DNA from: an uncultured Beijerinckiaceae bacterium | GTDB lineage: Bacteria; Pseudomonadota; Alphaproteobacteria; Rhizobiales; Beijerinckiaceae | Direction of reading: 5' to 3' | Length of the DNA stretch: 64,000 nucleotides | Assembly (NCBI GenBank): GCA_964235705.1 | Contig: CAXSDP010000014.1 | Span: 2,605 to 66,604, forward strand | In this document: in pieces, positions 1 through 64,000 of the stretch | How the letters are laid out: each line of letters starts with the position of its first letter | How positions within the stretch are numbered: position 1 is the first letter of the stretch | The notes under the pieces: generated by a model | What the model was told of the DNA's origin: nothing | Database searches by the model: none | The model's input: the letters and a program-made list of their open reading frames with translations, nothing else | Position numbers and translations under genes: made by a program

Positions 1-2
1 AC

Positions 3-836
3 CGTGACAACCTCGCGCTCATCAAGCGCACGATCGACGACCTGACACGACGAACGAACCCCGCCCCGCTGGAGATCGTCATCGTCGATAACGGGACGAC
101 GGATCCGGAGGTCCTGGACTTCTACCGGATGATCGAGGGCACCGGCGTCCGCGTCGACATCATGCCGGAGGCCTTCAACTTCGCGCGGATGTGCAATCGG
201 GGGGCGAGCCTGGCGACCGGCGACGCGATCCTGTTCTTCAACAACGATATCGAGGTCATCGAACCGGGCTGGCTCGGCGAGATGGTCGAGTGCCTGTCCT
301 TCGACGACGTGGGGATCGTCGGCGCCAAGCTCACCTACCCGGACGGCAAGGTCCAGCATAACGGTGTCATCGTCGGGCTCGGCCAGGCCGCCGGGCACTG
401 GTACGTGGACGCGGAGGGCGACGATCCCGGGCCGATGGGCCGCTTCGCCATCCGCCAAACGTTGAGCGCCGTGACAGGCGCCTGCATGCTGGTCACCAAG
501 CGGTGCTTCGAGGCCCTTGGCGGTTTCGACGAGGAGCGTTTCGCCATCGCCTACAACGACATCGACCTGTGCCTACGCGGCCGGAACGCCGGGTTCCGCA
601 CCGTTTGGACACCCTTCGCCCACCTCGTCCACCACGAGTCCGCGACGCGTGGCAGCGACGAGGTCGGTCCGCAGAACGCGCGTTTCCGCGCGGAGTTCGG
701 CCGGCTCCAGGAGCGACACGGCACGGCGGATTTCATCGACGACGCCTACAGTCCCTTCTACGATCGTCGCAATTCCAGTCCCTTCATCGTCATTCCCGAA
801 ACCCTGCCCGCCTTGCGGCCGAACCGTTTCGGCTGA
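3..836 (+). CDS. Glycosyltransferase family 2 (5'-truncated by window edge)
   Basis: Frame open from nt 3 (RDNLALIKRT...EIVIVDNG); FNFARMCNRGA, FFNND, VTGACMLV, YNDIDLCLR and HHESATRG are typical GT2 motifs. Confidence 0.9.
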   Translation, partial: RDNLALIKRTIDDLTRRTNPAPLEIVIVDNGTTDPEVLDFYRMIEGTGVRVDIMPEAFNFARMCNRGASLATGDAILFFNNDIEVIEPGWLGEMVECLSFDDVGIVGAKLTYPDGKVQHNGVIVGLGQAAGHWYVDAEGDDPGPMGRFAIRQTLSAVTGACMLVTKRCFEALGGFDEERFAIAYNDIDLCLRGRNAGFRTVWTPFAHLVHHESATRGSDEVGPQNARFRAEFGRLQERHGTADFIDDAYSPFYDRRNSSPFIVIPETLPALRPNRFG

Positions 837-1101
837 GGGATGCGATCATCGGCGGCGTATGAGCTCGACCGATCCACTGGCACCCCTGGCCTTTGGTCCT
901 CGCTGGCGGAATGATGCTGGCCGCTGATGAAGACGCAGGGCCGTCGATCCTCTAGAAGGATGGCTTCGCGGCCGCCCCGGCGGGTCGTGGGACACCAGCG
1001 GCGCCGAGGAATGGGCTTCGCGAGGAAGGCAGGCCGACCTGGCCGGCGTTGGAACACTGTTGGCGTTCGCTCGCTTTCCTTTGACGTACCGGTGAGAAGG
1101 A

Positions 1102-3669
1102 ATGGGCGTGCCAAAGGTGTCTTCAGCAACGGTCGACGTATCGGACTGCGAGCGCGAGCCGGTCCACATCCCCGGGGCGATCCAACCTTTCGGCTTCCTC
1201 ATCGCCTTCGCCTTGCCGACGTGGCGCATCGCGCACGTGTCCGCCAACGCCGCCGCCGTTTTCTCGGTCGAGGCCCCGACGCTCATGATCGAGGCGGCCA
1301 TGGAAACGGTCCTGCCGCCCAAGATCATCCACGACCTCCGCAACGTCTTCCAAGCCGCCATGATCTCGGGCTTGGCCGAACGCTTGAGCAACGTGCCGGT
1401 GGGAACGCGGCAGGAAGCGTACGACATCATGATCCACGCGTCCGGTCAGCTGGCGATCGCCGAGTTCATCCCGTGCGCGGGCGCCGATACGACGCTGGGG
1501 GACGCGACCGCGCTCGTGAAGACGGTGATCGACCGGCTGCGCCGCACCACCAGCTTCAAGACGTTCCTGATCTCGGCCGCCCGCCAGATCCGCGCCGTCA
1601 CCGGCTACGATCGCGTGATGCTCTACAAGTTCCTCGAGGACGACACCGGCGTCGTCGTCGCCGAAGCGTTGCGCGCCGGCATGCCGCCGTTCCTGAACCT
1701 CCACTACCCCGCGAGCGACATCCCGGCGCAATCTCGCGCGCTCTTCCGACGCCAATGGCTGCGCTTCATCGCGACCGTCGATTACACGCCCGTGCCGATC
1801 GTACCCGCGTTGACCGAGAAGGGCGCGCCGGTCGACCTCACCTTGTCGACGCTGCGGAGCGCCTCGCCCATCCACCTCCAATACCTACGCAACATGGGCA
1901 GTGCGGCGACCCTGACCGTCTCCATCATGCAGGGCGACCGATTGTGGGGGCTGATCGCCTGCCATCACGACACGCCGCGCCGGATTTCGGCGACGACCAG
2001 CGCCGCGATGGAGCTGCTGGCGCAGGTGCTGTCCACGCAGATCGAGGCCAAGCAGCAGCACGACGCGTTGGCCGAGATCGCCAAAGGTCGTGAGATCCAC
2101 GACCGCTTGATCGCCAGCATGGAACCCGAGGAGACGATCTTCGACAACCTGCGGCGGTTCAACACCCTGATCCAGGACATGATCCCCTGCGATGGAATCG
2201 GCATCTGGGCCAACGATCGCTTCGAGGCGGAAGGCGCCGCGCCGCCCCATGACGCGATCCCCGACCTGATCCGCTTCCTCAACGGCAAGCACGCGAACCA
2301 GGTGTTCTCGACCGACAGGCTCTCCGGGCACCTGCCGGACGCGACGCGCTACGCCCCCACCGTGAGCGGCTTGCTCGCCATTCCCTTCACGCGCGCCCCG
2401 CAGGATTTCCTGCTGCTGTTTCGTCGGGAGGTGATCCAGACCGTGAACTGGGGCGGCAACCCCAACAAGGCGGTCGAGATCAACGGCACCATCGAGATCG
2501 AGGGCGTGGGCCACCGGCTCAGCCCCCGGACCAGCTTCGCCGCGTGGAAGGAAACCGTGCGCGACCGATCCCTACCGTGGCGCGGCAGCGACTTGATCAT
2601 CGCCGAGACGTTGCGCGTTTCGCTGCTCGACGTGATCCTTCGACGCGCCAACATCATCGATCGGGAACGACGGGCCGCGCAGGAGGGGCAACTCCTCCTC
2701 GTCGCCGAGCTCAACCACCGGGTCAAGAACGTCTTGAGCGTCATTAGATCGCTCGTGCGGCAGAGCCAGCAGGGCGCGACGTCGCTGGAAGCCTTCACCA
2801 ACGACCTGCAGAATCGTATCCACGCGTTGTCCGTGGCGCACGACCAGCTGACCCAGGGGCATTGGAAAGCCGCGCCGCTGCTGACCTTGATCGAGGCGGA
2901 GGCGCAAGCTTGGACCCATGTCGAGGACGCCCGCCTGGCGCTATCCGGCCCGCCCGTCATGATCGAGGCCCGCGCCTATCAGACGCTCGCCCTCGTGCTT
3001 CACGAGATGATGACGAACGCCGCTAAATACGGCGCCTTGAGCGTGGAGGAGGGATGCCTCGCCATCACCTGGTCCCTTGAGAAAGCCGGCGACCTCGTCC
3101 TCGTCTGGGAGGAGCGCGGCGGACCACCCGTGACGCCGCCGAAACGGCGAGGATTCGGGACGATCGTCATCGAGCAGTCCATCCCCTTCGAGCTTCGGGG
3201 CGAAACGTCGGTCGAGCGTCGTCCGGAGGGTATCCGCGCCCGTTTCGTGATCCCTTACGACTTCGTGCAGAAGGGTGGCGAGGAGGTGGTGTCACGTCGA
3301 TCGCCGGTGATCGCGCCGCAGGCCGACCTGAAGGGCAAGAACCTGCTGCTGGTGGAGGACAGCATGATGATCGCCCTCGACGCGCAGACGATGCTTCAGA
3401 ACTGCGGCGCCGAGGTTGAGATCGCGGCGACGACGAGCGATGCCCGCCGCGCGCTCAAGCTGAACGTTTTCGACGCGGCGATCCTGGACGTGAACCTTTA
3501 CATCGAGACGAGCTTCGCCATCGCCGAGGACCTGCAGGACCGTGCCATCCCCTTCGTCTTCGCCACCGGTTACGGCGAAACGATCAGCCTCCCCGAGCGC
3601 TTCAAGGACGTCCACGTCATATCGAAGCCCTACGCCGAGGACACGCTCCGCGCCGCCTTGGCCGCCTGA
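1102..3669 (+). CDS. bphP: Bacteriophytochrome: PAS-GAF-PHY + HWE histidine kinase + receiver domain
   Basis: N-terminal chromophore Cys (DCEREPVHIPGAIQP), PASDIP, PIHLQYLRNMG, PRxSF (PRTSF), ELNHRVKN H-box, C-terminal REC (LLVED...LDVNL...KP). Confidence 0.93.
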   Translation: MGVPKVSSATVDVSDCEREPVHIPGAIQPFGFLIAFALPTWRIAHVSANAAAVFSVEAPTLMIEAAMETVLPPKIIHDLRNVFQAAMISGLAERLSNVPVGTRQEAYDIMIHASGQLAIAEFIPCAGADTTLGDATALVKTVIDRLRRTTSFKTFLISAARQIRAVTGYDRVMLYKFLEDDTGVVVAEALRAGMPPFLNLHYPASDIPAQSRALFRRQWLRFIATVDYTPVPIVPALTEKGAPVDLTLSTLRSASPIHLQYLRNMGSAATLTVSIMQGDRLWGLIACHHDTPRRISATTSAAMELLAQVLSTQIEAKQQHDALAEIAKGREIHDRLIASMEPEETIFDNLRRFNTLIQDMIPCDGIGIWANDRFEAEGAAPPHDAIPDLIRFLNGKHANQVFSTDRLSGHLPDATRYAPTVSGLLAIPFTRAPQDFLLLFRREVIQTVNWGGNPNKAVEINGTIEIEGVGHRLSPRTSFAAWKETVRDRSLPWRGSDLIIAETLRVSLLDVILRRANIIDRERRAAQEGQLLLVAELNHRVKNVLSVIRSLVRQSQQGATSLEAFTNDLQNRIHALSVAHDQLTQGHWKAAPLLTLIEAEAQAWTHVEDARLALSGPPVMIEARAYQTLALVLHEMMTNAAKYGALSVEEGCLAITWSLEKAGDLVLVWEERGGPPVTPPKRRGFGTIVIEQSIPFELRGETSVERRPEGIRARFVIPYDFVQKGGEEVVSRRSPVIAPQADLKGKNLLLVEDSMMIALDAQTMLQNCGAEVEIAATTSDARRALKLNVFDAAILDVNLYIETSFAIAEDLQDRAIPFVFATGYGETISLPERFKDVHVISKPYAEDTLRAALAA

Positions 3670-3780
3670 AGGATCCTTCGGCGGCTTGAGGGCCCTTGGT
3701 CCGGCTACGCCGCCGCGGATACGTCGTGGCGTCCATGGCGCGCGACATGCTAATGGCGTGACGGCGCGGGGGCGGTGGGA

Positions 3781-4107
3781 ATGGTCAAGAAGGAGTCGAA
3801 GAAGGCGGCGGCTCCGCTCAAGAAAGCGGTCGTGACCCTGACGACCACCGACATCGGCGACCATCTGGCCGCCACCTTCGAGATCCCGAAGTCCCACGCG
3901 AAGATCTATCTGAGCGAAGCCGTGGCGCTGATCGGCAAGCACTTGAAGAAGGGCAACAAGGTTCGCATCAGCGGTTTAGGCGTGTTCCAAGTCAAGAAGC
4001 GCGCCGCCCGCAAGGGAAGCAATCCGAACACGGGTGAACCGATGAAGATCAAGGCCGGCAAGCGGCTCGGCTTCACCGCGGCGCGGGACCTGAAGGCGAA
4101 ACTCTGA
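3781..4107 (+). CDS. hup: HU/IHF family DNA-binding protein
   Basis: KVRISGLGVFQVKKRAARKGSNPNTGEPMKIKA signature. Confidence 0.92.
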   Translation: MVKKESKKAAAPLKKAVVTLTTTDIGDHLAATFEIPKSHAKIYLSEAVALIGKHLKKGNKVRISGLGVFQVKKRAARKGSNPNTGEPMKIKAGKRLGFTAARDLKAKL

Positions 4108-4125
4108 GGCAAGGCGTCCGCCGGT

Positions 4126-5451
4126 TCAGCGGACGGGTGGGCTCGGTGCGCGGGTCAGCCGTTCCGACAACTCGACCTCGCGCGGGCCCGGGCTGACCGC
4201 CAACGCGACGAGGCTGACGAGCGCGGTGCCGGCGAGGTAGATCCCCACCGGGCCGAGTCCACCCCGTTCCGCGAGCGCCTGCGCCAGCAACGGCGCGAGG
4301 CCACCGCCGATGATGCCGCCGGCGCTGAAGGCCAGCGAGGCCCCGGTGTAGCGGACCCTGGCTGGGAACAGCGTCGGGAGCCAAGCGCCGAGCGGCCCGT
4401 AAACGAGACCCATCGCGAAGAGCGCGATCGATAGGAAAAGGAACACGGTGAACAGCGAGCCGCTGCCGAGCATCGGCGGGAGCAGGAAGCCGGTGACGAC
4501 GGTGGCGAGGCAACCGACCATGAGCACGCGACGCGGGTTCGTCCGATCCGACCAGACCGCCGCCACCACCGTGCCCAACGCCATGAAGATGATCGCGGCG
4601 AGCAGGATGCCGAGGAAAACGCGGCGATCATAGTGCAAGGTCGCGGTGCCGTAGCCGAGCGCGAAGGCGGTCGCGGTGTAGAACAATGCGAAACAGGCGA
4701 CCACCGCCACCGTGCCGGCCAAGGTTTCGCGCGCGTGGTCGCGCATGACGTCGGCGATGGGCACGGCCGCCGGGGGCGCCTCCGCCATCGCTGCCGAGAA
4801 CGCGGAGGTTTCGCTCAGGCGCAGCCGTACCCAGAGGCCGACGCCGACCAGCAACGAGCTCGCGAGGAACGGCAGGCGCCAGCCCCAGTCCTCGAATTGG
4901 GCGGGCGTCAGCGCGAGACTGAGCAGGATGAAGAGGCCGTTGGCGGCGATGAAGCCGACGGGGGCGCCGAGTTGCGGGAACATGCCATAGCGCGCCTCCC
5001 AGCCCGGCGGCGCGTTCTCGACCGCGAGCAGCGCCGCGCCGCCCCATTCCCCACCGAGGCCCAGACCCTGACCGAACCGGAGGACGCACAGCAGCAGCGG
5101 CGCGCACCAGCCGATGGACCGATAGGTCGGTAGCAACCCGATCAGCAGGGTGGACGCCCCCATCAGGAGCAGCGAGGCGACGAGCGTCGACTTGCGACCG
5201 ACGCGATCGCCGAAGTGGCCGAACGCCACCGATCCCAGTGGCCGCGCGAGGAAGGCGAGGCCGAAGATGCCGTATGACGCGAGCAACTGGGCCGACGGTG
5301 AGGATCGGGGGAAGAACAAGGGTCCGAAGACGAGCGAGGCCGCCGTCGCGTAGACATAGAAGTCATAGAACTCGATGGTGGTCCCGACGAGGCTCGCGGC
5401 GAGGACGCGCGCGACGGGCGTACGACCCGCGTTGGAAGGCTGCGTGTTCAT
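4126..5451 (-). CDS. MFS transporter, metabolite:H+ symporter (MHS) family
   Basis: GTTIEFYDFYVY, GDRVGRK, QGLGLGGEWGGA motifs; about 12 hydrophobic segments; start moved to MNTQP at 5451. Confidence 0.92.
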   Translation of the reverse strand: MNTQPSNAGRTPVARVLAASLVGTTIEFYDFYVYATAASLVFGPLFFPRSSPSAQLLASYGIFGLAFLARPLGSVAFGHFGDRVGRKSTLVASLLLMGASTLLIGLLPTYRSIGWCAPLLLCVLRFGQGLGLGGEWGGAALLAVENAPPGWEARYGMFPQLGAPVGFIAANGLFILLSLALTPAQFEDWGWRLPFLASSLLVGVGLWVRLRLSETSAFSAAMAEAPPAAVPIADVMRDHARETLAGTVAVVACFALFYTATAFALGYGTATLHYDRRVFLGILLAAIIFMALGTVVAAVWSDRTNPRRVLMVGCLATVVTGFLLPPMLGSGSLFTVFLFLSIALFAMGLVYGPLGAWLPTLFPARVRYTGASLAFSAGGIIGGGLAPLLAQALAERGGLGPVGIYLAGTALVSLVALAVSPGPREVELSERLTRAPSPPVR

Positions 5452-5874
5452 GGTCAGCGGGTCGATCCACGTGGTGTTCGCGACATGGCAAGGCGCGCGG
5501 ACGAGCGTGTCGGGCGCTCGAACGCGATCGGGGCAAGGCGTACGCGACGCCGGGGCATGCGGACCGGGCGCCGCGCAAGTTTGGCTTGCACGCGGGAACA
5601 ACACGCCCTAAACGTTTGATGACAAACCAAACCCTTGATCACGGGGTGTTTGTTTCAGTGCGAAGCATAGGCCCGACGCGCGACAGGTCAAGCTGGTCAC
5701 AGGAGTGGGGTCGTCAGCATGGTGGAACAGGCCCGCGAGGCATCGGTGAAGGCATCCAAGACCAGCGCGCTGACGAAGGTCGGAACGACTTGGAACGCTT
5801 CCGACAAGGCCGCGCACGTTCGCGAATCCGAGCCCTCGCCGGACGCATCGAAGGGGCCGTGCGACGAGGAAGCC

Positions 5875-6378
5875 ATGGTGGCGAAGCGGACCGCCCTGGG
5901 AACGCGCAGGAGGGACGCCGTCGCGCCGAAACCGGAGGGCAACGGTGACGTACAGTTAGGCTTCCTGTCCGATTGCGTCGGGTTCCACCTTCGCCTGGCG
6001 CAGGACGCCTCCTATCGTACGTTCGCCAAGCACCACGACAAGGATCTCATCAAACCCGGCCGCTACCCGGCGCTAGCGATCATCCACCTCAACCCGGGGA
6101 TCTCGCAAAGCGCGCTCGGCCGTGCCATCGCCCGCGACAAGTCAACCGTCAGCCCGCTCATCAAGGACCTTCAAAAGAACGGCTTCATCAACCGCAAGGC
6201 CTCGACGCAAGATCGGCGCAGCGTGACCCTCGTCCTCACCAAGAAGGGCGAACGGACGCTCGACGAGTTGCGCGTACGCGCGACGGAGCACGAGGGGGAA
6301 CTCGATCGGCTGGTCGGCCCATCCAAGGCCCGGTTGATGTCCCTCCTCGGCAAGATCATCGCCAGCATGTCGCCTTGA
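5875..6378 (+). CDS. MarR family transcriptional regulator
   Basis: PGISQSALGRAIARDKSTVS...DRRSVTLVLTKKG winged helix; GAGGA RBS before ATG 5875. Confidence 0.9.
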   Translation: MVAKRTALGTRRRDAVAPKPEGNGDVQLGFLSDCVGFHLRLAQDASYRTFAKHHDKDLIKPGRYPALAIIHLNPGISQSALGRAIARDKSTVSPLIKDLQKNGFINRKASTQDRRSVTLVLTKKGERTLDELRVRATEHEGELDRLVGPSKARLMSLLGKIIASMSP

Positions 6379-6429
6379 ACCGACCGTGCGATTGCCAATG
6401 CCGCCCCGCACGGATTAAACGCCCAATGC

Positions 6430-6515
6430 GACCCCTTGGCGGAATCGGTAGACGCACAGCACTTAAAATGCTGAGCCCGCAAGGCGTCCGGGTTCGAGTC
6501 CCGGAGGGGTCACCA
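6430..6515 (+). tRNA. tRNA-Leu: tRNA-Leu (anticodon TAA)
   Basis: Acceptor GACCCCT/AGGGGTC + ACCA; D arm GCG...CGC; anticodon stem CAGCA-CTTAAAA-TGCTG; long variable arm; T arm CCGGG-TTCGAGT-CCCGG. Confidence 0.97.
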
Positions 6516-6529
6516 ACTTACCTGTAAAA

Positions 6530-6598
6530 TGTCCCACCTTTAGAGTGCGGAAAGCGGACCGGAAACACGGCGGTTTTAGCCACGAGTGTCCCACCTTT
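6530..6598 (+). repeat. 12-bp direct repeat TGTCCCACCTTT (6530-6541, 6587-6598), probable integrase arm-type sites
   Basis: Exact repeat 15-83 nt after the tRNA CCA; function inferred. Confidence 0.6.
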
Positions 6599-6614
6599 TC
6601 GAGGGGTGGCCGAC

Positions 6615-7718
6615 ATGGCTGAGACCTCCTCCATCGAATGGACGGACTCTACCTGGCAGCCGATCACCGGCTGCTCCGTCGTCTCGCCGGGTTGCACCAA
6701 CTGCTACGCGATGGGGCTCGCCGGCACGCGTCTGCGCAACCATCCCTCCCGCGTCGGGCTCACGCGGCCGAGCAAGGCCGGCCCGGTCTGGACCGGCGAG
6801 GTCCGCCTTAACGAAGGATGGCTAACGGAGCCGCTGCGCTGGCGCCGGCCACGCAAGATCTTCGTCTGCGCGCACGGCGACCTCTTCCACGCGGCGGTGC
6901 CGGACGAGTGGATCGACCGCGTGTTCGCCGTCATGGCGCTCTGCCCACAGCATACCTTCCAGGTGCTCACGAAGCGGTCGGCGCGAATGCGGGCGTACAT
7001 GAACGAAGGCACCGTGCGTGATCGCGTGCAAACGCAATGTCACCTAAGCGGGGTCGAGATTACCGGTCGACGGATGTCGGAAGCGAACGCTGAAGAAGCG
7101 GAAGAATTCGTTGCGCTCTCTACGACTGAATGGCCGCTCGCCAATGTTTGGCTCGGCGTCTCCGCCGAAGACCAGCGCCGGGCCGACGAGCGCATCCCCG
7201 ACCTCCTCGCGACGCCGGCGGCGGTCCGGTTCGTGTCGGCGGAACCGTTACTGGGACCGATCGACTTCACGCGGATCGCTTGTCCGAACGGCTGCCGGCC
7301 GCCCGACTACTGCAACCGGTGCCATCCCGACGGTGGAACGCCGACCGGCACGTTTGACTCTCTTGCTGGCGGAGATCTCGACTGGATCATCGTCGGCGGC
7401 GAGAGCGGCCCCAACGCCCGCCCTATGCACCCGCGCTGGCCGCGCGCGATCCGTGACCAGTGCGAGGCCGCCGGTATCGCCTTCCACTTCAAGCAGTGGG
7501 GTGCCTGGAGCTTCGATCCGAAGCAGCGGCTCGACAGCCCAGGCGAACTGGTCTGGTCGGACGGCTGCATCGCTTCGCCTGGCGATGGCGGGGTCAACGC
7601 GCACTGCGGCGCTGCCGGCGGCGGCGGTCACAAAATGCAGCGGGTCGGCAAGAAGGCCGCCGGCCGCCTCCTTGACGGCGTCGAGCACAACGGGATGCCG
7701 GAGGCGCGGCATGGCTGA
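6615..7718 (+). CDS. Phage Gp37/Gp68 (DUF5131) family protein
   Basis: SSIEWTDSTWQPITGCSVVSPGCTNCYA; WIIVGGESGPNARPMHP; FHFKQWG. Confidence 0.92.
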   Translation: MAETSSIEWTDSTWQPITGCSVVSPGCTNCYAMGLAGTRLRNHPSRVGLTRPSKAGPVWTGEVRLNEGWLTEPLRWRRPRKIFVCAHGDLFHAAVPDEWIDRVFAVMALCPQHTFQVLTKRSARMRAYMNEGTVRDRVQTQCHLSGVEITGRRMSEANAEEAEEFVALSTTEWPLANVWLGVSAEDQRRADERIPDLLATPAAVRFVSAEPLLGPIDFTRIACPNGCRPPDYCNRCHPDGGTPTGTFDSLAGGDLDWIIVGGESGPNARPMHPRWPRAIRDQCEAAGIAFHFKQWGAWSFDPKQRLDSPGELVWSDGCIASPGDGGVNAHCGAAGGGGHKMQRVGKKAAGRLLDGVEHNGMPEARHG

Positions 7719-8121
7719 CCTCCGCCGACTCACGCTCGCCGAGGCGCAGTCCGAGCTTCGGGCCCAAGGCGTCGCGGATCGGGACGTCGCCACGATCTGC
7801 CCGGTGTGCGGGACGGTCCAGTCGATGCGCTCCCTCGTAGCGGCCGGCGCCGCGCGCGACACGGTCGATCGCTACTTCGGTTTCAGCTGCGAAGGTCGCT
7901 TCTCCGACGCCGGTCCGTGGCCATCGGAGCGCGACAAGTCCGCACGAGCCAAGAAGCGGCGAGCGCAGCGCGGCTGCGACTGGACGCTCGGGGGTCTCTT
8001 GACGATCCATCAGCTGACGATCGTCTACCCCGACGGGCAAGAGCGCCCGTCCTTCGAGATCTCCAGCCCGGAGCAGGCCCAGCAGCTCGCCGCCATGAGG
8101 AGCGAGGTCGCCGATGCCTGA
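7711..8121 (+). CDS. Cys-motif phage protein (VVA0879-like)
   Basis: ICPVCG...FSCEGRF...GCDWTLGGL; 8-nt overlap with the upstream gene. Confidence 0.7.
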   Translation: MADLRRLTLAEAQSELRAQGVADRDVATICPVCGTVQSMRSLVAAGAARDTVDRYFGFSCEGRFSDAGPWPSERDKSARAKKRRAQRGCDWTLGGLLTIHQLTIVYPDGQERPSFEISSPEQAQQLAAMRSEVADA

Positions 8122-8398
8122 CGTCACCGCCACCCACAACGCCGCCGGCCTTTTCCGCGTCTACATCAACGAGGTCCTGCACCTCGCCTTTTCCACCAAG
8201 GCGCTGGTCGGCCTGCAATCCTGGAAGATGACGACGCGCGCGCCGCCGCTGTTCGCGCTCGAGCTGACATTCGCCGGCGCTGTGGTGCTGGCCGAGTACG
8301 ACCATGAGGATGTCTGGCGAGCGGTGCTCGCCGAGATCGACGCGGCTTGCGGGCAGGTTCGCGTGCTACCGGATGGGAAGGGAGCGCGGCATGGCTGA
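8114..8398 (+). CDS. Hypothetical phage protein
   Basis: Overlaps genes on both sides; GAGG RBS. Confidence 0.7.
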   Translation: MPDVTATHNAAGLFRVYINEVLHLAFSTKALVGLQSWKMTTRAPPLFALELTFAGAVVLAEYDHEDVWRAVLAEIDAACGQVRVLPDGKGARHG

Positions 8399-9185
8399 CG
8401 CCCTACCAGCGCTGCGCCTGACCCCGCGCGAGTTTGCCGCCCTGCCCGAGTACAGCTGCTCGCTGCCGACCGGCACGACGATCGGCAAGCGGTGGAAGCG
8501 CCTCGACGGCTCGCACGATCACCGCTTCATCGCGGCCGGCGGTAAGCCGCGCTGGATGATCGGCGAGTACGTCCGCTACGTCGTGACATCGGACCGTCGT
8601 GTCGTCGGCGACCTCGGCCCCGACCGCGCTGGCCCGCTCGTCAACCTGCGCTGCCATATCAGGAACGAGGTCGAGCTTCGCTGGTATCGGCCGGTGATCG
8701 TCACGACGGCTGAGAAGGTCGTCGGCGTGCCTGGCGGCATCTACGTCGCCAGTAAGACGGCGCACGCTCGCCTGTGGCAGCACCACCGCGCGATCGGCGT
8801 GCCGATCATCTCGACCTGGATCGACGAGGCCGGCCCTGGCGAGAGCACCGACTTGGTCGACCTCTGGCGCCGGTGCATCGCCGAGGCAAGCTCGGCGGCG
8901 GCGCTGGTCCTCTACCGGCTCGGCGACGAGGTGCTGAAAGGGGCTTGGGCCGAGGTCGGCGCCGCGCTCGCCAGCGGCGTGCCGGTGTTCGCCTGCGGAA
9001 TCGACGAGTTCTCGATCCGCCACCATGCCGGACTAACACCATGCGAAACGCTCGCGGAGGCGATCGAGCTCGCTTGGCGGGTCAACGACCGCGCGCGCCG
9101 CGGACGGTCAGCCAGGTCGATGCCGGCCATACACGCCCCGCCTGGCCTTGCCTTGCTCAGCGCTTCAGGAGGAGCCCGTGCCTGA
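8391..9185 (+). CDS. Two-domain phage protein with C-terminal nucleoside 2-deoxyribosyltransferase-like domain
   Basis: N-term PEYSCSLPTGTTIGKRWKR; C-term IYVAS...TWID...LKGAWAEVGAALASGVPV (NDT-like E-x-G-x-A pattern). Confidence 0.65.
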   Translation: MADALPALRLTPREFAALPEYSCSLPTGTTIGKRWKRLDGSHDHRFIAAGGKPRWMIGEYVRYVVTSDRRVVGDLGPDRAGPLVNLRCHIRNEVELRWYRPVIVTTAEKVVGVPGGIYVASKTAHARLWQHHRAIGVPIISTWIDEAGPGESTDLVDLWRRCIAEASSAAALVLYRLGDEVLKGAWAEVGAALASGVPVFACGIDEFSIRHHAGLTPCETLAEAIELAWRVNDRARRGRSARSMPAIHAPPGLALLSASGGARA

Positions 9186-9372
9186 CATCACCATGTGCGC
9201 GACCCGCGACTGCCCGATCGCGTCGACCTGCCGGCGCAGCGCGGCCAGCGGCACGGAGCCGGCCGCGCGTCAAAGCCTCGACACCTGGCACTGGCGGCGC
9301 AGCAGCTTTTCCGATCGCGTGGAGTGCAACGGCTTCGAACCGTCAACGGCGACGAAGGAGTACAAGGAATGA
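9178..9372 (+). CDS. Small Cys-rich phage protein (DITMC...CP...CRR)
   Basis: GGAGG RBS before GTG 9178; overlaps neighbours. Confidence 0.65.
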   Translation: MPDITMCATRDCPIASTCRRSAASGTEPAARQSLDTWHWRRSSFSDRVECNGFEPSTATKEYKE

Positions 9373-9587
9373 GCGAGCGCCAGCCCATCGGCACGGCACC
9401 GAAGGACGGGACGAAGCTGCGGCTGTTCCACGAGCTGAATGCGCAGCAAAGCGAGCCATCCTCAACCACCGGTTTCTTCGACCGCGGGCGCTGGGTGATG
9501 AACCAAGGGTTCTTGATCGAGCTCGACGGTCAGTTGCGGTTCTCGACGGAGCCGACACACTGGCTACCGGAGACCGCCCATGCGTAA
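9369..9587 (+). CDS. DUF551-like small phage protein
   Basis: QPIGTAPKDGT ... PTHW motifs; ATGA overlap. Confidence 0.75.
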   Translation: MSERQPIGTAPKDGTKLRLFHELNAQQSEPSSTTGFFDRGRWVMNQGFLIELDGQLRFSTEPTHWLPETAHA

Positions 9588-10122
9588 ACGGGGCGCCTTG
9601 TCGCTGGCGTGTACCGGCGCCGCCCTACTTGGCGCTGCCGGGTGCGACGATCGCCGCGCCACCAGCGCGATCCCGCCCCTCGCGATCCACTACGCGCCGG
9701 CCGAGAACCTCGAGCCCTACGACGTCGGCCTGATCGACCGCGCCCGGCGCACGATCGACATGGCCGCCTACGTGCTGACCGACCGGCCGGTGCTGGAGGC
9801 CTTGGAGCGTGCGGCCCGGCGCGGCGTCGTCATCCGTATCCTGGTCGACCGCGACCAGCTCGAGGATCGCCCCGAGTCGGCGCCGCTGATCGCCCTGCAG
9901 GACATCCACGGCGTCACCCTGCGGGTGAAGCGCCAGCGGGTCTACATGCACCTGAAATCCTACGCGGTGGACGGCCGCTGGCTCCGCTCCGGCGCCGCCA
10001 ACCTCTCCGCGTCCGGGCTGAAGCAGCAGGATAATGACTTGGTGCTCGTCGACAGCCCGGCGCTCGCCGCCGCGTTCGAGCGGAACTTCGAGGTGATCTT
10101 CGCCGCAGGGGATGTGCAGTGA
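9580..10122 (+). CDS. Phospholipase D-family (Nuc-like) nuclease with predicted lipoprotein signal
   Basis: Single HxKxxxxD (HLKSYAVD) + GAAN + DND; N-terminal MRKR-hydrophobic-LGAAGC lipobox. Confidence 0.85.
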   Translation: MRKRGALSLACTGAALLGAAGCDDRRATSAIPPLAIHYAPAENLEPYDVGLIDRARRTIDMAAYVLTDRPVLEALERAARRGVVIRILVDRDQLEDRPESAPLIALQDIHGVTLRVKRQRVYMHLKSYAVDGRWLRSGAANLSASGLKQQDNDLVLVDSPALAAAFERNFEVIFAAGDVQ

Positions 10123-10376
10123 TGGCCGACCGGCTGCCGTGCTGCGTCCCGTTCTGCCGGCGCACGACCGCCGCCGGCCGTTTCGACGAGTGGCTGTGCG
10201 CGAAGCACTGGCCCCTCGTCTCCGCCCTTCTCAAGGCGCGCAAGCGGAAGGCGCACCGCCTCCTGCTGCGAGCCCACGCGCGCGGGCTGGACAAGCCGAT
10301 GATCGCCGCCCGCGCCGCGGCGACGTGGCAGGACTGCAAGGCCGAGGCGATCGAACGGGCGGCGGGGATTGCATGA
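10122..10376 (+). CDS. Small Cys/His phage protein
   Basis: CCVPFC...LCAKHW; TGATG overlap. Confidence 0.7.
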   Translation: MADRLPCCVPFCRRTTAAGRFDEWLCAKHWPLVSALLKARKRKAHRLLLRAHARGLDKPMIAARAAATWQDCKAEAIERAAGIA

Positions 10377-10388
10377 GCGGAGGCGACC

Positions 10389-10826
10389 ATGGGTGAAGCG
10401 CGACGTCGGAGCATACCCAGCCTGCAGGGGTGGCTGACGAAGAACATTGCCAGCGACGACGCCACAAGCCGGGACGAGTTCGCCTCCTACATGGACTGGG
10501 TCGCGCGGATGCTCGACCATGCGACGCCGCCGGACAAGCTTCAGGCCATGCACCTGCGCATGATCCAGGCTGCTTCCCTGGCGATCGTCGAAACGAGCAA
10601 TGATGAGGTCAGCCGCGGCTCCGATCCGGCCACGATCATGACCATCATGTGCAAGGCCCTTGGCGCGTCGTTCGGCTACGCGATGATGTCCCTCAAGTGG
10701 GAGGACGGCGCACCGGTCCGACAGCTCGCGAAGCCCCTCGCCTTGGAATTCGAGCGCGGGCTGAAGTATGCGATCGATAGTTGCCTCGAGCAGGACACCA
10801 ACGATGCGGCCAGTCACGATGGGTGA
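10389..10826 (+). CDS. Hypothetical phage protein
   Basis: GGAGG RBS; protein-like composition; overlaps the next gene. Confidence 0.7.
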   Translation: MGEARRRSIPSLQGWLTKNIASDDATSRDEFASYMDWVARMLDHATPPDKLQAMHLRMIQAASLAIVETSNDEVSRGSDPATIMTIMCKALGASFGYAMMSLKWEDGAPVRQLAKPLALEFERGLKYAIDSCLEQDTNDAASHDG

Positions 10827-12660
10827 CGTGGTGCGCACGTTGAGCGCGATCACTCCCCACCCCATCCCCAACGCCGCGCTGGACCAGCCACTCTGCATCG
10901 TCGGCACGGTCGGGTCTGGCAAGACCTACGCGGCCAAGAGCGCGGTGGAGCGCCTGCTCGACGAGGGCCGGCGCGTGATCATCGTCGACCCGACCGGGGT
11001 GTGGCACGGCCTGCGCACCATGGCCGACGGTACGCCGGGCTTCCCCGTCGTGATCTTCGGTGGCGAGCAGGCCGACGTCCCCGTGTCGCCCGACGCCGGC
11101 GCGGTGCTGGGTGAGCTGCTGGCCGGCGACCAGGTCACCCAAGCGATTGTCGACGTGTCCGATATGACAGGGGGCGAGCGCACGCGCTTCCTGACGGCCA
11201 TGCTCGAGCGGCTCTACGTCGGCGCACGGGTACCGCGTCACCTTGTGCTCGACGAGGCCGACGAGATGGCGTCGCAGACCCCCCTGCCCGAGCAGCTCCG
11301 GCTGCTGGGCATCGTCGACAAGATCGTGCGGCGCGGCCGGGTGCGCGGCTTCCGGCCGATGATGATCACCCAGCGCCCGGCGGTGCTGCACAAGAACGTG
11401 CTCAGCCAGATCGCCACGCTCGTCGCGATGCGCCTGACCTCGCCCCAGGACCGCAAGGCGGTGGAGGGCTGGGTGCGCGGCTCGGCCGACCTCGAAGAGG
11501 CGAAGGCGGTGCTGGCCTCGCTGCCGAAGCTCGCGGTCGGCGAGGGCTGGGTCTGGGCTCCGCGCGAGGGCGTGCTCGAGCGCACCCGCTTCCCGGCGAT
11601 CGCGACGCTCGACACGTCCGCGACGCCGGACAACGATGCCGGCCCGAGCCGACCGCGCGCGATGGCACCCGTCGACGTCGCCGCGCTACGCGAGGCGCTC
11701 GCCGTTGTGTCTCCTGAGACGCCGGATCAGCTTACACAAGGCTCTTCGCGTATCATCGGTAAGGCACAAGCCGGTGCAACGACGCCCGATGTTCTCAGCC
11801 GACGCGATCGCCAACAGACCACAGCCGAAGCGGCAACGAAGAGGGAAGAGCTCGAGGCCGCCGAGCGGCGCGGGTACGAGCGCGGGGTGCGCGAGGCGGC
11901 GGAACGGATCAACGGCTTCGAGCTGCTGTTCGAGCCGCCCAGCCGGACCGCCGCCACGATCGAGCAGATGGACCGTCAGCCGATCGGCAACCTGTTCACC
12001 GGCCGGATTCTGGCGCTGCTCGATGAGGCGGAGGTCGAGCGCCGGCCTGACCGGCGGACGGCAGCGGGCGGCATGTCAACCCCCTACGGCCCTGCCCCGA
12101 CGAAACAGCCACAGCGAACCCGTCATGGGCCGGCACAGCGCGAGCATCGCGCCGCCGACGAAGATTTTGGCACCGCGAGAGCCGACCTGACGCCAGCACT
12201 GCAACGCGTCCTCGATGCGCTCGGATGGTGGCGCGCCGCCGGCCACCACGAGGTGCCACGCGCCCGCGCCTGTGTCGTTGCCGGTTACAGTCCAAACGCC
12301 TCCACCTTCGGCGTGTACATCGGCGAGCTCGCCAAGCGCGACCTTGTCGCGACCGGTGCCGGCGTCGTCCAATTGACCGAGGCCGGCCTACAGGTCGCGA
12401 GCGTGCCCGAGATCGCTGGCGTCGAGGATCTCCGCCTCGCCGCCCGCATGCTGCTCAAGCCACAGGAAGCCCGCGTGTTCGACGTCATCTACGACGCGCG
12501 GGGCGCGATTAGACGCGACCAAGTCGCCAAGGCGGTCGGGCTGTCACCGACGGCATCGACGGCCGGCGTCTACATCGGTTCCGTTTCGGCCTTCGGGTTG
12601 ATCGAGCCGGCCGGGCGCGGGGCGGTCCGCGCGGCGCCGTGGCTGTATCTCGCGTCATGA
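10819..12660 (+). CDS. HerA/FtsK-like (DUF87-type) P-loop ATPase with C-terminal winged-helix-like region
   Basis: Walker A GTVGSGKT; VIIVDPTG; Walker B LVLDEADE; ITQRPA. Confidence 0.85.
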   Translation: MGDVVRTLSAITPHPIPNAALDQPLCIVGTVGSGKTYAAKSAVERLLDEGRRVIIVDPTGVWHGLRTMADGTPGFPVVIFGGEQADVPVSPDAGAVLGELLAGDQVTQAIVDVSDMTGGERTRFLTAMLERLYVGARVPRHLVLDEADEMASQTPLPEQLRLLGIVDKIVRRGRVRGFRPMMITQRPAVLHKNVLSQIATLVAMRLTSPQDRKAVEGWVRGSADLEEAKAVLASLPKLAVGEGWVWAPREGVLERTRFPAIATLDTSATPDNDAGPSRPRAMAPVDVAALREALAVVSPETPDQLTQGSSRIIGKAQAGATTPDVLSRRDRQQTTAEAATKREELEAAERRGYERGVREAAERINGFELLFEPPSRTAATIEQMDRQPIGNLFTGRILALLDEAEVERRPDRRTAAGGMSTPYGPAPTKQPQRTRHGPAQREHRAADEDFGTARADLTPALQRVLDALGWWRAAGHHEVPRARACVVAGYSPNASTFGVYIGELAKRDLVATGAGVVQLTEAGLQVASVPEIAGVEDLRLAARMLLKPQEARVFDVIYDARGAIRRDQVAKAVGLSPTASTAGVYIGSVSAFGLIEPAGRGAVRAAPWLYLAS

Positions 12661-12876
12661 CACGGACACGCTCGGTGATCGCCGAGGATCCAGGGATGCA
12701 GCTGCGCGGCGGGCTTTGAAACGCGGGCTGGAAGGAGATGCGCCGCAAGGGTTTATGGTGCTTGAGGGCGACAACGTCCGCCTTGCAGGAGTTTTTGGCT
12801 GCGCTGAGCCTCGAGATCTACTCAACTGAAAGGGACGATTAACCCGACCAACTCACCTTCCTAATAAGTCAAGAGT

Positions 12877-12891
12877 GTTCCTATTTTGTTC
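12877..12891. promoter_or_regulatory. Alphaproteobacterial LexA box (GTTC-N7-GTTC) upstream of dprA
   Basis: GTTC-CTATTTT-GTTC in AT-rich intergenic DNA. Confidence 0.7.
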
Positions 12892-13008
12892 TTTTTGTGC
12901 GATACGCTTTGTTGTGGACAGCGTGCGAGTCGACTGCCGAATGAGTTTGCGACTCGGGCTTCCAAGCGTGAACCGTCGCCCGGCAGCCTTGGTTGAATGG
13001 ATGTGCAC

Positions 13009-13740
13009 ATGAGTTTTCATGGTCGACCAGCTAGAGGACGCAAATACCTCGCTCCGGCACAGTCAGTGTCGATGAAGCTCGAAGATGCTTTGACTGCGGG
13101 CTCGCGCACTTTCCACGACGCTAAACAGATGGATTTTCTTCGAGCGTCGAAGATCATCCACGTCGCCGGTGATACCTCACTCTTTAAGCTCCCGGCCGTA
13201 TCAATCGTTGGTACGCGAGAGGTTTCCGCCGAGGGCCGCGTCCGGGCCGTTCGACTTGCGCGCGAATTAGTCGAGGCTGGGGTCGTCGTAATGAGCGGCT
13301 TGGCCAAAGGTGTCGACTCCGCAGCTCACCAATCTGCTATTCAGTCCGGGGGCCGGACTGTTGCCGTCATAGGCACGCCGCTTGAGAAGGCTTATCCTAC
13401 CGAAAACGCCTCCCTACAGGAGTGGATTTATAACGAACACCTCCTAGTTAGCCCATTCGAGAAAGGAGAAGCCACCTTCAAGTCCAGCTTCCCGAAGCGG
13501 AACCGCGTGATGGCCGCCCTTTCGGATGCCACGGTGATCGTCGAGGCATCTGATACGTCAGGCACACTTCACCAAGCCGCCGAATGTGGGCGTTTAGGTA
13601 GGTGGCTGTTCATTATGCGATCTGTGGTAGATGATGCGTCCCTGACATGGCCGGCTCGCTTCTTGGACAGTCCCAAGACCAAAGTCTTAAACTCAACCAA
13701 AGATATCACCGATGCAATTGCCGGTACAAAACCATATTGA
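13009..13740 (+). CDS. DprA/Smf (SLOG) domain protein, ShosA-like
   Basis: VSIVGTR; VVMSGLAKGVDSAAH; FPKRNRVMAALSDATVIVEASDTSGT; Rossmann core only; start could be 12997. Confidence 0.9.
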   Translation: MSFHGRPARGRKYLAPAQSVSMKLEDALTAGSRTFHDAKQMDFLRASKIIHVAGDTSLFKLPAVSIVGTREVSAEGRVRAVRLARELVEAGVVVMSGLAKGVDSAAHQSAIQSGGRTVAVIGTPLEKAYPTENASLQEWIYNEHLLVSPFEKGEATFKSSFPKRNRVMAALSDATVIVEASDTSGTLHQAAECGRLGRWLFIMRSVVDDASLTWPARFLDSPKTKVLNSTKDITDAIAGTKPY

Positions 13741-14377
13741 AGTCGATAGCTTTGTCCGCTACAGTACGGACTCAACATTAGTAAAAAACAGCAGTGATTG
13801 GGACGCCCAGAAGGTAAGATACATAATGAAGGGAGAGAGCTTTAACGGCTACATCTCCATGTTATGCAACGGTTCTTGGCAGAAGATCACTGAAAACAAC
13901 GCTCATCTCTGTGAGCAGGAACTGGTGCGGCAATGCGCTTTACGTATCATATCGAGGACGACCGGACTGGCGACAATTGTACCGGTGCCAAATAGCGGCG
14001 CCACGCCGGCAAACCAAGACTTTAAAACATTGAAGCACGTGCGGGAGATCGCAGGTCTAGCCGGAAAAGGCTTCCTAGCCAAACCGCTGCTTCTTTGGTC
14101 AAGTCCGCAGGAGAAGTCGCATACAGGTGGTCGGTCAAGGTTGTACCGAGACCATCTACAGCATTTGATCCTCAATGGCTCTACAGACAGGCCAATCATA
14201 CTTTATGACGACGTTGTAACAAGTGGCTCGCAGCTGATAGCATCAAAACTGAAGCTTGAGGCAGCTGGGCATAAGATTTTGGGCATGGTCGCGGTGATTT
14301 CAGTTCTCGAGAAAGATGGAGCTACGCACAGCGATCTCTTCTCCTGGCGAACAGACACGCGCCAATACCTTGGATGA
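13712..14377 (+). CDS. Phosphoribosyltransferase-like protein, ShosT-like partner of DprA
   Basis: IVPVPNS; PRPP-binding loop IILYDDVVTSGSQL; overlaps dprA; AT-rich (about 42% GC at 13741-13800, hand count). Confidence 0.8.
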   Translation: MQLPVQNHIEVDSFVRYSTDSTLVKNSSDWDAQKVRYIMKGESFNGYISMLCNGSWQKITENNAHLCEQELVRQCALRIISRTTGLATIVPVPNSGATPANQDFKTLKHVREIAGLAGKGFLAKPLLLWSSPQEKSHTGGRSRLYRDHLQHLILNGSTDRPIILYDDVVTSGSQLIASKLKLEAAGHKILGMVAVISVLEKDGATHSDLFSWRTDTRQYLG

Positions 14378-14493
14378 CGCTGACCACCGCCTTCGCCGCT
14401 TTCGGTTGGTGGCTGGTCAACGGTTTGGTGGCAGCGTGATCGATCCTCTCGCCCCCAAGATCGAGCACGCCATCGACGCTCTACTCCGCCCCA

Positions 14494-14784
14494 TCATTGC
14501 GGCGCATAAGTGCCGAACAATCCGTCTTCCTGAACAATCTCACCTTGCTCGCTCTCGCACCGAAGCACCCTAACGCCTTCCTCGCGCAGCGCCGCGGCGA
14601 ACTCGCGCGCGCCCTCCAGCGTCATGGCCGTCGACACCCCCTGGTAGCCGCGTCCGACCGTGTGGAGACGCCAGATCCTGGCAACCTCGTCACCCTCGCC
14701 CACATCGCACTCGTCAGCTAGGCCGAACAGGCCCTCGACGTCCTCAACCGCCGCTCGGTTATCGAAGTGCCTGTGCTTATCCAT
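14494..14784 (-). CDS. Hypothetical protein divergent from the umu cassette
   Basis: Acidic, protein-like ORF; shares the intergenic LexA box. Confidence 0.55.
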   Translation of the reverse strand: MDKHRHFDNRAAVEDVEGLFGLADECDVGEGDEVARIWRLHTVGRGYQGVSTAMTLEGAREFAAALREEGVRVLRCESEQGEIVQEDGLFGTYAPQ

Positions 14785-14821
14785 GTGGGCATCTTCAGAC
14801 CGGCCTTGCTACCGCGTCAAT

Positions 14822-14836
14822 GTTCCGTTTATGTTC
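14822..14836. promoter_or_regulatory. LexA box upstream of the SOS mutagenesis cassette
   Basis: GTTC-CGTTTAT-GTTC, 21 nt before ATG 14858. Confidence 0.85.
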
Positions 14837-14857
14837 TCCACACCGGAGAGCGAATCC

Positions 14858-15112
14858 ATGGCGACCACGACCTACATCATCCTCCCCTTCATGGTCGCCA
14901 AGCGCGGCGGCAAGCTCGTGCCGGGCACGCCGCAGCGCGCGAAGGACCAAGCGAACGCGGTCTTCGCCGCCGAGCGCATAGCCGAACAGGTCGCTGGCGT
15001 CGTCGTACTGGAGGAGCAGTCCGATCCCGAGCAGGACATCTTCGCCGAGCCCCGCCTCGTGCGCGTCATCGGCCAAGTGCCAGACGAGATGATCGAGTCG
15101 CTCGCGGCCTAA
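14858..15112 (+). CDS. Small hypothetical protein, first gene of the umuDC cassette
   Basis: GGAG RBS; 84 aa MATTTYIILPF... Confidence 0.75.
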   Translation: MATTTYIILPFMVAKRGGKLVPGTPQRAKDQANAVFAAERIAEQVAGVVVLEEQSDPEQDIFAEPRLVRVIGQVPDEMIESLAA

Positions 15113-15151
15113 CCGCCCCATTATCAGCCACGACAGAGAACGGAGAAGCGC

Positions 15152-15586
15152 GTGCAGGTCATCGGCATTACGCTCGGCACACCCATGCCGATCCCCCTGC
15201 TCTTCCGAGCCGTGCGGGCCGGCTTTCCGAGTCCGGCCGACGATTTCATCGAAGACGAAATCGACCTCCAGCGCCTGCTGATCACCAACCGGCCGGCCAC
15301 CTTCCTCGTCCGTGTCGCTGGCGAGAGCATGGCTGACAAGGGGATCCACGACGGCGACCTTGCTATCGTCGATCGCTCGCTGGTGCCGCAGAACGGGGAC
15401 GTCGTCGTGGTCGACATCGACGGGGAGCGCTCGTTCAAGGTGTGGACCCGCAAGGGCAACAGGGTCGACCTCGCCTTCGCTAACCCGCGCTACCCCGCCT
15501 TCGTGTTCGACGCGGGCGCCCACGTCGAGATCTGGGGCGTCGTCGCCAACAGCATCCGCCAGCTCCGCCGGGCCGCACGGCGGTGA
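15152..15586 (+). CDS. umuD: UmuD-like S24 autopeptidase
   Basis: AGFPSPADDF; RVAGESM (catalytic Ser); FKVW (Lys). Confidence 0.93.
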   Translation: MQVIGITLGTPMPIPLLFRAVRAGFPSPADDFIEDEIDLQRLLITNRPATFLVRVAGESMADKGIHDGDLAIVDRSLVPQNGDVVVVDIDGERSFKVWTRKGNRVDLAFANPRYPAFVFDAGAHVEIWGVVANSIRQLRRAARR

Positions 15587-16884
15587 GCGCGCCGGCGCCC
15601 GCCCGCTCCTTGGCGCTCGTCGACGGCAACGCCTTCTATTGCTCCTGCGAGCGGGTGTTCGACCCCCGGCTTAAGGGCGTGCCGGTCATCGTGCTGAGCA
15701 ATAATGATGGCTGTTCCATAGCCCGCACCGCCGAAGCCAAGGCGCTGGGCATCCGCATGGGCGACCCCTGGTTCAAGATCCGCGACCTCTGCCGGCGCGA
15801 GCGCGTGCGGGTGTTCTCGTCGAACTACGCGCTCTACGGTGACATGTCGCGACGGACCAACTCGATCTACGACCGCTTCAGTCGTCGATCCGAGGTCTAC
15901 TCGATCGACGAGTCCTTCCTCGACCTGTCGGACGTGGCGGCCGGCCAGCGCGTCGAGCTCGGCCGCGATCTGCGCTCCACGGTGCTCGCCTGGACCGGCA
16001 TCCCGACCTGCGTCGGCATCGGCCCGACGAAGACGCTGGCCAAGCTCGCCAACCAGCTCGCGAAGAAGAACCCCGAGCTCGCCGGCGTGTGCGACCTGAC
16101 CGAGCCGGCCGCGCGCGACCGATGGCTGGCGCGCACGTCCCTCGACGAGATCTGGGGCGTCGGGCCGGCCTCGCAGGCCAGGCTGCGGGCGATCGGCTGC
16201 GCCACCGTCGCCGACGTGCGCGACCTCGCCCCGCGTCTGGCGCGCCAGGGCATGACGGTCGTGGGCGAGCGCATCGTGCACGAGCTGCGCGGCACGAGTT
16301 GCCTCGACCTCGAGTTGGTCGCGCCGACCCGCAAGGGCTGCGCGGTGACCCGCATGTTCTCCCGCCGCGTGGAAGACCTGCCGACGCTGGAGCAGGCGGT
16401 CGCCGCACACGCGACACGGCTGGGCGAGAAGCTGCGCCGCCACGTGCTCGGCACCGACCACGTTACGGTGTTCTACCACACCAGCGAGCACGACCAGGGC
16501 AGTCCGCAGAGGTCCGTGTCGACGGTGGTGCGCCTGCCGGAGGCGACGTCGGACAGCCTGGTGCTGGTGAAGGCTGCGACCTTCGGCGCCCGGAGGATGT
16601 GGCGCGACGGCTACCGCTACAGCAAGGCGGGGGTGATCACCGTCGACCTGGTGCGGCTCGCCGCGAGCCAGCGCGCGATGCCCAGCCTCGGTCAGTTCGA
16701 CCGCGAGCGCGGGTCCGCGCTGATGGCGGCGATGGACAGCTGCAACGCCCGGTTCGGGCGCGGTGCAGTGGTGCCGGCCGCCGCCGGCGTGGCGCCGCGC
16801 CGGGGCTGGGCGACGAAGTTCGAGATGCGCTCGCCCCGCTACACGACGCGGTTGGCCGAGCTGCCGATGGTGGGGACGTGCTAA
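15583..16884 (+). CDS. umuC: UmuC-like Y-family DNA polymerase (C-terminal DUF4113-like tail)
   Basis: ALVDGNAFYCSCE; VLSNNDGC; SSNYALYGDMS; YSIDESFL; SPRYTTRLAELP. Confidence 0.95.
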   Translation: MSAPAPARSLALVDGNAFYCSCERVFDPRLKGVPVIVLSNNDGCSIARTAEAKALGIRMGDPWFKIRDLCRRERVRVFSSNYALYGDMSRRTNSIYDRFSRRSEVYSIDESFLDLSDVAAGQRVELGRDLRSTVLAWTGIPTCVGIGPTKTLAKLANQLAKKNPELAGVCDLTEPAARDRWLARTSLDEIWGVGPASQARLRAIGCATVADVRDLAPRLARQGMTVVGERIVHELRGTSCLDLELVAPTRKGCAVTRMFSRRVEDLPTLEQAVAAHATRLGEKLRRHVLGTDHVTVFYHTSEHDQGSPQRSVSTVVRLPEATSDSLVLVKAATFGARRMWRDGYRYSKAGVITVDLVRLAASQRAMPSLGQFDRERGSALMAAMDSCNARFGRGAVVPAAAGVAPRRGWATKFEMRSPRYTTRLAELPMVGTC

Positions 16885-16913
16885 CCACGTCGCCGCTGGA
16901 TGAGCGCGACGTG

Positions 16914-17273
16914 TCAGCGGACGAGCAGGCCGGGCACAAGCTCTCCGGGCCTGCCATAGAGACGAAAGACCGTGTCGCACCAGGTCCGCAGGCTGGGCGC
17001 TTTCTCGATTGCCTTCTTGAACGTGACGACGTTTGCCTGCACGGCGCTCGTCAGCGCAGGCTTGTCCTCGTCGACGATGTGGGCCGAGTCCTTCAGGGCC
17101 GCATAAAGGTTCTTATCGACGAGGATGTCATCACATTTGGCCGAAGCGGTCAGTACGACCGCCACCGTCGACGCGTAAGCCGCGATCTCGATGTCATGAG
17201 CCGTGAGAGTGATCGACGGTGATGTGTCGAGCGATGCGGTCACGAGGATAAGAATGAGGGCACTAGAGGACAT
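16914..17273 (-). CDS. Small, probably secreted hypothetical protein (two Cys)
   Basis: Hydrophobic N-terminus (MSSSALILILVTA); start uncertain. Confidence 0.5.
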   Translation of the reverse strand: MSSSALILILVTASLDTSPSITLTAHDIEIAAYASTVAVVLTASAKCDDILVDKNLYAALKDSAHIVDEDKPALTSAVQANVVTFKKAIEKAPSLRTWCDTVFRLYGRPGELVPGLLVR

Positions 17274-17481
17274 CACGTTCACGATGCTCCCACGTAGCCC
17301 GCAGGCTCGAGTCCACGGGCGAAGGTGCGACACGCCTTGCAGCGGCATCGTATCCGCTTCCCCGTCGTTGTTTCTACCGCGGTGATGACTGCAAAGGCGT
17401 GCATGGAGGCACGCTCCCGATCGCGGAAACAACCTGAGCGCGATTTCGGTGGACGCTTCACCCGTTATCGATTGAGATGAG

Positions 17482-18270
17482 GTGCTTCACCGCCATAAGC
17501 CCATGACGCGAGCCACGCCTCCTTACAAAACTTTCGCCGAACGTCGTCGCGAATCGGAATGCTACGCGAGCGCCCTCTCGACGATCGACCGCCTGACCGA
17601 CATCACCGAACTCGACGGATTGGCGGACATGCTGAGTTCCGCCTTCTCCACCTATGGCGTGGACCACTTCATCGTCGCTGGCCTGCCGAACCCGACCGAG
17701 CGCTTCGAGAAGATGGTCATGCTCAAGCATTGGTCGGCGGAGTGGTTCGATGTCTACATGAAGGAGGATTACGTGATCGACGATCCCGTCGTCCGCCTAT
17801 GCCGTTCATCGGTGACGCCTTTCGAATGGACCGAGGCGCCCTTCGATGCCGAGCGCGAGCCGCGCGCCCTGGAGCTGATGAACAGGGCGCGCGACTTCGG
17901 CCTTCGACGTGGTTTCAGCATCCCCGTTCACAGCATGAACGGCCTCGACGCTTGTTTCTCCGTCAGCGGGGCCAAACCCGAGTTCGACAGCGGCGCAAGG
18001 GCGGCGCTGCACCTCGTCGCGGTATATGCCTTCGAGAAGGTTCGCCGGCTGTCGCTTCCCAAGCCACGGCCGAGTCCCCTGACCGCGAGGGAGACGGAGG
18101 TGCTGACCTGGATCGCCTCCGGCAAGAGCCACGGGGACATCGCGGAGATCCTGGGCATCACGGAGCGGACCGTGACGGCGCACGCGGTCAGGGCCACCGA
18201 CAAGCTTGGGGCCTCGAACCGAACCCATGCCTGCGTACGCGCCATGCTCGCGAACTATATCTCCGTCTGA
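17482..18270 (+). CDS. luxR: LuxR-family AHL receptor (autoinducer-binding domain + HTH)
   Basis: W..W...Y......DDPV, PFEW and RGFSIP ligand-pocket residues; LTARETEVLTWIASGKS...ERTV HTH; start 17482 or 17503. Confidence 0.95.
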   Translation: MLHRHKPMTRATPPYKTFAERRRESECYASALSTIDRLTDITELDGLADMLSSAFSTYGVDHFIVAGLPNPTERFEKMVMLKHWSAEWFDVYMKEDYVIDDPVVRLCRSSVTPFEWTEAPFDAEREPRALELMNRARDFGLRRGFSIPVHSMNGLDACFSVSGAKPEFDSGARAALHLVAVYAFEKVRRLSLPKPRPSPLTARETEVLTWIASGKSHGDIAEILGITERTVTAHAVRATDKLGASNRTHACVRAMLANYISV

Positions 18271-18340
18271 CCTTCAGGTTTCTACAATACCGGCCTAGGA
18301 CGTTTCTCCGCATGCTGTTGCTTCCGTGGGGGAAGCAGCC

Positions 18341-18979
18341 ATGTCAGAGATCCACGTCGTCACCCAGGCGAACCGGACGGACTACGATCAAATTTTGGTG
18401 GACTACCACCGTAAACGGCATGACATCTTCGTTGGCGAGCGGAGGTGGATGTCCCTTTTCAGCCCTGATGGCCTGGAAGTCGACGAGTATGACGATGAGC
18501 ACAGTATCTACTTGCTCGCGCTTGAGGGTGATACTGTCGTCGGGGGGCAACGACTCTATCCCACCCTGCGACCGCACATGATCAGCCAGACGTTCGCCCA
18601 CCTCGTCGAGGATCGCGTGCCGGTCAGCTCCCGCATCCTGGAATGGACGCGCTACTTCATCATCAAGGAGCGACGGCGGACGCAGACGGATGGGCGTTTG
18701 ATGGCATCCGTCCAGCAATACTGCCTCGAGGAAGGGATCACCGACCTCACCGCGGTAGGCGAGATGTGGTGGCTGCCGCGTTGGCAGCAGTATGGCTTCG
18801 ACGTGCGACCGCTCGGCCTGCCGCAGATGGTCGATGGCCAGCCTGCGCTCGCCGTCCGCATCGAGATCTCGGAGGAGAGCTACGAAAGCGTGCTGAGCGT
18901 CGCCGGGTTGAAGCACCAGGATCTCACTCGGTGCCGTTCGGGCGCGAGCAATGGCGGGCGTCTGGCCAATGCCGCATGA
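18341..18979 (+). CDS. luxI: Acyl-homoserine lactone synthase, BjaI/RpaI-like
   Basis: RHDIFVGERRW, DGLEVDEYDD, GGQRLYPT, LEWTRYF, EMWWLPR, PLGLP. Confidence 0.95.
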   Translation: MSEIHVVTQANRTDYDQILVDYHRKRHDIFVGERRWMSLFSPDGLEVDEYDDEHSIYLLALEGDTVVGGQRLYPTLRPHMISQTFAHLVEDRVPVSSRILEWTRYFIIKERRRTQTDGRLMASVQQYCLEEGITDLTAVGEMWWLPRWQQYGFDVRPLGLPQMVDGQPALAVRIEISEESYESVLSVAGLKHQDLTRCRSGASNGGRLANAA

Positions 18980-19184
18980 GTTACCACGATCGCGGATCGT
19001 GGAAAGTTTGGCGGCGTCCGTCGCCTCGTTCGCCGAGTGCCAATCCGCCGAAGGCTTGGCCAGCCTGATCGGCTTCTTCCACCTGGCCGTTCCTCACCGA
19101 GAGGCCAGGATCGAACTCATTGTCAGTCCTTCGGGGCGCCTGGAGCTCAGCATCGACCTTCATCCGGTGGAAGAGGGCGGTTAG
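18969..19184 (+). CDS. Small (71 aa) hypothetical protein overlapping the luxI stop
   Basis: 11-nt overlap with luxI; protein-like; an alternative 30-aa ORF starts at 18976. Confidence 0.55.
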   Translation: MPHELPRSRIVESLAASVASFAECQSAEGLASLIGFFHLAVPHREARIELIVSPSGRLELSIDLHPVEEGG

Positions 19185-19255
19185 GAGTCGCACGCTGGCG
19201 GTTTGGTCGCGGGACGCATACTGTTGCTGAAGCGAGGCTTCAGTGGGCAAGTGCA

Positions 19256-19663
19256 TTGGATTCTTTCGACGAGCTTGTTGGCACCAAGATCCGTTTCAGA
19301 CGCAACGAGTTGGGGCAGTCTCAAGAACAGCTCGCGAAAGCAAGCGGCGTCACGTTCCAGCAGGTGCAGAAGTACGAGAAAGGCAAAAATCGCGTCGCAG
19401 CCAGCCGCTTGGTGCGTATCGCCGAAGCGCTTCAGGTCCAACCGACCTACTTCTTCCCTCTGGATCCCAAGTTCGGTGCGGCGCCCTGTGGCGAACTTGA
19501 ACTTATGCGAGAAAGCTTCGGAAGCGAGGACAGACGGAAGCTTAACCGCGCCTTTGGCCAGATCGAAGCTCCCGCGTTAAGGAAGGCGATCGTCCGCTTG
19601 GTGGAAGCGCTCGCCGAGGGAAGGACAGGTTACGCCGTGGAGGAAGAAGGCGAGGGCGGCTGA
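19256..19663 (+). CDS. XRE/Cro-CI family HTH regulator
   Basis: VGTKIRFRRNELGQSQEQLAKASGVTFQQVQKYEKGKNRVAASRL; TTG start uncertain. Confidence 0.9.
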   Translation: MDSFDELVGTKIRFRRNELGQSQEQLAKASGVTFQQVQKYEKGKNRVAASRLVRIAEALQVQPTYFFPLDPKFGAAPCGELELMRESFGSEDRRKLNRAFGQIEAPALRKAIVRLVEALAEGRTGYAVEEEGEGG

Positions 19664-19981
19664 CGCGCCATCGACGGCAAACGCGCAGTCCGGCCCTCGC
19701 CGGGACATCGCGGCGCTCGGCAGCGAGGGCGACGCGGGCTGGCGATGAAGGACGCCGGCTGCGATCGCCAGCCCGAACGGTTCGGAGCAGGCCACAACGT
19801 TGGCACGATGACCGTCGTGATCGGGCCGGATCAGCCAGAGCCGATTGCGGAGCGTAATCCGCACGCCAGAAATACGCCAGAAGCGGTAGGGTTTCGGCGT
19901 TTTCGCGGCGGGACAGGAATTCTTACGTGCGGATTACAAGTCCGCGTACATTGAAAACTGCTCAGACTAGAGGCGGCAGGT

Positions 19982-20809
19982 TCAGGAGCCCGTACCTTGA
20001 ATGACACCCCCTCCATACTTGTTTACAACAAGAAAAAGGCTATTATAGAGCCGCGGCGGAAGATCGGACATCAGATTAATTTTAAAGTCACCTTTTTTAT
20101 TGCGCTCAGTAATGACAGCGATCTTTAGGTCATTGATCTCGTCAATTAAATTCTCCTCTGCCTTTTCGCTATGAGGTACAAAGAACGATACATAGTTCGC
20201 AAATCTTTCGACATCTAAGCGGTCTCTACGTATCGGAGCTGCGAGAGATTGCATGATATTTTTCATTTCCTTCAGCTCGGAAAGCACAAAGTCTTGACTT
20301 GAAACTTCTTGCTCATCGAGCTTGGCAATTTTGAATGTTCCAAACTGTTTGAGAAAGGGCGAGTAATCCGCCTCTTTTGCCGCCTTCATAGTGGCAAGTA
20401 TCTTGGAGCGGAGCGTTTCTTTAAACTTGATAATATCCGCAAAACGCAGATCTTTGGGATAGGCAATGTGTTCTACTAATCCTGTATCAAAGCTATATGG
20501 CGTCACTTCATCCTTGATTATAACTACAGGCTTGTCGAATGCCATTCTCATTCCCAACTCGAACATGACATTGGGATTACGCGAGCTGACGTCGCATACA
20601 ATCATTGGGCAATTACTTATATTCTGCACGATCGTTTTGTGAATAGTCTTAATTTCATCAGCTATGCTAACGACTGTAGCATCCATATTTGCCATCTTGA
20701 TGGCATCCTGTACTATCTCCCTCACGTCAAGCCAATGAGAAGCAGAGTATCCTTCAACAGGACTGATTGGCATTATTATACCGCAGATCTGATTGTCTCT
20801 TTCGGTCAA
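19982..20809 (-). CDS. AT-rich protein with NDT/TIR-like N-terminal domain
   Basis: CGIIMPIS...VCDVSSRNPNVMFELGMRMAFDKPVVIIKD; about 37% GC at 20041-20100 (hand count); TTG start after GGGGG. Confidence 0.75.
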   Translation of the reverse strand: MTERDNQICGIIMPISPVEGYSASHWLDVREIVQDAIKMANMDATVVSIADEIKTIHKTIVQNISNCPMIVCDVSSRNPNVMFELGMRMAFDKPVVIIKDEVTPYSFDTGLVEHIAYPKDLRFADIIKFKETLRSKILATMKAAKEADYSPFLKQFGTFKIAKLDEQEVSSQDFVLSELKEMKNIMQSLAAPIRRDRLDVERFANYVSFFVPHSEKAEENLIDEINDLKIAVITERNKKGDFKINLMSDLPPRLYNSLFLVVNKYGGGVIQGTGS

Positions 20810-20849
20810 GGTGTGACCCCCCGTTTGGTGACCATAAATCTTTGTACTT

Positions 20850-21284
20850 CTATGCTGCTTCAACACCGATGATTAATCGCCTACCGAGAGCGGCCAGCAC
20901 GGCCATCAGCGTCGACATCTTGGTCGGATGATCGGGATCGAGGATGCGCCGCACCTCGCGCCCGTCCTTGCCGAGCCGCTCGCCGAGTTCGGCCTGGGTG
21001 ATGCCGGACTCGCGGAACGCCTCCAGCACCGCCAGCTTCGCCGCGACGTCGGCGTCGACGGAAACCATGACCTGCCCCGCCTTGGCCTTCGACGCTTTCG
21101 GCAGCGGCCGCTTCATCTCGAAGAGGGTGAGCAGCGCCACACCGAGCGCGTCGCTGCCCATCGCCCGCGCGTCAGCCTCGCCGTTGCCCTCGGTGATCGC
21201 CTCCGGCACGTCGGGGAAGGTGACCACGAGGACGCCGGGGTTTTCGCCCGGCTCGAAGATCGCTGGGTACGTGAACATGCGCAT
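20850..21284 (-). CDS. hicB: HicB antitoxin
   Basis: YPAIFEP...VVTFPDVPEAITEG...A; C-terminal HTH (SGITQAELGERLG...RRILDP). Confidence 0.93.
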   Translation of the reverse strand: MRMFTYPAIFEPGENPGVLVVTFPDVPEAITEGNGEADARAMGSDALGVALLTLFEMKRPLPKASKAKAGQVMVSVDADVAAKLAVLEAFRESGITQAELGERLGKDGREVRRILDPDHPTKMSTLMAVLAALGRRLIIGVEAA

Positions 21285-21319
21285 GGATCCCTCCTTGAAC
21301 GAAATGGACCGGCTCGGCC

Positions 21320-21517
21320 TCAGGTGAGGCCGAACTTCTTCCTGATCTTGCCGGCGGTGACCGGGTCGATCTCCCGGCTCGGTAGGATCGTCACCTTGTC
21401 GCCCACGCGGACGATGCAGTGGCCGCCCTTGCCGCGCCCCTTGTCGACCGAGAAGGAAAGGCCCCGGGCCTTGGCGGCGTCGCGAAGCTCGTTGATGAAG
21501 CGATCCCGCTTGTCCAT
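21320..21517 (-). CDS. hicA: HicA toxin (dsRBD-like RNase)
   Basis: 65 aa, basic, GKGGH motif, directly upstream of hicB. Confidence 0.88.
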   Translation of the reverse strand: MDKRDRFINELRDAAKARGLSFSVDKGRGKGGHCIVRVGDKVTILPSREIDPVTAGKIRKKFGLT

Positions 21518-21547
21518 GGCCTTGGTCTCTCCGTCCGATGAAGAGAT

Positions 21548-21602
21548 AATAGGACATAAATGCCCTCATGGCAAGCACTGATTAGGCGTTTTTTGTCCTA
21601 TT
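21548..21602. promoter_or_regulatory. Inverted repeat AATAGGACA...TGTCCTATT, probable HicB operator
   Basis: Perfect 9-bp arms (21548-21556, 21594-21602) between the divergent hicA and 21669 ORFs. Confidence 0.6.
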
Positions 21603-21668
21603 TTCTCCTTGCGTAAAGCGTCCCGCAGAGCGATGTTGGTCCGACGCAGAGAACGAGGGGCGGCGACG

Positions 21669-21896
21669 ATGAAGCAGGTCAGCAAGACCCATGAGAAGAT
21701 GATGGCGGTGCTCGAGACCATCGCTCGGAAGCACCTCTCCCTGGAGACGTTGGCCACGCGCAACGGCGACGGCCTCGACTTCTCCGACCAGGCGGTTTGG
21801 TCGCTTGAGGCCGCGCTGCGTGCCGCCTACGACGCGGGTATGGCGGCTCGGAGCGGGCGGGCCCAGCAGGTGACGGGCTCGCTGGCGGTGAACTGA
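21669..21896 (+). CDS. DUF6900-like small protein
   Basis: IARKHLSLETLATRNGDGLDFSDQAVWSLEAALRAAYDAG. Confidence 0.75.
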   Translation: MKQVSKTHEKMMAVLETIARKHLSLETLATRNGDGLDFSDQAVWSLEAALRAAYDAGMAARSGRAQQVTGSLAVN

Positions 21897-21923
21897 CGAG
21901 GGCGCCCACGGGCCTCAGACGCG

Positions 21924-21957
21924 AAAAAAGCCCCGCCTCGCCGGAGCGAGACGGGGC
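21924..21957 (-). terminator. Rho-independent terminator ending the late/lysis operon
   Basis: GCCCCG-CTCGC hairpin with CGGA loop followed by TTTTTT on the minus strand. Confidence 0.8.
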
Positions 21958-22052
21958 GAAGTCATGGGAGGAAACGCCCTACGTGGGCGTGGACTGATGA
22001 TGCAGGATCCGTGCTTGCGCGAACCTGTCTATGTAGCCGCAGCCTGTTGAGG

Positions 22053-22559
22053 CTAGCGCAGCTCCACCATCGGATGCGCTCCAGAGCCGAGGTGGGCGTT
22101 CCAAACCACGAAGGTGACGAAGAAGCCGGCGGCGACGATGAAGCCGGTCGACACCCAGCGCGCGCGGGGCACCCTACCCTCGACGGCGTTCGGCGCCCAA
22201 AGGTGCAGGAGCACGCCGACGAGGCCGATGTACATGATCGCGGTCTCCCAGTCGGAGTTGAAGATGTCCGGCCAGCCGCCGTTTCGCCCGACGAAGGAGA
22301 CGAGGCGCTGCGCCAGCATCGACAGGGCCACCAGGAAGATGCCGGAGCCGAGGTAGTCGCCCTTGGTCGGCACGCGGGCCGACAAGGCCACGACGAGCAC
22401 GGGCGAGTAGGCGACGCACACGCCTGCCGTCGCCGAGGCGACCAAGCCATTCAACATCAGGATGAGGAAGGGCGAGTCGGTCAGGGCCGCGACGAGGAGG
22501 TACCCGACGGCGCACGATGCGAGGAAACGGAGCAACCGGCCGTGTCGAAGGTCAGCCAT
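22053..22559 (-). CDS. Multi-pass membrane protein, last gene of the lysis region
   Basis: About 5 hydrophobic segments; overlaps the upstream ORF. Confidence 0.75.
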   Translation of the reverse strand: MADLRHGRLLRFLASCAVGYLLVAALTDSPFLILMLNGLVASATAGVCVAYSPVLVVALSARVPTKGDYLGSGIFLVALSMLAQRLVSFVGRNGGWPDIFNSDWETAIMYIGLVGVLLHLWAPNAVEGRVPRARWVSTGFIVAAGFFVTFVVWNAHLGSGAHPMVELR

Positions 22560-22776
22560 CCGCGTCATCGTGTTTTCCCATGCGTTTGAAGAGGTCGTTC
22601 ATCGTGTCCCGCAGGGCGCGCTCGTGGGACGCGTTGGCGGCGACCGTCACCCGCTGGTGCTCGGCGACGGCGGCGTCGACGTCGCGGGCGATGAGGTCGA
22701 TGGTCGTGGCGGGTTCGCCCGCCGGCGGGTCCGGCTTGAAGAGCCTGCGAAGGATCGGTCCCAGGAACCGCATCAT
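22552..22776 (-). CDS. Small hypothetical protein
   Basis: MMRFLGPILRRLF...; overlaps genes on both sides. Confidence 0.65.
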   Translation of the reverse strand: MMRFLGPILRRLFKPDPPAGEPATTIDLIARDVDAAVAEHQRVTVAANASHERALRDTMNDLFKRMGKHDDADG

Positions 22777-23135
22777 CGGCTCCTCGTCCGACGCGGGCCG
22801 AACGCCTCCTTCATCCAGTCCTTCACCGCCGCGAGCTCGTCGGCCAAGGCCGCCAGCATCTTCGTCAGGTCCTTGTCGCCCTGCCCGCGCGCGGCGATCG
22901 TCTCCGTCGCGGTCACCGTCACCTTCACCAGCGCGGTGGCGTCCTGGAGCCGCTTCTCCTGCAGGATCGCGATCTCCGCCCGAAGCGCCGCGTTCTCCGC
23001 CTCCTTGCCGGTCAACCGCTTGGCCAGCAGCCAGCAGATCGCACCAAGCAGCATGAGAACGAGCGCATAGGCGCCCCAGCTCTTCAGCGCTTCGCCCCAG
23101 ATCGCGGGGACGAGCGTCGTCGCTGCGCTGTCCAT
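22773..23135 (-). CDS. Single-TM coiled-coil protein (holin-like)
   Basis: WGAYALVLMLLGAICWLL TM segment followed by a heptad region. Confidence 0.7.
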   Translation of the reverse strand: MDSAATTLVPAIWGEALKSWGAYALVLMLLGAICWLLAKRLTGKEAENAALRAEIAILQEKRLQDATALVKVTVTATETIAARGQGDKDLTKMLAALADELAAVKDWMKEAFGPRRTRSR

Positions 23136-23161
23136 CGCTCATCTCCATTCGCCTCGCTGGG

Positions 23162-23473
23162 CTAGTCCCGCGCGCCAGGGGCGCCGTAGTGCTGGACGAC
23201 GTCGGCGTAGAAGGCGGCGTCCGCGCCGAGGCGGGCGTTGGCGTCGAGCCGGCCGGCCTTCTCCCGCGCGGCGTAGGCGCGGGCGTCCTCGCCGGCCTGG
23301 GCGGGCGGTACGACCACCGGTACGCCGAACGACGCCGGCGCCGGCGGCAGCACCGGCCTAGCGGCGAGCACCGGCGGCGCCGAGGCCGCGCAGCCGGCGA
23401 GCGTCGTCGCCAGACAGACGGCAGCCATCAGGATGAGAGGCGCGCGTGGGCTTCGAGGCGAGTTCGGACGCAT
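23162..23473 (-). CDS. Outer-membrane spanin (Rz1-like lipoprotein)
   Basis: Lipobox LAGC, Pro-rich mature part, overlaps the i-spanin 3' end. Confidence 0.75.
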   Translation of the reverse strand: MRPNSPRSPRAPLILMAAVCLATTLAGCAASAPPVLAARPVLPPAPASFGVPVVVPPAQAGEDARAYAAREKAGRLDANARLGADAAFYADVVQHYGAPGARD

Positions 23474-23861
23474 AGGCTTGGACCTGTCGCTGGAGGGTGT
23501 CGGCGGTCGCGGCGGCGGTGCGCTCGCGCTGAGCGGCGGCATCGGCGATGTCGTGTTGCGCCCGGGCCTGCCTGGCATTCTCATCGGCCCACGCCGTCGC
23601 GACGGCGAGATCGGCGCCCAGGCGGTGCGAGCGATCCGAAGCGGCGTCGAGCGCGGCCCGCGCTTCCCAGCCCACCACGACGGCCATCAGGCAGGCCATG
23701 GCGATCCGTCCGCTCGACGAGCGCGCGAGGCCGCGCAGGCGACCGGACACCCCGGGGATGAAGCAGGCGCCCACAAGGAGTATCGGCAGGCCGAGCACGG
23801 CGTGGGCGAGGGCGAAGCGCCCAAGGTCCGCCGCGAGGGCGTCGAGGATCAGGCGGCGCAT
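23358..23861 (-). CDS. Inner-membrane spanin (Rz-like)
   Basis: N-terminal TM segments, Ala-rich coiled coil, C-terminal GCRLSGDDARRL. Confidence 0.75.
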   Translation of the reverse strand: MRRLILDALAADLGRFALAHAVLGLPILLVGACFIPGVSGRLRGLARSSSGRIAMACLMAVVVGWEARAALDAASDRSHRLGADLAVATAWADENARQARAQHDIADAAAQRERTAAATADTLQRQVQAYASELASKPTRASHPDGCRLSGDDARRLRGLGAAGARR

Positions 23862-23970
23862 GGAAGGCTCCGGTGGGAGGATGGGGGACGACGCGCCGAC
23901 CCGTCGCGCGAGCGCGGGGCGTTCAACCCGTCTCGGGCGAGGCCGAGGCCGGCGCGTCGAACTCGGGAAG

Positions 23971-24381
23971 TCAGGCCCCCGGCGCTGGCGTCGGCACCGG
24001 CTCGGGGGTGATCGCGGCGGCGTCGGCGAGGCCCTGGCTGTGGAGGGCGGCGAGGAGCATCGGACCGAGGAAGCCGGCGACGAGGATCACGATGCCGACG
24101 ACGCGGGCCTGCGTGTCGGGGAGGTAGCGGCCCCAATCCGTGCCGGCGATCTGCGCGTAGAGCGGACCCACAATCGGCACGAGGGACGTCGCGAAGGCCA
24201 GGATGACGACCTTGAGACCGTGAAGGCGCAGCATGATGCGCGCGATCAGGCTCGCCTCGGCGGCGCCGATCCGCTCGTAGAGCCCGGCCGTCAGCCGGAA
24301 GCTGTGATGGTTCGGTCGGATCAGCAGGAACCAGACGACGAGCTGGGCGGCGAGCGCCAGCGGAAGGAGCACGAGGAGCAT
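23971..24381 (-). CDS. Holin-like membrane protein
   Basis: Three hydrophobic segments, directly after the endolysin. Confidence 0.6.
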   Translation of the reverse strand: MLLVLLPLALAAQLVVWFLLIRPNHHSFRLTAGLYERIGAAEASLIARIMLRLHGLKVVILAFATSLVPIVGPLYAQIAGTDWGRYLPDTQARVVGIVILVAGFLGPMLLAALHSQGLADAAAITPEPVPTPAPGA

Positions 24382-24391
24382 GGTGGTGGCC

Positions 24392-25276
24392 CTAGTTGGA
24401 GGACGCGATCGCGGCGGTGCCGGATGGGATCGACACGCCGCCGGGCACCCCGCTGATCGCGGCGAAGGCGGCGCCGCGCTTGGCGAAGACGCTCGCGCGC
24501 AGGAGGAGCGCGATGGTGGCGGCGATCGCCGCGATCGCGACGCCGAGCACGAGCCAGCTGAGTGCCGTGTCGGCGGCGAGCGAGGCGGCCAGGATGCCGC
24601 CGCCGGCGAGCGTCACGCCGACCGCCTCGTTCGTGTTGGTGGAAGCCTGGGCGGCGCGTGCCGCCAGGTGGGCGTTAGCGTCGCCGGGATGGATCCCCAC
24701 CTGGTGCGCGTAGGCCTCCGCGAGGCGGGTGTCATACCCCTTGGTCGCCGGTCCGTTGTAGAGGCGGGCGAAGCTCGGCCAGTCCTTCGCGACGAGGGCG
24801 GCGCGCATGTGCGGGCTGGCGACGATGAAGTGCGCCATGGCGGCGAGGTGCTCGTCCTCGCCGCCGGCGACGAAGGCAGTCACCATCGCGGTCGCGCTCG
24901 GATAGCCTGCGGCGGCGTGGTTCTCGCCGAGGATCTGCGGCAGACCCCACGAGGTGGAGCGAAGCGCCGCCTCCTCGTCGATCGCCATGGCGGCGGCGAT
25001 GCGCCCGTAGGAGTCGTGCGGGTACGGCTTGGCGCCCCAGCGCGGGTAGGCGAGGCCGGACGCCACGGCGCGGTCGCGCTTGTCGCCCTGGAGGTTGCGG
25101 TGGAAGATGTGCGGCTCGAACAGCGCCTTGGGACGGTGTTCGTCGTCGAAGCCGGAGCAGGACGCCTCGACCTGGATGTCGGCGAGCAGCGCGTCGACCG
25201 CGCAGCCGATCAGGGCGGCCGCCGCGGCGACCCCGCCGTCCGTGCGCTTGGTCGCGGTGCCGGTGAAGTTCAGCAT
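24392..25276 (-). CDS. Endolysin, N-acetylmuramidase (DUF3380-type) with C-terminal hydrophobic tail
   Basis: QVEAS...LFEPHIF; STSWGLPQILGEN; FARLYNGP...YDTRLAEAY. Confidence 0.9.
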   Translation of the reverse strand: MLNFTGTATKRTDGGVAAAAALIGCAVDALLADIQVEASCSGFDDEHRPKALFEPHIFHRNLQGDKRDRAVASGLAYPRWGAKPYPHDSYGRIAAAMAIDEEAALRSTSWGLPQILGENHAAAGYPSATAMVTAFVAGGEDEHLAAMAHFIVASPHMRAALVAKDWPSFARLYNGPATKGYDTRLAEAYAHQVGIHPGDANAHLAARAAQASTNTNEAVGVTLAGGGILAASLAADTALSWLVLGVAIAAIAATIALLLRASVFAKRGAAFAAISGVPGGVSIPSGTAAIASSN

Positions 25277-25283
25277 GGTGGCC

Positions 25284-25661
25284 TCAGTTCAGGCGGGTGA
25301 AGTTGACGATCGCGGTGCCGGCGCGCTCGAAGCCGAGGACGCGCGCGGCGCCGCGTGAGAGGTCGAGGACGCGGCCGGACCATGCCGCCGGGCCGCGATC
25401 GTTGACGACCACGACCACGGAGCGCCGGCCGAGGCGGACGCGCAGGCGGCAGCCAAGCGGCAGCGAGCGGTGGGCGGCCGACAGTCCCATCGGCCGCCAC
25501 ACCGCGCCGGAGGCCGTGCGGCCGTGCCCCATCTCCGCCCCGTAGAAGCTGGCGCGGCCGCTTTCGGCACGGGCCGGCGCGGCGCTCGCCATGCCGAGGC
25601 ACAGGCCAAGAAAAAGGCCCGCTTGCGCGAGCCTGGGAAGCGTCGTCACGACCGTCGTCAC
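25284..25661 (-). CDS. rlpA: RlpA-like double-psi beta-barrel lytic transglycosylase with signal peptide
   Basis: GRASFYG...TASG; AAHRSLPLG; VVNDRGP; RVLDLSRGAA. Confidence 0.9.
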   Translation of the reverse strand: MTTVVTTLPRLAQAGLFLGLCLGMASAAPARAESGRASFYGAEMGHGRTASGAVWRPMGLSAAHRSLPLGCRLRVRLGRRSVVVVVNDRGPAAWSGRVLDLSRGAARVLGFERAGTAIVNFTRLN

Positions 25662-25663
25662 GA

Positions 25664-25939
25664 TCAGCTCGAAGGGGCCGTCGACGTCGTCGACGTGGAG
25701 GGCGAAGCCGCCGCGGGTGCGGGTGCCAGGGTCAGGGTGACGGCGGCGCCGGTCTTGTAGGCGGCGATCTGATCGGCGGTCGGGTTGGTGATCACCACGG
25801 GGAAGGTCTTGGCCATCTTCACGTTGCCGGGCAGCGTCGTCGACACGTCGACGTGCACCGTCAGGGTCGGCGCCTCGGGGTTGTCGTCGGCGACGGCGTT
25901 CTTGACCGTGTGGGAAAGGGCGACGGGTGCGGCGGACAT
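25664..25939 (-). CDS. Hypothetical phage protein
   Basis: GGAGG RBS; in line with the operon. Confidence 0.65.
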   Translation of the reverse strand: MSAAPVALSHTVKNAVADDNPEAPTLTVHVDVSTTLPGNVKMAKTFPVVITNPTADQIAAYKTGAAVTLTLAPAPAAASPSTSTTSTAPSS

Positions 25940-25967
25940 GGCGGCCTCCAAGCTGATGGGGTTCGGG

Positions 25968-26597
25968 TCAGGGTGACGGCCAGGCGGCCGCTTCGATTTG
26001 GGCGAAGGTCGTGATCGTCGGCTGCGCGGCGGTGATGCCGGCGGCGAGGTCGTTGAGGACGCCCCGGCTCTTGGCGACGACGGCGTCGGCCAGGTTGCCC
26101 AGCAGCACGGCCTGCGCGGCGCTCACCGTCGCCGGCGAGTAGTCGACGTTGGAGTAGGGGTTGGTCGCGTAAACGGTGGCGGCGTTGCGCATCCCCCACG
26201 CGGCGAGGCGCGCCATCGCGTTCTGGCCGCGCTCATCGAGCTTGGTCGTCAGGGGGAGCGGCGCCGCCGACGTGCCGACGTTGAAGCTCCACACCTGCGC
26301 GAGCACCCTGCCCTGCTTGGCGTCGGCGTAGGCCAGCAGCTGCGCCACCGTGGGCGGCGTCGCCGTCACGGGCGCGGGCGGGCCGCCGGGCGCCGGCGGC
26401 GCGAAGGCGACACCATCCGCCGTGGTCCAGTTCGGCGCCACGCCGGCGATCGCCGTGACGTCGGCGAAGGCGAGCCCCACGAAGACGGTCTTGCCCGGCT
26501 CCAGCGCCGGGTCGAGGGGCTGCGTCACCTCCATCACCGTGGCCGGACGCGCGCCCGTCGGCGCGGCGTCGAGGCGGGCCCAGACGCGATTGGTCAT
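25968..26597 (-). CDS. Tail fibre assembly chaperone-like protein (DUF4376-like)
   Basis: QLLAYADAK...ITTFAQIEAAAWP; follows a fibre gene. Confidence 0.75.
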   Translation of the reverse strand: MTNRVWARLDAAPTGARPATVMEVTQPLDPALEPGKTVFVGLAFADVTAIAGVAPNWTTADGVAFAPPAPGGPPAPVTATPPTVAQLLAYADAKQGRVLAQVWSFNVGTSAAPLPLTTKLDERGQNAMARLAAWGMRNAATVYATNPYSNVDYSPATVSAAQAVLLGNLADAVVAKSRGVLNDLAAGITAAQPTITTFAQIEAAAWPSP

Positions 26598-26606
26598 GGC
26601 AAGCCC

Positions 26607-29600
26607 TTAGAACGTCAGCTTGAGGAAGCCGCCGCCACCCGAAACCAGGTTGTACGGCGCGCCGGCGAGGTTGATGAGGCCGCCACTCCCCTGCCCCGGC
26701 GTGTTCACCGTGACGTTGCCGGAGCTGTCCTCGCTGAGATGGCCGCCGGTGGCGGAGAGAGGGCCGAAGGCACTGCTGCCCCCGACCGATGACGCTCCGC
26801 CGTTGGTATTGTTTTGAGCGCCGCCGTAGCCGCCGACGACGTAGTAGATCTGCTGCCCCGGCGTGACGTTCAGCGTGCCGTAGGCGTAGCCGCCGAGCGG
26901 TCCATTGGTGGTCGTGCTCTGGTTGTTCCCACCATTGTCATCGTAGAAGAACGTGATGGGTCCGGCGTCCCCGCCGCGCAGCTCGACGTAGAGCCAGGTC
27001 ACGCCGGCTGGCACCGTGAAGATGCCGCTGCCGCTGCCGAAGAACGTGCCGCCGTGCGGGCTGACGAGGTTGCCGTAGCTGCCGGCGTTCAGCGCGTTCT
27101 GGTCGAGCGTCCCAGCGACGAGCACGTTACCGGCGATCTCGACGTTGGCCTCGATCAGCAGGGTGGTGTTGAGCGTCCCGTCCGGGTTCAGCACGCCGGA
27201 CAGGATCAAGCCGCCGGTCTGCCCGTCGATCGTGATGCCGAGGAAGTACTGCGCCTCGATGCCGTTCAGCGAGGCGCCGAGCTGCTGCAGGGTGGCGGTG
27301 TGACCACCGACCGTGGTGGACAGGTTCGAGAGGTTCGTCGACAGCGCCTGGTCGCCGGTGGCGCGCGCGACGCTCTCGTTGGTGATGGCGGCGGTGTTCC
27401 CGTTCACCGTCGAGGTCAGGCTGGTCAGGCTCGCCGACAGCGCGCTGTCGGCGTCGGTGCGGGTCGCGGCTTCCTGGTTGACCGCCGCCGTGTTGGAGCC
27501 GACGGCCGCGTTGGTCTGCGCGATCTGCCCGGCGAGTGACTGGTCGGCCGTGCTTCGGGTCGTGGCCTCGTTGGAGATGGACGAGGTGTTGGCGCCGACC
27601 GTCGTGGTGAGGGTGGCCACCGTCGCCGCGACCGCGTCGGTCGCCGTGGCCGCCACGGCCGCGTTGTTGGCGATCGTCGCGTTGATCGCGGGCACGTTCG
27701 CCTGGGTGCCCGGCGAGTACGGTGACAGGATCGTCTGGCCCGCGGAGGCGGTGCGGGAGAACGGGTGCGTGAAGAAGCCGGCGCAGGCCACGTTGGCGGT
27801 GGGCGCGAAGGTGCGCAGCAGCAGGCAACGCGCGACGGTGTCGGCCGGCGCGGTCGAGAAGCCGCCGATCTGGGTGAAGCCGGCGAGGTTCCCGCCGGCC
27901 GGGTTCCCGCCGCTCGTCTGCGAGCCTTGCGCGTAGGCCAGGACGGTGCCGTTGCCGTCGATGTAGCCGACGTAGATCAGCAGCGCCTGCGCCGCCTGAC
28001 CGGCCGCCAGCACGCTCGCCTCGTAGGTGATGCCCGGTTCGGCCGCCATGTGGGGGCTTGCCCAGTCGGCGTACTGTCCCGCGGCGGTCGTGGCCGGCAG
28101 CAGCGTCGCGAGGACGTTGACCGAGGCGTTCGTGTAGCCGGCCGGGTTGAAGGACTGCTGCGCCCCGGCGAGGATCGATCCGAAGCCCCAGCCGTCGTCG
28201 CCGTTCAGGTCCGAGTTGGCGAGGTCGTTGCCGCCGCCGACCGCGCCCTGCGCGTTGGCCGTGAGCGTCGACACCTCGCTGGCGATCGCGCTCTCGGCCG
28301 TCGTGCGGGCGACGGCCTCGTTGGAGATCGCGGCGTTCAGCGCGCCGGTTTGAGCCGACAACGACGCGATGGAGGCGGCGAGCGCCGCGTCGGCGTCGGT
28401 GCGGGTCGCGGCCTCCTGGTTGATGGCGGCGGTGTTGCCGCCGGTGGCGGAGTTCAACGTGGCGATCTGGCCGGCGAGCGACTCGTCGGCCGTGCTTCGG
28501 GTCGTGGCCTCGTTGGAGATGGACGAGGTGTTGGCGCCGACCGTCGTGGTGAGGGTGGCCACCGTCGCCGCGACCGCGTCGGTCGCCGTGGCCGCCACGG
28601 CCGCGTTGTTGGCGATCGTCGCGTTGATCGCGGGCACGTTCGCCTGGGTGCCCGGCGAGTACGGTGACAGGATCGTCTGGCCCGCGGAGGCGGTGCGGGA
28701 GAACGGGTGCGTGAAGAAGCCGGCGCAGGCCACGTTGGCGGTGGGCGCGAAGGTGCGCAGCAGCAGGCAACGCGCGACGGTGTCGGCCGGCGCGGTCGAG
28801 AAGCCGCCGATCTGGGTGAAGCCGGCGAGGTTCCCGCCGGCCGGGTTCCCGCCGCTCGTCTGCGAGCCTTGCGCGTAGGCCAGGACGGTGCCGTTGCCGT
28901 CGATGTAGCCGACGTAGATCAGCAGCGCCTGCGCCGCCTGACCGGCCGCCAGCACGCTCGCCTCGTAGGTGATGCCCGGTTCGGCCGCCATGTGGGGGCT
29001 TGCCCAGTCGGCGTACTGTCCCGCGGCGGTCGTGGCCGGCAGCAGCGTCGCGAGGACGTTGACCGAGGCGTTCGTGTAGCCGGCCGGGTTGAAGGACTGC
29101 TGCGCCCCGGCGAGGATCGATCCGAAGCCCCAGCCGTCGTCGCCGTTCAGGTCCGAGTTGGCGAGGTCGTTGCCGCCGCCGACCGCGCCCTGCGCGTTGG
29201 CCGTGAGCGTCGACACCTCGCTGGCGATCGCGCTCTCGGCCGTCGTGCGGGCGACGGACTCGTTGGAGATCGCGGCGCTCAGCGCGCCGGTCTGGGCCGA
29301 CAGCGACGCGATGGAGGCGGTGAGCGCCGAGTCGGCGTCGGTGCGGGTCGCGGCCTCCTGGGTGATCGCGGCGGTGTTGCCGCCTGTGGCGGCGTTCAGC
29401 GTGGTGATCTGCCCGGAGAGCGATTCGTCAGCGGTGGCCCGGGTCGCCGCCTCCTGGGTGATCGCCGCGCTGTTCCCCCCGACGGTGCTCGTCAGCGTGT
29501 TGATCGTCGCCGAGAGCGCGCTGTCGCCGTCGGCGCGGGTCACCGCCTCCGCCGAGATCCCGGCGGTGTTGCCGTTCACCGTCGCGGTGAGCGTCATGAC

Positions 29601-31022
29601 GGTGTCGGAGATGGCCGTGTCGGCGGTCGTGCGGGCGGTCGCTTCCTGGTTGATGGCGGCGGATAGGTTCGACGCGCTCGAGGCCGTGAGCGACGTGATC
29701 GAAGCGGCGAGCGCCGAGTCGGCGGCGGTGCGGGTCGCGGCCTCCTGGGTGATGGCGGCGGTGTTGCCGCCGGTGGCGGCGTTCAGCGTGGTGATCTGAG
29801 CCGATAGCGCGTCGTCCGCGTCGGCTCGGGTCACCGCCTCCTGGGTGATCGCCGCCGTGTTGCCGTTGACCGTCGCGTTCAGCGTCGTGACGGTGTCGGC
29901 GATGGCCGTGTCGGCAGTCGTGCGGGCGGTCGCCTCCTGGCTGATGGCCGCGGAAAGGTTGCTGCCCGTCGTCGCCGTGAGCGTCTGGATGGAGGTGGCG
30001 AGGGCGCTGTCGGCGTCCGACCTCGCGATGACCTCCTGCGAGATCGCGGCGGTGTTGCCGCCGACGGTGGCGGTCAGGGTCGTCAGCGTGGCCGAGAGCG
30101 CGCTGTCGCCGTCGGCGCGGGCGACCGCCTCCTGTTTGATCGTCGCCTCGTTGGAGGCGACATTGGCCGTGATCGTGGTGATCTCGCCGGCGATCGCGTC
30201 ATCGGCGGTCGACCTGGCGCCGGCCTCGACGGTGATCGCGGACGTGTTGCCGGCGACATCGCCCTGGATGGAGAGGATCGTCGTCGCGACGCCTTGCAGC
30301 TCGTTCAGCGCGCTCGACGCGTCCGCTTGCGCCGCCGTCGTCGCGGCCTGGTTCGATGCGATGGAGGCGGTGGCACTCGAGAAGGCGGCCGTGGTCGCCG
30401 CTTCGTTGGCCTGGATCGCCGCGTTGGCGTCGGCGATCGCCGTGGTGACCTCGCCGAAGGCGGCCGTCGCGGCCGCTTGGTTCGCGGCGATGTCGCCTTG
30501 CGCTTCGGTGATCGCCGCGTCGACCTCGCCGAAGGCGGCCGTCGCGGCCGCCTGGTTCGCGGCGATGTCGCCTTGTGCTTCGGCGATCGCCGCATTGACC
30601 TCGTCGAAGGCCTGCGTCGCGTAGCTGTCGTTCTGCTCGACCAGCGACTGCAGGGATGCGAGGTCGCTGTTGAAGGTGGAGGTCACCGATGCGAGCGCCT
30701 CGGCGTTCGCCGCGCCCTCGCTCGCGATGCCGGACACGAGGTTCGCCACGTCGCCTTGGACGGTGGCCTGTAGACCGGCGAGTTCGGCCTCGATCGCATC
30801 GATCTCCGCCTGCAGCACGCTGCTGGCCCCGGGCAGCACGGCAGCCACGGCGGCCGAGCCCACGCGACCATCGACGCTGACGATCGTGGGCGGCAAGGCG
30901 ATCGCCGCGACGATCGGCGAGGCCGCGACGGAGGTGAGCGCGCCGCGCGAGACCGCCGCGACCTTGGCGCCCGCCGGGGCGACGGAGACGGAGGGCGTGA
31001 CGGTCCGCAGGCTGACGATCAT
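26607..31022 (-). CDS. Long tail fibre / receptor-binding protein (1471 aa) with coiled-coil repeats, duplicated module and Gly-rich tip
   Basis: Many about 29-aa QEAxxRxxAD repeats; 25-aa repeats; GIEAQYFLGITIDGQTGG (DUF1983-like); Gly-rich C-terminus. Confidence 0.85.
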   Translation of the reverse strand: MIVSLRTVTPSVSVAPAGAKVAAVSRGALTSVAASPIVAAIALPPTIVSVDGRVGSAAVAAVLPGASSVLQAEIDAIEAELAGLQATVQGDVANLVSGIASEGAANAEALASVTSTFNSDLASLQSLVEQNDSYATQAFDEVNAAIAEAQGDIAANQAAATAAFGEVDAAITEAQGDIAANQAAATAAFGEVTTAIADANAAIQANEAATTAAFSSATASIASNQAATTAAQADASSALNELQGVATTILSIQGDVAGNTSAITVEAGARSTADDAIAGEITTITANVASNEATIKQEAVARADGDSALSATLTTLTATVGGNTAAISQEVIARSDADSALATSIQTLTATTGSNLSAAISQEATARTTADTAIADTVTTLNATVNGNTAAITQEAVTRADADDALSAQITTLNAATGGNTAAITQEAATRTAADSALAASITSLTASSASNLSAAINQEATARTTADTAISDTVMTLTATVNGNTAGISAEAVTRADGDSALSATINTLTSTVGGNSAAITQEAATRATADESLSGQITTLNAATGGNTAAITQEAATRTDADSALTASIASLSAQTGALSAAISNESVARTTAESAIASEVSTLTANAQGAVGGGNDLANSDLNGDDGWGFGSILAGAQQSFNPAGYTNASVNVLATLLPATTAAGQYADWASPHMAAEPGITYEASVLAAGQAAQALLIYVGYIDGNGTVLAYAQGSQTSGGNPAGGNLAGFTQIGGFSTAPADTVARCLLLRTFAPTANVACAGFFTHPFSRTASAGQTILSPYSPGTQANVPAINATIANNAAVAATATDAVAATVATLTTTVGANTSSISNEATTRSTADESLAGQIATLNSATGGNTAAINQEAATRTDADAALAASIASLSAQTGALNAAISNEAVARTTAESAIASEVSTLTANAQGAVGGGNDLANSDLNGDDGWGFGSILAGAQQSFNPAGYTNASVNVLATLLPATTAAGQYADWASPHMAAEPGITYEASVLAAGQAAQALLIYVGYIDGNGTVLAYAQGSQTSGGNPAGGNLAGFTQIGGFSTAPADTVARCLLLRTFAPTANVACAGFFTHPFSRTASAGQTILSPYSPGTQANVPAINATIANNAAVAATATDAVAATVATLTTTVGANTSSISNEATTRSTADQSLAGQIAQTNAAVGSNTAAVNQEAATRTDADSALSASLTSLTSTVNGNTAAITNESVARATGDQALSTNLSNLSTTVGGHTATLQQLGASLNGIEAQYFLGITIDGQTGGLILSGVLNPDGTLNTTLLIEANVEIAGNVLVAGTLDQNALNAGSYGNLVSPHGGTFFGSGSGIFTVPAGVTWLYVELRGGDAGPITFFYDDNGGNNQSTTTNGPLGGYAYGTLNVTPGQQIYYVVGGYGGAQNNTNGGASSVGGSSAFGPLSATGGHLSEDSSGNVTVNTPGQGSGGLINLAGAPYNLVSGGGGFLKLTF
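27543..29257. repeat. Tandem duplication, 942-bp period, about 773 bp apparently identical (27543-28315 = 28485-29257)
   Basis: Identical translations in several frames at a 942-nt offset; first mismatch found at 28316/29258. Confidence 0.9.
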
Positions 31023-31087
31023 GTCCTAGCCTCAGACGATGGGAATGGACGCGGGCGCGACCCGCCGGCACACGTAGAGCGCCGGGA

Positions 31088-31501
31088 TCAGCTCGTCGGC
31101 GTGGCCGAGGCGAGGATGGCGGTCTCGCGGGCCTGCGTGATCAGGTTGATCGAGACGAGGTAGGCGAGCCCCTGGGTCGTGCGCTGGTCGGTGAGGCTGA
31201 CGAAGCTCGCGCCGGCGGCCATCAGCAGGAACAGCTTCACGCTCACGTCCGTGCTTTGCACGATCGCCGCCTGCTCCGAGCTGGTGAAAAGCCCCAGGAA
31301 CTGCAGGAAGGTGAGCTGCGGCACGGAAGGCGCCGGCGCCGCAGCCGGCGTCGGTGTGTTTCCGGCGGCGACCCAGGCTTGGTAGGCCTGCCAATCGAGG
31401 TTGCCGGGATCGGCGGGGACGTTGGCCCCATCCGCGTCGCGATGGATCATGTTGAGCCGGACGGCGCCGGTCGTGAGGTCGACGATCTGAGTGTAAGCCA
31501 C
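31088..31501 (-). CDS. Tail fibre chaperone-like protein
   Basis: VPADPGNLDWQAYQAWVAAGNTP; LTFLQFLGLFT. Confidence 0.75.
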   Translation of the reverse strand: MAYTQIVDLTTGAVRLNMIHRDADGANVPADPGNLDWQAYQAWVAAGNTPTPAAAPAPSVPQLTFLQFLGLFTSSEQAAIVQSTDVSVKLFLLMAAGASFVSLTDQRTTQGLAYLVSINLITQARETAILASATPTS

Positions 31502-31502
31502 G

Positions 31503-32321
31503 TCAGAGCTCCGCGGAGATGTCGAGAACGGCGCTGGTGTTGTCATTGGCCTGCAGGAACGCCGTGTCGCCCTGCGTCAATGACCCTGACGCCGTGCCGA
31601 TTTGCAGGAGCGCGGTTTGTGGCGAGGAGTCCGAAATGGACAAGGACGTCGAGCTGGTGGCCCCGCCATTCCCGAGCAGTCTGAGCGACGTCTGGGCCGG
31701 TAGAGTGATCGTCGGGTTCGCACGCTTATAGGCGTAGCTGATCGACCCGAAGGAAGTGGACGAGTTGAAGTTCGCGCAGACGCACAGGTTCAAGCGTCCC
31801 GATCCCGAAACGACAACCCTTTCGAAGTAGCGCAGGCACAACGCCATCTCGAGACCGACCGGCCGACGCTCGAACGGCGTCGGCGTGGTGCCGGCTTCAA
31901 GCTGGACGAGCCCGAGGGTGCCGGCCTGGAACGCCACCGTGATCTGCGTTCCTGCCGGGACGCCGCTGACGACGTGAGGGGAGGTGAACGGCCCGAGCAG
32001 CGTGTAGGAGCTACCCGCTGGTGTGAAACCGACGTAGCCGGGCGCGCTACCCGTCCATGACAGGGTGTAGGTCCCACCTGCTACGTTCTGCGCCTCGACG
32101 ACCTGGGAAAGTGTCCCGCTGGCGATCGTCACGAGCGTATCGGGCGTGTTCTGGGTATAGCTGTAGCCGCAGTTCCCACCTCCGTAATCGCGCCAACGAT
32201 CGTGCGCATAGACGCTACTACCCAGCACGGTACCGCTAGCGTAGCCTCGCTGGTTGATCGCGAAGTTGCCGTTGATGAGCAAGTTGCGGCCGAGGTTTAG
32301 CGGCGGCGCGTAGATGTCCAT
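31503..32321 (-). CDS. Tail fibre distal-domain protein
   Basis: RNLLINGNFAINQRG...DRW...VQLEAGTTPTPFERRP...LCLRYFE. Confidence 0.8.
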   Translation of the reverse strand: MDIYAPPLNLGRNLLINGNFAINQRGYASGTVLGSSVYAHDRWRDYGGGNCGYSYTQNTPDTLVTIASGTLSQVVEAQNVAGGTYTLSWTGSAPGYVGFTPAGSSYTLLGPFTSPHVVSGVPAGTQITVAFQAGTLGLVQLEAGTTPTPFERRPVGLEMALCLRYFERVVVSGSGRLNLCVCANFNSSTSFGSISYAYKRANPTITLPAQTSLRLLGNGGATSSTSLSISDSSPQTALLQIGTASGSLTQGDTAFLQANDNTSAVLDISAEL

Positions 32322-32334
32322 CGCGACACCCTCC

Positions 32335-34758
32335 TCAGAGCTGGTACGCGGCGAGCTCGAGGCCCGCGGTCGCGCAGTAGTAGGTGAAGGCCGAGGTTTC
32401 GACGCCGCCGGCGGTGGACTTGGCGTAACCGCCGGCGGGGATGCGGAAGCAGTCGGCTCCGCCGATGCTGGCCGCCCCGCCGAGCGGGTTGATCCACACG
32501 TCGGCCGACTGCGGCGCCTGGATCGTCCAGGCCGTGCGCGAGGTGTTGGCTGCCCAGAGCTGGGTGGAGCTCGCGGCGACGGTAGTCGTGCTACCCGACA
32601 CCGGCGCGCGCGGCGCGGGGCCGACCGTGCCGATGTTGTTTGTCCCGGCCGGCGTGGCGGCGTTCATGGCGACGAAGATGCCCCGCAGCCAGGCGATCGC
32701 TGACCCCGACGTCGACGCGGCCGTCGCCGCCGCGTCGACCTTGGCGCCGAGCGTGACGCTGCTGCCGTCGGCGATCGAGGCCGGCTGCGTCGCTTGCCAA
32801 AAGGTGCCCGAAACGGGCTGGGTAGCTTGGTAGAAGGTGCCGGTGACGGCGATGCTGCCGAGCAGCTTGTCGCGGATCGCGCGCAGCGCGCCGATCGCCG
32901 TCGTGTTGGCACCGCTCACCGTGGCGGCGTCGGTCGTCGAGCCGATCGTCGCCATGCCGCCGTCGGTCGAGGAGACCGGCTGCGTCGCTTGGTAGAACGT
33001 CCCGGTGACCGCAATGCTGCCGAGTAGCTTGTCGCGGATCGCCCGCAAGGCGCCGACGACCGTCGTGTTGGTACCGCTCGCGGTGGCGGCGTCGGTCGTG
33101 GTGCCGATCGTCGCCAAGCTGCCGTCGGTCGAGGAGATCGGCTGCGTCGCCTGCCAGAAGGTGCCCGAGACGGGCTGGGTCGCCTGAAAGAAGGTGCCGG
33201 TGACGGCGATGGTGCCCAGGAGCTTGTCGCGGATCGCGCGCAGGGCACCAATCGCCGTGGTGGCGGCGCCGCTCACAGTGGCGGTGTCGGTTGTCGAGCC
33301 AATCGTCGCAAGGCCGCCGTCGGCCGAGGACACCGGCTGCGTCGCCGGCCAAAAGGTGCCCGACACGGGCTGCGTGGCCTGGTAGAAGGTGCCGGTAACG
33401 GCGATGGTGCCCAGCAGCTTGTCGCGGATCGCCCGCAAGGCACCGACGACCGTCGTGGTGGCGCCGCTCGCCGTGGCGGCATCGGTGGTCGTGCCGATCG
33501 TCGCGAGGCCACCGTCGGTGGACGCGACCGTGAGGGGATTGCCGGTCGGGTTGCCGACCCGGATGCTCTTGAGGCCGTTGGCCGCCGCGATCAGCGCCGT
33601 GGCCGATCCGCTGGTCCAGGCCGTCATCTGCGCCTGCAGGTGGGTGACGCCCCCGCAGGCGAACTCCCATTGGCCGTTCGCTGTGGCGAACCCCACTGCG
33701 GTGCCGCCACCGAACGGCACCATGTTGATCGGGAAGAAGGTGGTGCCGCCATCGACCGAGGCCGACCAGGTGACCATGCCCGCCCAGGTGCCGGCCAACT
33801 GGATCACGGCGGCGTTCATGCCGTCGACGGCCAGCGCGACCACGCTCGTCGCGGCGGCGAGTGGGCCGCTCGCCGACACGCGTGGGGCGTTCGACTGCGT
33901 CGCGGTCTTCAGCGTGCCGGTGAGGAGGCCGAATATCCCGCGCAGCCAGGCGATGGCGGAGCCGCTGGTCGAGCCGCCCGTCGCGGCGACGTCGGCGGGG
34001 GTGCCGAGCGCGGCCTCGACGGCGGCGTCCTTGACGGTCAACGTGGCGCCTAGCGTGCTCAAGACCTGCTGGATCAGGCCAGCGGTCGCCTGTTGCTGCG
34101 CCAGCGTCGCGGCACCCTGCGGCAGGAGCGACAGGGCGTTGAGGTTCGACGTCGACGGCGCGGCGGCGAGCACCGCGCCCTGGCTCGAGTTCAGCCAGAA
34201 CTGGCCGATGATCGCGCCGGTCACGCTGTCGGTGGTGACGAAGTGGTCGACGAAGTCGCCGGAGGCGATGGTGGTGCCGGCGGCGGCGATCGCCTGGTAC
34301 GCCGTCTTGTCGGTGATCGGTGCGGTGCGGTCTTCGGCCGGCTTGACGCCGACGCCGGGCGCGGCGGAGACGGCGCCGGTGATCGTCTTCCAGGTCGGCG
34401 CGCCGCCGGCGGGATTGTCGACGCGGATGAAGTAGGCGCCGGTGTTGTCCGTCCACAGCGTTTCGGCGGCGGTCTGCTGGAGCAACGAGACGATCTGCCC
34501 AAGCAGCGTGTTGGCGGCCGCCTGGTTCGTCGCCGTGGAAGCGGCCGCGGTCGCACCGGCGATCGCCTGCAGCTCGGTGAGCGCGCTCGCCTGCCCCTGC
34601 GCGGTGGCGGGATCGATGATCGCGGCGACGCTGTTCAGCACCACGTGGGCGACGTAGAACGGTCCCAGACCGGCGCCACCGCTGGCATCGGCGAAGCCGT
34701 AGCCGAACGATCCTCCACCGTAGACGCCGCTCAGCTTCGTGGTGAGGCTGAAGGTCAT
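32335..34758 (-). CDS. Ala/Thr/Gly-rich repetitive virion fibre protein (807 aa)
   Basis: About 54-65-aa repeats GTFxQATQPVS...GALRAIRDKLLG; lies among fibre genes. Confidence 0.75.
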   Translation of the reverse strand: MTFSLTTKLSGVYGGGSFGYGFADASGGAGLGPFYVAHVVLNSVAAIIDPATAQGQASALTELQAIAGATAAASTATNQAAANTLLGQIVSLLQQTAAETLWTDNTGAYFIRVDNPAGGAPTWKTITGAVSAAPGVGVKPAEDRTAPITDKTAYQAIAAAGTTIASGDFVDHFVTTDSVTGAIIGQFWLNSSQGAVLAAAPSTSNLNALSLLPQGAATLAQQQATAGLIQQVLSTLGATLTVKDAAVEAALGTPADVAATGGSTSGSAIAWLRGIFGLLTGTLKTATQSNAPRVSASGPLAAATSVVALAVDGMNAAVIQLAGTWAGMVTWSASVDGGTTFFPINMVPFGGGTAVGFATANGQWEFACGGVTHLQAQMTAWTSGSATALIAAANGLKSIRVGNPTGNPLTVASTDGGLATIGTTTDAATASGATTTVVGALRAIRDKLLGTIAVTGTFYQATQPVSGTFWPATQPVSSADGGLATIGSTTDTATVSGAATTAIGALRAIRDKLLGTIAVTGTFFQATQPVSGTFWQATQPISSTDGSLATIGTTTDAATASGTNTTVVGALRAIRDKLLGSIAVTGTFYQATQPVSSTDGGMATIGSTTDAATVSGANTTAIGALRAIRDKLLGSIAVTGTFYQATQPVSGTFWQATQPASIADGSSVTLGAKVDAAATAASTSGSAIAWLRGIFVAMNAATPAGTNNIGTVGPAPRAPVSGSTTTVAASSTQLWAANTSRTAWTIQAPQSADVWINPLGGAASIGGADCFRIPAGGYAKSTAGGVETSAFTYYCATAGLELAAYQL

Positions 34759-34792
34759 GGCTGTCTCTTGATGTCGAGAGGGTCGGGGACGG

Positions 34793-35218
34793 TCAGCGCC
34801 GCGTGACGCCGCCGGCGATCGCGACCGTGAAAGGGCCGGCGACCTGGCCGAGGTTGAGGATCACGCCGTCTGCGGTGGCGATGATGTCCATCACCGCCGA
34901 CGCGCCCGCCGGCAGGCTCGCCGTGCAGCCGGTCGGACCGGTCGCGGGTGCGAGTTCCGGCACGGCGAAGGCGAGTTGGCCGAGCGACCCGTCGACCTGG
35001 AGCAGGCCGTTGGCGGTCGAGATGTCGAGAAGCACCTCGGCATCGGTCGCGGACGGGCGCAGCTGCGCCTCGAAGGCGATGCCGGTGATGTCGAGCGGCT
35101 GGCCGGCGTTGGCAGAGCCTTGCGGCCACTGGAACTGGAGGACGTCACGCCAGTCCGAGTTCGTGGTGACGGAGAAGGACGCCTCGAGCTGCGGCAGCTG
35201 CAGGATGTTCGTCGCCAT
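34793..35218 (-). CDS. Tail fibre adaptor-like protein
   Basis: TNSDWRDVLQF...PLDITGIAFEAQLR...; beta-rich; position among fibre genes. Confidence 0.65.
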   Translation of the reverse strand: MATNILQLPQLEASFSVTTNSDWRDVLQFQWPQGSANAGQPLDITGIAFEAQLRPSATDAEVLLDISTANGLLQVDGSLGQLAFAVPELAPATGPTGCTASLPAGASAVMDIIATADGVILNLGQVAGPFTVAIAGGVTRR

Positions 35219-35230
35219 GGCGGCCTCCGA

Positions 35231-35821
35231 TCAGGCGGTCGGCCAGGCGAAGGCGTCGACCAGCGCGATCGTCGTGACCGTCGGCGGCGCGGCGGTGATC
35301 GCGGCGAGCAGGGTGCCGTGCGCGGCGTAGGTCGCAGACACCCAGGCGCGCACGAGCGTGTCGAGCGTCACGAGCTGCGCGCCGCTCAGCGTGGTGGTCG
35401 CGCCGGCGTTGTCGAGCCACACCCGGGTGCCGGCTGCGTTGGCCTTGCCGAAGTCGGCGAGCTCGGCGAGGTCGTCGCGCGTGGTGCGCGTCCCATCGCT
35501 GAGGGCCGGCACGGCCGGTTGTCCGGACGCGGCGACGTTGAAGGACTGGCCTTTGGCGAGCGCCAGCTGAAAGGCGCGCTGCGCGTGGCTGAGCAGCTGG
35601 GCCACGGTCGCCTGCGCCACCGGCGGTGGGGTCAGCGTGGTTCCGTCGTAGCTCCAACCTATCCCGGCAACGTTGCTGGCCACCGTCGTCCTTCCCTCGG
35701 GATCTTTCCAGGCGTCCGTGGCGTGGACGGTGGCGACGACCTGGCGCGGCCAAGTGGTGCCGGCGTCGATGATGCAGATCGTCTTGGCGACGGCGGTGGT
35801 GGGCGCGGTCTGGTCAGCCAT
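35231..35821 (-). CDS. Tail fibre assembly chaperone-like protein (DUF4376-like)
   Basis: QATVAQLLSHA...VTTIALVDAFAWP; paralogous to 25968-26597. Confidence 0.75.
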   Translation of the reverse strand: MADQTAPTTAVAKTICIIDAGTTWPRQVVATVHATDAWKDPEGRTTVASNVAGIGWSYDGTTLTPPPVAQATVAQLLSHAQRAFQLALAKGQSFNVAASGQPAVPALSDGTRTTRDDLAELADFGKANAAGTRVWLDNAGATTTLSGAQLVTLDTLVRAWVSATYAAHGTLLAAITAAPPTVTTIALVDAFAWPTA

Positions 35822-35824
35822 CCA

Positions 35825-36886
35825 TCAACCTCCGATGAGCTGGGCGAGGATGATCTGCGACGGTCCGCCCTGGCCGCCATTGAGGATATTGGTGATGGGA
35901 TTGCAGCCGGTACCGCCTTGGCCTGGCGCCACGCCGTTGATCACGTTGCCCGTCGTCGTGTTCGTCCCGCAGCCGAACGAACCTCCGCCCGGACCGGGGA
36001 AGTAGAGGCCTTCGGACAAGCCCGCCTGCCCAGGCTGCCCGGCGATATGGACCTGGCCACCCGTGCCGCCGGTCCCGCCGGCGCCCCCGGTATTCGCGCC
36101 AGAAGCGCCGCCGCGCTGTCCACCGTTCGCGGAGACCAGTGTGCCGTAGTTGACCAAGGTCACGGACGAGGCGCCGCCATCGTTGCCGGGCGATCCCATC
36201 CCGCCGAGGAGCAGCGCCAGCGAGGAGCCCTTCGGACACTGATAGGAACCCAGCGCGAACTCGCCGCCGCCGCCGCCGCCGGCCGCGCCGCTACCGCACT
36301 GGCCTCCGGCGCCGGCGCCCCAGAGCGCGGCCGTGAAGGCTTGGCAGTTGGGGTCGAGCGCGACCGTCTGCGATGCGGTGTAGACCTGCAGGGCGATGTA
36401 GGCGCCGAGATTGGCGATGCCGGATGCCTGCTTGGCGAGCACCGCCGCCGCGAAGGTCGCGAAGCTCGTCTGGTAGTGGTGCCCGGCTGGCTGGTCCTCG
36501 GCGGCGGACTGGTAGAAGCCCACGAGGTCGCCGTCGGCGATGGTGTTCTCGGCGGTGAGCCCGGGCAGGTTCCAGTCGAAGTTGTTGCCGGCGTCGAGGC
36601 GCAGGCCTTCGCCTGGGCCGTAGGTGATCGACGCCACTGGTGCCGCCGGCTTGGGCGCGTACAGCGGGATCAGGATCTTGATGGCTTGAAGCAGCTGCGT
36701 CAGGTCGCCCGCCGGCACCAGGTCGGCTCCGGTAATGACGTTGATGATCTCGTCCATCGGATCGGTGCAGAGCGCGAAGGGAGGGAACGACCCCTCGGCG
36801 CCGGTCGCGGGATTGCCGTTGATCCACGGCAGCTGTGACGGGTCCTCGAGACCCGTCGCCGGGTTCAATGGGTAGTGCTGCTGCAT
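35825..36886 (-). CDS. Baseplate-anchored tail fibre with Gly-rich C-terminal domain
   Basis: PWINGNPATGAEGS...MDEIINVI...DLTQLLQAI anchor domain; WGAGAGG...GGGGGE. Confidence 0.82.
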   Translation of the reverse strand: MQQHYPLNPATGLEDPSQLPWINGNPATGAEGSFPPFALCTDPMDEIINVITGADLVPAGDLTQLLQAIKILIPLYAPKPAAPVASITYGPGEGLRLDAGNNFDWNLPGLTAENTIADGDLVGFYQSAAEDQPAGHHYQTSFATFAAAVLAKQASGIANLGAYIALQVYTASQTVALDPNCQAFTAALWGAGAGGQCGSGAAGGGGGGEFALGSYQCPKGSSLALLLGGMGSPGNDGGASSVTLVNYGTLVSANGGQRGGASGANTGGAGGTGGTGGQVHIAGQPGQAGLSEGLYFPGPGGGSFGCGTNTTTGNVINGVAPGQGGTGCNPITNILNGGQGGPSQIILAQLIGG

Positions 36887-36899
36887 GGAGGAGCCTTCG

Positions 36900-37571
36900 T
36901 CAGTAGGCGAAGAAGAAGTCGAAGACCGCGCCATAGACCTGGTAGTCGAACAGCACGGTGGTGTGCGCCGGCTTCCAGCGCTGGAACACGCACTCGAGAT
37001 CCTCGGCGTGGACGATCTCGCAGAAGGAGTCGCGCCCGAAGCTCGATCGGCCGAACTGGAAGCGGGTCGCTCGCGGACCGGCGACGCGGACCTTCCAGAA
37101 GAAACGGGTCGAGGGCGGCTGGAGCTGCCCACGCGCGCCGCCGAACGAGGACAGCCCGAATTGAAAGGTCGAGTACTCGCGGATGGCGATCTGGTAGCCG
37201 AGCGCGGCCGCGACGCCGACGAAGAACTCGCGGCTCTGGCCGCCCTGCGTGGTCAGCTTGTTGACCAGCGCCGCCTGCCGCTCCGGCAGCGTCAGCAGTT
37301 GCGGCACGCACGGGTCCGGCAGGCCGAGCGCGGCCTCCCAGTCCGGCAGCAGGCCGACCGTCTTGCTGGGGTCGCTCTCGATGAGCAGGAGCAGGGCGGC
37401 GGCGGCCGCGACATCGCCCCAGATCTGCGCGCAGCCCTCGACCCACCTCATCAGGTCGCCGTCGGGATCGCGCGACCAGGCCGTGCCGGTGGGTAGCTCG
37501 CCAGCGAGCGCCTGCGCGTATTCAGCGGCGGTGCGTTGGACCCAGGTGTCGGGTGTGAACTCGGCCACCAC
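36900..37571 (-). CDS. Mu gp48-like baseplate wedge protein (DUF2313/YmfQ)
   Basis: LPTGTAW; LLPDWEAALGLPD; GGQSREFF; WKPAHT. Confidence 0.9.
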   Translation of the reverse strand: MVAEFTPDTWVQRTAAEYAQALAGELPTGTAWSRDPDGDLMRWVEGCAQIWGDVAAAAALLLLIESDPSKTVGLLPDWEAALGLPDPCVPQLLTLPERQAALVNKLTTQGGQSREFFVGVAAALGYQIAIREYSTFQFGLSSFGGARGQLQPPSTRFFWKVRVAGPRATRFQFGRSSFGRDSFCEIVHAEDLECVFQRWKPAHTTVLFDYQVYGAVFDFFFAY

Positions 37572-37574
37572 GCG

Positions 37575-38702
37575 TCAGCCGTAGAAGATCGAGCCGATGA
37601 CGGCCATGCTGCCCATGTTCGGCATCACGGCGTCCGCCATCGCCAGGTCGAAGCGCTTCACACCCTGGGCGGACAGGATCGCATCGTTGACCCAGGCGGA
37701 GTAGATCGTCTGCGCGGGCTGCGGCTGGCCGTTGACCGCCCGCGCCGGCCGGGCGCGCTGGGCGATGACGGCAGCGACGCTGGTGCCGATCGCCGCCTTG
37801 GCCGCGGCGGTGTTGTTGTAGAGGTTGGTGATGGTGCAGCTGACCGGCTGGGGGATCGGCGCGCAGACGAAGAAGTCGAGAACGGTCACCGGTCGCTTGG
37901 TGTCGACGTAGGCCTTGACCGCGGCGAGGTCGGCGGCGAGCGGGAAGCCGTCGGTCATCGGGTTCGCCGTGCCGCGCAGCTTGTCCATCATGATGCGCAG
38001 GGTGGCAGTGCCGGGCCCCATCTCCTGCGGCGACAGCCAGGCGCGGGTGACGCCCGGGCAGGCCAGCGCCCAGCCCACGTAGTCGTCGGCGGCGCCGCCC
38101 ATCGGCGGGTTCTGGAGGCGGAACAGCACGCGGACGCGCAGCTCGGGGTCGGTCTCGGCGTCGGCGCCGCCAGCGAGCGCCACTACCGTCGCGCTCGACA
38201 CGTTGATGCCGGGCACCGACACGGCCAGCGAGAGAACGGTGCCGGCAGCGAGGTTGGCGGCGGCACCGGCATTCAGCGCGCGGACCGGCACCGACGTCGG
38301 GGTGAGATTGATGGCGGTCGCGGCCGTCGATTGGAACGTCAGCGTTTGACCGCCGAGCGAAGCGGTCAGGAACGAGCCGGCCGGCAGCACCGAGCCGACG
38401 ACGGTCGCGATCAGGGTGACGGTGCCGCTGGCGTAGGTCGCGACCTTGCGGCCTTTGCTGCCGTCGGCGTTGACCAGGTAGAGGTTGGCCCACTTCTCCA
38501 AGAACTGTTGCTCGGCCGTGTCGGGCAGCAGCTGCAGGGCGAGCCAGTCGAGATACTGGAGGTTCAAGTGCGCGTTGCCGGCGTTCGCGTCGGCGAGCAC
38601 GCGCGGCACGTCGTTGGGGATCAGCGGCACGCCGAGGCGCCCGGTAATGTAGTCGCGGTTGGTCGCGCGGACCGTGGCGAGCGTCGGGGTCGACCAGGGC
38701 AT
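37575..38702 (-). CDS. Baseplate J-like protein (Mu gp47)
   Basis: LPDTAE; GGADAETDPELRVR; PPMGGAADDYVGWALACPGVTRAW. Confidence 0.92.
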   Translation of the reverse strand: MPWSTPTLATVRATNRDYITGRLGVPLIPNDVPRVLADANAGNAHLNLQYLDWLALQLLPDTAEQQFLEKWANLYLVNADGSKGRKVATYASGTVTLIATVVGSVLPAGSFLTASLGGQTLTFQSTAATAINLTPTSVPVRALNAGAAANLAAGTVLSLAVSVPGINVSSATVVALAGGADAETDPELRVRVLFRLQNPPMGGAADDYVGWALACPGVTRAWLSPQEMGPGTATLRIMMDKLRGTANPMTDGFPLAADLAAVKAYVDTKRPVTVLDFFVCAPIPQPVSCTITNLYNNTAAAKAAIGTSVAAVIAQRARPARAVNGQPQPAQTIYSAWVNDAILSAQGVKRFDLAMADAVMPNMGSMAVIGSIFYG

Positions 38703-38705
38703 GCG

Positions 38706-39215
38706 TCAGCCTCCGTAGGTCGACCAGAGGTCCTGGTAGGCGAGCGCGATCGCCGACTTGGGGCCACGATAGAGCGTGATCGTGCCGCCGATCCCGTAGG
38801 GTCCGGCCGGGCCGACCAGCGTCGTCAAGGCGATGTCGAAGCTCGTGCAGAACTTCGCGTCGACGAACGGCTGCAGGCACTCGGCGATGTAAGCCTGCGT
38901 CTGAGCGATCGTGGAGCCCTGCCGGGCGTTCTGGTCGGTGAGCTTCGCCCGGGTGAGCAGCCACAGCCGCACGCCGATCGGCCAGCCGCCCCAGATCGCC
39001 TGCGCGTCGAGGTCGGCCCACCAGCCGCGCCGATCGACGTCGCCGGGGTTCGGGAGGGTGTCGTCGTCGAGCGCGCGCCGGTCCGTGTTGAGCGCCACCA
39101 GGACCGCGCGGGCGAGCGCGACGTCGGCGTCCGAGCCAGCGACCGGGTCGAACACGCACTGGATGGTGATGTCGACCTGCGGGCCGCTCTGCTGGATCAG
39201 GCGGATGGAGGCCAT
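38706..39215 (-). CDS. Mu gp46-like baseplate protein
   Basis: AVLVALNTDRRA...RRGWWAD...GVRLWLLTRAK. Confidence 0.9.
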   Translation of the reverse strand: MASIRLIQQSGPQVDITIQCVFDPVAGSDADVALARAVLVALNTDRRALDDDTLPNPGDVDRRGWWADLDAQAIWGGWPIGVRLWLLTRAKLTDQNARQGSTIAQTQAYIAECLQPFVDAKFCTSFDIALTTLVGPAGPYGIGGTITLYRGPKSAIALAYQDLWSTYGG

Positions 39216-39232
39216 GCTTCCTCGACGCCGGG

Positions 39233-39793
39233 CTACTTGGACGCGAAGACGAGCGAAGACGGGCCGGCCTTCAGCATCACCGGGATGGAGGCGTTCGCGT
39301 CGCCGAGGCAGATCTTGCCGTCGGTGACGATGACGGTGGTGCCGCCGACCGTGGCCGTGATCTTCCCGTCGGCGATCGTCAGGGTGGCGGTGCCGACCGG
39401 AACCGTGAACGGCAGCTTCTTCGAGCCGGCGACGTAGCCGAGGCCGGCCGCCGTCAGCTTCAGCATGTGGCCGATGCTGTTCCAGATGCCGCTGTCGCCC
39501 GCGTTCCAGCCGGTCGGCGTGGTACGCCGGTCGATGTGGCCGAGGATCACCGGGTGCGAGCGGTTGCCGTTGATGAAACCGACGACGACCTCGGCGGCCT
39601 TGTCGCCGGGCGGTAGCGGCACCGACTTGAAGCCGTAGGGCTGGGCGAAGTTCTCGACGCCGGTGATCAGCTCGTTGTCGTAGCCGCGGAAGTCGATCGT
39701 CTGCAGCTTTGGCGTGTCGCTGACCATGTGGATGGTGCCGCGCGCCAGGTTGAGGCCGGCGCGGCGGAGCGCGTCCCCTGCACTGCCCCGCAT
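39233..39793 (-). CDS. Baseplate spike (Mu gp45-like)
   Basis: VENFAQPYGFKSVP...GNRSHPV. Confidence 0.85.
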   Translation of the reverse strand: MRGSAGDALRRAGLNLARGTIHMVSDTPKLQTIDFRGYDNELITGVENFAQPYGFKSVPLPPGDKAAEVVVGFINGNRSHPVILGHIDRRTTPTGWNAGDSGIWNSIGHMLKLTAAGLGYVAGSKKLPFTVPVGTATLTIADGKITATVGGTTVIVTDGKICLGDANASIPVMLKAGPSSLVFASK

Positions 39794-39803
39794 GCGCGAC
39801 CCC

Positions 39804-40970
39804 TTACGTGCTGAGCTTGTAGTCCGGCTGGTCCGGCGTGGCGGTCGTCGAGATCGACGATCCGGCGCTGCCGGCGCCGCTCGTGTCCGAGAGACCCGAC
39901 GTGAGCCCCTGCGTCAGCCCATCGGGCCGCTTGAGGTCCAGGGTCGTCGTCGTGCCGTTGCGGCTGTCCTGGCCATAGTTGACGGCCTGGATGCTCATCG
40001 TGATCGGCGCCGTCTGGTTCGGGAAGATCATGGGACTGAAGACGGTCACCATGCCGCTCCCGTCCGGCGCCGGCGCCCAGAGCTTCCCGTCGGGCCGGTA
40101 CCAGCCGACGACGGTGATCGACACCTGCATGATCGGCCACAGCGAGCGCATCGCCTCGTGGGCGACGCGCGTCGCCAAACCCTGGGCATCCTCCGGGTGT
40201 TCGGCGATGAACAGCCTGGTGATGTTGGATCGGACGTCCGCGTTGGTCGACGTCGCCGAGAAGGCGCGCGGTGGATAGTTGTTGTCGTCGCCGGTCGTCG
40301 ACGAAACGCCGCTCAGCTTGTTCCAGGAACAGGCCGCCGGGTCCTCCAGCTTAAAGGTCGCGCGCTTGATGTTCTGACCCTCGACGAGGTCAGCCGCCAC
40401 CGTCGCGTTCGGACTGCCCAGGCCGGCGACCAGGTTGCCGTCCGCATCGTCGGTGAGGAACAGGCCTCGGCTCATCGCGATGCGCGAGACGAACTCGGCG
40501 ACCATTTCCCCATACTGGACGGACAGGGTCTTGAACGGCTGGAGCGCGCTCTGCGGCGCGTTCATCATCGTCAGGCCGATGCCGTGCGGCTGCAGCACCG
40601 CCTGGGCCGCCTGCTGGAACGTGCTGCCGTTGTAGTTGCCCGGCTTGACCACCACGCTCGAGCGGACGAGGTCGATCGTCTTGGACTGCCCGGCGATGAC
40701 GAGCTGGTGGCTGCTGGCGTCGTAGCCGCCGGTCCGCACCGTGCACCAGCCGGTAAAGGCTTTCTGCGTGCCGAGCGCGATGGTGACGGGATCGCCTGGC
40801 TGCAGCTGCAAGCCGCTATAGCGCTGGCCGTAGTAGCCCTCGGCCGGCGTGAACTGGAAGGTGGAGACGCCGTTGCCGAACTCGCGCCGCACCATCACGC
40901 TTTCCCAGGCGGTGATGCGCTGGTTGTTGGCGGTGATCGTCGCGACGAAGTTCGGGTCCAGGGTGGACAT
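39804..40970 (-). CDS. Baseplate hub (Mu gp44/P-like)
   Basis: ITAWESVMVRR; LQPGDPVTI; SKTIDLVRSS; GQNIK. Confidence 0.85.
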   Translation of the reverse strand: MSTLDPNFVATITANNQRITAWESVMVRREFGNGVSTFQFTPAEGYYGQRYSGLQLQPGDPVTIALGTQKAFTGWCTVRTGGYDASSHQLVIAGQSKTIDLVRSSVVVKPGNYNGSTFQQAAQAVLQPHGIGLTMMNAPQSALQPFKTLSVQYGEMVAEFVSRIAMSRGLFLTDDADGNLVAGLGSPNATVAADLVEGQNIKRATFKLEDPAACSWNKLSGVSSTTGDDNNYPPRAFSATSTNADVRSNITRLFIAEHPEDAQGLATRVAHEAMRSLWPIMQVSITVVGWYRPDGKLWAPAPDGSGMVTVFSPMIFPNQTAPITMSIQAVNYGQDSRNGTTTTLDLKRPDGLTQGLTSGLSDTSGAGSAGSSISTTATPDQPDYKLST

Positions 40971-40988
40971 GCCGCCGACCCCCGAACG

Positions 40989-41062
40989 CAAGAAAGCCCG
41001 GTCACCTCACGGCTCCGGGCTCGAAAACGAAAGACCAGCCGCACGCTCGCGCACGACTGGTC
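40989..41062 (-). terminator. Two tandem terminator-like hairpins between tape measure and hub genes
   Basis: GACCAG/CTGGTC stem + TTTCGTTTT; AGCCCGG/CCGGGCT stem + TTCTT on the minus strand. Confidence 0.55.
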
Positions 41063-41127
41063 AATGCAGGTTTGATATGCGATCCCGGCTCCCGGTGCAA
41101 GCCGCTATCGCTTCGTCGATCGTTCGC

Positions 41128-43443
41128 TCAGGTGTCGAAGCTCGGCTCGGTCATGGTCGGCCAGGTACGGAGCTTCACCTCCATCGGCCCCTCGCCGCGA
41201 TGCGTTGTGCTCCGGACGTTGCCGCCTCGATCGTGCAGGTGGATGTCCACTTGAGCCCTGCTGTCGCGACCGCCCGCGCCACCGTGCCCGCCATCCGCCA
41301 AGCCCGTCGCTCGACGATTCATCGGGTTGTTGGCGCCACCGAGGAAGCCGCCGTTCGCGCCGAGGACGGCGTGGTAGTTGGAGGCATTGCGCTCGCCCCA
41401 GCCCTGCCCGAACATGTAGGCGCGCGAGTGGACGCCGTGCGAGCCCTTGTACTGCTCGGCCATGTTCATGCCGACGATCTTGCCGGCGGCATCCTTGATG
41501 TAGGACTGGAACACACCGGCATGGTCGAGGTGGGCGCCCATCGTCCCGAGCCCGCCGCCGGCGTAGCGCCCGGACTGCCGGCCGAAGTGGTCGAGGAACG
41601 TCGCGACCGGCGTGCCGGGCTTCAACGTGCCCTCGAGCGCGCCGACGCCGCGGCGCCACTCCCGCACCGAGCCCGACGCCCCGACCGCCGCCTTAGCGAG
41701 CGCCACGCACTGCTCGTTGAGAACGTGGAGGCTGCGGAGCTGGCCGAGGCCGAAGACGCTGCCACCCGGAGCACTCGCCTCGCCGGCCTGCGAGTTGGGC
41801 ACGTAGCCCGACTCGCCCCAACGCGGATCCGCGTCGCGCGGTCCATGGAAGCCAGCCCATGCGCCGAGGCTGCCCCCGCGCTTCAGGTATTGCGCCACCC
41901 ACCGCGCCTGCGCGGCGATCGTCGCGGGATCGCGGAGGTCGAGCCCGGTGTCGTGCTCGAACGTGACGCCGAGGCCGCGCCGGCGATTGAGCTGGAACGG
42001 ACCCCAGGACGACTCGAGCGCGTCGTCCTTCTTGTCGTAGCTGCTGCGATGGAGGGACTCGCCGGCGCGAATGCCTTCCATGATGCGGGGATCGACGCCA
42101 GCGCGCTGGGCCTCGTCCTCGATCAGGCGGGTGAGGCTGCCGGCCTTGCTCCCGAGTGGCACGGCGCCGTCGAAGCCGCCCCCTGCCCCGCCGCCGCCTC
42201 GACCGCCACCCCCAGCGCCGCCGCTAGGCTCATAGCTGGCGTTCGTGAAGCCGGGAGCGCCGCCGGACTTGCCCAGGTCCTGCGTCGCCGTCAGCTCGCG
42301 CATGGCGGCGATGAAGCCGATCTTGGTGCCGTCGGCGATGATGCCGACGAAGACCGAGGCGGACGCGCTCGCCGGCGCTTCGGCGACGAAGCTCGCGGGG
42401 TGGAGCAGGCCGCCTGAGCCGTCGAAGGAGCTCTTGTGGAGGAGCGGGTTCGGCTTCTTGTCCTTCGTGACCTCGCTGAACCAGTCCCACGCCTTGCCGA
42501 GCGACTTGCCGGCGTCATTCGTGGCGTCGCCCAGGGCTTGCCCCCAGGTCCGGTGATCCTGGTGGTCCGGCGTCTTGTCCGCGCCCTTTTCGTTGCCGCC
42601 CTTGCCCAGGACGTCGACGAAGTCCTTGGCGTCCTTTAGCAGATCGGTCATCTGCTTGAGGAACGCGGGCCCGGCACCGGTCTCGAAGTTGGTCAGCGCG
42701 GTGTTGAAGTCGATCGTGGCGTCACGGTACGCCTGGGCCTGCTTCAGCAGGTCGTCGGTGATCGGGCCGAGGCTGGCTTGCTGCTTCTTCAACTCGTCGA
42801 GGAAGCCGGTGGCGCCCCTCGCGAATAGGGCCTCGAGCTGATCGCCGCTGCCGAAGAAGGCGCCGAGGATCTGCTTCTGCAACTGCGGCTCGTTCTGCAG
42901 CTTCTTCTGACCGAGGAACTTGAAGATGTCCCCGAGCTGGTCCTCGGTCCCCTCACCCTGCAGCTTCCTGATCAGGTCGGGCCAGCGCGACAGCTGCTGG
43001 TAGAGAGCCCCGGTGTTGCGCTGGAACTCCGGCATCTGGCTGGAAAGATGGTTCAGCGCGCCTTGCATGACGTCGGTGCCGACGCCGAAGCTCTGCCCGG
43101 CGCGGGCGAACGCGTTGACCTGGTCGGTGGTCAGACCTGTCTGCCGACCAAGCTCCTTCATCGCCAGCGTGCGCTCGCCCAGTTCCTTGAACTGGGTGAT
43201 CAGCGTTGCCACCGAGGCCGCCGCGGTCAGGCCGCCGATGCCCATGGCGCTGATGACGCCGGCGGCATCGCCGCCGCTCTTCACGAAGCCCTTGGCGCCC
43301 TCCTCGAACTGCCCGAACCACTTGGTGGCCTCCGCCATGCCCGGCGTCTGGCGGATCGTGTCGAGCTCCTTCTTCAGCTTGCGGACCACCGGCGAGGCGT
43401 TGTCCTTCATGTCCGCTTCGAGGCGGAGCTTCTCCGTGCTCAT
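41128..43443 (-). CDS. Tape measure protein with lysozyme-like and Cys/His amidase-like C-terminal domains
   Basis: Helical N-terminus after the chaperone genes; GES...SWGPFQL; QCVALAK...WRRG...PGTPVATF...HAGVF...EQY. Confidence 0.82.
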   Translation of the reverse strand: MSTEKLRLEADMKDNASPVVRKLKKELDTIRQTPGMAEATKWFGQFEEGAKGFVKSGGDAAGVISAMGIGGLTAAASVATLITQFKELGERTLAMKELGRQTGLTTDQVNAFARAGQSFGVGTDVMQGALNHLSSQMPEFQRNTGALYQQLSRWPDLIRKLQGEGTEDQLGDIFKFLGQKKLQNEPQLQKQILGAFFGSGDQLEALFARGATGFLDELKKQQASLGPITDDLLKQAQAYRDATIDFNTALTNFETGAGPAFLKQMTDLLKDAKDFVDVLGKGGNEKGADKTPDHQDHRTWGQALGDATNDAGKSLGKAWDWFSEVTKDKKPNPLLHKSSFDGSGGLLHPASFVAEAPASASASVFVGIIADGTKIGFIAAMRELTATQDLGKSGGAPGFTNASYEPSGGAGGGGRGGGGAGGGFDGAVPLGSKAGSLTRLIEDEAQRAGVDPRIMEGIRAGESLHRSSYDKKDDALESSWGPFQLNRRRGLGVTFEHDTGLDLRDPATIAAQARWVAQYLKRGGSLGAWAGFHGPRDADPRWGESGYVPNSQAGEASAPGGSVFGLGQLRSLHVLNEQCVALAKAAVGASGSVREWRRGVGALEGTLKPGTPVATFLDHFGRQSGRYAGGGLGTMGAHLDHAGVFQSYIKDAAGKIVGMNMAEQYKGSHGVHSRAYMFGQGWGERNASNYHAVLGANGGFLGGANNPMNRRATGLADGGHGGAGGRDSRAQVDIHLHDRGGNVRSTTHRGEGPMEVKLRTWPTMTEPSFDT

Positions 43444-43445
43444 GG

Positions 43446-44054
43446 CTACCTCGCCCTACGGGTCTGCATCGCGCGGCGGATCGCGATCGGGAACTGCCGG
43501 CGCACCTCGCCACGCATGGCGCGCTCGAAGTCCTCGCGGAACGGCACGTCCGGCTTGATCTGCGCGGTCGGCGTGAAGGCGTAGCGCATGTGCAGGCGCC
43601 CGCCGGCGCCCACGAAGATGCCGCGCTTGGTGACGCGGAGCGCCCGCTTGGGCGTCGCGTCGATGATGGCGCGCGGACGCTCGCCCTTGGGCACGCCGCG
43701 CGCGCCCCGCCGCACGGTGCCAGAGAGGGGGACCGCGAGGCGCCGCCCGATCGGCTTCTTCACGCCACCGTCGGCGTGCGCCTTGAGGTTGAGCCGGACG
43801 GCGGAGGGCCCGGTGTCGGTGATCGCGACGCGCAGGGTCTTCCGCTTCGCCTTCTCGACCCGCAGCGCCTGGCGCAGCGCGTTGCGATTGCGGACCTCGA
43901 CGTGCTCGGGCCAGGTGTCGGAGATGAGGACCTCGCGGACCTTGAAGGCCGCGCTCGACAAGGCGTTCGCCATGGCGAAGGGCACCTGGTCGGCGAAAGC
44001 GTCGAGGCTGCGCGCCACGCGCTCGAAGTCGCGGAGGTTGAACTTCAGGCTCAC
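43446..44054 (-). CDS. Tail completion / minor tail protein (lambda Z-like)
   Basis: DQVPFAMANALS; basic C-terminus. Confidence 0.65.
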   Translation of the reverse strand: MSLKFNLRDFERVARSLDAFADQVPFAMANALSSAAFKVREVLISDTWPEHVEVRNRNALRQALRVEKAKRKTLRVAITDTGPSAVRLNLKAHADGGVKKPIGRRLAVPLSGTVRRGARGVPKGERPRAIIDATPKRALRVTKRGIFVGAGGRLHMRYAFTPTAQIKPDVPFREDFERAMRGEVRRQFPIAIRRAMQTRRAR

Positions 44055-44218
44055 AGCGCGTCCAGCCTGTCCTCGGCCTGGTCGCGGACCGTGTCGTCCC
44101 AGAGCCGCCAGATCTGCTCGGTCGGCAGGTCGAGGAACTCTAGAGGGGAGCGTCCGTAGTGTTTGGCGAGCTTCCGGGCTGCTCGCGCGGCTTCATCGAC
44201 AGCCCCGGGATAAAAAAA
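44051..44218 (-). CDS. -1 frameshift extension of the tail assembly chaperone (GT-like)
   Basis: T TTT TTT slippery site at 44218-44212 opens FFYPGAVDEAAR...YGRSPLEFLDLP. Confidence 0.8.
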   Translation of the reverse strand, partial: FFYPGAVDEAARAARKLAKHYGRSPLEFLDLPTEQIWRLWDDTVRDQAEDRLDAL

Positions 44219-44502
44219 CCGGCGAACCCCCAGAAGCAGGACACCGCGTCGTTGGTCGTCATGTGCTCGAGCGACCCGTCGACCGGGATGCCGGACAGGC
44301 GACTCAGCATGGTGAACGCCTTGCCGTCGTCGAACTCGATCGAGTTGTCGCGCATGTCGTAGCGGACCGGGTTGCCGACGCGGAAGATGTCGCCGGCGGT
44401 CGGCGCGCGGATCGCGACGGTCTTGATCGGCACGCCGAGGTATTGGATCGGCCGCTGCAGGTCCAAGGTGAAGACGGGGTTCTCGACGGGCTTGAAGGTC
44501 AT
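44140..44502 (-). CDS. Tail assembly chaperone (Mu gp41-like)
   Basis: LQRPIQY...IRAPTAGDI...LSRLSGIP; position upstream of the tape measure. Confidence 0.85.
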   Translation of the reverse strand: MTFKPVENPVFTLDLQRPIQYLGVPIKTVAIRAPTAGDIFRVGNPVRYDMRDNSIEFDDGKAFTMLSRLSGIPVDGSLEHMTTNDAVSCFWGFAGFFIPGLSMKPREQPGSSPNTTDAPL

Positions 44503-44516
44503 GGTGCGACTCGCGG

Positions 44517-45188
44517 TCAGGAGGACAGCGCCCGGCCGACGGGCGGGCAGAAGGCGGGGGCGATGATCTTGTTCTCCGCGCGAAGCTCGTCGCAGCGGCT
44601 GGCATCACCGTAGAGACGCTGCGCCAGCGCGTGCGAGGTCATCACGCGGGCGAAGCGGTACGTGACGAGGTTGGGCAGCGGCCTGGCGCGCGTCGTGAGA
44701 TCGCGCACGGCGGCGGCGTGCGCGCCGATCAGCGCCTGGTAGACCGCTGGCGCGTGGTTGTCGGCGGCGTACTCCTCCGCCTGGTCGAAGGCGCCGTTCA
44801 ACGTCGCCAGCGCCGCGTCGACGTCCTGCCGGCTCGTGAAGGTGGTCGCCGCCAGCACCCCGACTTCGGCGGCGAGCGCCAGCTGGATCCCGGCGTTGGT
44901 CAGCGCGACCGCCGAGAGCGTCACCGGCGTCTCGGCGATCATGGCGAGGCGGACCAGCTCGAGATTGGCGATCGTGGCGCCGGCGGCAACCGCCAGGCCG
45001 AAGGCGTTGCCCAGCGGCGCGCCGAGCGCCCCGGCGCGGATGGCGTCGTCGGCGTTCGCCCGCAGATCGCCGATGGCATAGTACAGGTCGGCCGCCGGCG
45101 TGCCCGTCGCGCCGGCGAGCGTGCCCGACAGGGCGGTCAGCAGCGCGCCGAGGATCGCGGTGGTCTCGTCGAGTTCGGCCAGGGTCAT
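44517..45188 (-). CDS. C-terminal-like half of Mu DNA circularisation protein
   Basis: ALAQRLYGDASRCDELRAENKIIAPAFCP. Confidence 0.8.
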   Translation of the reverse strand: MTLAELDETTAILGALLTALSGTLAGATGTPAADLYYAIGDLRANADDAIRAGALGAPLGNAFGLAVAAGATIANLELVRLAMIAETPVTLSAVALTNAGIQLALAAEVGVLAATTFTSRQDVDAALATLNGAFDQAEEYAADNHAPAVYQALIGAHAAAVRDLTTRARPLPNLVTYRFARVMTSHALAQRLYGDASRCDELRAENKIIAPAFCPPVGRALSS

Positions 45189-45198
45189 GGCGCCGGCC

Positions 45199-45711
45199 TC
45201 AAGTCGAGATGGTGCCGCTCGCCAGCGAGCCCTGCATGGTGGTGTCGAGCTGGCTGGTCGCCGCGGACCCCAGGTTCGCGCCCGCCGTCGTCGCCGCGCC
45301 CTGCGTGTCCGTCGTCACCGAAGAACCGGAGGGACTGCCGGCCTCGACGAAGTCCATCGTGAACGTGCAGATGCCGCCGCGCTCGCGCGACTCCGTGACG
45401 TTGAAGGGGTTTGCGTTGACCTGCTTGGACCCGAGCGTCGGGTGGATGAGCGTGCCGACGCCGCCGGCCTCCAACGCGGCGATCAGCGCGTCGCGGCCGA
45501 CGAGGTAGGTCGGACCGATGACGTAGCCGGTGATGGGCCAGCGCCGCGCGCTGCGTCCCATGTCCTCGGTCCAGGGCACGTCGCGCAGCGGGAACTCGTG
45601 CGTGACGTTGCGCCGGCCGCCGGCCTGCCCGCCGACCTCGACGTGGAAGCCGATGCCACGGAACGAGGCCGGCTGGAGCGCGGCGCGCCACGGCTGGTAC
45701 GGTAGCGGCAT
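45199..45711 (-). CDS. DNA circularisation N-terminal domain protein (Mu N-like)
   Basis: LQPASFRGIGFHV...GRRNVTHEFPLRDVPWTEDMGR...LIHPTLG. Confidence 0.92.
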   Translation of the reverse strand: MPLPYQPWRAALQPASFRGIGFHVEVGGQAGGRRNVTHEFPLRDVPWTEDMGRSARRWPITGYVIGPTYLVGRDALIAALEAGGVGTLIHPTLGSKQVNANPFNVTESRERGGICTFTMDFVEAGSPSGSSVTTDTQGAATTAGANLGSAATSQLDTTMQGSLASGTIST

Positions 45712-45725
45712 CGACCGCTCCTACG

Positions 45726-46100
45726 TCAGGAGGCGGCGACGACCTCGTCGCAGGACTTGCAGCCGAAGTCGACCGCGAGCTTGCCCTCGGTGGTCGAGAT
45801 CGTGAAGGCGGACTTACACCATGCCTCCGAAAGGACGTAGGTCGTGCCGTTGGCGAGCGTCACCTGCAGGGTCGAATCCACGATCGCCTCCAGCGCCGCG
45901 CACGACAGCCCGGGCACAGTCGAGATGTCGCCTTTCACGCCCGGCACCACTGGGGTCTCGACGTAGCCGTGGACGTAGTCCTGGCCAGCGACGTCCTCGC
46001 GCTTAACGGTCGAGGGCATCACCTCGAAGTTGCCGCGGACCGGGTACTGAGTACCGTCGATGGTGAAGTTGAGGACGCCGCCGATGCGGTTGCCAGCCAT
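45726..46100 (-). CDS. Tail tube protein (Mu M-like)
   Basis: RIGGVLNFTIDG...GQDYVHGYVETP. Confidence 0.9.
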   Translation of the reverse strand: MAGNRIGGVLNFTIDGTQYPVRGNFEVMPSTVKREDVAGQDYVHGYVETPVVPGVKGDISTVPGLSCAALEAIVDSTLQVTLANGTTYVLSEAWCKSAFTISTTEGKLAVDFGCKSCDEVVAAS

Positions 46101-46162
46101 GGTGATCTCTCAGGGATTGAGTGCGAGCGGGAGTCGCGGCCGCGCGGCGGCGGCGCGGCGGA

Positions 46163-47677
46163 TCAGGTCAGGCTGATCGTCGGGTACTGCAGGCGGAACT
46201 GGGCGAGGACGTCGAAATTGCGCAGCTGACCCATCAGCTGCGGCGCCCAGAGGATGTTCACCCGGTTCGGGTTGTTGCTGTCGATCTCGACGATCAGGTT
46301 GGCGATAAAGGCCGACACGTTCGAGATCAGCCCATCGTATTCGGCCTGGCGCGCCTCGGCGATCAGCTCCGCCTTGATGATGGAGGGCGTGACGATCGCC
46401 TGCCCGGGGCCGAAGCGGGTCCCGTCCAGCGCCAGCTTGTGGCGCGGGAACTTGGAAGTGATCGCCGCCTTCATGCGGCTGAGCAGCTCGGCGAGGTTCG
46501 ACAGCACGGTGATCAGCGAGAACGCCGTGTCGGCCTGCCCGTACAGGTTGACCTGGTACTGCAGGGCCTCGCGCAGGATCATCGGCTGGCCGTCGGACCC
46601 GAGGCCCTGCACGGCGAGGCCGCTGTTGACGAAGTCGTTCAACTCGGTCTGCGAGAACTGCTGGTCGATCGGCGCAGGCAGGATGCCGACGAGCGGCAGC
46701 GTCTGCAGCGGCCGCGCCGGGTCGTCGAGCAGGGCAGCGGCGCCCTGGGCGCAGTAGGCGGCGACGCACTCCCAGAGCGGCGAGGGTGCCGCCGGCTCGA
46801 AGATCATCGTCGAGATCACCGACGAGTTGTGCTCTAGCCCCCAGGCGAGGCCGTCGGCGTAGTCGGCGCGCAGCGCGTTGTAGACCCAGCCGTACTGCTG
46901 GCGTGTGAAGTACCAGCGGCCGCCGGCGGCGAAGCCGTACTCGGTGTTCCAGGCCTCCAGGCTGCCCGTGTCGTTGTAGGGCATGCCGACGTGGAAGTAC
47001 TGCCGCGCGGCGATCGCGCTGATCGCGGCGGTGAAGTCGGGCTCGCCGGCGCCGCCGGACATGGCGGTGACCGCGGCGGCGAGGCCGACCGGCATGGCCT
47101 CGCCGCCGAGCAGCCCGAGGTAGTTGAAGGAGATCGCGACGTCGTCGCCGGTCGCGCCCTTCCAGCGGCACGTCAGGTCAACCTTCGCCGGGTTGGTGCC
47201 GTCGACGGCCGCCGTGACCGGCAGGGTCGGGGTGGCGTTGATGGTGGCGACGAGGTTGGCGGCGACCGTCGCCGGCGTGTCGGTGGAGTAGACCGCGACC
47301 GCGATGAGCTGGCCGGCGATGTAGGTCGACAGCACGCCGGACTGCAGGCTGGTGCCGGAAAGCAGGATGGATCCGGCGGCGACCTGGCCGGCGGCGGGAT
47401 CGGGGACGGCGACGCACCAGAGCTGCTGGGTGTCGTTGCCCTTGAAGAAGCGGGCGACCATGCGCTCGAGCATGGAGCCGACGCCGAACAGCTGGCCGGC
47501 GACCGCGAGCGAGCCGACAGCGATCGGCACGTTCGGCATGACGACGCCGATGGCGAGGTACTGGCCGACGAGCAGCGCAGGCTGACTCTCGGTGAGGTTG
47601 CCGGCCATCGTCCCGTCGACGGTGGCCTGGAAGAGCGGCAGCTTCCAATTCGCGGGGATCTGGGTGGCGACGGCCAT
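46163..47677 (-). CDS. Contractile tail sheath protein (Mu L-like)
   Basis: LFGVGSML; DDPARPLQTL; DSNNPNRVN. Confidence 0.93.
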   Translation of the reverse strand: MAVATQIPANWKLPLFQATVDGTMAGNLTESQPALLVGQYLAIGVVMPNVPIAVGSLAVAGQLFGVGSMLERMVARFFKGNDTQQLWCVAVPDPAAGQVAAGSILLSGTSLQSGVLSTYIAGQLIAVAVYSTDTPATVAANLVATINATPTLPVTAAVDGTNPAKVDLTCRWKGATGDDVAISFNYLGLLGGEAMPVGLAAAVTAMSGGAGEPDFTAAISAIAARQYFHVGMPYNDTGSLEAWNTEYGFAAGGRWYFTRQQYGWVYNALRADYADGLAWGLEHNSSVISTMIFEPAAPSPLWECVAAYCAQGAAALLDDPARPLQTLPLVGILPAPIDQQFSQTELNDFVNSGLAVQGLGSDGQPMILREALQYQVNLYGQADTAFSLITVLSNLAELLSRMKAAITSKFPRHKLALDGTRFGPGQAIVTPSIIKAELIAEARQAEYDGLISNVSAFIANLIVEIDSNNPNRVNILWAPQLMGQLRNFDVLAQFRLQYPTISLT

Positions 47678-47691
47678 GAAGGCACTCCGGC

Positions 47692-47716
47692 AAAGAAAAA
47701 GGCGCCCGGAGGCGCC
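47692..47716 (-). terminator. Terminator-like hairpin just upstream of the sheath gene
   Basis: GGCGCC-TCCG-GGCGCC-TTTTTCTTT on the minus strand. Confidence 0.6.
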
Positions 47717-47745
47717 TCGATGGGATCAGGAGGGTGGAGGCCGGG

Positions 47746-48066
47746 TCAGGCCGTCTTGGGTGCCGCGTTCGACGCGGCGGGCGCGGTCGGTTCGGCGACC
47801 GGCGCGGGCGCCGAGGCCGCGGTGCTCGCCTGCTCGCTCGCCGCCGGCGCCGACGAGGTCGGAGCGGTCGTTGCGGGAGATGGTGCTGGAGCTGCCGGCA
47901 CGTAGACCTTGGAGGCGTCCTTCGTGACGCTGCCATCGGTGAGGCGGCGCGCGGTGAAGCTGTCTTGCGGCCACAGGCTGCCGGCGATGAGCAGCGCCGG
48001 ACCGTGCGGGTGCTTCAGCCCGACGGCGGTCTTCTTGGTCGGGTAGACTTTCACGGTGGTGGGCAT
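47746..48066 (-). CDS. DUF2635-like small tail protein
   Basis: VKVYP...LKHP...W..DSFTARRLTDGSV + Ala/Pro tail. Confidence 0.7.
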   Translation of the reverse strand: MPTTVKVYPTKKTAVGLKHPHGPALLIAGSLWPQDSFTARRLTDGSVTKDASKVYVPAAPAPSPATTAPTSSAPAASEQASTAASAPAPVAEPTAPAASNAAPKTA

Positions 48067-48632
48067 GGCGCGGGTTCCGGCATGTCGAATTGCGTGGAGA
48101 AGGCGGGCCCGAGCGGCGGCTGCGTCACGGCGTTCGGATTGACGGCGACCGACGTGAAGTCGTTCGGCGCGTAGGGCGGCCAGGCGGAGCGGAAGGTGAC
48201 CTCGAACTCCACCGTCGCCTGCGCCATGAAGGCGTTGGTTTCCTTCGCGTAGGCGTAGCGGACGTCGCAGCGCCGGATGCCCTCGAAGAGGTTGATCCAG
48301 GTCGCGTCCGTCAGCAGCGTGGCACGCGTCGCCTCCGCCAGGCCGACGATCAGCGTGTCGAGCGCGGCGTCGTTGGCAGCCTGCGCGACAAGGTCGACGA
48401 CAAGTGTCAGCTCGTGGAAGAAGGACGGCGCTCCGACGTTGTCGTCGCCGTTCGGCTCGGTGCGTTCCCCGCCGTGGTAAACGAGCGCCGCCGGCAGGAC
48501 GTCGTCCTTGGTCGGAACCGTTCGCTGCGTCGCGACCGTCTTCAGCCCGGGCACGGCGGCGAGCCGGGAGGCGGTCCCGTCGCGGATCTCAAGCGGACCG
48601 GCAGGGTAGAAAATCGGGGCGCCGATAGTCAT
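48051..48632 (-). CDS. Tail terminator / head-tail connector-like protein
   Basis: LPAALVY..GE; position between head closure and sheath genes. Confidence 0.7.
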   Translation of the reverse strand: MTIGAPIFYPAGPLEIRDGTASRLAAVPGLKTVATQRTVPTKDDVLPAALVYHGGERTEPNGDDNVGAPSFFHELTLVVDLVAQAANDAALDTLIVGLAEATRATLLTDATWINLFEGIRRCDVRYAYAKETNAFMAQATVEFEVTFRSAWPPYAPNDFTSVAVNPNAVTQPPLGPAFSTQFDMPEPAPCPPP

Positions 48633-48958
48633 AGGCCGTCCGTCTGCCGCAGTTTCAGGTCGGCGCCGCCCTGCCCGTCCGGCACGACGTCGATGATCGT
48701 GAACGCGCCCTGGGCCGTCACCACCGTGTCGTTCTGCTTCGGAGGCACCGCGAAATCGGCAAGCCGGATGCCGAGCGCCGGCTGGTTCGTCGAGTGGTAG
48801 GTGCCGTCGGGAAGTTCCTCCTCCGCCGGCTTCCACGACCAGGAGCCCCGCGCCGGGTACGCCGGCGCGCCGGGCTGCGAGGCGACCGGCGTCACGGTGA
48901 TCGGTTGCGCAAACACGGCCATCGCCGGTGCCAGGACGAGGGAGGAGAAGTCCATCAC
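48629..48958 (-). CDS. Head closure / head-tail joining protein
   Basis: AMAVFAQPITVTP...PPKQNDTV...VVPDGQGGADLKL. Confidence 0.75.
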   Translation of the reverse strand: MMDFSSLVLAPAMAVFAQPITVTPVASQPGAPAYPARGSWSWKPAEEELPDGTYHSTNQPALGIRLADFAVPPKQNDTVVTAQGAFTIIDVVPDGQGGADLKLRQTDGL

Positions 48959-49215
48959 GGTGCCGTCTTCCCCTCGCGTCGGCCGCCAACAACGGGAGCG
49001 GTGGCGGCCGGCTTCGGTTCAACCCTCACCGGCGCCGCCGGCGCGACCTCCGCGCGACGGATCGAGCCGTCGAGGAGCTTGCGGGTCGTAAACGTGTCCA
49101 AGGTCCAGCGCGAGCCGTCCTTGTCGAGTGCGCCATCGGTGGGATGGCGCAAGCCGATCGCGCCCAGGACGTTCGGCACGACCTTGATCTTAGGTGCGGT
49201 CGGCTCGTGCCTCAC
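48955..49215 (-). CDS. DUF2635-like small protein (paralogue of 47746-48066)
   Basis: IKVVP...LRHP...W..DTFTTRKLLDGSI. Confidence 0.65.
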   Translation of the reverse strand: MRHEPTAPKIKVVPNVLGAIGLRHPTDGALDKDGSRWTLDTFTTRKLLDGSIRRAEVAPAAPVRVEPKPAATAPVVGGRREGKTAP

Positions 49216-49550
49216 GAGGCGGCCTGCGCGATCAGCACCTGGCCGGTCGAGGACGGGTTCGCGGCGGCCGCGAACGCGAAGCCGATCGGGAGTAGGCCGC
49301 CGGTGTTGACGTTGGTGACGACGTCGTTGACGGGGTCCCAGTACAGGCTGTCGCCCTGGTTCCAGGCCTGGGCGTTGGTCTTGGAGAGCGTGTAGACGCC
49401 CTTGTGCCAGAGCGCGGTCACCGTGCCGGCTGGCACCGTCTCGGATGCGATGGTGAAGAGCTTGCCGACGACGACCGGCTGGCCGCTGACGGTACCGCCA
49501 GCGGGCGCGGCGACGGTGAGGGTGCGACCCTCCTGGACGAAGTTCTGCAT
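49212..49550 (-). CDS. DUF2190-family capsid decoration protein
   Basis: MQNFVQEGRTLTVAAP...GVYTLSK...WNQGDSLYWD. Confidence 0.88.
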   Translation of the reverse strand: MQNFVQEGRTLTVAAPAGGTVSGQPVVVGKLFTIASETVPAGTVTALWHKGVYTLSKTNAQAWNQGDSLYWDPVNDVVTNVNTGGLLPIGFAFAAAANPSSTGQVLIAQAAS

Positions 49551-49637
49551 GGGTGCGGTCTCGCGGGTGAGGTCACGGGAAGGGTGGCCGCCCCTCCTCG
49601 GGACGGCCCTGGTCGAGGCTTGCGCGCGGTCGGGGGA

Positions 49638-52211
49638 TCAGGAAGTCGGCAGGGCGCCGGGGTTGCGGTAGCCGCCGCGGTAGTCGATGGCGCCGCAGCC
49701 GAAGTCGTGCTCCAGGGAGACCTGGACGCCCTGGATCCCGAAGGGCTCGTAGGTGCGCACACGCGGCCCGGTGGAACCGTTCAGGAAGCCGTAGACGAAG
49801 CACGGTACCCGGGCTGGGTCGGCCATGAGGTACCAGCTGTCGTCGGTGATGTTGGCGTCGGAGATCGACTGCAGCTTGCCCGAGAACGGGTTGACCGCCG
49901 AGAACTGCAGCGGGGTGATTGTCGAGACGATCTGGTCGGCGAAGGTCTCCTGCGCCGGGCCGGTCAGGATGATCCGGGGCGGCACGTTCAGGAGCAGCTT
50001 GGACAGCGAGCGCATCTCGCGCAGGCTGGCCCGACCGGCGGCGAGGTTGGCCACGCTGATGACGCCCGCCGTGGCGGCCAGGTTGCCGTGGGCCGCCGAC
50101 CACACCGCGTTCCCGTCCTGCGTTAGGGTCGGATTCGAGTTAAACATCGCGTAGAACGTCGTGTTCTCGAAGATGCGAACGGTGTCGCCGGCCGAGCCGA
50201 GGATCTGATCGATGGCGCCGAGCTGGTCGTTGACGATCATCTGCCGGGAAATCGGGAAGATAACACCGTAGGGTTTCACCGACACGTTCTCGCCGCTGTC
50301 GATCGAGGAGCCGGCCTTGAGCTCGCCGGTCTCGGTCACTGGCTGGAGCGACGGGAAATCACCGGCGCGGACCATCGGGTGCGGGCGGAAGTCGTTGAAC
50401 GGCCGCTCGATCGCGATCGACTGGTAGGTCGGCGTCATCAGCTCGTAGCGGGCGAGCAGGGACTTGTTGAGGACGTTCTGGAAGATCGCCGGGAAGTCCG
50501 ACGTCGACTGGAACGCGCGCTCGATGATGCCCAAGGCGTGCGCGGGCGTGCGGATGTTGCCGCGATGACCGATGCACTCCGCCGCGATCTCGACGAAGCC
50601 CATGCCCATGTAGGTCTCGGCGCGGGCGCTGTGCGCCTCGACGAACTTCTTGTCGGCCCGGTTCTTCGGCGCGTACTCGATGCCGTCGCTGCCGCGGGAG
50701 CCGAGCAGCTGGGTGACGAGGGCGAGCTCCATGGCGCCGGCGCGGCCCTGGCGCTCGTCGCGGTTAACCTTGATTTGTGGCACGTCGCTCCCTCCTCGGA
50801 TGGCCTTCTCGGCGCTTCGGGCGGCGAGCCTGTCGAACATGATCTTGCGCAGCGCCACCGGCTTGAGGTCGCGGGCGATCGCGCCGGCGACGTCGAGCTC
50901 GATCTTCAGGCCGCGCGCCTGGTCGCCGATACGGACGAGTTCGGCGACGTCGCGGCGGCTCAGGGCCTGCATGCCCGCGTCGCGGCGGGCCGCCGGTGCC
51001 GCGCGCTTGCCGCGCTGCTTGCGGTCGCCCTCGTCGTCGTCCTCACCGTCCATGTCGCGGTCGGCCATGACGGGGTCGTCGCTGGGCTCGCCATCGGCGT
51101 CGACGTAGTTGCCATCGTCGTCGACGTAGTAGCCGTCGTCGTCGATGGCGGGCATCGCGCGACCTGCCCCCGCATCGGCGAGGATCGGCTCGTCGACCTT
51201 GTTGCCTACGTCGTCGCAGTAGTCGCCGTCCTGGTTGACCCAGTAGCCGTCCGTGTCGACGGTCGGGGCGGCGCGGTCGGCCTTCATGGGCTCGTCGCTC
51301 TTCTTGCCGTCGGCGTCGCAGTAGTCGCCGTCCGCGTTGACGTAGTAGCCGTCCTTGTCGACGGTCGGTTTGGCGTCGTCGCGCTTGGCGCGGGTCGCGC
51401 TCGCGCCGCGCTTGCCGGCAGGCTTCGGCGCGGCGCTCCTGGACGCGTTGGTCTTGGACATGGTCGGTGTGCCTTTCTGGTTCTCGGGCCATGCCCGTTC
51501 GGAGGGCGCGTCGGCGCCGTATCGATAGGTGACGGAGCAGTCCCCGCGCGTGACGGTGATCTCCTTCGCGCCCTTGCCCATCGGGCTGGCGCGCAGGTCC
51601 TGGTCGGTCGCGACATCGCCGGAGCGGATCATCGCGGCCGGGTCGGCCGGCACGGAGACGAGCGACACCTCGAGCAGCTCCCAGCGCGTCGCGGTGAAGG
51701 TCAGCTTGTCGTCGAGGTTGAGGATCGTCTTGTCCGGGTCGATCACCGTCCCGCCGGCGTCGGTGATGGTCCAAGCGTCGACGCGGTAGCCGATGGAAAC
51801 GCCGGCCATCTCGCGGCGCGCCACCATGCCCTCGGCCTTCTTGCCGGCGTCGGTCTCCGCGAACTGGGCGCGGCCCATCACGCGGCCCTCAGCGAACCAC
51901 ACGTCGGTGATGCGGCCGAGCACGGCGTCCATGCCGTAGGTGTTGTGGCTGTCGAGGAAAGGGATGCCGGACGAGGCGAGCCGGGTGATGCACACGGCGG
52001 CCTGCTCGGTCGACAGGACCTCCGTGCCGTACCAGCGCTCGACGGCCGAGCCCTCGGACAGGATGATCTCGACCGTGCGCTCGGTGGCGTCGTAGGTCTG
52101 TGGCGCCACGGAAAGAAAGCGCTTGCCGCGGGTCTCCACCGTCTTCAGGTCGAGCGAGCGCGCTTGCCCGCCCGCGGCGGCCTTCGGCCGCCCGGTCGCT
52201 GTCTTCGCCAT
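49638..52211 (-). CDS. Prohead protease - acidic linker - major capsid protein fusion
   Basis: PFLDSH...GVSIGY...EVSLVSVPADP protease; STSDFP...DGW-like DSW..ADP...EHDFGCGAIDYRGGYRNPG capsid end. Confidence 0.9.
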   Translation of the reverse strand: MAKTATGRPKAAAGGQARSLDLKTVETRGKRFLSVAPQTYDATERTVEIILSEGSAVERWYGTEVLSTEQAAVCITRLASSGIPFLDSHNTYGMDAVLGRITDVWFAEGRVMGRAQFAETDAGKKAEGMVARREMAGVSIGYRVDAWTITDAGGTVIDPDKTILNLDDKLTFTATRWELLEVSLVSVPADPAAMIRSGDVATDQDLRASPMGKGAKEITVTRGDCSVTYRYGADAPSERAWPENQKGTPTMSKTNASRSAAPKPAGKRGASATRAKRDDAKPTVDKDGYYVNADGDYCDADGKKSDEPMKADRAAPTVDTDGYWVNQDGDYCDDVGNKVDEPILADAGAGRAMPAIDDDGYYVDDDGNYVDADGEPSDDPVMADRDMDGEDDDEGDRKQRGKRAAPAARRDAGMQALSRRDVAELVRIGDQARGLKIELDVAGAIARDLKPVALRKIMFDRLAARSAEKAIRGGSDVPQIKVNRDERQGRAGAMELALVTQLLGSRGSDGIEYAPKNRADKKFVEAHSARAETYMGMGFVEIAAECIGHRGNIRTPAHALGIIERAFQSTSDFPAIFQNVLNKSLLARYELMTPTYQSIAIERPFNDFRPHPMVRAGDFPSLQPVTETGELKAGSSIDSGENVSVKPYGVIFPISRQMIVNDQLGAIDQILGSAGDTVRIFENTTFYAMFNSNPTLTQDGNAVWSAAHGNLAATAGVISVANLAAGRASLREMRSLSKLLLNVPPRIILTGPAQETFADQIVSTITPLQFSAVNPFSGKLQSISDANITDDSWYLMADPARVPCFVYGFLNGSTGPRVRTYEPFGIQGVQVSLEHDFGCGAIDYRGGYRNPGALPTS

Positions 52212-52219
52212 TCGGGGTC

Positions 52220-53806
52220 TCACTGGTTGGGGGCGGATGCGCCGGGGCCGGCCGGCGCGCCGGCGGCCACGGGCTCGCCGGTGTCGTCGGTCGGCGGCTT
52301 GGCGTCGGCGTCGGCGGGCTGCTTGCCGGCTTGGTCGGTGCGCCGGGGATCGATGTCGAACACGAGGCCCATGCGGTCGCCGCGCTTGTAGAAAGCGGCG
52401 GACTGGTCCTGGACGCGGCGCCAGTCATTGCCCCACGAGGCGACGAAGTCCTGCGGCGACATCCGCCCGGACCGCACCGCCTTCATGTCCGCCTCGATGT
52501 CGTCGTTCGGGTTGATCGGCTCCCAAGCCGGCGTCACCCACTGCGCCCGATAAGGATCGCGGCGCGCGGGCAGCAGACCGGCGAGCACGGCGCGCGAGGT
52601 GAAGCGGTCCCAGGTGCGATGGCAGATGCCGGGGATGATGGTGTGGTGCTGAAGCTGCTCGGTGAGCCGGCGGAACTCGACCTTGCCGGCGCGCAGGCTG
52701 GAGAAGGTGGCGCCGCGCAGGTCCCCGGTGGCCTGGTCGTAAGTGCAGCCGACGCCGGCGGCCATGGCCTGCAGGTTGAAGGTCAGGATCGGCTCGACCT
52801 GCCCCGCCGAGGTCGGCTGGGCGAACTTGACGTCCTGGCCCGCCCGCAACTCCTTCATCATGCCCGGCTCGAGCGAGGTCACCATGGCCGCCGGGTTCGC
52901 GTAGTCGTAGCCGGCGATGCCGGCCCGCGCCGGGTCGAGCAGCGGCGCCGTGGAGTCGTCGTTGGTGATGAAGCCAGCGAAGCAGGCCTCGACGCGCGCC
53001 TTCACGTTGACGGCGTCGACGAAGTCGGCGAGGTCGCGCGCCGTCATCAGGATCGGCGCGAACCACGGCACGCCGCGGACCTGGCCAGGGCGCAGCGCCT
53101 TGAACAGGTGGATGACCTCGTCGTCGCCGACGAAGGTCGAAACGCCGGGGCGCATGTTGGCGGTGGTGATCTCGCCGGGGTGCCAAGGCAGCAGCCACAG
53201 CCCCATGCGGCGGTCGAAGTCGCCGAGGCCGACGCCGAGCCGGCTGCGGTCCAAGCCCTCGACCGGGTTCGCGGGATCGCCGTAGATCCCGTCGCGCCAC
53301 TGGTCGATGTAGTCCGCCTCGAGCGCCTGGATTTGGAACGGCACCGCGAAGCCGCCGTCGAGCGGACGGTCGATGAAGCGCAGCACGCACTCGCCGGACT
53401 CGACCATGGAGCGTACGGCGAGCGCCTGCATGCCGTAGAAGGTCATCTGGCCGGTCACGTCGGCCTTGCGCTCCCACTCGCCCCAGAGGGTCTCGAGGCG
53501 GCGGTCGTAGCGGTCCGATCCGGTGTCGGGCACCGGCACGATCCCGGTCCCCACCGCGTGCGAGGTGATGATGTCGAGCATGCGCGCCGCGTAGGGCGTG
53601 TTGCGGGCGAGGTCGCGGGAGCGGTCGCGCAGCGGGCGCATCGCGCCCTGCAGCTCGGCGTTGGCCGAGGTCGGCAGGGCCTTCCACGAAGCTGCGCGCC
53701 GCCCGACGGTGGCGCCCTCGTACATGCGCAGCGCGTGTCGCGCCCGGGCCCGCGACAGCTGGGCCTGGGGCGCGAACCAGCCGATCGCGCGATCGAGGGC
53801 GTTCAT
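52220..53806 (-). CDS. Portal protein, lambda gpB family
   Basis: YEGA..GRR; RSRDLARN; GQVRGVPW; GDLRGATFSSLRAG. Confidence 0.93.
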   Translation of the reverse strand: MNALDRAIGWFAPQAQLSRARARHALRMYEGATVGRRAASWKALPTSANAELQGAMRPLRDRSRDLARNTPYAARMLDIITSHAVGTGIVPVPDTGSDRYDRRLETLWGEWERKADVTGQMTFYGMQALAVRSMVESGECVLRFIDRPLDGGFAVPFQIQALEADYIDQWRDGIYGDPANPVEGLDRSRLGVGLGDFDRRMGLWLLPWHPGEITTANMRPGVSTFVGDDEVIHLFKALRPGQVRGVPWFAPILMTARDLADFVDAVNVKARVEACFAGFITNDDSTAPLLDPARAGIAGYDYANPAAMVTSLEPGMMKELRAGQDVKFAQPTSAGQVEPILTFNLQAMAAGVGCTYDQATGDLRGATFSSLRAGKVEFRRLTEQLQHHTIIPGICHRTWDRFTSRAVLAGLLPARRDPYRAQWVTPAWEPINPNDDIEADMKAVRSGRMSPQDFVASWGNDWRRVQDQSAAFYKRGDRMGLVFDIDPRRTDQAGKQPADADAKPPTDDTGEPVAAGAPAGPGASAPNQ

Positions 53807-54054
53807 CAGAAGCCCGAGTACCAGCCGTTGTCGCCCCGGGGCGCGAAGCCGCCGCCGGTGCCGCGGTCATGGGCGACCAGCACGGTCGCGGAGCTCTGCG
53901 GCGCGATGCCGAGCGCGCGGCGGATGATGTCGCGGACCCGCAGCATCTCGTCGAGCGAGCGGAAGGTCGAGCTCTTTCCCTCGTAGGACACGGAGGTGAC
54001 GCCAGCGGCGATCGCGTTCTCGATTGCGTCGAGCTGGGCTTGAGAGAAGGCCAT
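53806..54054 (-). CDS. Head-tail joining protein (gpW-like)
   Basis: LDAIENAIAAGVTSVSYEGKSSTFRSLDEM. Confidence 0.9.
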   Translation of the reverse strand: MAFSQAQLDAIENAIAAGVTSVSYEGKSSTFRSLDEMLRVRDIIRRALGIAPQSSATVLVAHDRGTGGGFAPRGDNGWYSGF

Positions 54055-56099
54055 CAGGATCTCCCGCGCTGCATCCAACCGCCCCCGGGTGAGCCGGGGC
54101 GGAAGTTGGAGTGCTGGCGCTCAGGGTCGGGTTGGAGCCAGCTCGTCGCCGGCGGCGATACGGGTGGCGAGGGCGGCGGGGCGGCCGGCTGCGGTGGGGT
54201 CGGGTCGCTCGCCGCCGGCATGCTGCCGGTGGCCACGAACAGCGCGTTCTTGGCTTGCAGGCCGCACACGGCCGCGTAGGCGTAGACGAAGCAGACGCCG
54301 GCCTCGCGGGCCTTGTCCTTCGGCTTCTCCCATTCGGTGAAGCCCTGCCGACGGACGACGAGCCGCTCGCCGGTCATCTGCTCGAAGAAGTCCTCGTCAA
54401 TCTTCCGCGAGCCGGCGGCGCCGTCCTGCGGGAAGTGCACGTAGCGCACGCCGACCTTCTCGATGGCCAAGCTGCCGTAGACGAAGTCGCGCGCGGCGTT
54501 GCCGCCGATCAGGTAGAAGACGTTGCCAAGTTTGTTGGTCGGCTCGCGCGGCCAAACCTTCGAGCGGCGGCCCATCGTCTCCGAACGACCCTTGATCGCC
54601 CAGATGCGCCGGCCGCGCCGCTCGTTGGCGAAGGCATAGGTCTCGGCGGTGTGGTGGCCGCCGGAGTCGATGCAGGTCGCCTGGATCGCCAGCGTCTTGC
54701 CGTCCGTCCGCGTGAAGCCGCGCAGCAGCAGCCGGTCGAGCGCGTGCCAGACCTCCGGCTGCGCGGGATCGCCGGGCAGCACGAAGTGGCCGACCAGCGC
54801 GCATTCGAGGCCGCGACCCCAGGCCCAGACGCCGGCCTCGAGGCGCGCCTTGACGCCGGACTGGACGTCGACGCCGACCGTCAGGAACTCGGCCCAGGCC
54901 GGCACCTCGGCCCCGTAGACCTCGCCTCGGGCGAGGAACTTGGAAGCTTTGACCTCCTGGCCGTATCGCGCCTTGTAGGGGCGTCCGAGCCGCAGGTTGA
55001 CGAAGGGCTGCACGAGCGAGGCCGGGTCGTCCTGCGCCTCCAGCCACTCCTGGACGATGATCGGCCAGGCCGCGTTCGGGTTCAGCGACATGCCGGTCCA
55101 GAGGTGGAAGCCGACGTGACCCGACGTTCGCGCCATGGCGGTGGCGCGCCACTCGCCGCGCGCGTCCATCCAGGCCTTGTGGCTCTCATCGATGATGCAG
55201 CCGCAGGTGCCGACGTACCAGACCTTCAGCAGGCGGCCGTCCGCGTCGAGGTCCCACTTCAGCCCGTGCGCGGTGTCCTTGCCGCCCCAGTCAAGGTACT
55301 GCCAGCCGTCGAGCCGGCCGGCGGCCTCGGAGCATTGCGGGCACGGCACGAAGTAGCGCCGCTGGTCGCTCTGCAGCCAGAGCTTCCAGATCCGCGACGT
55401 TTCCTGGAGCAGCGGGGTGGACCCCCTGACCTGCTTCCGGTTCCAGAACGTCTCGCCACGGGTCCAGAACAGCTTGAGCTTGTCGCCTTGCGTCTTCGCC
55501 CCCGGCGTCCAGCCGTCGCCGTCGACCTCGTCGGCAAACAGGAAGCGCGCCGAGTAGCGGCGGAACGCGTCGTCCGACGCCGCGCCGACGATGCGCACGG
55601 AGGCGCCGTTGGCGAGCTGGTAGAAGGTCGCCTTGTCCTGTTTCTCGCCCTTGCGCACCGGTCGGAGCAGGCCGGCGAGCACCGGCGTTTCGCGCAGCAT
55701 CGGCGCGATCTCGCTGCCGCCGAAGTCCTCGGCGTCGGGGATCGTCGGCTGCGCCAGGCAGCACAGCGTCGGGTCCTGGTGGAGGTGGTAGGCGGTGGCG
55801 AGCGTGGCGCAGCGCGTGTAGCCGACGCGCGCCGCTTTGAGCACGGTGACGAGCGGGACGTGCGGGTCGCACATCGCATCGAGCAGGCCGCGCTGGTAGC
55901 CGTACAGCGTGACAGGACCGCACTCGGCCCCCGTCCCCTTAGGGATCCAGCCGTGGCGCTCCGCCCACTCCGACCCGGACAGGTGCGGCTTGAAGACGAG
56001 CGCCGCGTCAATCTGGGCGGTGAAGGCGCCTTGGAGCTCGGCTAGGCCGCAGGCGTAGTCCCCCCTACGGTGCCGGCTGATCCTCTGCGTCGCCGTCAT
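54054..56099 (-). CDS. Terminase large subunit, lambda gpA family
   Basis: KAARVGYT; FADEVDG; STP; YFVPCPQC; GVDVQ; IDSGGH. Confidence 0.93.
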   Translation of the reverse strand: MTATQRISRHRRGDYACGLAELQGAFTAQIDAALVFKPHLSGSEWAERHGWIPKGTGAECGPVTLYGYQRGLLDAMCDPHVPLVTVLKAARVGYTRCATLATAYHLHQDPTLCCLAQPTIPDAEDFGGSEIAPMLRETPVLAGLLRPVRKGEKQDKATFYQLANGASVRIVGAASDDAFRRYSARFLFADEVDGDGWTPGAKTQGDKLKLFWTRGETFWNRKQVRGSTPLLQETSRIWKLWLQSDQRRYFVPCPQCSEAAGRLDGWQYLDWGGKDTAHGLKWDLDADGRLLKVWYVGTCGCIIDESHKAWMDARGEWRATAMARTSGHVGFHLWTGMSLNPNAAWPIIVQEWLEAQDDPASLVQPFVNLRLGRPYKARYGQEVKASKFLARGEVYGAEVPAWAEFLTVGVDVQSGVKARLEAGVWAWGRGLECALVGHFVLPGDPAQPEVWHALDRLLLRGFTRTDGKTLAIQATCIDSGGHHTAETYAFANERRGRRIWAIKGRSETMGRRSKVWPREPTNKLGNVFYLIGGNAARDFVYGSLAIEKVGVRYVHFPQDGAAGSRKIDEDFFEQMTGERLVVRRQGFTEWEKPKDKAREAGVCFVYAYAAVCGLQAKNALFVATGSMPAASDPTPPQPAAPPPSPPVSPPATSWLQPDPERQHSNFRPGSPGGGWMQRGRS

Positions 56100-56658
56100 C
56101 GGTGCGGCCTCGTGCGTTGCCCCATCGAAGCTCGAGCTCGCTCTTGGCCGTCGCGAAGGCGCGGTTCAGTTCGAGGTGGACCATCGTCTCGATCTCGGGG
56201 GCGCTGGTGATCGTCGTCGCGCGCCCGGCCACCTTGGAGGCGGCGTTCGACAACCCAGTCTTCAGCACTTGGCAGAACGCGGCGACCGCCGCCTCGGCGT
56301 CGTGTCGGGACACGACGTGCCGGAGCGCCTCGTCGGCGGCGATCTCGGCGGTGATGGCGTTGGCGACGGCGCGGCGCCGGTCGGCCTCGTCCTTCGTGAT
56401 CTGGCCGCTCTCGTCCTGGTAGCCAGAGACCGCGTCCTCGACGGCGGTCTGAAGCCGCCAGTTGCTGACGTCCGCGACGGAGATCTGCCACTCGACGCCA
56501 CGGTCACGATCGGCGCGGGCCACCACCGGGCAGCCCTGGTCGAGCCACTTCGCCAGCGTGTTCCGGTGCACCTCGAGGATCGCGGCCGCTTGGACGAGGC
56601 TGAAGGTCTTCCTGGCGGCGGGGGCACCGTCCGAGGGGGATGCTGACGCTGCCTCCAT
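56065..56658 (-). CDS. Terminase small subunit, Nu1 family
   Basis: AAILEVHRNTLAKWLDQGCP wHTH followed by coiled coil; overlaps terL. Confidence 0.9.
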   Translation of the reverse strand: MEAASASPSDGAPAARKTFSLVQAAAILEVHRNTLAKWLDQGCPVVARADRDRGVEWQISVADVSNWRLQTAVEDAVSGYQDESGQITKDEADRRRAVANAITAEIAADEALRHVVSRHDAEAAVAAFCQVLKTGLSNAASKVAGRATTITSAPEIETMVHLELNRAFATAKSELELRWGNARGRTDDGDAEDQPAP

Positions 56659-56689
56659 TTTCAAAATTCCTCAGCCGGTAGTCAGCCGC

Positions 56690-56790
56690 GGTGGGGCGTT
56701 CCCCGTACCCGGGGGAGCCTGGGGAAGGACCCTGGATTTCACCCGATTGTTGCCCACCTGCAACATTGTTGCACAAAGGCAACGATCAAT
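56690..56790. other. Putative cos / packaging-initiation region
   Basis: Directly upstream of terS; GGGTCCTTCC (minus strand); perfect palindrome TGCAACA-T-TGTTGCA (56759-56773) and extra TTGTTGC copies. Confidence 0.45.
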
Positions 56791-56800
56791 CGAACGGCGA

Positions 56801-57619
56801 TCAGGCGGCCTCGCTGGCGCCCCTCGGCGCCTCGATTGGCAATGCGGGGGCCAGCATCGCGACTAGGCCCGTGTGGGCCTCCCAGCGCCGCACCGCGACG
56901 TCGACGTAGACCGGGTCGATTTCGATCGCGTGGCAGCGCCGGCCGATCGTCTCGGCGGCGATGATGGTCGTGCCCGAGCCCACGAAGGGGTCGTAGACCG
57001 CGTCACCAGGTCGGCTGTGGTTCTCCATCGGCCGCTGCATGGCGAGCAGCGGCTTCTGCGTGCCGTGACCAGTCTCGGATCGTCGGTGTGGGATCTGCCA
57101 CACCGTCACCTGTTTGCGGTCGCCGGTCCACCGTGCGGTGCGCCCGCGCCGGACCGCGTACCAGCACGGCTCGTGACGCCAATGGTAGGCGCCGCGCGAG
57201 ATGATGAGACGACCCTTGTCCCAGATGATTTGCGAGCGGATCAGGAAGCGACACGCCTCCAGGCCGGCGCGCACGACGTGCCCGTTCAAAGCACCGTGCC
57301 AGACGTAGGCGACATCGCCGGGGAACAACGCCCAGGCGGCGCGCCAGTCGGCGGTGTCGTCGTTGGCGACCTTGCCGATCGCGCCGACGACCTTACGCCG
57401 TCCGCTCGCAGCGTCGACGATCTTCGCGCGCCAAGCCGGATCGTAGTTCACGCCGTAGGGTGGGTCGGTCACCATCAGGTGAGGCACGGCGCCGGCGAGT
57501 GCCAGCGCCACGATCGCGGGATCGGTGGCGTCGCCGCACACGAGGCGATGGTCACCGAGCAGCCAGACGTCGCCTGGCCGCGTCACCGGCTGAGCCGGAG
57601 CAGTCTCGATTTGTTGCAT
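56801..57619 (-). CDS. Orphan DNA methyltransferase (N6-A/N4-C, beta class)
   Basis: TDPPYG; HGTQKP; VYDPFVGSGTT; no cognate nuclease nearby. Confidence 0.93.
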   Translation of the reverse strand: MQQIETAPAQPVTRPGDVWLLGDHRLVCGDATDPAIVALALAGAVPHLMVTDPPYGVNYDPAWRAKIVDAASGRRKVVGAIGKVANDDTADWRAAWALFPGDVAYVWHGALNGHVVRAGLEACRFLIRSQIIWDKGRLIISRGAYHWRHEPCWYAVRRGRTARWTGDRKQVTVWQIPHRRSETGHGTQKPLLAMQRPMENHSRPGDAVYDPFVGSGTTIIAAETIGRRCHAIEIDPVYVDVAVRRWEAHTGLVAMLAPALPIEAPRGASEAA

Positions 57620-57824
57620 GATTTGGGGCTACATGGCCCCGCCGCGAGCGGCGACGGGGGTGACCGAAGTTCGGCCGGGCCTAGGTCATGCGAGGTCCTA
57701 ACTCGCGCTCCGGGTGTGCAACCACCCGAGCCCCCGCCACCTGGGGCAACGGCAACTCGGCCGTCGCCACCTGGGACGAGGATCAATCTATGCGATCCCG
57801 CCGCTCTTGGCGAGATCATCCGCC

Positions 57825-58052
57825 TCACGGCGAAAGGTGGTCCTGCTGGTTCAACTCGACATCGAGGTTGGGCAGGTTGCCGAGGTCGCAGCCGGAATTG
57901 GCGGGGAAGCGGATCTTCAGCTCCATGCCCGCCGCGAGCCGCGGCAAGCCAACCACCTCGCTGAGCGCAGCGGTCAGCAGGCACTTGAGCTGGTGGTTCG
58001 CGCCAATCGATCGGATCTCGTCGGCCTCCGTCGTCGAGCTGCTGCTCATCAC
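57825..58052 (-). CDS. Hypothetical protein
   Basis: 4-nt overlap with the upstream ORF. Confidence 0.5.
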   Translation of the reverse strand: MMSSSSTTEADEIRSIGANHQLKCLLTAALSEVVGLPRLAAGMELKIRFPANSGCDLGNLPNLDVELNQQDHLSP

Positions 58053-58264
58053 AGGCCTTCGTCCTCGTCGATGTCCGGCGCGTTGCAGGGCGAGGGCTCC
58101 TGCCGCCAGTCGCCGGTGGCGAAGACGATCAGGTCATCCGGCCCGATCTCGCGTCGCGCGCGCCGGTCGCACCACCGATGGATGAAGTCGGGCCGGCCCC
58201 AGACCTTCACAGCGGCCTGGTAGCGGTCGTCGCGGAAGCCGACGAAGTGAACGCAGGCCGGCAT
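58049..58264 (-). CDS. Small phage protein
   Basis: VHFVGFRDDRY..A.KVWGRPDFIHR.WD-like motif. Confidence 0.7.
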   Translation of the reverse strand: MPACVHFVGFRDDRYQAAVKVWGRPDFIHRWCDRRARREIGPDDLIVFATGDWRQEPSPCNAPDIDEDEGL

Positions 58265-58292
58265 GGTCGCCTGAGCATGCATCGTCGATGGC

Positions 58293-58544
58293 CTATGGCG
58301 CATCGGCCGAAGCCGCATCCGGAAGGCGGTAGCAGAGGTAGTCCTTGGTCAGGACGAACGTGATGTCGTGCTCCTTGAGCCACGAGAACAGCTCGCATTC
58401 CAGCTTCAGGCCGCTCTCGTATCGCGAGACGCCAACCAGCTCGTACACCGCCTCGGTGATGGCCTTGCGAACGCAATCGGCGCTCAAGGTGCCGGTATAC
58501 CGCGTCTCGTGCGTCTCGACCCTGTCGAACTGACCATCCGTCAC
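58293..58544 (-). CDS. Hypothetical phage protein
   Basis: 4-nt overlap coupling. Confidence 0.65.
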   Translation of the reverse strand: MTDGQFDRVETHETRYTGTLSADCVRKAITEAVYELVGVSRYESGLKLECELFSWLKEHDITFVLTKDYLCYRLPDAASADAP

Positions 58545-58867
58545 GTTGGCTGCCCCTTCTTCTTCAGGTCCGAGCGCCAGAAGCGGTTCGAGCCTGGGAT
58601 GCCGTACTCGCGCCAGATATCGTCGCCGAGGTCCGCGCGAAGGCGCTTCAGGTCGACGAGGCCGACATCGGTGATCTGCCGGCTGACGAAGCTGTGCTCG
58701 CCCTGGGCGAACTCGAGTCCGCGCCGGTCCAGCTCGGCCTCGATCGCCTGGAGCTTGTCCTTGGTTCGCAGCTTCGCGAACGTGTGGCCACGGTGCTCGT
58801 CGGCGAGCTGGGCATCGGTCATGTCGGCGACCGATGTCGGCGCCTTGGCGACCTTCAAGGCGCTCAA
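58541..58867 (-). CDS. Hypothetical phage protein
   Basis: 4-nt overlap coupling on both sides. Confidence 0.65.
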   Translation of the reverse strand: MSALKVAKAPTSVADMTDAQLADEHRGHTFAKLRTKDKLQAIEAELDRRGLEFAQGEHSFVSRQITDVGLVDLKRLRADLGDDIWREYGIPGSNRFWRSDLKKKGQPT

Positions 58868-59079
58868 GGTCCCTGCTCGCCCACGATGTGGCTCAAGGTC
58901 GGGAAGACGAAACCGGCAGGCGGCCGCGACGAGCCGGTGCTGATCGGACGAACCGAGTAGCCGGTGAGGAACAGGCGGTAGCGGATGAGATCCACCTCGG
59001 TCAGGAAGCTGGGCGTCATGTCAATCCCGAGCTGGTCGGCGATCGCCTCGGCCAGGAACACGGTTTGCTTCTCAACCAT
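58864..59079 (-). CDS. Hypothetical phage protein
   Basis: Coupled to the downstream ORF; start uncertain. Confidence 0.55.
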   Translation of the reverse strand: MVEKQTVFLAEAIADQLGIDMTPSFLTEVDLIRYRLFLTGYSVRPISTGSSRPPAGFVFPTLSHIVGEQGP

Positions 59080-59112
59080 CTTAATGCACCCTGAGTTGGG
59101 AGAAGCGATGCT

Positions 59113-59132
59113 CATCGGCCTTCGGGCCGATG
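59113..59132. other. Perfect 8-bp hairpin CATCGGCC-TTCG-GGCCGATG
   Basis: Lies immediately after the stop of 59134-59271; no clear U tract. Confidence 0.6.
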
Positions 59133-59133
59133 G

Positions 59134-59271
59134 TCAGGAACGCAGCGCAAGGTCGACCACGGCGAGGGTGGCCAGTAGCACGATGGCTAGGCCGATCAGT
59201 GCGAGCGCCATCGTCATCGGATCGATGACGATGGTGACGGGCATCGCGTCCAGCATCTCGTCAGGCACCAT
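59134..59271 (-). CDS. 45-aa single-TM peptide (not in ORF track)
   Basis: MVPDEMLDAMPVTIVIDPMTMALALIGLAIVLLATLAVVDLALRS; TGATG overlap with the upstream ORF. Confidence 0.55.
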   Translation of the reverse strand: MVPDEMLDAMPVTIVIDPMTMALALIGLAIVLLATLAVVDLALRS

Positions 59272-59486
59272 CAGGTCCTCACCGTACCGTCGTTCTCTCG
59301 AGCGCCACCCCAGGCCTTCCCAGCTGCACGGGTCAGGTCGCGGCGCTCCCGCAGCAGAGAGCGATAGAACCGCGCGTCGGCGAGGCTGACGACTTGGCCG
59401 GGACGAGCCGCGACCAGCTTGCGGTCCATGTTGACGATCACCTGCAGCAGCTGCGGCAGGCGCTCGAACTGAGCAGACGTCAGCAT
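59271..59486 (-). CDS. Hypothetical protein
   Basis: Part of the tightly packed ORF chain. Confidence 0.55.
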   Translation of the reverse strand: MLTSAQFERLPQLLQVIVNMDRKLVAARPGQVVSLADARFYRSLLRERRDLTRAAGKAWGGARENDGTVRT

Positions 59487-59487
59487 G

Positions 59488-59673
59488 TCAGCGCCTCTCG
59501 TCGACGAGCTTCGGGCCGCCGTTTTGCTCGGCGGCCGGCTGCACGGTGCGGATCGCCACGGCAGCGGATGGCGCGAGGCGGTGCGGCAGCCGGATCGGGC
59601 GTGCCGACCGCGCGGGGTACGGATTGACCTCGTCGACGAGGACGACCGCGCGGGTATATCGGTCAGCGATCAC
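59488..59673 (-). CDS. Hypothetical protein
   Basis: Part of the tightly packed ORF chain. Confidence 0.5.
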   Translation of the reverse strand: MIADRYTRAVVLVDEVNPYPARSARPIRLPHRLAPSAAVAIRTVQPAAEQNGGPKLVDERR

Positions 59674-59893
59674 GCGCGTTCGTCTCGGCTGGCTTGAAGT
59701 CGCCGTCGGCGTCGAGGTGCACGGGCGGCCATCCGGCTCGCCGGATGTTCGCGGACCTGATGAGCCGGTTCGGCAGGCGAACGAAAAGACCGCTGAGCAG
59801 CTGGGCGACCACCACCAGCGCCCAGAACATGAGCCAGAAGGCGAGCCACCAGTGCACGGTCGCCCACGTCCAAAAGCTTGACGTCATCATCAC
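59663..59893 (-). CDS. Small Trp-rich membrane protein
   Basis: FWTWATVHWWLAFWLMFWALVVVAQLL; overlaps the recombinase stop. Confidence 0.6.
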   Translation of the reverse strand: MMMTSSFWTWATVHWWLAFWLMFWALVVVAQLLSGLFVRLPNRLIRSANIRRAGWPPVHLDADGDFKPAETNARDR

Positions 59894-60738
59894 CCCTTCA
59901 CGATGGCTTTGTGCTTGCCCCGTTTGAGGACGTGCGTTTCCGCACCCTGCCAGCGGAACAGGTACTCGACGGCACCGCGGTACTTCGGGTTATCGAGGAT
60001 GTAGCCGACCTGGCTTGGGCGCCATTGGCCGCCGCGCTTGGTCGGCACCTTCTCGGCGTTCAGCGCGTCGGCGATCGCCTGAAGCGTCGCGCCGCCCTTC
60101 CGCAACTCGAAGATGCTTTCGACTGTTTTCGAGTGACGCTCGTCGATGACGAGCCCACCCTCGCGGTCGCGGCTGTAGCCAAGCGGCGCCGAGCCGCCGG
60201 CAAATCCACCCTTCGTTGCTTTCTCGCGGCGCCCACCGTGCGTCCGCTCGGTGATAGCTTGTCGTTCCTGCTCGGCCATGCCGGCGAGCACCGCGAAAAC
60301 CGTGCGCCCCATCGGGGTCGCCGTGTCGATCGGCTCCGAGACGGAGCGGATGACGACGCCATAGCGCTCGGACAGGTCGTTCACCGCCGTCACGGCGTAG
60401 ACGATCTGGCGCGCGAGGCGATCGAACTTGTAGACCAGGAGCACCGCGAAGGCCTGCGCCTCCGCGAGTTCGAGGATGCGCGCGAACCCGGGGCGTTCCG
60501 CCGGCTTGGTCGCGCCGGACACGCCGGGGTCGGCGATCACGTCGACGAGCTTATAGCCCTGCGACTCCGCGAAGGCGCGGACCGCGCGCTGCTGGCTCTC
60601 GAGGCCCTGGCCGTGTTGCGCCTGCTCTTCCGTCGAGACCCGGATGTAGGCTGCGGCCTTGGTGGCGATCTCGGCCTTGGCCTCGCTGGCCTCGCCGCTC
60701 CGCTTTTTCAGCCGCGCGACGCGCTTTGAAGCGAGCAT
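59890..60738 (-). CDS. Serine recombinase (resolvase catalytic + recombinase DNA-binding domain, no zinc ribbon)
   Basis: AYIRVSTEEQ; DPGVSG...RPG; KFDRLAR; AEQERQAITERT; APLGY...ILDNPKYRG. Confidence 0.93.
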   Translation of the reverse strand: MLASKRVARLKKRSGEASEAKAEIATKAAAYIRVSTEEQAQHGQGLESQQRAVRAFAESQGYKLVDVIADPGVSGATKPAERPGFARILELAEAQAFAVLLVYKFDRLARQIVYAVTAVNDLSERYGVVIRSVSEPIDTATPMGRTVFAVLAGMAEQERQAITERTHGGRREKATKGGFAGGSAPLGYSRDREGGLVIDERHSKTVESIFELRKGGATLQAIADALNAEKVPTKRGGQWRPSQVGYILDNPKYRGAVEYLFRWQGAETHVLKRGKHKAIVKG

Positions 60739-60785
60739 CGCGCAACCCATTGTTATTGTTTGTTTTTCTTACTTAGACGCTGTTC

Positions 60786-61051
60786 GTTTCCGAACTCTCA
60801 AGAGACTTCGGAAACAGCCGCCGCGACCCGGTACATCCGCGAGTCGTCGGCGGCCTCGATCCACACTAGGATCGGTGGAAATGCGGACCGGACGCGACCC
60901 CGGTCATGTGGACGATAGGCGTGCGACGACGCCTCGTTTTACCTGCTGGGACGCCGAGGCACCCCTGGCTCACGGCGTCTGCCCGCGAGCGTCTCGTTCC
61001 ACTGATTGGCGGGTTTGCTCCCCGCAATCGCATCTCCGCGCCCGTTCGGGC
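60786..61051. ncRNA. Candidate structured RNA (eight consecutive stem-loops) upstream of the recombinase
   Basis: Back-to-back stems of 4-9 bp; no convincing ORF; strand unknown. Confidence 0.4.
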
Positions 61052-61458
61052 AGAGTTCAAGCCGCTTGCGCCCGGCCAGTCGTCCGCGCTTCGCTGCGGC
61101 TGTTCGCATTCCATGTCCGAGGATGAGGCGGCCTCGTTTAACGTCGTGGGTGGACGCCCGTCAGGGAAGGTGTGCAGGCCGCTCGCCTCGGCCGGCCTGT
61201 GCCGGGCTGGGCGACGTTCGACGTGCGAAGCATCAGATGATGACGATTGTTTCCGGCACGACGGCTTCGATCAGCGTTAAGGATCGGCAGTCGGTGTGAG
61301 GCCGGTATGGGTCAGGTGATCGGAAAGCGACTTAAGCGCTGCATCAGACTAATGCGGATGGGGTCCGCGCTACTTCATGGCGGCCTCCCGCGCATGTGGT
61401 TTGCCCGCTCGACTCAGCGATCAGGGCCGCACTACCATCCCGCAGCGGCTGGGAAACT

Positions 61459-61860
61459 CTACGCGCTCCGGCGCCCGCGCACCTCGACCGCCACGCTGCG
61501 CCGGCCGACCTGGATCGAACCAGGTCGCAGCACCGGCAGCGGCTTTGGACTCGCCGGCACGGTGCGCAGCTCGGCGGCTTTGCGCAGGATCTCGCCGCGC
61601 AGCTCGCTCTTGGCTTCGACGAAGGCATGGGGCCGTGTCCGTGACACGCCGGGAAGCTCGAGCACCTTGGTGGCGATCTCTTCCAGCATGTCGGCGACGG
61701 CGCGGGGCGTCACGTGCGGAACATCTCGCGCATGGTGTCCCCCAGAAACAACTTCGCCCGGCCACCTTCTCAGGTTCCGGGCGCGGCCTCTGCCAATGCC
61801 AAATTGGTACGCGATCCGGGCTCCCACGTCAACTGACGCCAACTGAGGAAAACTTGACAT
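61459..61860 (-). CDS. Hypothetical protein
   Basis: MSSFPQL... with plausible helical core; no family recognised. Confidence 0.5.
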   Translation of the reverse strand: MSSFPQLASVDVGARIAYQFGIGRGRARNLRRWPGEVVSGGHHARDVPHVTPRAVADMLEEIATKVLELPGVSRTRPHAFVEAKSELRGEILRKAAELRTVPASPKPLPVLRPGSIQVGRRSVAVEVRGRRSA

Positions 61861-61982
61861 CTCGGCTTTCTTATTCCGAGGCAACACTCACGTCCTGTGG
61901 CGGAGTTGGTATATGGCCTGGAGGCGGTCCTTCAATCCTGCGGCGGTGGTGCTCGACGTACAAAAATCTTTAGGTCGTTTTT

Positions 61983-63998
61983 TCAATTGACCCAATCGAG
62001 TCGCAAACTATCCGCAGCATCCCGGCTCACGGCAATTCCAAGCGATGGTGCTATATCCTCCAAACCGCCGAGGATTTGCGCACGGGTCGAAGGTCCGACA
62101 TCAGCGAACAACTCGCGTATTTGATCTGTCACCGCCCGGCCCTCTCGTCGGATCAACGTGGCGAAGAACGAATGAGTCGAGTAACTGGGGAATAACCTTA
62201 CTAAGCGCAGCGTCGCATCCGTGCTGATGTGACGGTCCGTCCGTTCAAGGGCACGCATTGCCGTGGCCACCCAGGTCCAATCATCGCGGTCGCCGTGCAC
62301 TCCCCGTGCCGCGAAGGCTTCCAACGCTGCGACGAGCATCCCAGCTCCATCGCCGCCTACCTCCACCAACCGAGAAATAAGCAGCAGTCGCTCAGCGCTG
62401 TCTGGGAGGTTCGCAATGACTTCCGCAGCCCACTCAAAGAGAAAAGTGCGAGACGCCGACACGAAGTCCGATGCGAGGAACGGACCTCTCGCAGCAACAT
62501 GCCGCTGGTCTCCCGGTACCAAGTTCGATCTCCAGACCATCCAGGAGACAAGATCACCTACATATTCAAGTCCTTGCAGTTTGCATTTTATAGTCTGCAA
62601 GCCAAGAAGTTTATGTTCCTCAGAAAAGTAGGGAAACGATGAGCTCCAGATTTTACAGTTCTCTAAATTTAAGTTTTCAGAAAGACGGGCTAGTAGTATA
62701 GCCTCAGAGGCGGCATCTTTTAGTGACGCCGCGCACACGATCGCATCAAATAGGACCATTCTACTCTCAGCACTAATGACGAGCAGCCGTATTTCTTCGG
62801 CGAGAGCGATGCCGTTGGATGCCGCGTCATGGTGAACATCGATCAGAGCGTTGAAGATCGCCGCTCTTGGCCTCTCCGAGGCCGCGTCGCCGACGACTAT
62901 GTTGGCAAGATGCTCCTGCCACCAGTTTGTGCTCAGGTAGGCCTCCGGAAACTCCTGCCATAGTCGAACGCCGTGGCCATGCTCCTGTGCCGCGTTGTCC
63001 GCCAAAGTTTTAAGGAGAGACGAGATCTTGTTTCGACCGACCGAACTGTTCTGTCGCTCCGCGCCCCACAGGCAAGCGACCGCGATCTTTGCTGACAAAT
63101 CCCGGCGCTCCGAGATTTCAGTCCAATTAACGGCCTTCATGTTTCTGAGACGGTAAAGCGCAGAGGCAATGACCTCTTCGACTATGAAGCCTGGCTCCGA
63201 CGATCGGGCTACCAGAAGCTGGACCGCATCGGGTCCGATCATCCGGACCGCATCCATCCAAGACCGACCCCACAAGGATCGAAAATCGTGTTTCGCCAGC
63301 AAAGTCTTGAAGGCGCCCACCGCTATCTCGCGATCGCCAAGCTTCACCAAGAGGGCGCCCTGAGACACCTCGTCGCCGGTCGTCACTAGGAGGTGGACTA
63401 GCTCTGGCGTAGGTGGAAATGCGAGCCCTTCACTAAGGAGCTCAGCGATGTCCTTCTGGACCCGCCAGCTTCCCGTGCGCCAGGCGGCGAGCAATCGCGT
63501 CACGATCCTGAGCCGGAATTCCGGGGAGGCGCGCCCGCCATTCACCACAGAGCGCGCGATAACGCGCAGTGAGGTGTGGAAAAAGTCGTCAGCCGAATCG
63601 ATTTGGGCGATCAGGGCAGGTTCGGAATGTGACATTCGCTCCAAGGCAAATTGGACGGCCTGCACCCAGGGGCGACGCGCAATCTGCTTGAACCAGGCTC
63701 CGACCTCTGGCTCGCCAATCGAAAGAGCGCACCCCGCGAGATACTCCTGGACCGTCGCGATAGGAAAACCGACTCGAGCTCCGCGCCGGACTAGCAATCC
63801 GCACTGAAGCAGGTCATCAATGCAATCATCGCCAAGTGCTTGCCCAAGGCTTGCGCCCAACATGCGCCGGGCCGCATCCTCGGCTTGCGCGATCTCGTGT
63901 CGCCGCAGATCGTCGAGAGCCAAGATCTCAGCCGCCCGTCGAAGGTTTGTGAGCGATGCACGAGGCTGCGATCCAGTCTTATGTCGCTGCGGTGCAAG
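61983..63998 (-). CDS. C-terminal part of a large NACHT/STAND-like NTPase (5'-truncated by window)
   Basis: Frame open to the window edge; VGFPIATVQEYLAG resembles the NACHT-associated F-x-H-x-x-x-QEYLAA motif; helical-repeat-like remainder; AT-richer codon use. Confidence 0.6.
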   Translation of the reverse strand, partial: LAPQRHKTGSQPRASLTNLRRAAEILALDDLRRHEIAQAEDAARRMLGASLGQALGDDCIDDLLQCGLLVRRGARVGFPIATVQEYLAGCALSIGEPEVGAWFKQIARRPWVQAVQFALERMSHSEPALIAQIDSADDFFHTSLRVIARSVVNGGRASPEFRLRIVTRLLAAWRTGSWRVQKDIAELLSEGLAFPPTPELVHLLVTTGDEVSQGALLVKLGDREIAVGAFKTLLAKHDFRSLWGRSWMDAVRMIGPDAVQLLVARSSEPGFIVEEVIASALYRLRNMKAVNWTEISERRDLSAKIAVACLWGAERQNSSVGRNKISSLLKTLADNAAQEHGHGVRLWQEFPEAYLSTNWWQEHLANIVVGDAASERPRAAIFNALIDVHHDAASNGIALAEEIRLLVISAESRMVLFDAIVCAASLKDAASEAILLARLSENLNLENCKIWSSSFPYFSEEHKLLGLQTIKCKLQGLEYVGDLVSWMVWRSNLVPGDQRHVAARGPFLASDFVSASRTFLFEWAAEVIANLPDSAERLLLISRLVEVGGDGAGMLVAALEAFAARGVHGDRDDWTWVATAMRALERTDRHISTDATLRLVRLFPSYSTHSFFATLIRREGRAVTDQIRELFADVGPSTRAQILGGLEDIAPSLGIAVSRDAADSLRLDWVN

Positions 63999-64000
63999 CG

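Follow-up and report, generated by a model that had tools for sequence, protein, structure and literature searches.

Genes and Composition of the Cassette

Two overlapping genes on the forward strand form a small cassette in the window, by which the whole analysed stretch of 64,000 nucleotides is meant. The first, ORF A (shosA-like, 12997–13740), encodes a DprA-like protein of 247 amino acids, a Rossmann core without a SAM domain and the putative antitoxin. The second, ORF T (shosT-like, 13712–14377), encodes a stand-alone phosphoribosyltransferase (PRTase) of the ComF/ShosT type with 221 amino acids, the putative toxin. As read from the sequence, the two reading frames overlap by 29 nt on the forward strand (13712–13740), in agreement with the overlapping genes reported in a preliminary description of this DNA, and translational coupling is probable. 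The start at 13009 given there is in frame for ORF A, but it is only the second in-frame ATG, and the gene opens at 12997.

An intergenic leader of 336 nt (12661–12996) lies 5' of the DprA-like gene. On the forward strand at 12877–12891, 106–120 nt 5' of the DprA-like start, the leader contains a candidate LexA (SOS) box, GTTCCTATTTTGTTC, which is an exact match to the alphaproteobacterial motif GTTC-N7-GTTC. A second candidate box of the GTTC type is found at 14822–14836, ahead of a umuDC cassette that adjoins the DprA-PRTase pair. Scans for promoters, terminators and repeats around the cassette gave nothing informative.

The cassette is compositionally foreign. Its GC content is 0.551 in ORF A, 0.495 in ORF T and 0.565 in the leader, against 0.702 in the upstream ATPase gene, 0.712 in umuC and 0.691 in the whole genome; the GC3 of the pair is 0.55–0.58, compared with 0.85–0.94 in the adjoining genes. 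The earlier statement that the GC content lies far below that of the flanks was therefore correct. The order of ATPase, DprA and PRTase genes recurs with the same GC dip in L043, a metagenome contig of independent origin, so the low-GC block is no assembly artefact.

Prophage Setting and Host

The description of the pair as prophage-borne was supported by genes for terminase, portal, capsid, sheath, tape measure and fibre at 26–56 kb of the window and by the host boundary, as the host genes stop at a tRNA-Leu. The prophage is of the myovirus type, and the cassette is situated in its accessory arm, beside the tRNA-Leu. A comparison of the tRNA-Leu region with the remainder of the window gave no convincing att repeats; the right prophage end is probably outside the window. 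The source is a lichen-associated alphaproteobacterium, and the sequence of the window was found only in the source lichen metagenome.

The host has its own DprA on another contig (225.7 bits against Pfam) and its own ComF, which carries a four-cysteine zinc finger; its RecA is encoded on contig C19. A host protein on contig C50 was considered as PurF and rejected, since its translation is a zinc-finger ComF behind a spurious N-terminal extension.

The DprA-Like Protein

ORF A matches the Pfam family DNA_processg_A over residues 52–225 (E 3e-50). The PADLOC model of ShosA, PDLC03961, matches it with 230 bits (1e-68) over profile positions 94–294 of 303 only, leaving the SAM-type region of the profile (positions 1–93) unmatched, and the PADLOC model of PsyrA matches it at 3e-28. 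Against TIGR00732 (dprA), ORF A reaches 150.8 bits, under the equivalog cut-off of 191.15 for a housekeeping DprA. In the AF2 model (pLDDT 92.5), the stretch N-terminal to the Rossmann core is only some 50 residues long and contains one strand and two short helices. Using Foldseek, the model was found to resemble the DprA of S. pneumoniae (TM 0.73, E 1e-16) and of H. pylori (TM 0.74/0.83), and the E. coli ShosA structure 8zva (TM 0.66, E 3.9e-14). The motifs GTR, SGLAKGVD and FPKRNR are invariant in the DprA-like family of 53 relatives. The first gene encodes a DprA Rossmann core only.

ORF A, whose DprA fold is part of the SLOG superfamily, has a weak LDcluster4 profile match, and LOG phosphoribohydrolases appear in the Foldseek search with E-values of 1e-5 to 1e-6. 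These similarities allow for a nucleotide-modifying writer/eraser or an auxiliary metabolic module, in which the PRTase would phosphoribosylate a base or nucleotide, and the SLOG/DprA-fold protein would act enzymatically on the product, in the manner of LOG, rather than via ssDNA and RecA. For ShosT itself, purine binding was not detected (PMC11961720), which would suit such a module. However, ORF A has kept the DprA-specific motifs GTR, GLAKGVD and FPKRNR, and DprA structures are matched far better than LOG enzymes (TM about 0.47). We regard an enzymatic role of this kind as very unlikely.

The Phosphoribosyltransferase

A classical PRPP loop, PIILYDDVVTSGSQL, is present in ORF T, which had no match in Pfam at E ≤ 0.1. 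Its AF2 model (pLDDT 94.4) is a single type-I PRTase domain, and the earlier statement that the 221-residue protein has no extra hydrolase domain was upheld. The homologues are 214–240 amino acids long. In 70 of them, K40, P93, R143, D166, D167, T170 and G172 are invariant; the two aspartates, T170 and G172 belong to the loop YDDVVTSGSQL, and R143 is located in the flexible loop. Residues 92–104 form a long PPi loop. On the sequence and the model, the second gene encodes a PRTase domain only, with the PRPP-binding loop intact.

Assigning this PRTase to a family by sequence is more difficult. The PADLOC model of ShosT, PDLC03962, matches ORF T at 1.2e-9 (36 bits) and matches all 70 members of the family. 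The PADLOC PsyrT model matches 15 of the 70 members and leaves ORF T itself unmatched. Searches of the PDB sequences with ORF T and with the family profile returned generic PRPP loops only, and neither ShosT nor ComFC was convincingly found; the ShosT crystal sequence was found neither by phmmer with ORF T nor by hmmsearch with the family profile. A tblastn search of ORF T against 50,697 phage records gave no match.

At the level of structure, the best PDB match of ORF T is the ComFC of H. pylori (PDB 7P0H, Foldseek 6.6e-8), with which it shares the PRPP loop, the long PPi loop and two extra N-terminal strands; E. coli ShosT (8zvc) is lower, at 1.4e-4. ComFC, which has the PRTase fold, acts on ssDNA together with a DprA protein; in several species, it is able to bind ssDNA and to interact with DprA (PMC9005727). 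Alternatively, therefore, the cassette could be a module copied from the competence proteins ComFC and DprA that handles ssDNA and is not toxic. In it, the PRTase-fold protein would bind and protect ssDNA and pass it to the DprA-like protein, which would load RecA. Such a module may be SOS-expressed with umuDC for recombinational repair, or may tune the level of RecA* and hence the prophage's own induction. The profile of the PRTase family gives the host ComF 44.8 bits, equal to some phage ShosT-like proteins. However, ComFC has a zinc finger, a competence context and a ComF profile match, and the PRTase of the window has none of the three: its 221 residues contain no paired CxxC motifs of the four-cysteine zinc finger that defines ComFC and that the host ComF has, and the NCBIfam ComF models did not match it at E ≤ 0.1. 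Moreover, the host is already equipped with its own DprA and ComF, and the DprA-PRTase pairs that have been studied experimentally are toxin-antitoxin systems.

Relatives and Distribution

The pairing of the two genes is conserved. The DprA gene ends within about 20 nt of the PRTase start in all eight close relatives, and the pairing is also found in L043, L044 and L046. Of the 19 metagenome loci whose DprA shares 50% identity or more and whose sequence continues far enough past it, 18 have the PRTase directly downstream. The junction in relatives is an overlap of 1–53 nt or abutting. There are also unpaired genes: L041 and L042 have more distant PRTase relatives without a DprA partner, and L063 has a DprA relative without a PRTase.

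The spread of the cassette is patchy: among 300 further genomes from this bacterial order, three carry the PRTase and one carries the short DprA. The neighbouring genes vary among the loci of the relatives, and the GC content of the cassette is below that of the flanks in every locus checked. This rare, horizontally moving low-GC insert in variable mobile-element slots has the habit of a conflict gene rather than a repair gene, which speaks against a role in handling ssDNA for repair. On the other hand, conservation among the relatives is far stronger in the DprA-like protein than in the PRTase, as expected for a partner of conserved host proteins, and the order DprA-PRTase-umuDC occurs again in L046/L047.

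The short DprA-PRTase architecture was also found in temperate phages, adjoining the integrase or attP. The family profile gives the DprA-linked phage PRTases 40–64 bits and orf14 of SopEPhi 68 bits. The possibility that orf13 and orf14 of SopEPhi are a split two-domain ShosT was rejected, as there are many stops and orf14 has no match to the ShosT crystal sequence.

Relationship to ShosTA

The best-studied relative is the ShosTA of E. coli APEC O1, the 'DprA + PRTase' system of Rousset 2022 (structures 8ZVA-8ZVD and 9VZO). Among the relatives, it alone has an established mechanism (PMC11961720, PMC12961424), and both structural papers as well as Rousset 2022 worked on this two-domain system. 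Iyer et al. 2017 had already remarked on the kinship that links the PRTases of mobile elements with ComFC and DprA. Like the cassette of the window, E. coli ShosTA is prophage-borne and combines a DprA-fold partner with a PRPP-binding PRTase that has the DD motif. E. coli ShosT has 424 amino acids with an N-terminal PPase/HAD-like domain (residues 1–164), which is absent in the PRTase of the window; the sequences of the two PRTases show no detectable match, and only the structural one at 1.4e-4 connects them. E. coli ShosA has a SAM domain (residues 1–94), which is absent in the DprA-like protein of the window; the SAM domain is needed for stability and function, and its deletion compromises ShosA. 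The gene order differs as well, being antitoxin-first in the window and toxin-first in phage PfAC02a, where a canonical pair is annotated. As the toxicity of E. coli ShosT needs the DD motif of the PRTase, whose mutation abolishes it, and mutation of the PPase has a marginal effect (PMC11961720), a PRTase-only toxin is plausible.

A closer likeness is found in the short-type ShosTA of Burkholderia phages Mana (gp51-gp52) and PhiBP82.2 (gp53-gp54) and Pseudomonas phage Riah, which likewise have a DprA-like gene first and then a PRTase-only gene, overlapping or abutting, in accessory slots of temperate phages. Mana and PhiBP82.2 also have a host-type LexA box in front. Their DprA-like proteins have 282–311 amino acids and a SAM-type N-terminus, unlike that of the window. 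PDLC03962 (237 positions) matches the 201–227-aa PRTases of Mana, Riah and PhiBP82.2 end to end, with 141–151 bits. No functional test of any short-type pair was found in the literature. The preliminary description had called the cassette a minimal, alphaproteobacterial variant; the compact form is no novelty of Alphaproteobacteria, as PDLC03962 already models PRTase-only toxins of 200–230 amino acids, and the short toxin type is thus already known.

PsyrTA/RqlHI likewise combines a DprA-like antitoxin with a PRTase-containing toxin. Its toxin is described with a helicase, which is missing from the cassette, and only the last 90–140 or so of the 689 positions of the PsyrT model, the PRTase end, match the short PRTases of the family.

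The PADLOC evidence consists of matches to individual profiles of PADLOC-DB v2. Adjacent, co-oriented genes matching PDLC03961 and PDLC03962 are present, as is the synteny of DprA and then PRTase on mobile elements. The toxin score is not clearly above that of housekeeping PRTases: PDLC03962 gives the host ComF 34–37 bits against 36 bits for ORF T, and it matches something in all 14 control genomes. A match to the ShosT profile alone is therefore no proof of membership. The antitoxin model behaves similarly, as it gives the housekeeping DprA of the host 180 bits, and PADLOC matches were rejected as proof. The earlier ShosTA reading is thus sustained by the architecture, the conserved pairing, the invariant DD and the matches to both models, but not by the toxin score, which is no better than that of the host ComF. 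Membership rests on synteny, not on score. The cassette is a divergent member of the known ShosTA family, with a putative role in phage defence.

The LexA Box

Exact GTTC-N7-GTTC boxes with an A/T-rich spacer number only 12 in the 4.4-Mb genome, so that 0.0009 such boxes would be expected in the leader. Among the genes that follow them are umuDC and those for a RecD2-like helicase and a class II ribonucleotide reductase, but also unrelated ones. The boxes of the host recA and lexA are imperfect, and genome-wide validation of the motif was only partly successful. In L043, the closest relative, the box GTTCCTGTTATGTTC has kept both half-sites, and the spacer and flanks have diverged. From the motif we infer that LexA would bind at 12877–12891, and the box suggests that expression of the cassette may be SOS-induced rather than constitutive.

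Similar cassettes with host-appropriate LexA boxes occur in phages of Burkholderia, Ralstonia and Gordonia. The betaproteobacterial phages Mana, PhiBP82.2 and YO009_3 have CTGT-N8-ACAG, and the actinobacterial phage Vasanti has GAAC-N4-GTTC. Among 80 metagenome loci, host-appropriate boxes are directly upstream in four. Alpha-type LexA boxes showed no enrichment ahead of the genes in the 80 metagenome relatives (0 vs 11 in the background), so the SOS wiring is a trait of sub-lineages and not of the whole clade. SOS or LexA control of ShosTA is not mentioned in PMC11961720, PMC12961424 or the further literature searched. The only unusual feature of the cassette is the likely LexA switch, responsive to DNA damage, in front of it.

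The recurrence of host-specific LexA boxes before antitoxin-first cassettes points to transcriptional SOS control, which would tie the known RecA/ssDNA dependence of ShosTA to its regulation. We tentatively propose, as something possible rather than expected, that cassettes with DprA first and PRTase second are a distinct, undescribed class of SOS-wired ShosTA-like systems. The RecA-LexA circuit of the host would be their sensor, and they would be silent in the lysogen and fire on ssDNA-RecA filaments, against the replication of an intruder or for the prophage's own induction. The LexA box on the operon and the adjoining umuDC would also suit the ComFC-derived ssDNA-handling module discussed above. 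With the missing zinc finger and the conflict-gene habit on the other side, that module is unlikely.

Proposed Mode of Action

The best explanation, which we hold with moderate confidence, is a mobile operon of the ShosTA kind, a low-GC moron that the prophage beside the tRNA-Leu carries in its accessory arm. Counting against it is the similarity of ORF T to ShosT, which is at the level of generic PRTases. E. coli ShosTA consists of a toxin of purine metabolism and an indirect, RecA- and ssDNA-dependent antitoxin, and acts by abortive infection (PMC11961720, PMC12961424). If the cassette works in the same way, the PRTase would bind PRPP and divert or deplete it, which would disturb purine metabolism, with DNA damage and stress on replication as the result. 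Rather than bind the toxin, the DprA-like protein would, as a type IV antitoxin, bind ssDNA and RecA and offset the damage via recombination. As the LexA box implies, the host LexA may keep the operon low in the resting lysogen, and RecA-ssDNA filaments may switch it on, whether they arise when DNA is damaged, when the prophage is induced or when an intruder replicates. Once an invading phage fills the cell with ssDNA or turns off host expression, the balance could tip, and the infected cell would be arrested or die, by which the lysogen population and the prophage would be protected. A LexA-repressed operon is at odds with the simple picture of a pre-loaded toxin and an unstable antitoxin.

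The same chemistry may instead serve addiction and stabilise the prophage or a segment of it, in that cells losing it would be killed or arrested, with no protection against other phages. Later papers cite Kimelman 2012 as having introduced ShosTA as no more than a toxin-antitoxin pair, and the antitoxin-first overlapping order is the classical layout of an addiction module. However, a type IV antitoxin that acts via RecA and repair offers no obvious post-segregational mechanism unless it is far less stable than the toxin, and related pairs occupy known anti-phage hotspots of P2-like phages. We consider addiction an improbable role.

In this clade, both proteins are pared to their cores, a PRTase without the PPase domain and a DprA without the SAM domain. 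If the cassette is active, a PRTase domain and a DprA Rossmann domain suffice, and it would be the smallest system for finding the acceptor substrate of ShosT.

The DprA-PRTase Pair and Its Prophage

The pair consists of ORF A (12997-13740, plus strand), a 247-aa protein of the DprA family by Pfam DNA_processg_A and the putative antitoxin, and ORF T (13712-14377, plus strand), a putative toxin of 221 aa for which the structure model gives a single type-I PRTase domain. The two reading frames have 29 nt in common. ORF A has a GC content of 0.55 and ORF T one of 0.50, compared with 0.70-0.71 for the flanking genes and 0.69 for the genome, and the GC3 of the pair is 0.55-0.58 versus 0.85-0.94 for the neighbouring genes. 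The preliminary description of overlapping DprA-core and PRTase genes with a GC well below the flanks was confirmed, as was the absence of an extra hydrolase domain from the PRTase, which has no second domain. The cassette sequence was found in one lichen-metagenome run only, and the source genome assembly comprises 4.4 Mb in 186 contigs (69% GC).

Ordinary host genes (a glycosyltransferase, a bacteriophytochrome with an HWE kinase, an MFS transporter and a MarR regulator) occupy the region left of 6.4 kb and end at a tRNA-Leu (6430-6515), and the first phage-type gene begins at 6606. The minus strand between 26 and 56 kb encodes, in this order, a large terminase (54054-56099), a portal (52220-53806), a protease-capsid fusion (49638-52223), a tail sheath (46163-47677), a tape measure (41128-43443) and a 1471-aa fibre protein (26607-31022). 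This structural module of the myovirus type (26607-56099, minus) looks complete. A DNA methyltransferase (56801-57619) and a serine recombinase (59890-60750) are encoded beyond it. From this layout of host genes, phage genes, structural module and recombinase, the pair lies some 6.5 kb within a prophage of the myovirus type. The arm is rich in accessory genes, with a DUF5131 protein, a PLD nuclease and a HerA-like ATPase before the pair, and umuDC and luxR-luxI after it. A low-GC pair within such a prophage by a tRNA-Leu can fairly be called a prophage-borne moron. No att repeats that would mark the right border of the prophage were found.

The left-arm genes at 6606-7718, 9580-10122 and 10768-12660 match defence-related models, and none forms a recognised complete system. 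The DUF5131 protein matches the PADLOC candidates PDC-M41B and PDC-M30B (~1e-70), the lipoprotein-like PLD nuclease matches DrmC-like models, and the 630-aa HerA/TrwB-like ATPase has weak matches to HerA and mad8 models. Further along the arm, the luxR-luxI pair is followed by an XRE-type regulator (17482-19663). Two overlapping ORFs on the minus strand (19982-21578), which do not show the high GC3 of their neighbours, encode 294 aa with a weak nucleoside 2-deoxyribosyltransferase-like match (1e-4) and 242 aa with a weak HicB-like match (6e-4). These ORFs may represent a further small conflict module or, alternatively, spurious frames opposite 20928-21581.

Domain Content of the Two Proteins

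ORF A matches DNA_processg_A over residues 52-225 (3e-50). Superposition of its structure model (pLDDT 92.5) gave TM scores of 0.73 with S. pneumoniae DprA, 0.74 (query length) or 0.83 (target length) with the Rossmann domain of H. pylori DprA, which lacks a SAM domain, and 0.66 with E. coli ShosA 8ZVA (E 3.9e-14). All 53 relatives compared keep the DprA signatures GTR, SGLAKGVD and FPKRNR unchanged. It was ruled out that ORF A is the host transformation DprA: TIGR00732 scores below cut-off, and a separate host DprA is present on contig C1 of the source genome. A SAM domain is absent from ORF A, which has about 50 residues before the core and leaves positions 1-93 of the PADLOC ShosA profile unmatched.

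A Pfam search of ORF T gave no match. The protein, modelled with a pLDDT of 94.4, shows three features of a PRTase active site. The first is a textbook PRPP loop, in which D166, D167, T170 and G172 are invariant in 70 homologues; the second is a long PPi loop between the strand 87-91 and the helix 105-117, and the third a flexible loop with the invariant R143. ORF T is a PRTase of the ComF/ShosT type.

The mechanism of ShosTA, a family of DprA-like antitoxins and PRTase toxins, has been studied in E. coli (PMC11961720, PMC12961424). ShosT of E. coli binds PRPP and is toxic through DNA damage and a disturbance of purine metabolism. ShosA acts without binding ShosT: its dimerisation and its binding of ssDNA and of RecA are all needed for rescue, and excess ssDNA breaks the contact between ShosA and RecA. 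By analogy, the minor part that the PPase domain plays in E. coli ShosT is compatible with a toxin made up of a PRTase domain only. A SAM-less antitoxin, as ORF A would be, is less expected, because deletion of the SAM domain destabilised E. coli ShosA; the Rossmann domain of H. pylori DprA, however, is able to stand alone.

Assignment to the ShosTA Family

Both PADLOC models match the pair, ORF A at 1e-68 (ShosA model PDLC03961) and ORF T at 1.2e-9 (ShosT model PDLC03962). The latter was matched by 70/70 members of the PRTase family. It also gave hits in 14/14 control genomes, and the host ComF scores the same as ORF T (34-37 bits). With PDLC03961, the housekeeping DprA of the host reaches 180 bits versus 230 for ORF A. 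The PADLOC scores therefore do not discriminate ShosTA members from housekeeping proteins. A profile of the window PRTase family gave 44.8 bits for the host ComF and 40-68 bits for DprA-linked phage PRTases; in the Foldseek ranking for ORF T, H. pylori ComFC (6.6e-8) stands at the top, followed by an APRT and then by E. coli ShosT (1.4e-4). The sequence of the ShosT crystal structure was not recovered by sequence searches. Because these scores do not discriminate, ORF T is assigned to ShosTA on the strength of its conserved association with DprA-like genes of mobile elements rather than of a sequence score. Mobile-element PRTases akin to ComFC and linked to DprA had already been remarked (Iyer et al. 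2017).

The main, less probable rival explanation would be a non-toxic ComFC/DprA-like module that handles ssDNA and is induced together with umuDC; the first rank of ComFC speaks for this reading. As to kind, the interpretation as ShosTA is right; the form itself is not new. The cassette can be described as a putative, divergent, prophage-borne member of the known toxin-antitoxin/defence family of DprA-PRTase pairs (ShosTA type), with the antitoxin gene first, both proteins stripped down and a probable SOS switch.

A search of phage records with ORF A revealed a DprA-like gene followed by a short PRTase gene in Burkholderia phage Mana (282 and 225 aa, 53-nt overlap), Burkholderia phage PhiBP82.2 (294 and 227 aa, adjoining attP) and Pseudomonas phage Riah (311 and 201 aa). 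Since these PRTases of 201-227 aa match PDLC03962 end to end (141-151 bits), the PRTase-only, antitoxin-first type was already modelled in PADLOC-DB (2023). The same order occurs in Gordonia phage Vasanti (308 and 249 aa) and phage phiOH2 (410 and 401 aa), and the reverse in SopEPhi, where the PRTase (193 aa) precedes the DprA (325 aa). The hotspot table of Rousset 2022 lists a HAD/PRTase type and a "LDcluster4/DNA_processg_A | PRTase_3" type. That study and the two structural papers all used the E. coli APEC O1 pair, whose toxin has 424 aa, and no experiments on a short-type pair were found in the literature. The family itself is known and cassettes of this sort are common; of value to specialists are only the probable SOS control and the reduction of both proteins to few domains.

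A Probable Mobile Two-Gene Cassette

Word searches found few relatives of ORF T (34-40% identical, 223-229 aa), in Rhizobium, Sinorhizobium, Agrobacterium and metagenomes. An exhaustive profile search with the PRTase revealed a large family of 347 clusters at E < 1e-10, nearly all of 210-230 aa. In 8/8 loci with a close relative of the PRTase, the end of a DprA-like gene (55-60% identity to ORF A) lies no more than about 20 nt from the PRTase start, and three more contigs, reached through the DprA protein, have the same order. One of the three, metagenome contig L043, is the closest relative, a syntenic prophage with the order ATPase, DprA, PRTase; another, L046, has DprA, PRTase, umuDC. A DprA of at least 50% identity, followed by sufficient sequence, was present in 19 metagenome loci, and the PRTase lies directly downstream in 18 of them. 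The neighbouring genes change from locus to locus, and the GC of the cassette is below that of its flanks in 5/5 loci checked. Among 300 species-representative genomes of the same bacterial order, the PRTase was found in three and the short DprA in one. Given the conserved pairing, changing neighbours, low GC and rarity, the pair behaves as a horizontally moving two-gene cassette.

Exceptions exist on both sides. In L041 (1450-2169) and L042, which represent two genomes within a single genus, a PRTase of 239 aa that is a more distant member of the family stands alone between TetR-like and LysE-like genes, without DprA. L063 (1474-2633) has a 253-aa DprA-like gene, 59% identical to ORF A, without a PRTase, in whose place an unrelated 126-aa ORF follows.

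The DprA-like protein is conserved far better than the PRTase (86% versus 51% in L043, 55-60% versus 27-43% elsewhere), which would fit an antitoxin constrained by its conserved host partners, RecA and ssDNA, and not by its toxin. In the comparison of L043 (4001-5444) with the window (12997-14377), DNA similarity (76%) extends no further than the DprA gene, which suggests fast toxin evolution or toxin replacement.

Candidate LexA Boxes

The 336-nt leader of the pair contains a candidate LexA box (12877-12891), an exact match to GTTC-N7-GTTC with an A/T-rich spacer. The window holds four exact matches versus 2.1 expected, and two of them have A/T-rich spacers: the one in the leader and another in front of umuDC (14822-14836). 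Genome-wide there are only 12 such boxes, which corresponds to 0.0009 expected in the leader. L043 retains both half-sites (GTTCCTGTTATGTTC), with diverged spacer and flanks; the box of locus L044 has one mismatch. Validation of the motif in the source genome was partial: the recA and lexA boxes are imperfect, and the genes with an exact box in front include umuDC, those for a RecD2-like helicase and a class II ribonucleotide reductase, and also unrelated ones.

Other antitoxin-first cassettes were scanned with the LexA motif of the respective host. Boxes were found upstream of the cassettes of Mana (CTGTATGCATAAACAG), PhiBP82.2 (CTGTATATTTGTACAG) and Ralstonia phage YO009_3 (CTGTACAAATATACAG), and 41 nt before the DprA start in Vasanti (GAACAAATGTTC). 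In 80 metagenome loci, CTGT-N8-ACAG occurred three times in 22.8 kb of upstream windows versus once in 186.5 kb elsewhere (Fisher p = 0.005). Not all cassettes share the trait: the box is absent from those of the Rhizobium/Agrobacterium clade, Riah and phiOH2, and alpha-type boxes were not enriched among the metagenome relatives (0 vs 11 in the background). Taken together, SOS control of the operon via the candidate LexA box is likely. The searchable literature contains no paper that links ShosA with LexA or mentions boxes upstream of such cassettes.

Host-type boxes (CTGT-N8-ACAG or GAAC-N4-GTTC) are located a short distance before cassettes in which DprA comes first and the PRTase second, in phages of Burkholderia, Ralstonia and Gordonia (loci L033, 2129-2144; L035, 2245-2260; L057, 233-248; L059, 1103-1114) and in four metagenome contigs (L088, L105, L106 and L109).

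Directly downstream of the pair is the umuD-umuC cassette with its own exact box (14822-16884). The order DprA, PRTase, umuDC recurs in metagenome contigs L046 (6299-8354) and L047, with umuDC DNA 71% identical; this pair of SOS-linked cassettes may be transferred jointly. Two 2.7-kb contigs of the source genome, C180 (942) and C181 (122), also contain the exact umuDC-type box GTTCCGTTTATGTTC, in the latter 53 nt upstream of a RecD2-like helicase gene; these contigs may represent pieces of a related element, or carry further SOS genes.

Follow-up and report, generated by a model that had tools for sequence, protein, structure and literature searches.

Introduction

Prophages that both make and sense an AHL have been described in the Roseobacter clade. 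Bunsick et al. (bioRxiv 2026, PMC13345283) reported Roseobacter prophages with xre-luxR-luxI modules that stabilize lysogeny. Such make-and-sense prophages, which favor lysogeny, were found in Phaeobacter, including Phage A and Phage B of Phaeobacter inhibens T5, and made up 53 of the 93 Roseobacter prophages; in that study, the luxRI prophage modules were found only in the Roseobacter clade (PMC13345283).

Here, we analyze a luxR-luxI pair within a window of 64,000 nucleotides (the whole stretch of DNA under study). A preliminary description had proposed the pair as an undescribed system, a claim that the 2026 report of AHL-making and AHL-sensing prophages has made out of date (PMC13345283).

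The luxR and luxI Genes

[quoted passage not shown] The domains, lengths, and conserved residues of the two products bear out the tandem arrangement given in the preliminary description, with likely start codons that are shifted by 15–21 nt. The luxR open reading frame (ORF) extends over 17482–18270 and its recorded gene call begins at the ATG at 17503, and the luxI ORF extends over 18326–18979 with a call that begins at 18341.

The LuxR protein has the composition of an AHL receptor: an N-terminal autoinducer-binding domain (Autoind_bind, PF03472, E 1e-32, 113 bits) and a C-terminal GerE helix-turn-helix (PF00196, E 1.5e-16, 60 bits), both identified with Pfam. It produced full-length alignments with CviR, QscR, RhlR, LasR, and TraR. 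The ligand-pocket residues of LuxR-type proteins are W57, Y61, D70, P71, W85, and G113 (TraR numbering). When the window protein is aligned with CviR and QscR and the TraR numbering is mapped by eye, its motif HWSAEWFDVYMKEDYVIDDPV...PFEW...RGFSIPV appears to supply the matching W, Y, DP, W, and G.

In LuxI, the Autoind_synth domain (PF00765) was matched over residues 24–188 of the 217-aa ORF, with an E value of 1.9e-19 and a score of 70.4 bits (cut-off 24), and the 212-aa call is equal in length to its homologues (211–213 aa). The window protein and 15 homologues have 63 invariant residues in common. R26, F30, W36, D48, D51, R71, E101, and R104 are invariant in 16/16 family members, the window protein included, and we take these eight residues to be those of the N-terminal catalytic and SAM site. 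The N-terminal part of LuxI aligns without gaps to BjaI. By similarity ranking against PDB entries (BjaI 5W8A 3e-55, RpaI 6WN0 1e-34, and MesI 6WNS 2e-31, versus TofI 2e-12 and LasI 2e-11), LuxI is grouped with the synthases that use acyl-CoA and not with those that use acyl-ACP.

A Four-Gene Cassette in Unrelated Contexts

The two genes are the first of a cassette, luxR-luxI-orf71-xre (17503–19663), whose four genes all lie on the forward strand within 2.2 kb. The overlap between orf71 and luxI suggests translational coupling, and both the 11-nt overlap and a GFFHLA motif were present in 6/6 copies of the cassette. The orf71 product matched no Pfam or PHROGs family, was not recognizable as DUF2285/QseM or TraM, and returned zero homologues from a word-indexed protein search; its single-sequence AlphaFold model (pLDDT 71) had no significant fold match. 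The product of xre is 41–50% identical to XRE proteins in the early regions of prophages L034, L073, L074, L081, and L237. The CCTTCAGGTTTCTACAATA element that follows luxR was conserved in 4/4 copies aligned, altered at one or two bases. It occurs once in the window, where no second copy was found, and a search for lux-box-like palindromes near the phage promoters found none.

Five further copies of the cassette were identified (L002, L003, L004, L124, and L125; LuxI identity 63–80%), in all of which the gene order luxR-luxI-orf-xre is kept. Their contexts are unrelated to one another, the neighbors being chromosomal genes, large serine recombinases, or a tRNA-Thr gene. Those in L002 and L003 have plainly non-phage surroundings, metabolic genes in L003, and the L124 copy adjoins a PLD gene (64% identical to that of the window), phage-like genes, and a full-length serine integrase. 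Nucleotide homology to the other copies is limited to 17536–19608, and the GC content of the cassette is 61.6% versus ~70% in the umuDC and late-gene flanks. These comparisons indicate that the cassette is conserved as one unit, and that it is mobile as one because the five relatives occupy unrelated places.

More distant kin form a fixed syntenic chromosomal locus, xre<>luxR-luxI, in >20 Microvirga genomes. That locus has the LuxI, LuxR, and XRE families in common with the window (51–61%, 44–52%, and 40–46% identity, respectively). It differs in that its xre is divergent from luxR and upstream, its synteny is fixed, and it has no phage genes within 10 kb; orf71 was not detected at the Microvirga loci by tblastn. 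To our knowledge, the Microvirga locus is not a characterized system.

Table 1. Positions of features in and around the luxRI insertion
Feature	Position	Strand	Details
tRNA-Leu(taa)	6430–6515	+	ARAGORN; 3′ end is the left (attL side) boundary of the insertion
Junction or promoter region	6516–6605	+	Two direct TGTCCCACCTTT repeats, 6530–6541 and 6587–6598
Early operon	6606–12660	+	Pfam, PHROGs, PADLOC
DUF5131	6606–7718	+	First gene of early operon
VVA0879-like	7720–8118	+	Early operon; followed by unknown genes
PLD/DrmC-like nuclease	9580–10122	+	Early operon
HerA/FtsK-like ATPase	10768–12660	+	End of early operon
Shosta anti-phage defense pair	ShosA 12997–13740, ShosT 13712–14377	+	PADLOC, E 1e-68 and E 1e-9
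umuD-umuC error-prone polymerase pair	15152–16884	+	Pfam, PHROGs
144-aa ORF	16914–17348	-	Divergent from luxR; gene call in L001; no HTH
luxR	17503–18270	+	AHL-binding LuxR-type regulator, 255 aa; Pfam and PDB alignments
Conserved element CCTTCAGGTTTCTACAATA	18271–18289	+	Just past luxR stop; may be promoter of luxI or a site for LuxR/XRE
luxI	18341–18979	+	Predicted HSL synthase, 212 aa, acyl-CoA-type clade; Pfam
orf71	18969–19184	+	Conserved small protein; start overlaps luxI end by 11 nt
xre	19256–19663	+	HTH_3 regulator, 135 aa; final cassette gene; Pfam, PHROGs
Cargo, cassette to late operon	19982–21896		GC 56%
Low-GC ORF	19982–20866	-	Cargo
hicB	20850–21284	-	Cargo
hicA	21320–21517	-	Cargo
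DUF6900	21669–21896	+	Cargo
Terminator-like hairpin	21930–21957	-	Strong; 12 bp stem and T run; ends late operon
Myovirus late region	22053–56664	-	Complete; PHROGs and Pfam in L001
DNA methylase, eight small unknown genes, short serine recombinase	56801–60738	-	
Short serine recombinase	59890–60738	-	282 aa
NACHT/STAND NTPase gene, 3′ part	61983–64000	-	1181 aa whole; to ~65528 in contig coordinates; L086

An Insertion at the 3′ End of a tRNA-Leu Gene

The cassette is part of a strain-specific insertion of at least 59.5 kb whose start coincides precisely with the tRNA-Leu(taa) 3′ end. Its left end is defined, and the insertion is missing from related strains. An empty-site junction at 6513 was found in contigs of a related strain (run X2) and in a minor unitig of the source run (X1), and these sequences consist of the host flank and the tRNA up to 6513 followed by unrelated sequence. 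Relatives in runs X2–X4 have the host flank and lack 6.6–64 kb. Directly after the tRNA, 6516–6605 is homologous to the region downstream of a tRNA-Leu in L235, both TGTCCCACCTTT repeats included, and this region could serve as operators or as arm sites for an integrase.

A related element occupies this tRNA-Leu site in L235 and shares with the window the two junction repeats, the DUF5131 and HerA genes, and the minus-strand ORF that precedes luxR. The DUF5131 gene has 223 relatives in IMG/VR, and the HerA-like ATPase has weak P-loop similarity to TrwB/TraG. In L236, a homologous early cluster terminates in a tyrosine integrase that adjoins host genes; this arrangement shows the DUF5131–HerA cluster to be the early operon of a temperate element, with the integrase at its end.

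Between HerA and luxR are the Shosta pair and umuDC, which were absent from the preliminary description. The Shosta pair (12997–14377) is low-GC cargo at 52.8%. UmuDC homologues were found in viral contigs L034, L068, L133, and L134, the latter two of which are TerL relatives. The minus-strand ORF next to luxR had no Pfam or PHROG match; it has a homologue in L235 (14894–15349, 32%, E 3e-9) and was not conserved beside the other cassette copies.

The Late Region and the Right Side of the Insertion

Phage genes lie on both sides of the pair, as the preliminary description had stated, with DUF5131 and the HerA-like gene on the left and lysis, tail, and head modules on the minus strand on the right. 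The late module is complete and without disrupted genes. It consists of unbroken high-GC3 ORFs with the expected PHROG families for packaging, head, tail, and lysis, among them TerS, TerL, portal, a protease-capsid fusion, sheath, tube, tape measure, baseplate, fibers, and muramidase/lysis genes. TerL is 41–44% identical to those of Serratia BZS1, Citrobacter phiNP, and Acetobacter phiAP1, and 60–79% identical to those of 29 IMG/VR contigs; only late genes are in common with Acetobacter phage phiAP1.

Upstream of TerS, the short serine recombinase has relatives of 282–288 aa in the same position (58–66% identity; L129, L131, L132, L145, and L153). That it might be a truncated large serine integrase was ruled out, as its length and position are kept in these relatives. 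The NACHT region is still within the strain-specific insertion, runs X2–X4 having zero depth there, and a transposase-like C-terminal fragment lies past the NACHT gene at ~65.8–66.0 kb.

No LuxI relatives were found among the 2.9 million contigs of IMG/VR with either a single sequence or a profile, and a search of 50,697 phage records returned one LuxI match only, at 27% identity. IMG/VR scans with LuxI, muramidase, DUF5131, TerL, baseplate, and HerA revealed no related phage carrying luxRI. No luxRI was present in the stretches compared (up to 10 kb on each side) around 29 TerL relatives, 80 baseplate relatives, and 80 DUF5131 loci.

One Element or Two

On balance, we lean toward luxR-luxI-orf71-xre being cargo in the accessory zone of a phage-type element of at least 59.5 kb at the tRNA-Leu(taa) 3′ end. 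The insertion block would then be a single element, and it is plausible, by a narrow judgment, that the cassette lies inside one intact prophage. Of the earlier claim that luxRI is carried by an intact prophage, the part that stands is the strain-specific, phage-type mobile DNA; a single intact prophage was not confirmed, as the right end lies past 66 kb. The empty-site flank GCGTTCGGCTGTAGGTCATCCCGCCTTCTT is absent up to 66,021, which places the right end of the insertion beyond the window. No copy of the tRNA core was found in 6.5–66 kb (26-nt tRNA-Leu 3′ end, ≤3 mismatches; blastn-short with 6400–6620), so that no attR was recognized, and the tRNA-Leu 3′ pattern is absent from IMG/VR.

That lack of an internal tRNA-core copy argues for a single element, as do several other observations. 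The late operon is 3 kb from the luxRI pair, and the DNA between them holds neither an integrase nor a remnant of att nor a housekeeping gene of the host; the early and late arms, too, are separated by no integrase or host gene. A Logan unitig (16798–27572) spans the umuC 3′ end, luxRI, the lysis genes, and the tail fiber at even depth. The arms are also linked through the cassette region by the UmuDC genes of TerL relatives and by the XRE homologues in prophage early regions; the L124 copy, with its adjoining PLD gene, phage-like genes, and serine integrase, is a further link. Against a single element, none of the TerL, baseplate, or DUF5131 relatives carries luxRI in the stretches compared, no relative links the two arms, the cassette and its Microvirga kin also occur apart from phage genes, and one IMG genome holds its DUF5131-type and TerL-type prophages on different viral contigs (L061 vs. 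L131). The element would also be at least 60 kb versus 43–45 kb for the cultured TerL relatives. In run X18, the similarity to a related phage seems to end at the late-operon terminator near 21925, a weak indication; a low-identity comparison of related lichen runs X18–X21 was too noisy for placing the phage boundary. Read depth (17.1 in the host flank, 16.1 in the first unitig of the element at 6484–9707, and 10–14 in the other single-copy unitigs) did not tell one element from two, the differences being no larger than noise and GC bias would give. Genes for a repressor, for replication, or for a tyrosine integrase were not recognized in the window, the cassette xre being its sole HTH regulator.

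A composite origin is an alternative. The 6.5–22 kb arm with luxRI would be a separate tRNA-Leu island or a decayed prophage remnant, which we regard as possible without being probable, and an unrelated myovirus prophage of ~39–45 kb would have inserted beside or into that island, perhaps via its own serine recombinase, a similarly tentative step. This defense and accessory island would comprise Shosta, HicAB, PLD/HerA, UmuDC, and, farther to the right, NACHT, and luxRI would then be neither excised nor packaged with the phage. The left arm does hold many low-GC defense and cargo genes, and the NACHT gene across the phage is similar in composition and strain-specific too. The phage backbone common to the relatives extends from the recombinase to the late genes, and in the 7 kb that precede the recombinase the relatives have no left-arm gene. 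In addition, L235 has a DUF5131-to-HerA element with no recognizable structural genes in the 15.8 kb past its tRNA-Leu, and the two prophage types are on distinct contigs in the IMG genome mentioned above. The missing internal att repeat is compatible with a composite because integration by serine recombinases leaves no long repeats. However, a second integrase, an att core, and a host gene are all absent between the arms, and the myovirus part by itself lacks a recognizable repressor or replication gene. The convergent early and late layout is also the vegetative order of L236-type temperate elements, and UmuDC and XRE homologues are present in the kin of both arms.

Roles and Origin of the Cassette

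If the insertion is one element, as we favor, the cassette would lie where the myovirus late operon converges with an early operon of the int-proximal type (DUF5131 to HerA-like). In lambda-like phages, the b region and att occupy such a position between early and late genes. We infer that the cassette is expressed and yields a signal of a given chemistry, and that the circuit has an output in regulation. LuxI would produce a homoserine-lactone signal, probably from acyl-CoA rather than acyl-ACP, and LuxR with this signal would auto-activate luxI-orf71-xre via the element directly after the luxR stop codon. The XRE and the small protein may tune the circuit, and cells carrying the element would broadcast and sense an element-specific signal. 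The output may be lysogeny control, as in the Phaeobacter prophages, or control of host genes (lysogenic conversion). We favor an accessory role for the cassette because it lies among morons and there are no further copies of the CCTTCAGGTTTCTACAATA element in the window.

A switch like those of Bunsick et al., in which the cassette is the lysis-lysogeny control of the prophage, seems unlikely. The HSL of the lysogens and LuxR would drive the xre repressor and reinforce lysogeny when lysogens are abundant, which we also consider rather improbable. In its favor, the three components work in this manner in two Phaeobacter prophages and are frequent in those of Roseobacter (PMC13345283). Apart from xre, the 60 kb covered yielded no cI/Cro-type gene, and XRE homologues occur in the early regions of related prophages. 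However, xre closes the cassette here instead of opening it, the only divergent neighbor, upstream of luxR, encodes no HTH, and the cassette occupies a cargo zone that is distant from the early promoters and converges on the late operon. The element after luxR is single in the window, the same cassette occurs in non-phage contexts, an XRE constantly accompanies the chromosomal luxRI of Microvirga, and the actual immunity region of the phage may be past the window.

A bolder and quite doubtful proposal is that a temperate myovirus of a lichen-associated, Hyphomicrobiales-like host carries an acyl-CoA-type HSL circuit of its own by which it gauges the number of lysogens and decides between lysis and lysogeny, with the conserved 71-aa protein as a small effector (anti-repressor/anti-activator). 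Were this true, phage-made AHL signaling would have arisen outside Roseobacter by capture of a mobile cassette that is in use on chromosomes and in further integrative elements as well. It is highly improbable that luxRI is an ordinary host chromosomal quorum-sensing locus merely near a prophage: relatives of its LuxI are syntenic in Microvirga chromosomes and the L003 cassette lies among metabolic genes, but strains with the same host flank lack the entire region, the cassette is 11 kb within the insertion and has a GC content unlike that of the host and flanks, and its closest relatives are in five different contexts.

Packaging with the phage, if it occurs, would make this the first AHL-making and AHL-sensing phage outside the Roseobacter clade. 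It would also differ in gene order, in having a synthase of the acyl-CoA clade (and with it perhaps an atypical signal), and in encoding one more conserved small protein. If it is only cargo of an adjacent island, it would be an ordinary horizontally acquired quorum-sensing locus. The occurrence of the cassette in chromosomes, in serine-recombinase elements, and in a phage-type block offers a route to ask how quorum-sensing circuits rewire between contexts.

Comparison with Known Systems

TraR/TraI of Ti plasmids and TraR/TraI1 with QseM/QseC of ICEMlSymR7A (PMC8789080, PMC4755241) are likewise a mobile element's own luxI and luxR; they have small regulators, including the XRE-type QseC, and measure carrier density. 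Those elements have conjugation genes, whereas the window has none: no T4SS or relaxase domains were found in the ~50 window proteins scanned. The phage LuxR solos of Aeromonas phage ARM81ld and its kin (Silpe and Bassler 2019, PMC6456758) resemble the window in that a temperate phage carries luxR beside an XRE-type gene, and the ARM81ld LuxR is 31% identical to the window LuxR. The solos are receptor-only and hear a host signal, whereas the window has a synthase.

In LuxI similarity and in the order luxR then luxI, the window resembles BjaI/BjaR1 of Bradyrhizobium, RpaI/RpaR of Rhodopseudomonas, and MesI/R1-I1 of Mesorhizobium (PMC10470506), which, in contrast, are chromosomal host circuits. 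In Mesorhizobium, the third linked gene codes for a crotonase-family enzyme (PMC10470506), versus the 71-aa protein and XRE here.

The modules of Bunsick et al. have the order hth<>xre-luxR-luxI, versus luxR-luxI-orf71-xre here. Their counter-oriented HTH gene (with the PLysis divergent promoter) has no counterpart in the window, which has an extra conserved small ORF, and they lie at an immunity-type divergent promoter, whereas the window cassette is in a cargo zone by the end of the late operon. Their hosts are Roseobacter, whereas the host here appears to be Hyphomicrobiales-like and from a lichen metagenome. The likenesses are that, in both, complete luxI and luxR genes and an XRE gene form one co-directional unit, no canonical cI/Cro is recognized nearby, and the unit behaves as an exchangeable cassette. 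The Roseobacter units are associated with temperate phages, as the window cassette may be, and one of the Phaeobacter phages is a myovirus, as is the source of the late region described here.

Structure and Conservation of the luxR-luxI Cassette

Genes were placed with a GC3-based gene call and mechanical ORF lists in the window, whose GC content is ~66–72% (see table). The preliminary description had reported intact luxR and luxI genes in tandem, and this was borne out: both are full-length plus-strand genes, with Autoind_bind and GerE domains in the first and Autoind_synth in the second. LuxR is alignable over its entire length with CviR, QscR, RhlR, LasR and TraR. LuxI has the length of its homologues and retains the residues that are invariant over 16 family members (R26, F30, W36, D48, D51, R71, E101, R104 and others). 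The solved structures nearest to LuxI are BjaI (5W8A, E 3e-55), RpaI (6WN0) and MesI (6WNS), with TofI and LasI far lower, and based on these matches LuxI is a predicted member of the acyl-CoA-dependent synthase subgroup (for background see PMC10470506).

The pair is followed by a small gene, orf71, and by xre; all four genes are intact and form one co-directional unit. Five other contigs (L125, L004, L124, L002 and L003) carry LuxI proteins 63–80% identical to that of the window, always in the order luxR-luxI-orf-xre and with the small ORF overlapping the luxI end by the same 11 nt. Across the four aligned copies (window, L002, L003 and L004), the small protein keeps a GFFHLA motif, and an element, CCTTCAGGTTTCTACAATA, is conserved directly 3' of the luxR stop codon, within the 70-bp luxR-luxI spacer; the L003 and L004 versions differ at one or two bases. 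Nucleotide similarity between copies is restricted to 17536–19608, and the GC content of the cassette is 61.6%, versus ~70% in the umuDC and late-gene flanks.

The surroundings of the copies differ. Metabolic genes lie around the L003 cassette, and Fic, ABC-transporter and flagellin genes near that of L002. Beside the L004 copy are genes for a serine recombinase of 497 aa and for ParB/RepB-like proteins. The neighbors of the L124 copy are a serine integrase (551 aa), a Dam methylase gene, small phage-like genes and a PLD gene whose identity to that of the window is 64%. In L125, the closest relative (LuxI 80%), luxR starts 220 bp past a tRNA-Thr(ggt) gene (L125 516–590), which suggests that this copy, too, lies at one end of an integrated element. 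The cassette moves between genomic contexts.

A scan of species-representative genomes gave 36 more distant loci (LuxI identity 39–61%), and LuxI relatives occur in Microvirga, Methylobacterium, Lichenihabitans and Beijerinckiaceae. At none of these 36 loci was a window phage gene found within 10 kb. A syntenic locus recurs in more than 20 Microvirga genomes (L087–L116, match ~8650–10600 each): xre is on the minus strand, divergently oriented to luxR-luxI, and the same histidine kinase gene lies ~3 kb upstream. The XRE of this locus is 40–46% identical to that of the window. Based on this synteny, this quorum-sensing family seems to have XRE as a constant third partner, chromosomal loci included.

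Gene Content of the Locus

Features of the window, with positions, strands and supporting matches
Feature	Position	Strand	Remarks
Host genes	129–6378		Glycosyltransferase, bacteriophytochrome with HWE kinase, HU, MFS transporter, MarR
tRNA-Leu(taa)	6430–6515
DUF5131 gene	6606–7718	+
VVA0879-like gene	7720–8118	+
PLD/DrmC-like nuclease	9580–10122	+
HerA/FtsK-like ATPase	10768–12660	+
Shosta anti-phage defense pair	12997–14377	+	GC 52.8%; DprA-like ShosA (PADLOC E 1e-68), overlapping ShosT (E 1e-9)
umuD-umuC	15152–16884	+
luxR	17482–18270 (ORF); gene call on record from ATG 17503	+	255 aa; Autoind_bind E 1e-32, GerE E 1.5e-16
luxI	18326–18979 (ORF); 18341–18979 (gene call)	+	212 aa; Autoind_synth E 1.9e-19
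orf71	18969–19184	+	71 aa; 3' of luxI
xre	19256–19663	+	XRE/HTH_3 regulator; 3' of orf71
Low-GC ORF	19982–20866		294 aa, GC3 0.46; between cassette and hicBA
Strong terminator	21930–21957		Closes minus-strand late operon
Myovirus late operon, complete	22053–56664	−	TerS, TerL, portal, protease-capsid fusion, sheath, tape measure, baseplate, fibers, muramidase
Short serine recombinase	59890–60738		282 aa; Resolvase domain, partial Recombinase domain, without zinc ribbon or coiled coil
NACHT/STAND NTPase	61983–64000, on to ~65528 (L086 494–4039)		1181 aa, low GC; co-directional with and upstream of phage recombinase

The bacteriophytochrome of the host flank (1102–3669) joins an HWE histidine kinase to a C-terminal receiver domain, an ordinary arrangement for Alphaproteobacteria. 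The left arm also holds several plus-strand genes of unassigned family beside the VVA0879-like, PLD and HerA-like genes. Where the window has the Shosta pair, the related element on contig L236 has a small gene and a tyrosine integrase after its HerA gene instead. Metagenome depth over umuDC was 37–52 versus ~13 in the flanks (2–4 times higher), so similar umuDC copies are present elsewhere in the community; UmuC homologues of 51–67% identity occur in several viral contigs. The low-GC ORF downstream of the cassette is weakly similar to nucleoside 2-deoxyribosyltransferase-like proteins (phrog_3634; PADLOC HEC-01A, E 2.5e-4) and may be a defense gene. It is followed by hicBA and a DUF6900 gene, which precede the terminator.

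TerL of the late operon is of the lambda-gpA type. The tail-fiber genes (26607–31022 and 32335–34758) contain extensive internal direct repeats with units of 96, 195, 291 and 942 nt, and short-read unitigs were therefore broken there. TerS is preceded by genes for a DNA methylase and the short serine recombinase and by eight small genes of unassigned family. The recombinase is not a broken integrase, as its length (282–288 aa) and position upstream of TerS are conserved in five IMG/VR prophage relatives at 58–66% identity; it may act as an integrase, an invertase or a resolvase. A 646-aa ORF at the right edge proved, from a Logan unitig reaching past it (L086), to be part of the NACHT/STAND gene, an Avs/NLR-like defense candidate. 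At the unitig end (~65.8–66.0 kb) is a transposase-like C-terminal fragment, recognised by eye only; this fragment and the NACHT/STAND gene are both missing from related strains.

Boundaries of the Insertion

The DNA comes from a lichen metagenome (run X1). The host flank is present in three other runs (X2–X4) at ~97–98% identity, and their depth is zero across 6.6–64 kb, scraps of conserved genes excepted. An X2 contig runs through the host flank and tRNA-Leu to 6513 and continues into GCGTTCGGCTGTAGGTCATCCCGCCTTCTT, and a minor 45-bp X1 unitig has the same junction. The left end of the insertion is therefore exactly the tRNA-Leu 3' end. GCGTTCGGCTGTAGGTCATCCCGCCTTCTT does not occur within the 66 kb available, so the right end lies past 66,021 and the insertion measures 59.5 kb or more. 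The tRNA core has no copy inside the block, which argues against two tandem elements at one tRNA site. Immediately 3' of the tRNA are two direct TGYCCCACYTT repeats ~57 nt apart (6530–6541 and 6587–6598), candidate integrase arm sites or operators; both are also found in L235 (~5966–6045), an element of a different organism. As a side observation on several DUF5131-type prophages (L006, L017 and L081), the end of the large serine recombinase ORF translates like a reverse-complement tRNA T-arm/acceptor stem (..GFEPPT.. / ..GGIEPPT..), and these elements may abut tRNA genes.

Origin of the Locus

The preliminary description placed luxRI inside an intact-looking prophage, with phage early genes on the left and lysis, tail and head modules on the right. 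The flanking genes are as described (6606–12660 and 22053–56664), and a mobile block with a complete late module is present; a single intact prophage is less secure, given the right end beyond the available sequence and the absence of luxRI from the phage relatives examined. We lean towards a single phage-type element. L235 is likewise directly 3' of tRNA-Leu(taa) and has the junction region in common with the window. Its DUF5131 (44%), its HerA (56%) and a small gene (50%) are also related to those of the window, and it carries a counterpart of the ORF immediately 5' of luxR. The L236 cluster (VVA0879-like 65%, DUF5131, a 66-aa gene 57%, PLD 67%, and HerA, 75% in the N-terminal half) ends at a tyrosine integrase gene, beyond which host genes begin. 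From these two arrangements, the DUF5131-HerA cluster is an early operon, on the int-proximal side, of a temperate element. The vegetative gene order of phages of this kind has the early and late operons convergent, their ends separated by att and accessory genes. The window has this layout, but with cargo genes, luxRI among them, at the early/late junction. UmuDC homologues occur in two TerL relatives (L133 and L134) and a DUF5131 contig (L034), XRE homologues (41–50%) occur in related early regions, directly beside the HerA gene in L237, and a single unitig spans the umuC 3' end, luxRI, lysis genes and a fiber.

Against these links stand observations that would fit a composite locus, which we consider less likely. 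luxRI was absent from the 29 TerL relatives (60–79% identity), 80 baseplate relatives and 80 DUF5131 loci, in stretches of up to 10 kb on each side, and none of the TerL or baseplate relatives had a left-arm early gene beside right-arm genes. DUF5131-type and TerL-type prophages are on different viral contigs in one IMG genome, the backbone common to the closest relatives is recombinase-TerS-TerL-late genes, and the left arm and NACHT region both resemble defense-island cargo. Three DUF5131 loci (L012, L024 and L030) have distant TerL, portal or capsid-type homologues, co-directional with DUF5131 and not convergent. The interpretation in the preliminary description is thus partly supported, and luxRI may be part of an excisable, packaged phage.

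Proposed Signaling Circuit

We propose that LuxI makes an HSL, probably from acyl-CoA, and that LuxR with this signal would activate luxI-orf71-xre via the CCTTCAGGTTTCTACAATA element in positive feedback. XRE and orf71 would modulate the circuit, and carriers of the element could signal to each other. That the cassette is the phage lysogeny switch appears improbable, although the 60 kb examined held no cI-like gene other than xre. This is because a divergent HTH partner is absent, the cassette lies among morons and is convergent on the late operon, no second copy of CCTTCAGGTTTCTACAATA was found in the window, the same cassette functions outside phages, and the true immunity region may be past the window.

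Comparison with Known Quorum-Sensing Systems

The suggestion that the system is undescribed does not hold, since prophages that make and sense their own HSL have been reported. Bunsick et al. (bioRxiv, July 2026, PMC13345283) described two Phaeobacter inhibens prophages, each with LuxI/LuxR in an hth<>xre-luxR-luxI module; these modules produce HSLs of their own and favor lysogeny. In that study, luxI was carried by 53 of 93 Roseobacter prophages, the modules acted as exchangeable cassettes, and they were confined to the Roseobacter clade in the screen. The central idea of a phage making and sensing an AHL is therefore already described.

Potentially new relative to those modules are the gene order of the window (luxR-luxI-orf71-xre), its extra small ORF, its synthase from the acyl-CoA clade and its probable Hyphomicrobiales-type host, the last judged from LuxI relatives only. 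Potentially new as well is that one cassette is demonstrably common to phage-type DNA, serine-recombinase elements and chromosomes. LuxR solos are found among deposited phage genomes (e.g., ARM81ld, 31% identity); these are receptor-only, whereas the window also has luxI. Another possible phage-borne complete pair is in MT835580.1, a 55-kb metagenomic "Bacteriophage sp." from human feces, as adjacent, unannotated same-strand LuxR-like (28%) and LuxI-like (27%) reading frames (21876–23171). Quorum sensing by conjugative elements, such as Ti plasmids and ICEMlSymR7A, is an older functional parallel, although the window is without conjugation genes. If phage-borne, the cassette is a good candidate for phage AHL signaling beyond the Roseobacter clade.

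Follow-up and report, generated by a model that had tools for sequence, protein, structure and literature searches.

A luxI-type gene lies among phage and other mobile genes in the genome of an uncultured Beijerinckiaceae bacterium, and the locus raises three questions: which kind of acyl-homoserine lactone (AHL) synthase is encoded, what the sequence tells about its signal, and whether the phage is the user of that signal. The original prediction had assigned the enzyme to the acyl-CoA-using BjaI/RpaI type and suggested that the phage employs a private or non-canonical signal. We analyzed a window of 64,000 nucleotides of contig CAXSDP010000014.1 (assembly GCA_964235705.1), to which all coordinates refer. 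The synthase is a further member of a known CoA-dependent LuxI clade; its setting is less ordinary. The features discussed below are listed in Table 1.

Table 1. Features of the synthase locus and of the surrounding island (window coordinates)
Feature	Position	Strand	Basis
Inserted island with myovirus-like prophage	6600..60750 (right end provisional)		PHROGs matches and broken synteny with the nearest relative, G007
luxR-type receptor/regulator	17482..18270	+	Pfam Autoind_bind 1e-32, GerE 1.5e-16
luxI-type AHL synthase, BjaI (acyl-CoA) clade (predicted)	18341..18979	+	212 aa; PF00765, phmmer against the PDB, trees, fold
Small ORF, 71 aa, no known family	18969..19184	+	ATG overlaps the luxI stop; no Pfam match
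XRE/Cro-CI-type HTH regulator, last gene of the cassette	19256..19663	+	Pfam HTH_3 1.6e-14
Serine recombinase	59890-60750		Comes after a methyltransferase, right of the structural module; PHROGs serine integrase 1e-83

The synthase gene and its product

The luxI gene opens at ATG 18341 and ends with the TGA at 18977-18979, exactly where the original prediction had placed it. An alternative longer start is GTG 18326, and the homologues start at MSEIHVV, the position of ATG 18341. Against the Pfam family PF00765 (Autoind_synth) the product scored 70.4 bits (cut-off 24); the match spans residues 24-188 of the 217-aa ORF counted from GTG 18326, and positions 10-182 of the 183 in the profile. In NCBIfam only TraI-type models matched, and these were below threshold (60 bits versus cut-offs of 250-292). 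In sets of 22 and 60 diverse homologues, residues R26, W36, D48, D51 and R71 did not vary, and R104 varied little or not at all. Our synthase carries all of them and therefore looks intact. An AlphaFold2 model based on an alignment of 60 sequences reached a mean pLDDT of 94.5. Thus, positions 18341-18979 encode an intact LuxI-family AHL synthase, which is predicted to be active.

A weak secondary Pfam match to the FeeM N-acyl amino acid synthase was also found (E = 6.6e-4, below the cut-off). Together with the fact that a mobile element carries the gene as cargo, in a bacterium that is uncultured, this match could point to an inactive remnant, or to an enzyme with a non-HSL N-acyl product, in either case with no working quorum-sensing circuit. 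Such a reading is very improbable for a full-length reading frame with all family-invariant residues and a confident model. In addition, a LuxR with an intact autoinducer-binding domain is encoded directly upstream, and the cassette is conserved, with 63-80% identity, on a further four metagenomic contigs.

Similarity to BjaI and other solved synthases

In a phmmer search against the PDB, the best match was BjaI (E = 2.8e-55, 190 bits), well outside the range of chance, with RpaI (123 bits) and MesI (112 bits) behind it and the acyl-ACP enzymes far lower (TofI 50, LasI 47 and EsaI 26 bits). Foldseek searches of the PDB with the model listed the BjaI entries first (TM 0.88) and those of RpaI (0.90) and MesI (0.86) next, while TM scores to the acyl-ACP enzymes TofI, LasI and EsaI were 0.74, 0.76 and 0.65, respectively. 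BjaI is thus the best solved relative by sequence as well as by Foldseek E-value. It is the isovaleryl-CoA-dependent isovaleryl-HSL synthase of Bradyrhizobium japonicum/diazoefficiens (PDB 5W8A/C/E/G), and the depositors' PDB titles for BjaI, RpaI and MesI all read "CoA-dependent acyl-homoserine lactone synthase".

Four motifs had been said to follow BjaI closely. All four were matched in a pairwise alignment with the Bradyrhizobium japonicum BjaI orthologue (locus L041, 462 bits to PDB 5W8A): RHDIFVGERRW of our synthase corresponds to RHDIFVEERRW, GGQRLYPT to GGHRLYPT, EWTRYF to EWSRYF and EMWWLPR to ETWWLPR. However, "closely" overstated the likeness, as overall identity is 45% (95/213). Beside the Trp platform our synthase reads VGEMWW and the BjaI clade consensus IMETWW; in strand 4, YFIIKERR stands against YFVVRDRR, and there are also differences after the PLGLP turn.

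The Trp-Trp pair noticed in EMWWLPR is indeed present. It corresponds to W143/W144 of our synthase and aligns with W142/W143 of BjaI and W146/W147 of RpaI, which PMC8188788, with reference to Dong et al. 2017 and 2020, describes as the "indole platform" behind acyl-CoA preference. MesI has Phe-Trp where BjaI has Trp-Trp, and some sequences of the 24-row clade described below do not have the pair. It is therefore typical of CoA-type synthases and not universal among them, being neither necessary nor proven sufficient. The stretch equivalent to the ACP-docking region (residues 140-172) contains two Lys and Arg residues in our synthase and one in the BjaI orthologue, versus six in TraI, five in a Burkholderia glumae plasmid LuxI and four in a Leisingera LuxI, in a small comparison whose three outgroup sequences include a documented substrate for TraI only. 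Basic residues that are conserved in the helix and loop for ACP docking have been reported to be missing from the BjaI clade (PMC4234381).

The other CoA-dependent reference synthases are more distant. RpaI and BraI are aryl-CoA-dependent enzymes, which make p-coumaroyl-HSL and cinnamoyl-HSL, respectively (PDB 6WN0). They share the larger CoA-dependent clade and the Trp-Trp platform with our synthase and the fold is very similar, although identity to RpaI in the structural alignment is only 31%. MesI of Mesorhizobium (PDB 6WNS, with a homologue on pMLb) belongs to the same larger clade and has the same fold, but differs in its Phe-Trp pair, and the structural alignment shows 33% identity.

Phylogenetic position

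Rows for the trees were drawn from 150 representatives of 50%-identity clusters, from named genome loci and from plasmid-borne references, including TraI of pTiC58. The genome-locus set comprised 80 loci, without Rhodopseudomonas palustris RpaI and BraI, and RpaI-like rows were identified via the PDB. Reference rows were verified in the same database: L041 is BjaI, P0261 is RpaI-like and the pMLb gene L084 is MesI. Three runs, with FastTree (156 rows), a quick IQ-TREE setting and a careful IQ-TREE setting under LG+C20, gave the same topology.

In the LG+C20 tree, our synthase and four metagenomic sequences form a group of five rows (support 100/97). This group is nested in a 14-row clade of Microvirga, Methylobacterium/Methylorubrum, Lichenihabitans and Beijerinckiaceae sequences (98/98), which joins the BjaI clade (100/99) in a clade of 24 rows (99/98). 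The RpaI-like and MesI rows lie further out, in a surrounding 42-row clade of weaker support (83/85), and TraI of pTiC58 and two other distant LuxIs fall far outside it. Placement relative to acyl-ACP synthases had been proposed beforehand as a check of the enzyme type, and it came out on the side of BjaI. Our synthase did not fall within the isovaleryl-HSL group itself: it belongs to a well-supported sister clade of BjaI, a separate clade of Methylobacteriaceae/Beijerinckiaceae type. The nearest characterised relative, as judged by sequence, is BjaI.

The closest named relatives are LuxIs of Microvirga and Methylobacterium/Methylorubrum, with 55-60% identity, such as that of the luxR-luxI pair on the Methylorubrum extorquens AM1 megaplasmid. 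They are found in the same clade, have the E[MT]WWLPR motif and likewise place luxR ahead of luxI. The AM1 megaplasmid gene (56% identical) was not matched to MsaI or another named synthase, and our search for a characterised product among the members of the 14-row clade identified none. In this part of the Hyphomicrobiales, LuxIs are usually of the CoA-dependent clade. The acyl-CoA-dependent clade in which our synthase is found corresponds to cluster 1 of Dong et al., in the summary given by bioRxiv 10.64898/2026.05.13.724834.

Substrate type and signal

Sequence, fold, phylogeny, the Trp-Trp pair and the low number of basic docking residues all agree, and for this reason the synthase almost certainly belongs to the clade of BjaI, RpaI and MesI. 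The proposed BjaI/RpaI acyl-CoA type was thereby supported. An acyl-ACP enzyme of the TraI/LasI type was rejected, with sequence, fold and tree all against it. We infer that the enzyme probably prefers acyl-CoA over acyl-ACP. As in BjaI, its substrates would be S-adenosylmethionine and an acyl-CoA supplied by the metabolism of the host, and the W143/W144 platform would stand in for a basic ACP-docking surface. The acyl group would then pass to the amine of S-adenosylmethionine, and lactonisation would yield the acyl-HSL and methylthioadenosine. The product may be sensed by the adjacent LuxR-type protein. This scheme is taken from the literature on BjaI and RpaI.

The acyl group of the signal is not readable from the synthase sequence. 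RpaI-type aryl specificity was rejected on the tree position and on one residue: Gln124 of RpaI hydrogen-bonds the p-coumarate hydroxyl (PMC8188788), and at this position both our synthase and BjaI have Met. No aryl-CoA ligase is linked to our synthase. Four clusters of CoA-dependent synthases are distinguished in bioRxiv 10.64898/2026.05.13.724834, namely 1a (BjaI), 1b (RpaI and BraI), 1c (MesI) and 2 (MplI, which uses long chains). According to the same text MesI works best with hexanoyl-CoA. The report also states that BjaI produced mainly C4-HSL in yeast, and that a LuxR-based sensor answered to the products of BjaI, BraI, RpaI and MesI. CoA dependence consequently does not imply an odd signal, since MesI prefers hexanoyl-CoA and BjaI gave C4-HSL. 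The original prediction had drawn this implication, expecting a signal that standard fatty-acyl-AHL biosensors miss; its CoA part was supported, while the signal part was not established, given MesI, BjaI and the distance of our synthase from the latter.

The enzyme might instead make an ordinary straight-chain AHL (C4-C8), detectable by biosensors, from acyl-CoA or acyl-ACP, and we regard this as a serious possibility of somewhat less than even probability. The substrate preference of MesI, a member of the same larger clade, points in this direction, as do the C4-HSL made by BjaI and the broad response of the LuxR-based sensor. Discrimination between CoA and ACP by BjaI is only about 48-fold (PMC4234381), and our synthase shows only 45% identity to it, with many changes near the platform (VGEMWW, IIKERR). 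Relatives in Methylobacterium make known signals that range from C6/C8 up to unsaturated C12-C14 (bioRxiv 10.1101/2021.04.26.441494, among other sources). However, the sequence gives no indication of a straight chain either, and the scarcity of basic residues in the docking stretch speaks against acyl-ACP being the principal donor. Methylotroph LuxIs have mostly been predicted to be CoA users, with signals that "cannot be predicted" from sequence (bioRxiv 10.1101/2021.04.26.441494).

A conserved four-gene cassette

The synthase gene is the second of four genes on the plus strand, in the order luxR-luxI-small ORF-xre. The luxR ORF opens at GTG 17482, and ATG 17503 (255 aa) better fits the 253-254 aa homologues. 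Its product is 47% identical to the LuxR encoded upstream of bjaI in Bradyrhizobium and 64-75% identical to the receptors of the sister cassettes. The start of xre at TTG 19256 is a guess, as the open frame extends back to 19037. There is a 12-bp perfect inverted repeat 3' of xre (19735-19775).

The synthase has its four nearest homologues, with 80, 75, 66 and 63% identity, on metagenomic contigs, and each of them occurs in the same luxR-luxI-small ORF-xre arrangement. In the sister cassettes L090, L091 and L092 the small ORF is kept at the same position with 43-57% identity, and in L119 a gene of 70 aa was called there; xre is kept behind luxI in all four. The surroundings differ, L090 and L092 being chromosomal and L091 plasmid- or element-like, with RepB, ParB and a serine recombinase, and no phage genes were found within 10 kb of these three cassettes. 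The four genes are one conserved, transferable cassette with no exclusive link to phages, since the same set recurs in chromosomal and plasmid-like settings. The XRE regulator belongs to this cassette and travels with it outside phages, so it is unlikely to be the immunity repressor of the phage.

The arrangement differs from that of more distant relatives. Bradyrhizobium luxR-luxI loci share the gene order of the pair, but show no small ORF or XRE alongside. Many Microvirga loci have a linked XRE gene; unlike in our cassette, however, it lies divergently upstream of luxR, and the small ORF was not detected at Microvirga luxI loci by tblastn. The GC content of the cassette is lower than that of the genome (luxR 63.5%, luxI 61.5% and xre 59.8%, versus 69.1% genome-wide), which marks it as cargo.

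The island and its prophage

The first part of the window (1-6400) contains host genes conserved across the genus, encoding a glycosyltransferase, a bacteriophytochrome kinase, an MFS transporter and MarR. For a flanking host protein the named relatives were from Beijerinckia sp. L45 and Beijerinckiaceae bacterium RH AL1, which points to a host of Beijerinckiaceae type within the Hyphomicrobiales. Compared with G007, the nearest relative, synteny breaks off at about 6622 and is picked up again on another contig of the same assembly (C4:15625). The break indicates that the sequence from about 6.6 kb to the end of the contig is inserted relative to G007. The left end of the island has a DUF5131 gene of a kind typical of phages (phrog_2045, 7.5e-117), together with a PLD-like gene and one for an FtsK/HerA-like ATPase. 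In the cargo arm, a DprA-domain gene and the next ORF are followed by umuDC and the quorum-sensing cassette, after which come an AT-rich NDT-like gene, a hicB-like gene and DUF6900. The structural module, on the minus strand, comprises tape measure, tail sheath, head/protease, portal and terminase genes. PHROGs matches were strong for the large terminase (5.6e-167), head/protease (2e-158), tail sheath (4e-145) and portal (6.7e-92), and were also obtained for the small terminase, the tape measure and the serine recombinase (Table 1). The sequence to the right of the recombinase is accessory, the syntenic host flank being that on contig C4. Direct repeats that could serve as attachment sites were searched in each junction region separately and nothing usable was found; serine recombinases need no direct repeats. 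The cargo arm (6.6-22 kb) could be an element separate from the structural module.

The assembly has 186 contigs and is 97% complete, and it yielded a single PF00765 match and a single PF03472 match, both in this cassette. No LuxI was found in G007, and the best LuxI match in 20 further species of the genus was 43% identical. The cassette gives the lysogen its only AHL circuit. With one LuxI and one LuxR in the genome there is nothing for a "private" signal to be private from, and this part of the original prediction was not sustained. A search for relatives of the prophage by its large terminase, across 60 genomes of the family, returned only proteins of about 34% identity.

Does the phage use the signal?

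LuxI/LuxR pairs are known from prophages of Phaeobacter and other Roseobacter hosts. In Phaeobacter prophages, control of lysis and lysogeny by LuxI/LuxR has been demonstrated, and Bunsick et al. found phage xre-luxR-luxI modules only in Roseobacter (bioRxiv 10.64898/2026.07.02.736140). Our locus resembles these in having a full LuxI/LuxR pair with an XRE gene as an exchangeable module, which may likewise be part of a prophage. It differs in gene order (luxR-luxI-orf-xre versus xre-luxR-luxI), in the host, a Hyphomicrobiales bacterium of Beijerinckiaceae type, and in the BjaI clade of its synthase.

By analogy, the cassette may be the phage's own means of communication: a signal derived from an unusual acyl-CoA, branched or aryl, would report lysogen density, and LuxR, the small ORF and XRE would turn it into a choice between lysis and lysogeny, on the model of the Phaeobacter prophages. 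In favour of this reading, the cassette is found some 11 kb into an insertion with a complete-looking myovirus structural module, contains an XRE gene as the modules of Bunsick et al. do, holds the sole LuxI and LuxR of the genome and is marked as cargo by its low GC (61.5% in luxI against 69.1%). We nevertheless consider this reading unlikely. The same cassette, XRE included, occurs in L090, L091 and L092 away from phage genes, and its gene order is unlike that of the phage modules known so far. Around luxR, luxI and xre, a search for LuxR-box-like palindromes and promoters found neither these nor a promoter link to phage genes. No relative of the synthase was found in IMG/VR by a pattern-limited method, and GenBank phages returned one match only, at 26% identity. 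Moreover, the cassette sits amid other cargo (umuDC, the DprA pair, hicB and the NDT-like gene). Still more doubtful is the specific proposal that a temperate phage of a Beijerinckiaceae-type bacterium from soil or lichen, holding the only AHL circuit of its host, counts lysogens by a non-fatty-acyl signal and steers induction. Control of phage decisions by the cassette is possible. The original prediction had named the phage as the user of the signal; it is correct that the cassette lies inside a prophage-carrying island, but the same cassette is also found outside phages.

The best overall explanation, which we hold to be probable, is that a CoA-type LuxI synthase and its receptor form part of a transferable four-gene cassette that was captured by a prophage-bearing island.

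Implications

For LuxI proteins of this kind, placement in the BjaI clade, a Trp-Trp pair and a non-basic docking stretch together offer a rule of thumb for recognizing the CoA type, although a CoA-type call from sequence does not predict the signal. The point of interest of our locus is a CoA-type circuit in a prophage island of a non-Roseobacter host. The screen of Bunsick et al. required at least two luxI genes per genome (bioRxiv 10.64898/2026.07.02.736140) and is blind to genomes with a single one, such as ours, and phage LuxI/LuxR systems have so far been reported only from Roseobacter prophages. A prophage-bearing island with a CoA-type circuit, in a host of another order, would widen the search for phage quorum sensing. 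If the phage did use the signal, LuxI/LuxR communication by phages would extend beyond Roseobacter, with a class of signal that comes from central acyl-CoA metabolism. For the host, our results suggest that lysogeny may hand a signal-blind bacterium a full quorum-sensing system.

A four-gene cassette in unrelated settings

The luxR and luxI genes of the prophage island, the small ORF and the XRE gene form one cassette, which was found in five unrelated contexts. Besides the prophage island, these are two sites on chromosomes, a RepB/ParB/recombinase element and a short contig. Across the five loci, the small ORF, which overlaps the luxI stop, encodes 68-82 aa, and no Pfam family was found for it. 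XRE homologues also occur in other LuxR/LuxI loci. In Microvirga the homologue, 40-46% identical to the XRE of the window, lies upstream of luxR in divergent orientation, and in Bosea it is found on either side. Therefore, this LuxR/LuxI lineage seems to be generally accompanied by an XRE partner, whose position varies.

Coordinates of the cassettes and neighbouring features
Feature	Locus	Position	Strand	Setting
Cassette	Window	17482-19663	+	Prophage island
Cassette	L090	9169-11271
Cassette	L091	4758-6899
Cassette	L092	9166-11299
Cassette	L119	813-2918
172-aa ORF	Window	16914-17432	-	Divergent from luxR
Microvirga XRE homologue	L002-L019, L023, L065, L077	~4650-5080 in each locus

The 172-aa ORF matches no Pfam family, and nothing equivalent lies next to the sister cassettes. 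The two 12-bp arms of a perfect inverted repeat, CGGGCTGGCGAT and ATCGCCAGCCCG, lie at 19735-19775 with 17 nt between them, about 70 nt downstream of the XRE stop. The repeat lacks a T tract, and could be the end of the cassette transcript or a protein binding site.

The island and its host

Synteny with the nearest relative, G007, stops at window position ~6600-6622, exactly where the DUF5131 gene starts, and picks up again at ~15625 on a different contig of the source assembly, C4. The left junction of the island is therefore located, and the right junction should lie on C4. The island cassette carries the sole LuxI and the sole autoinducer-binding LuxR found in the 97%-complete source assembly, and no LuxI match was found in G007. 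Among GenBank phage records, a LuxI-like match to the synthase was present only in MT835580.1 (21876-22445, 26% identity), a record without annotation that comes from human faecal samples.

A platform variant in the synthase clade

The cluster representative P0121, which belongs to the same clade and is 51% identical to the window synthase, has Ala-Ala (EVAAAPR) at the position where the other clade members have the Trp-Trp platform. P0121 is a natural variant, of interest for substrate choice.
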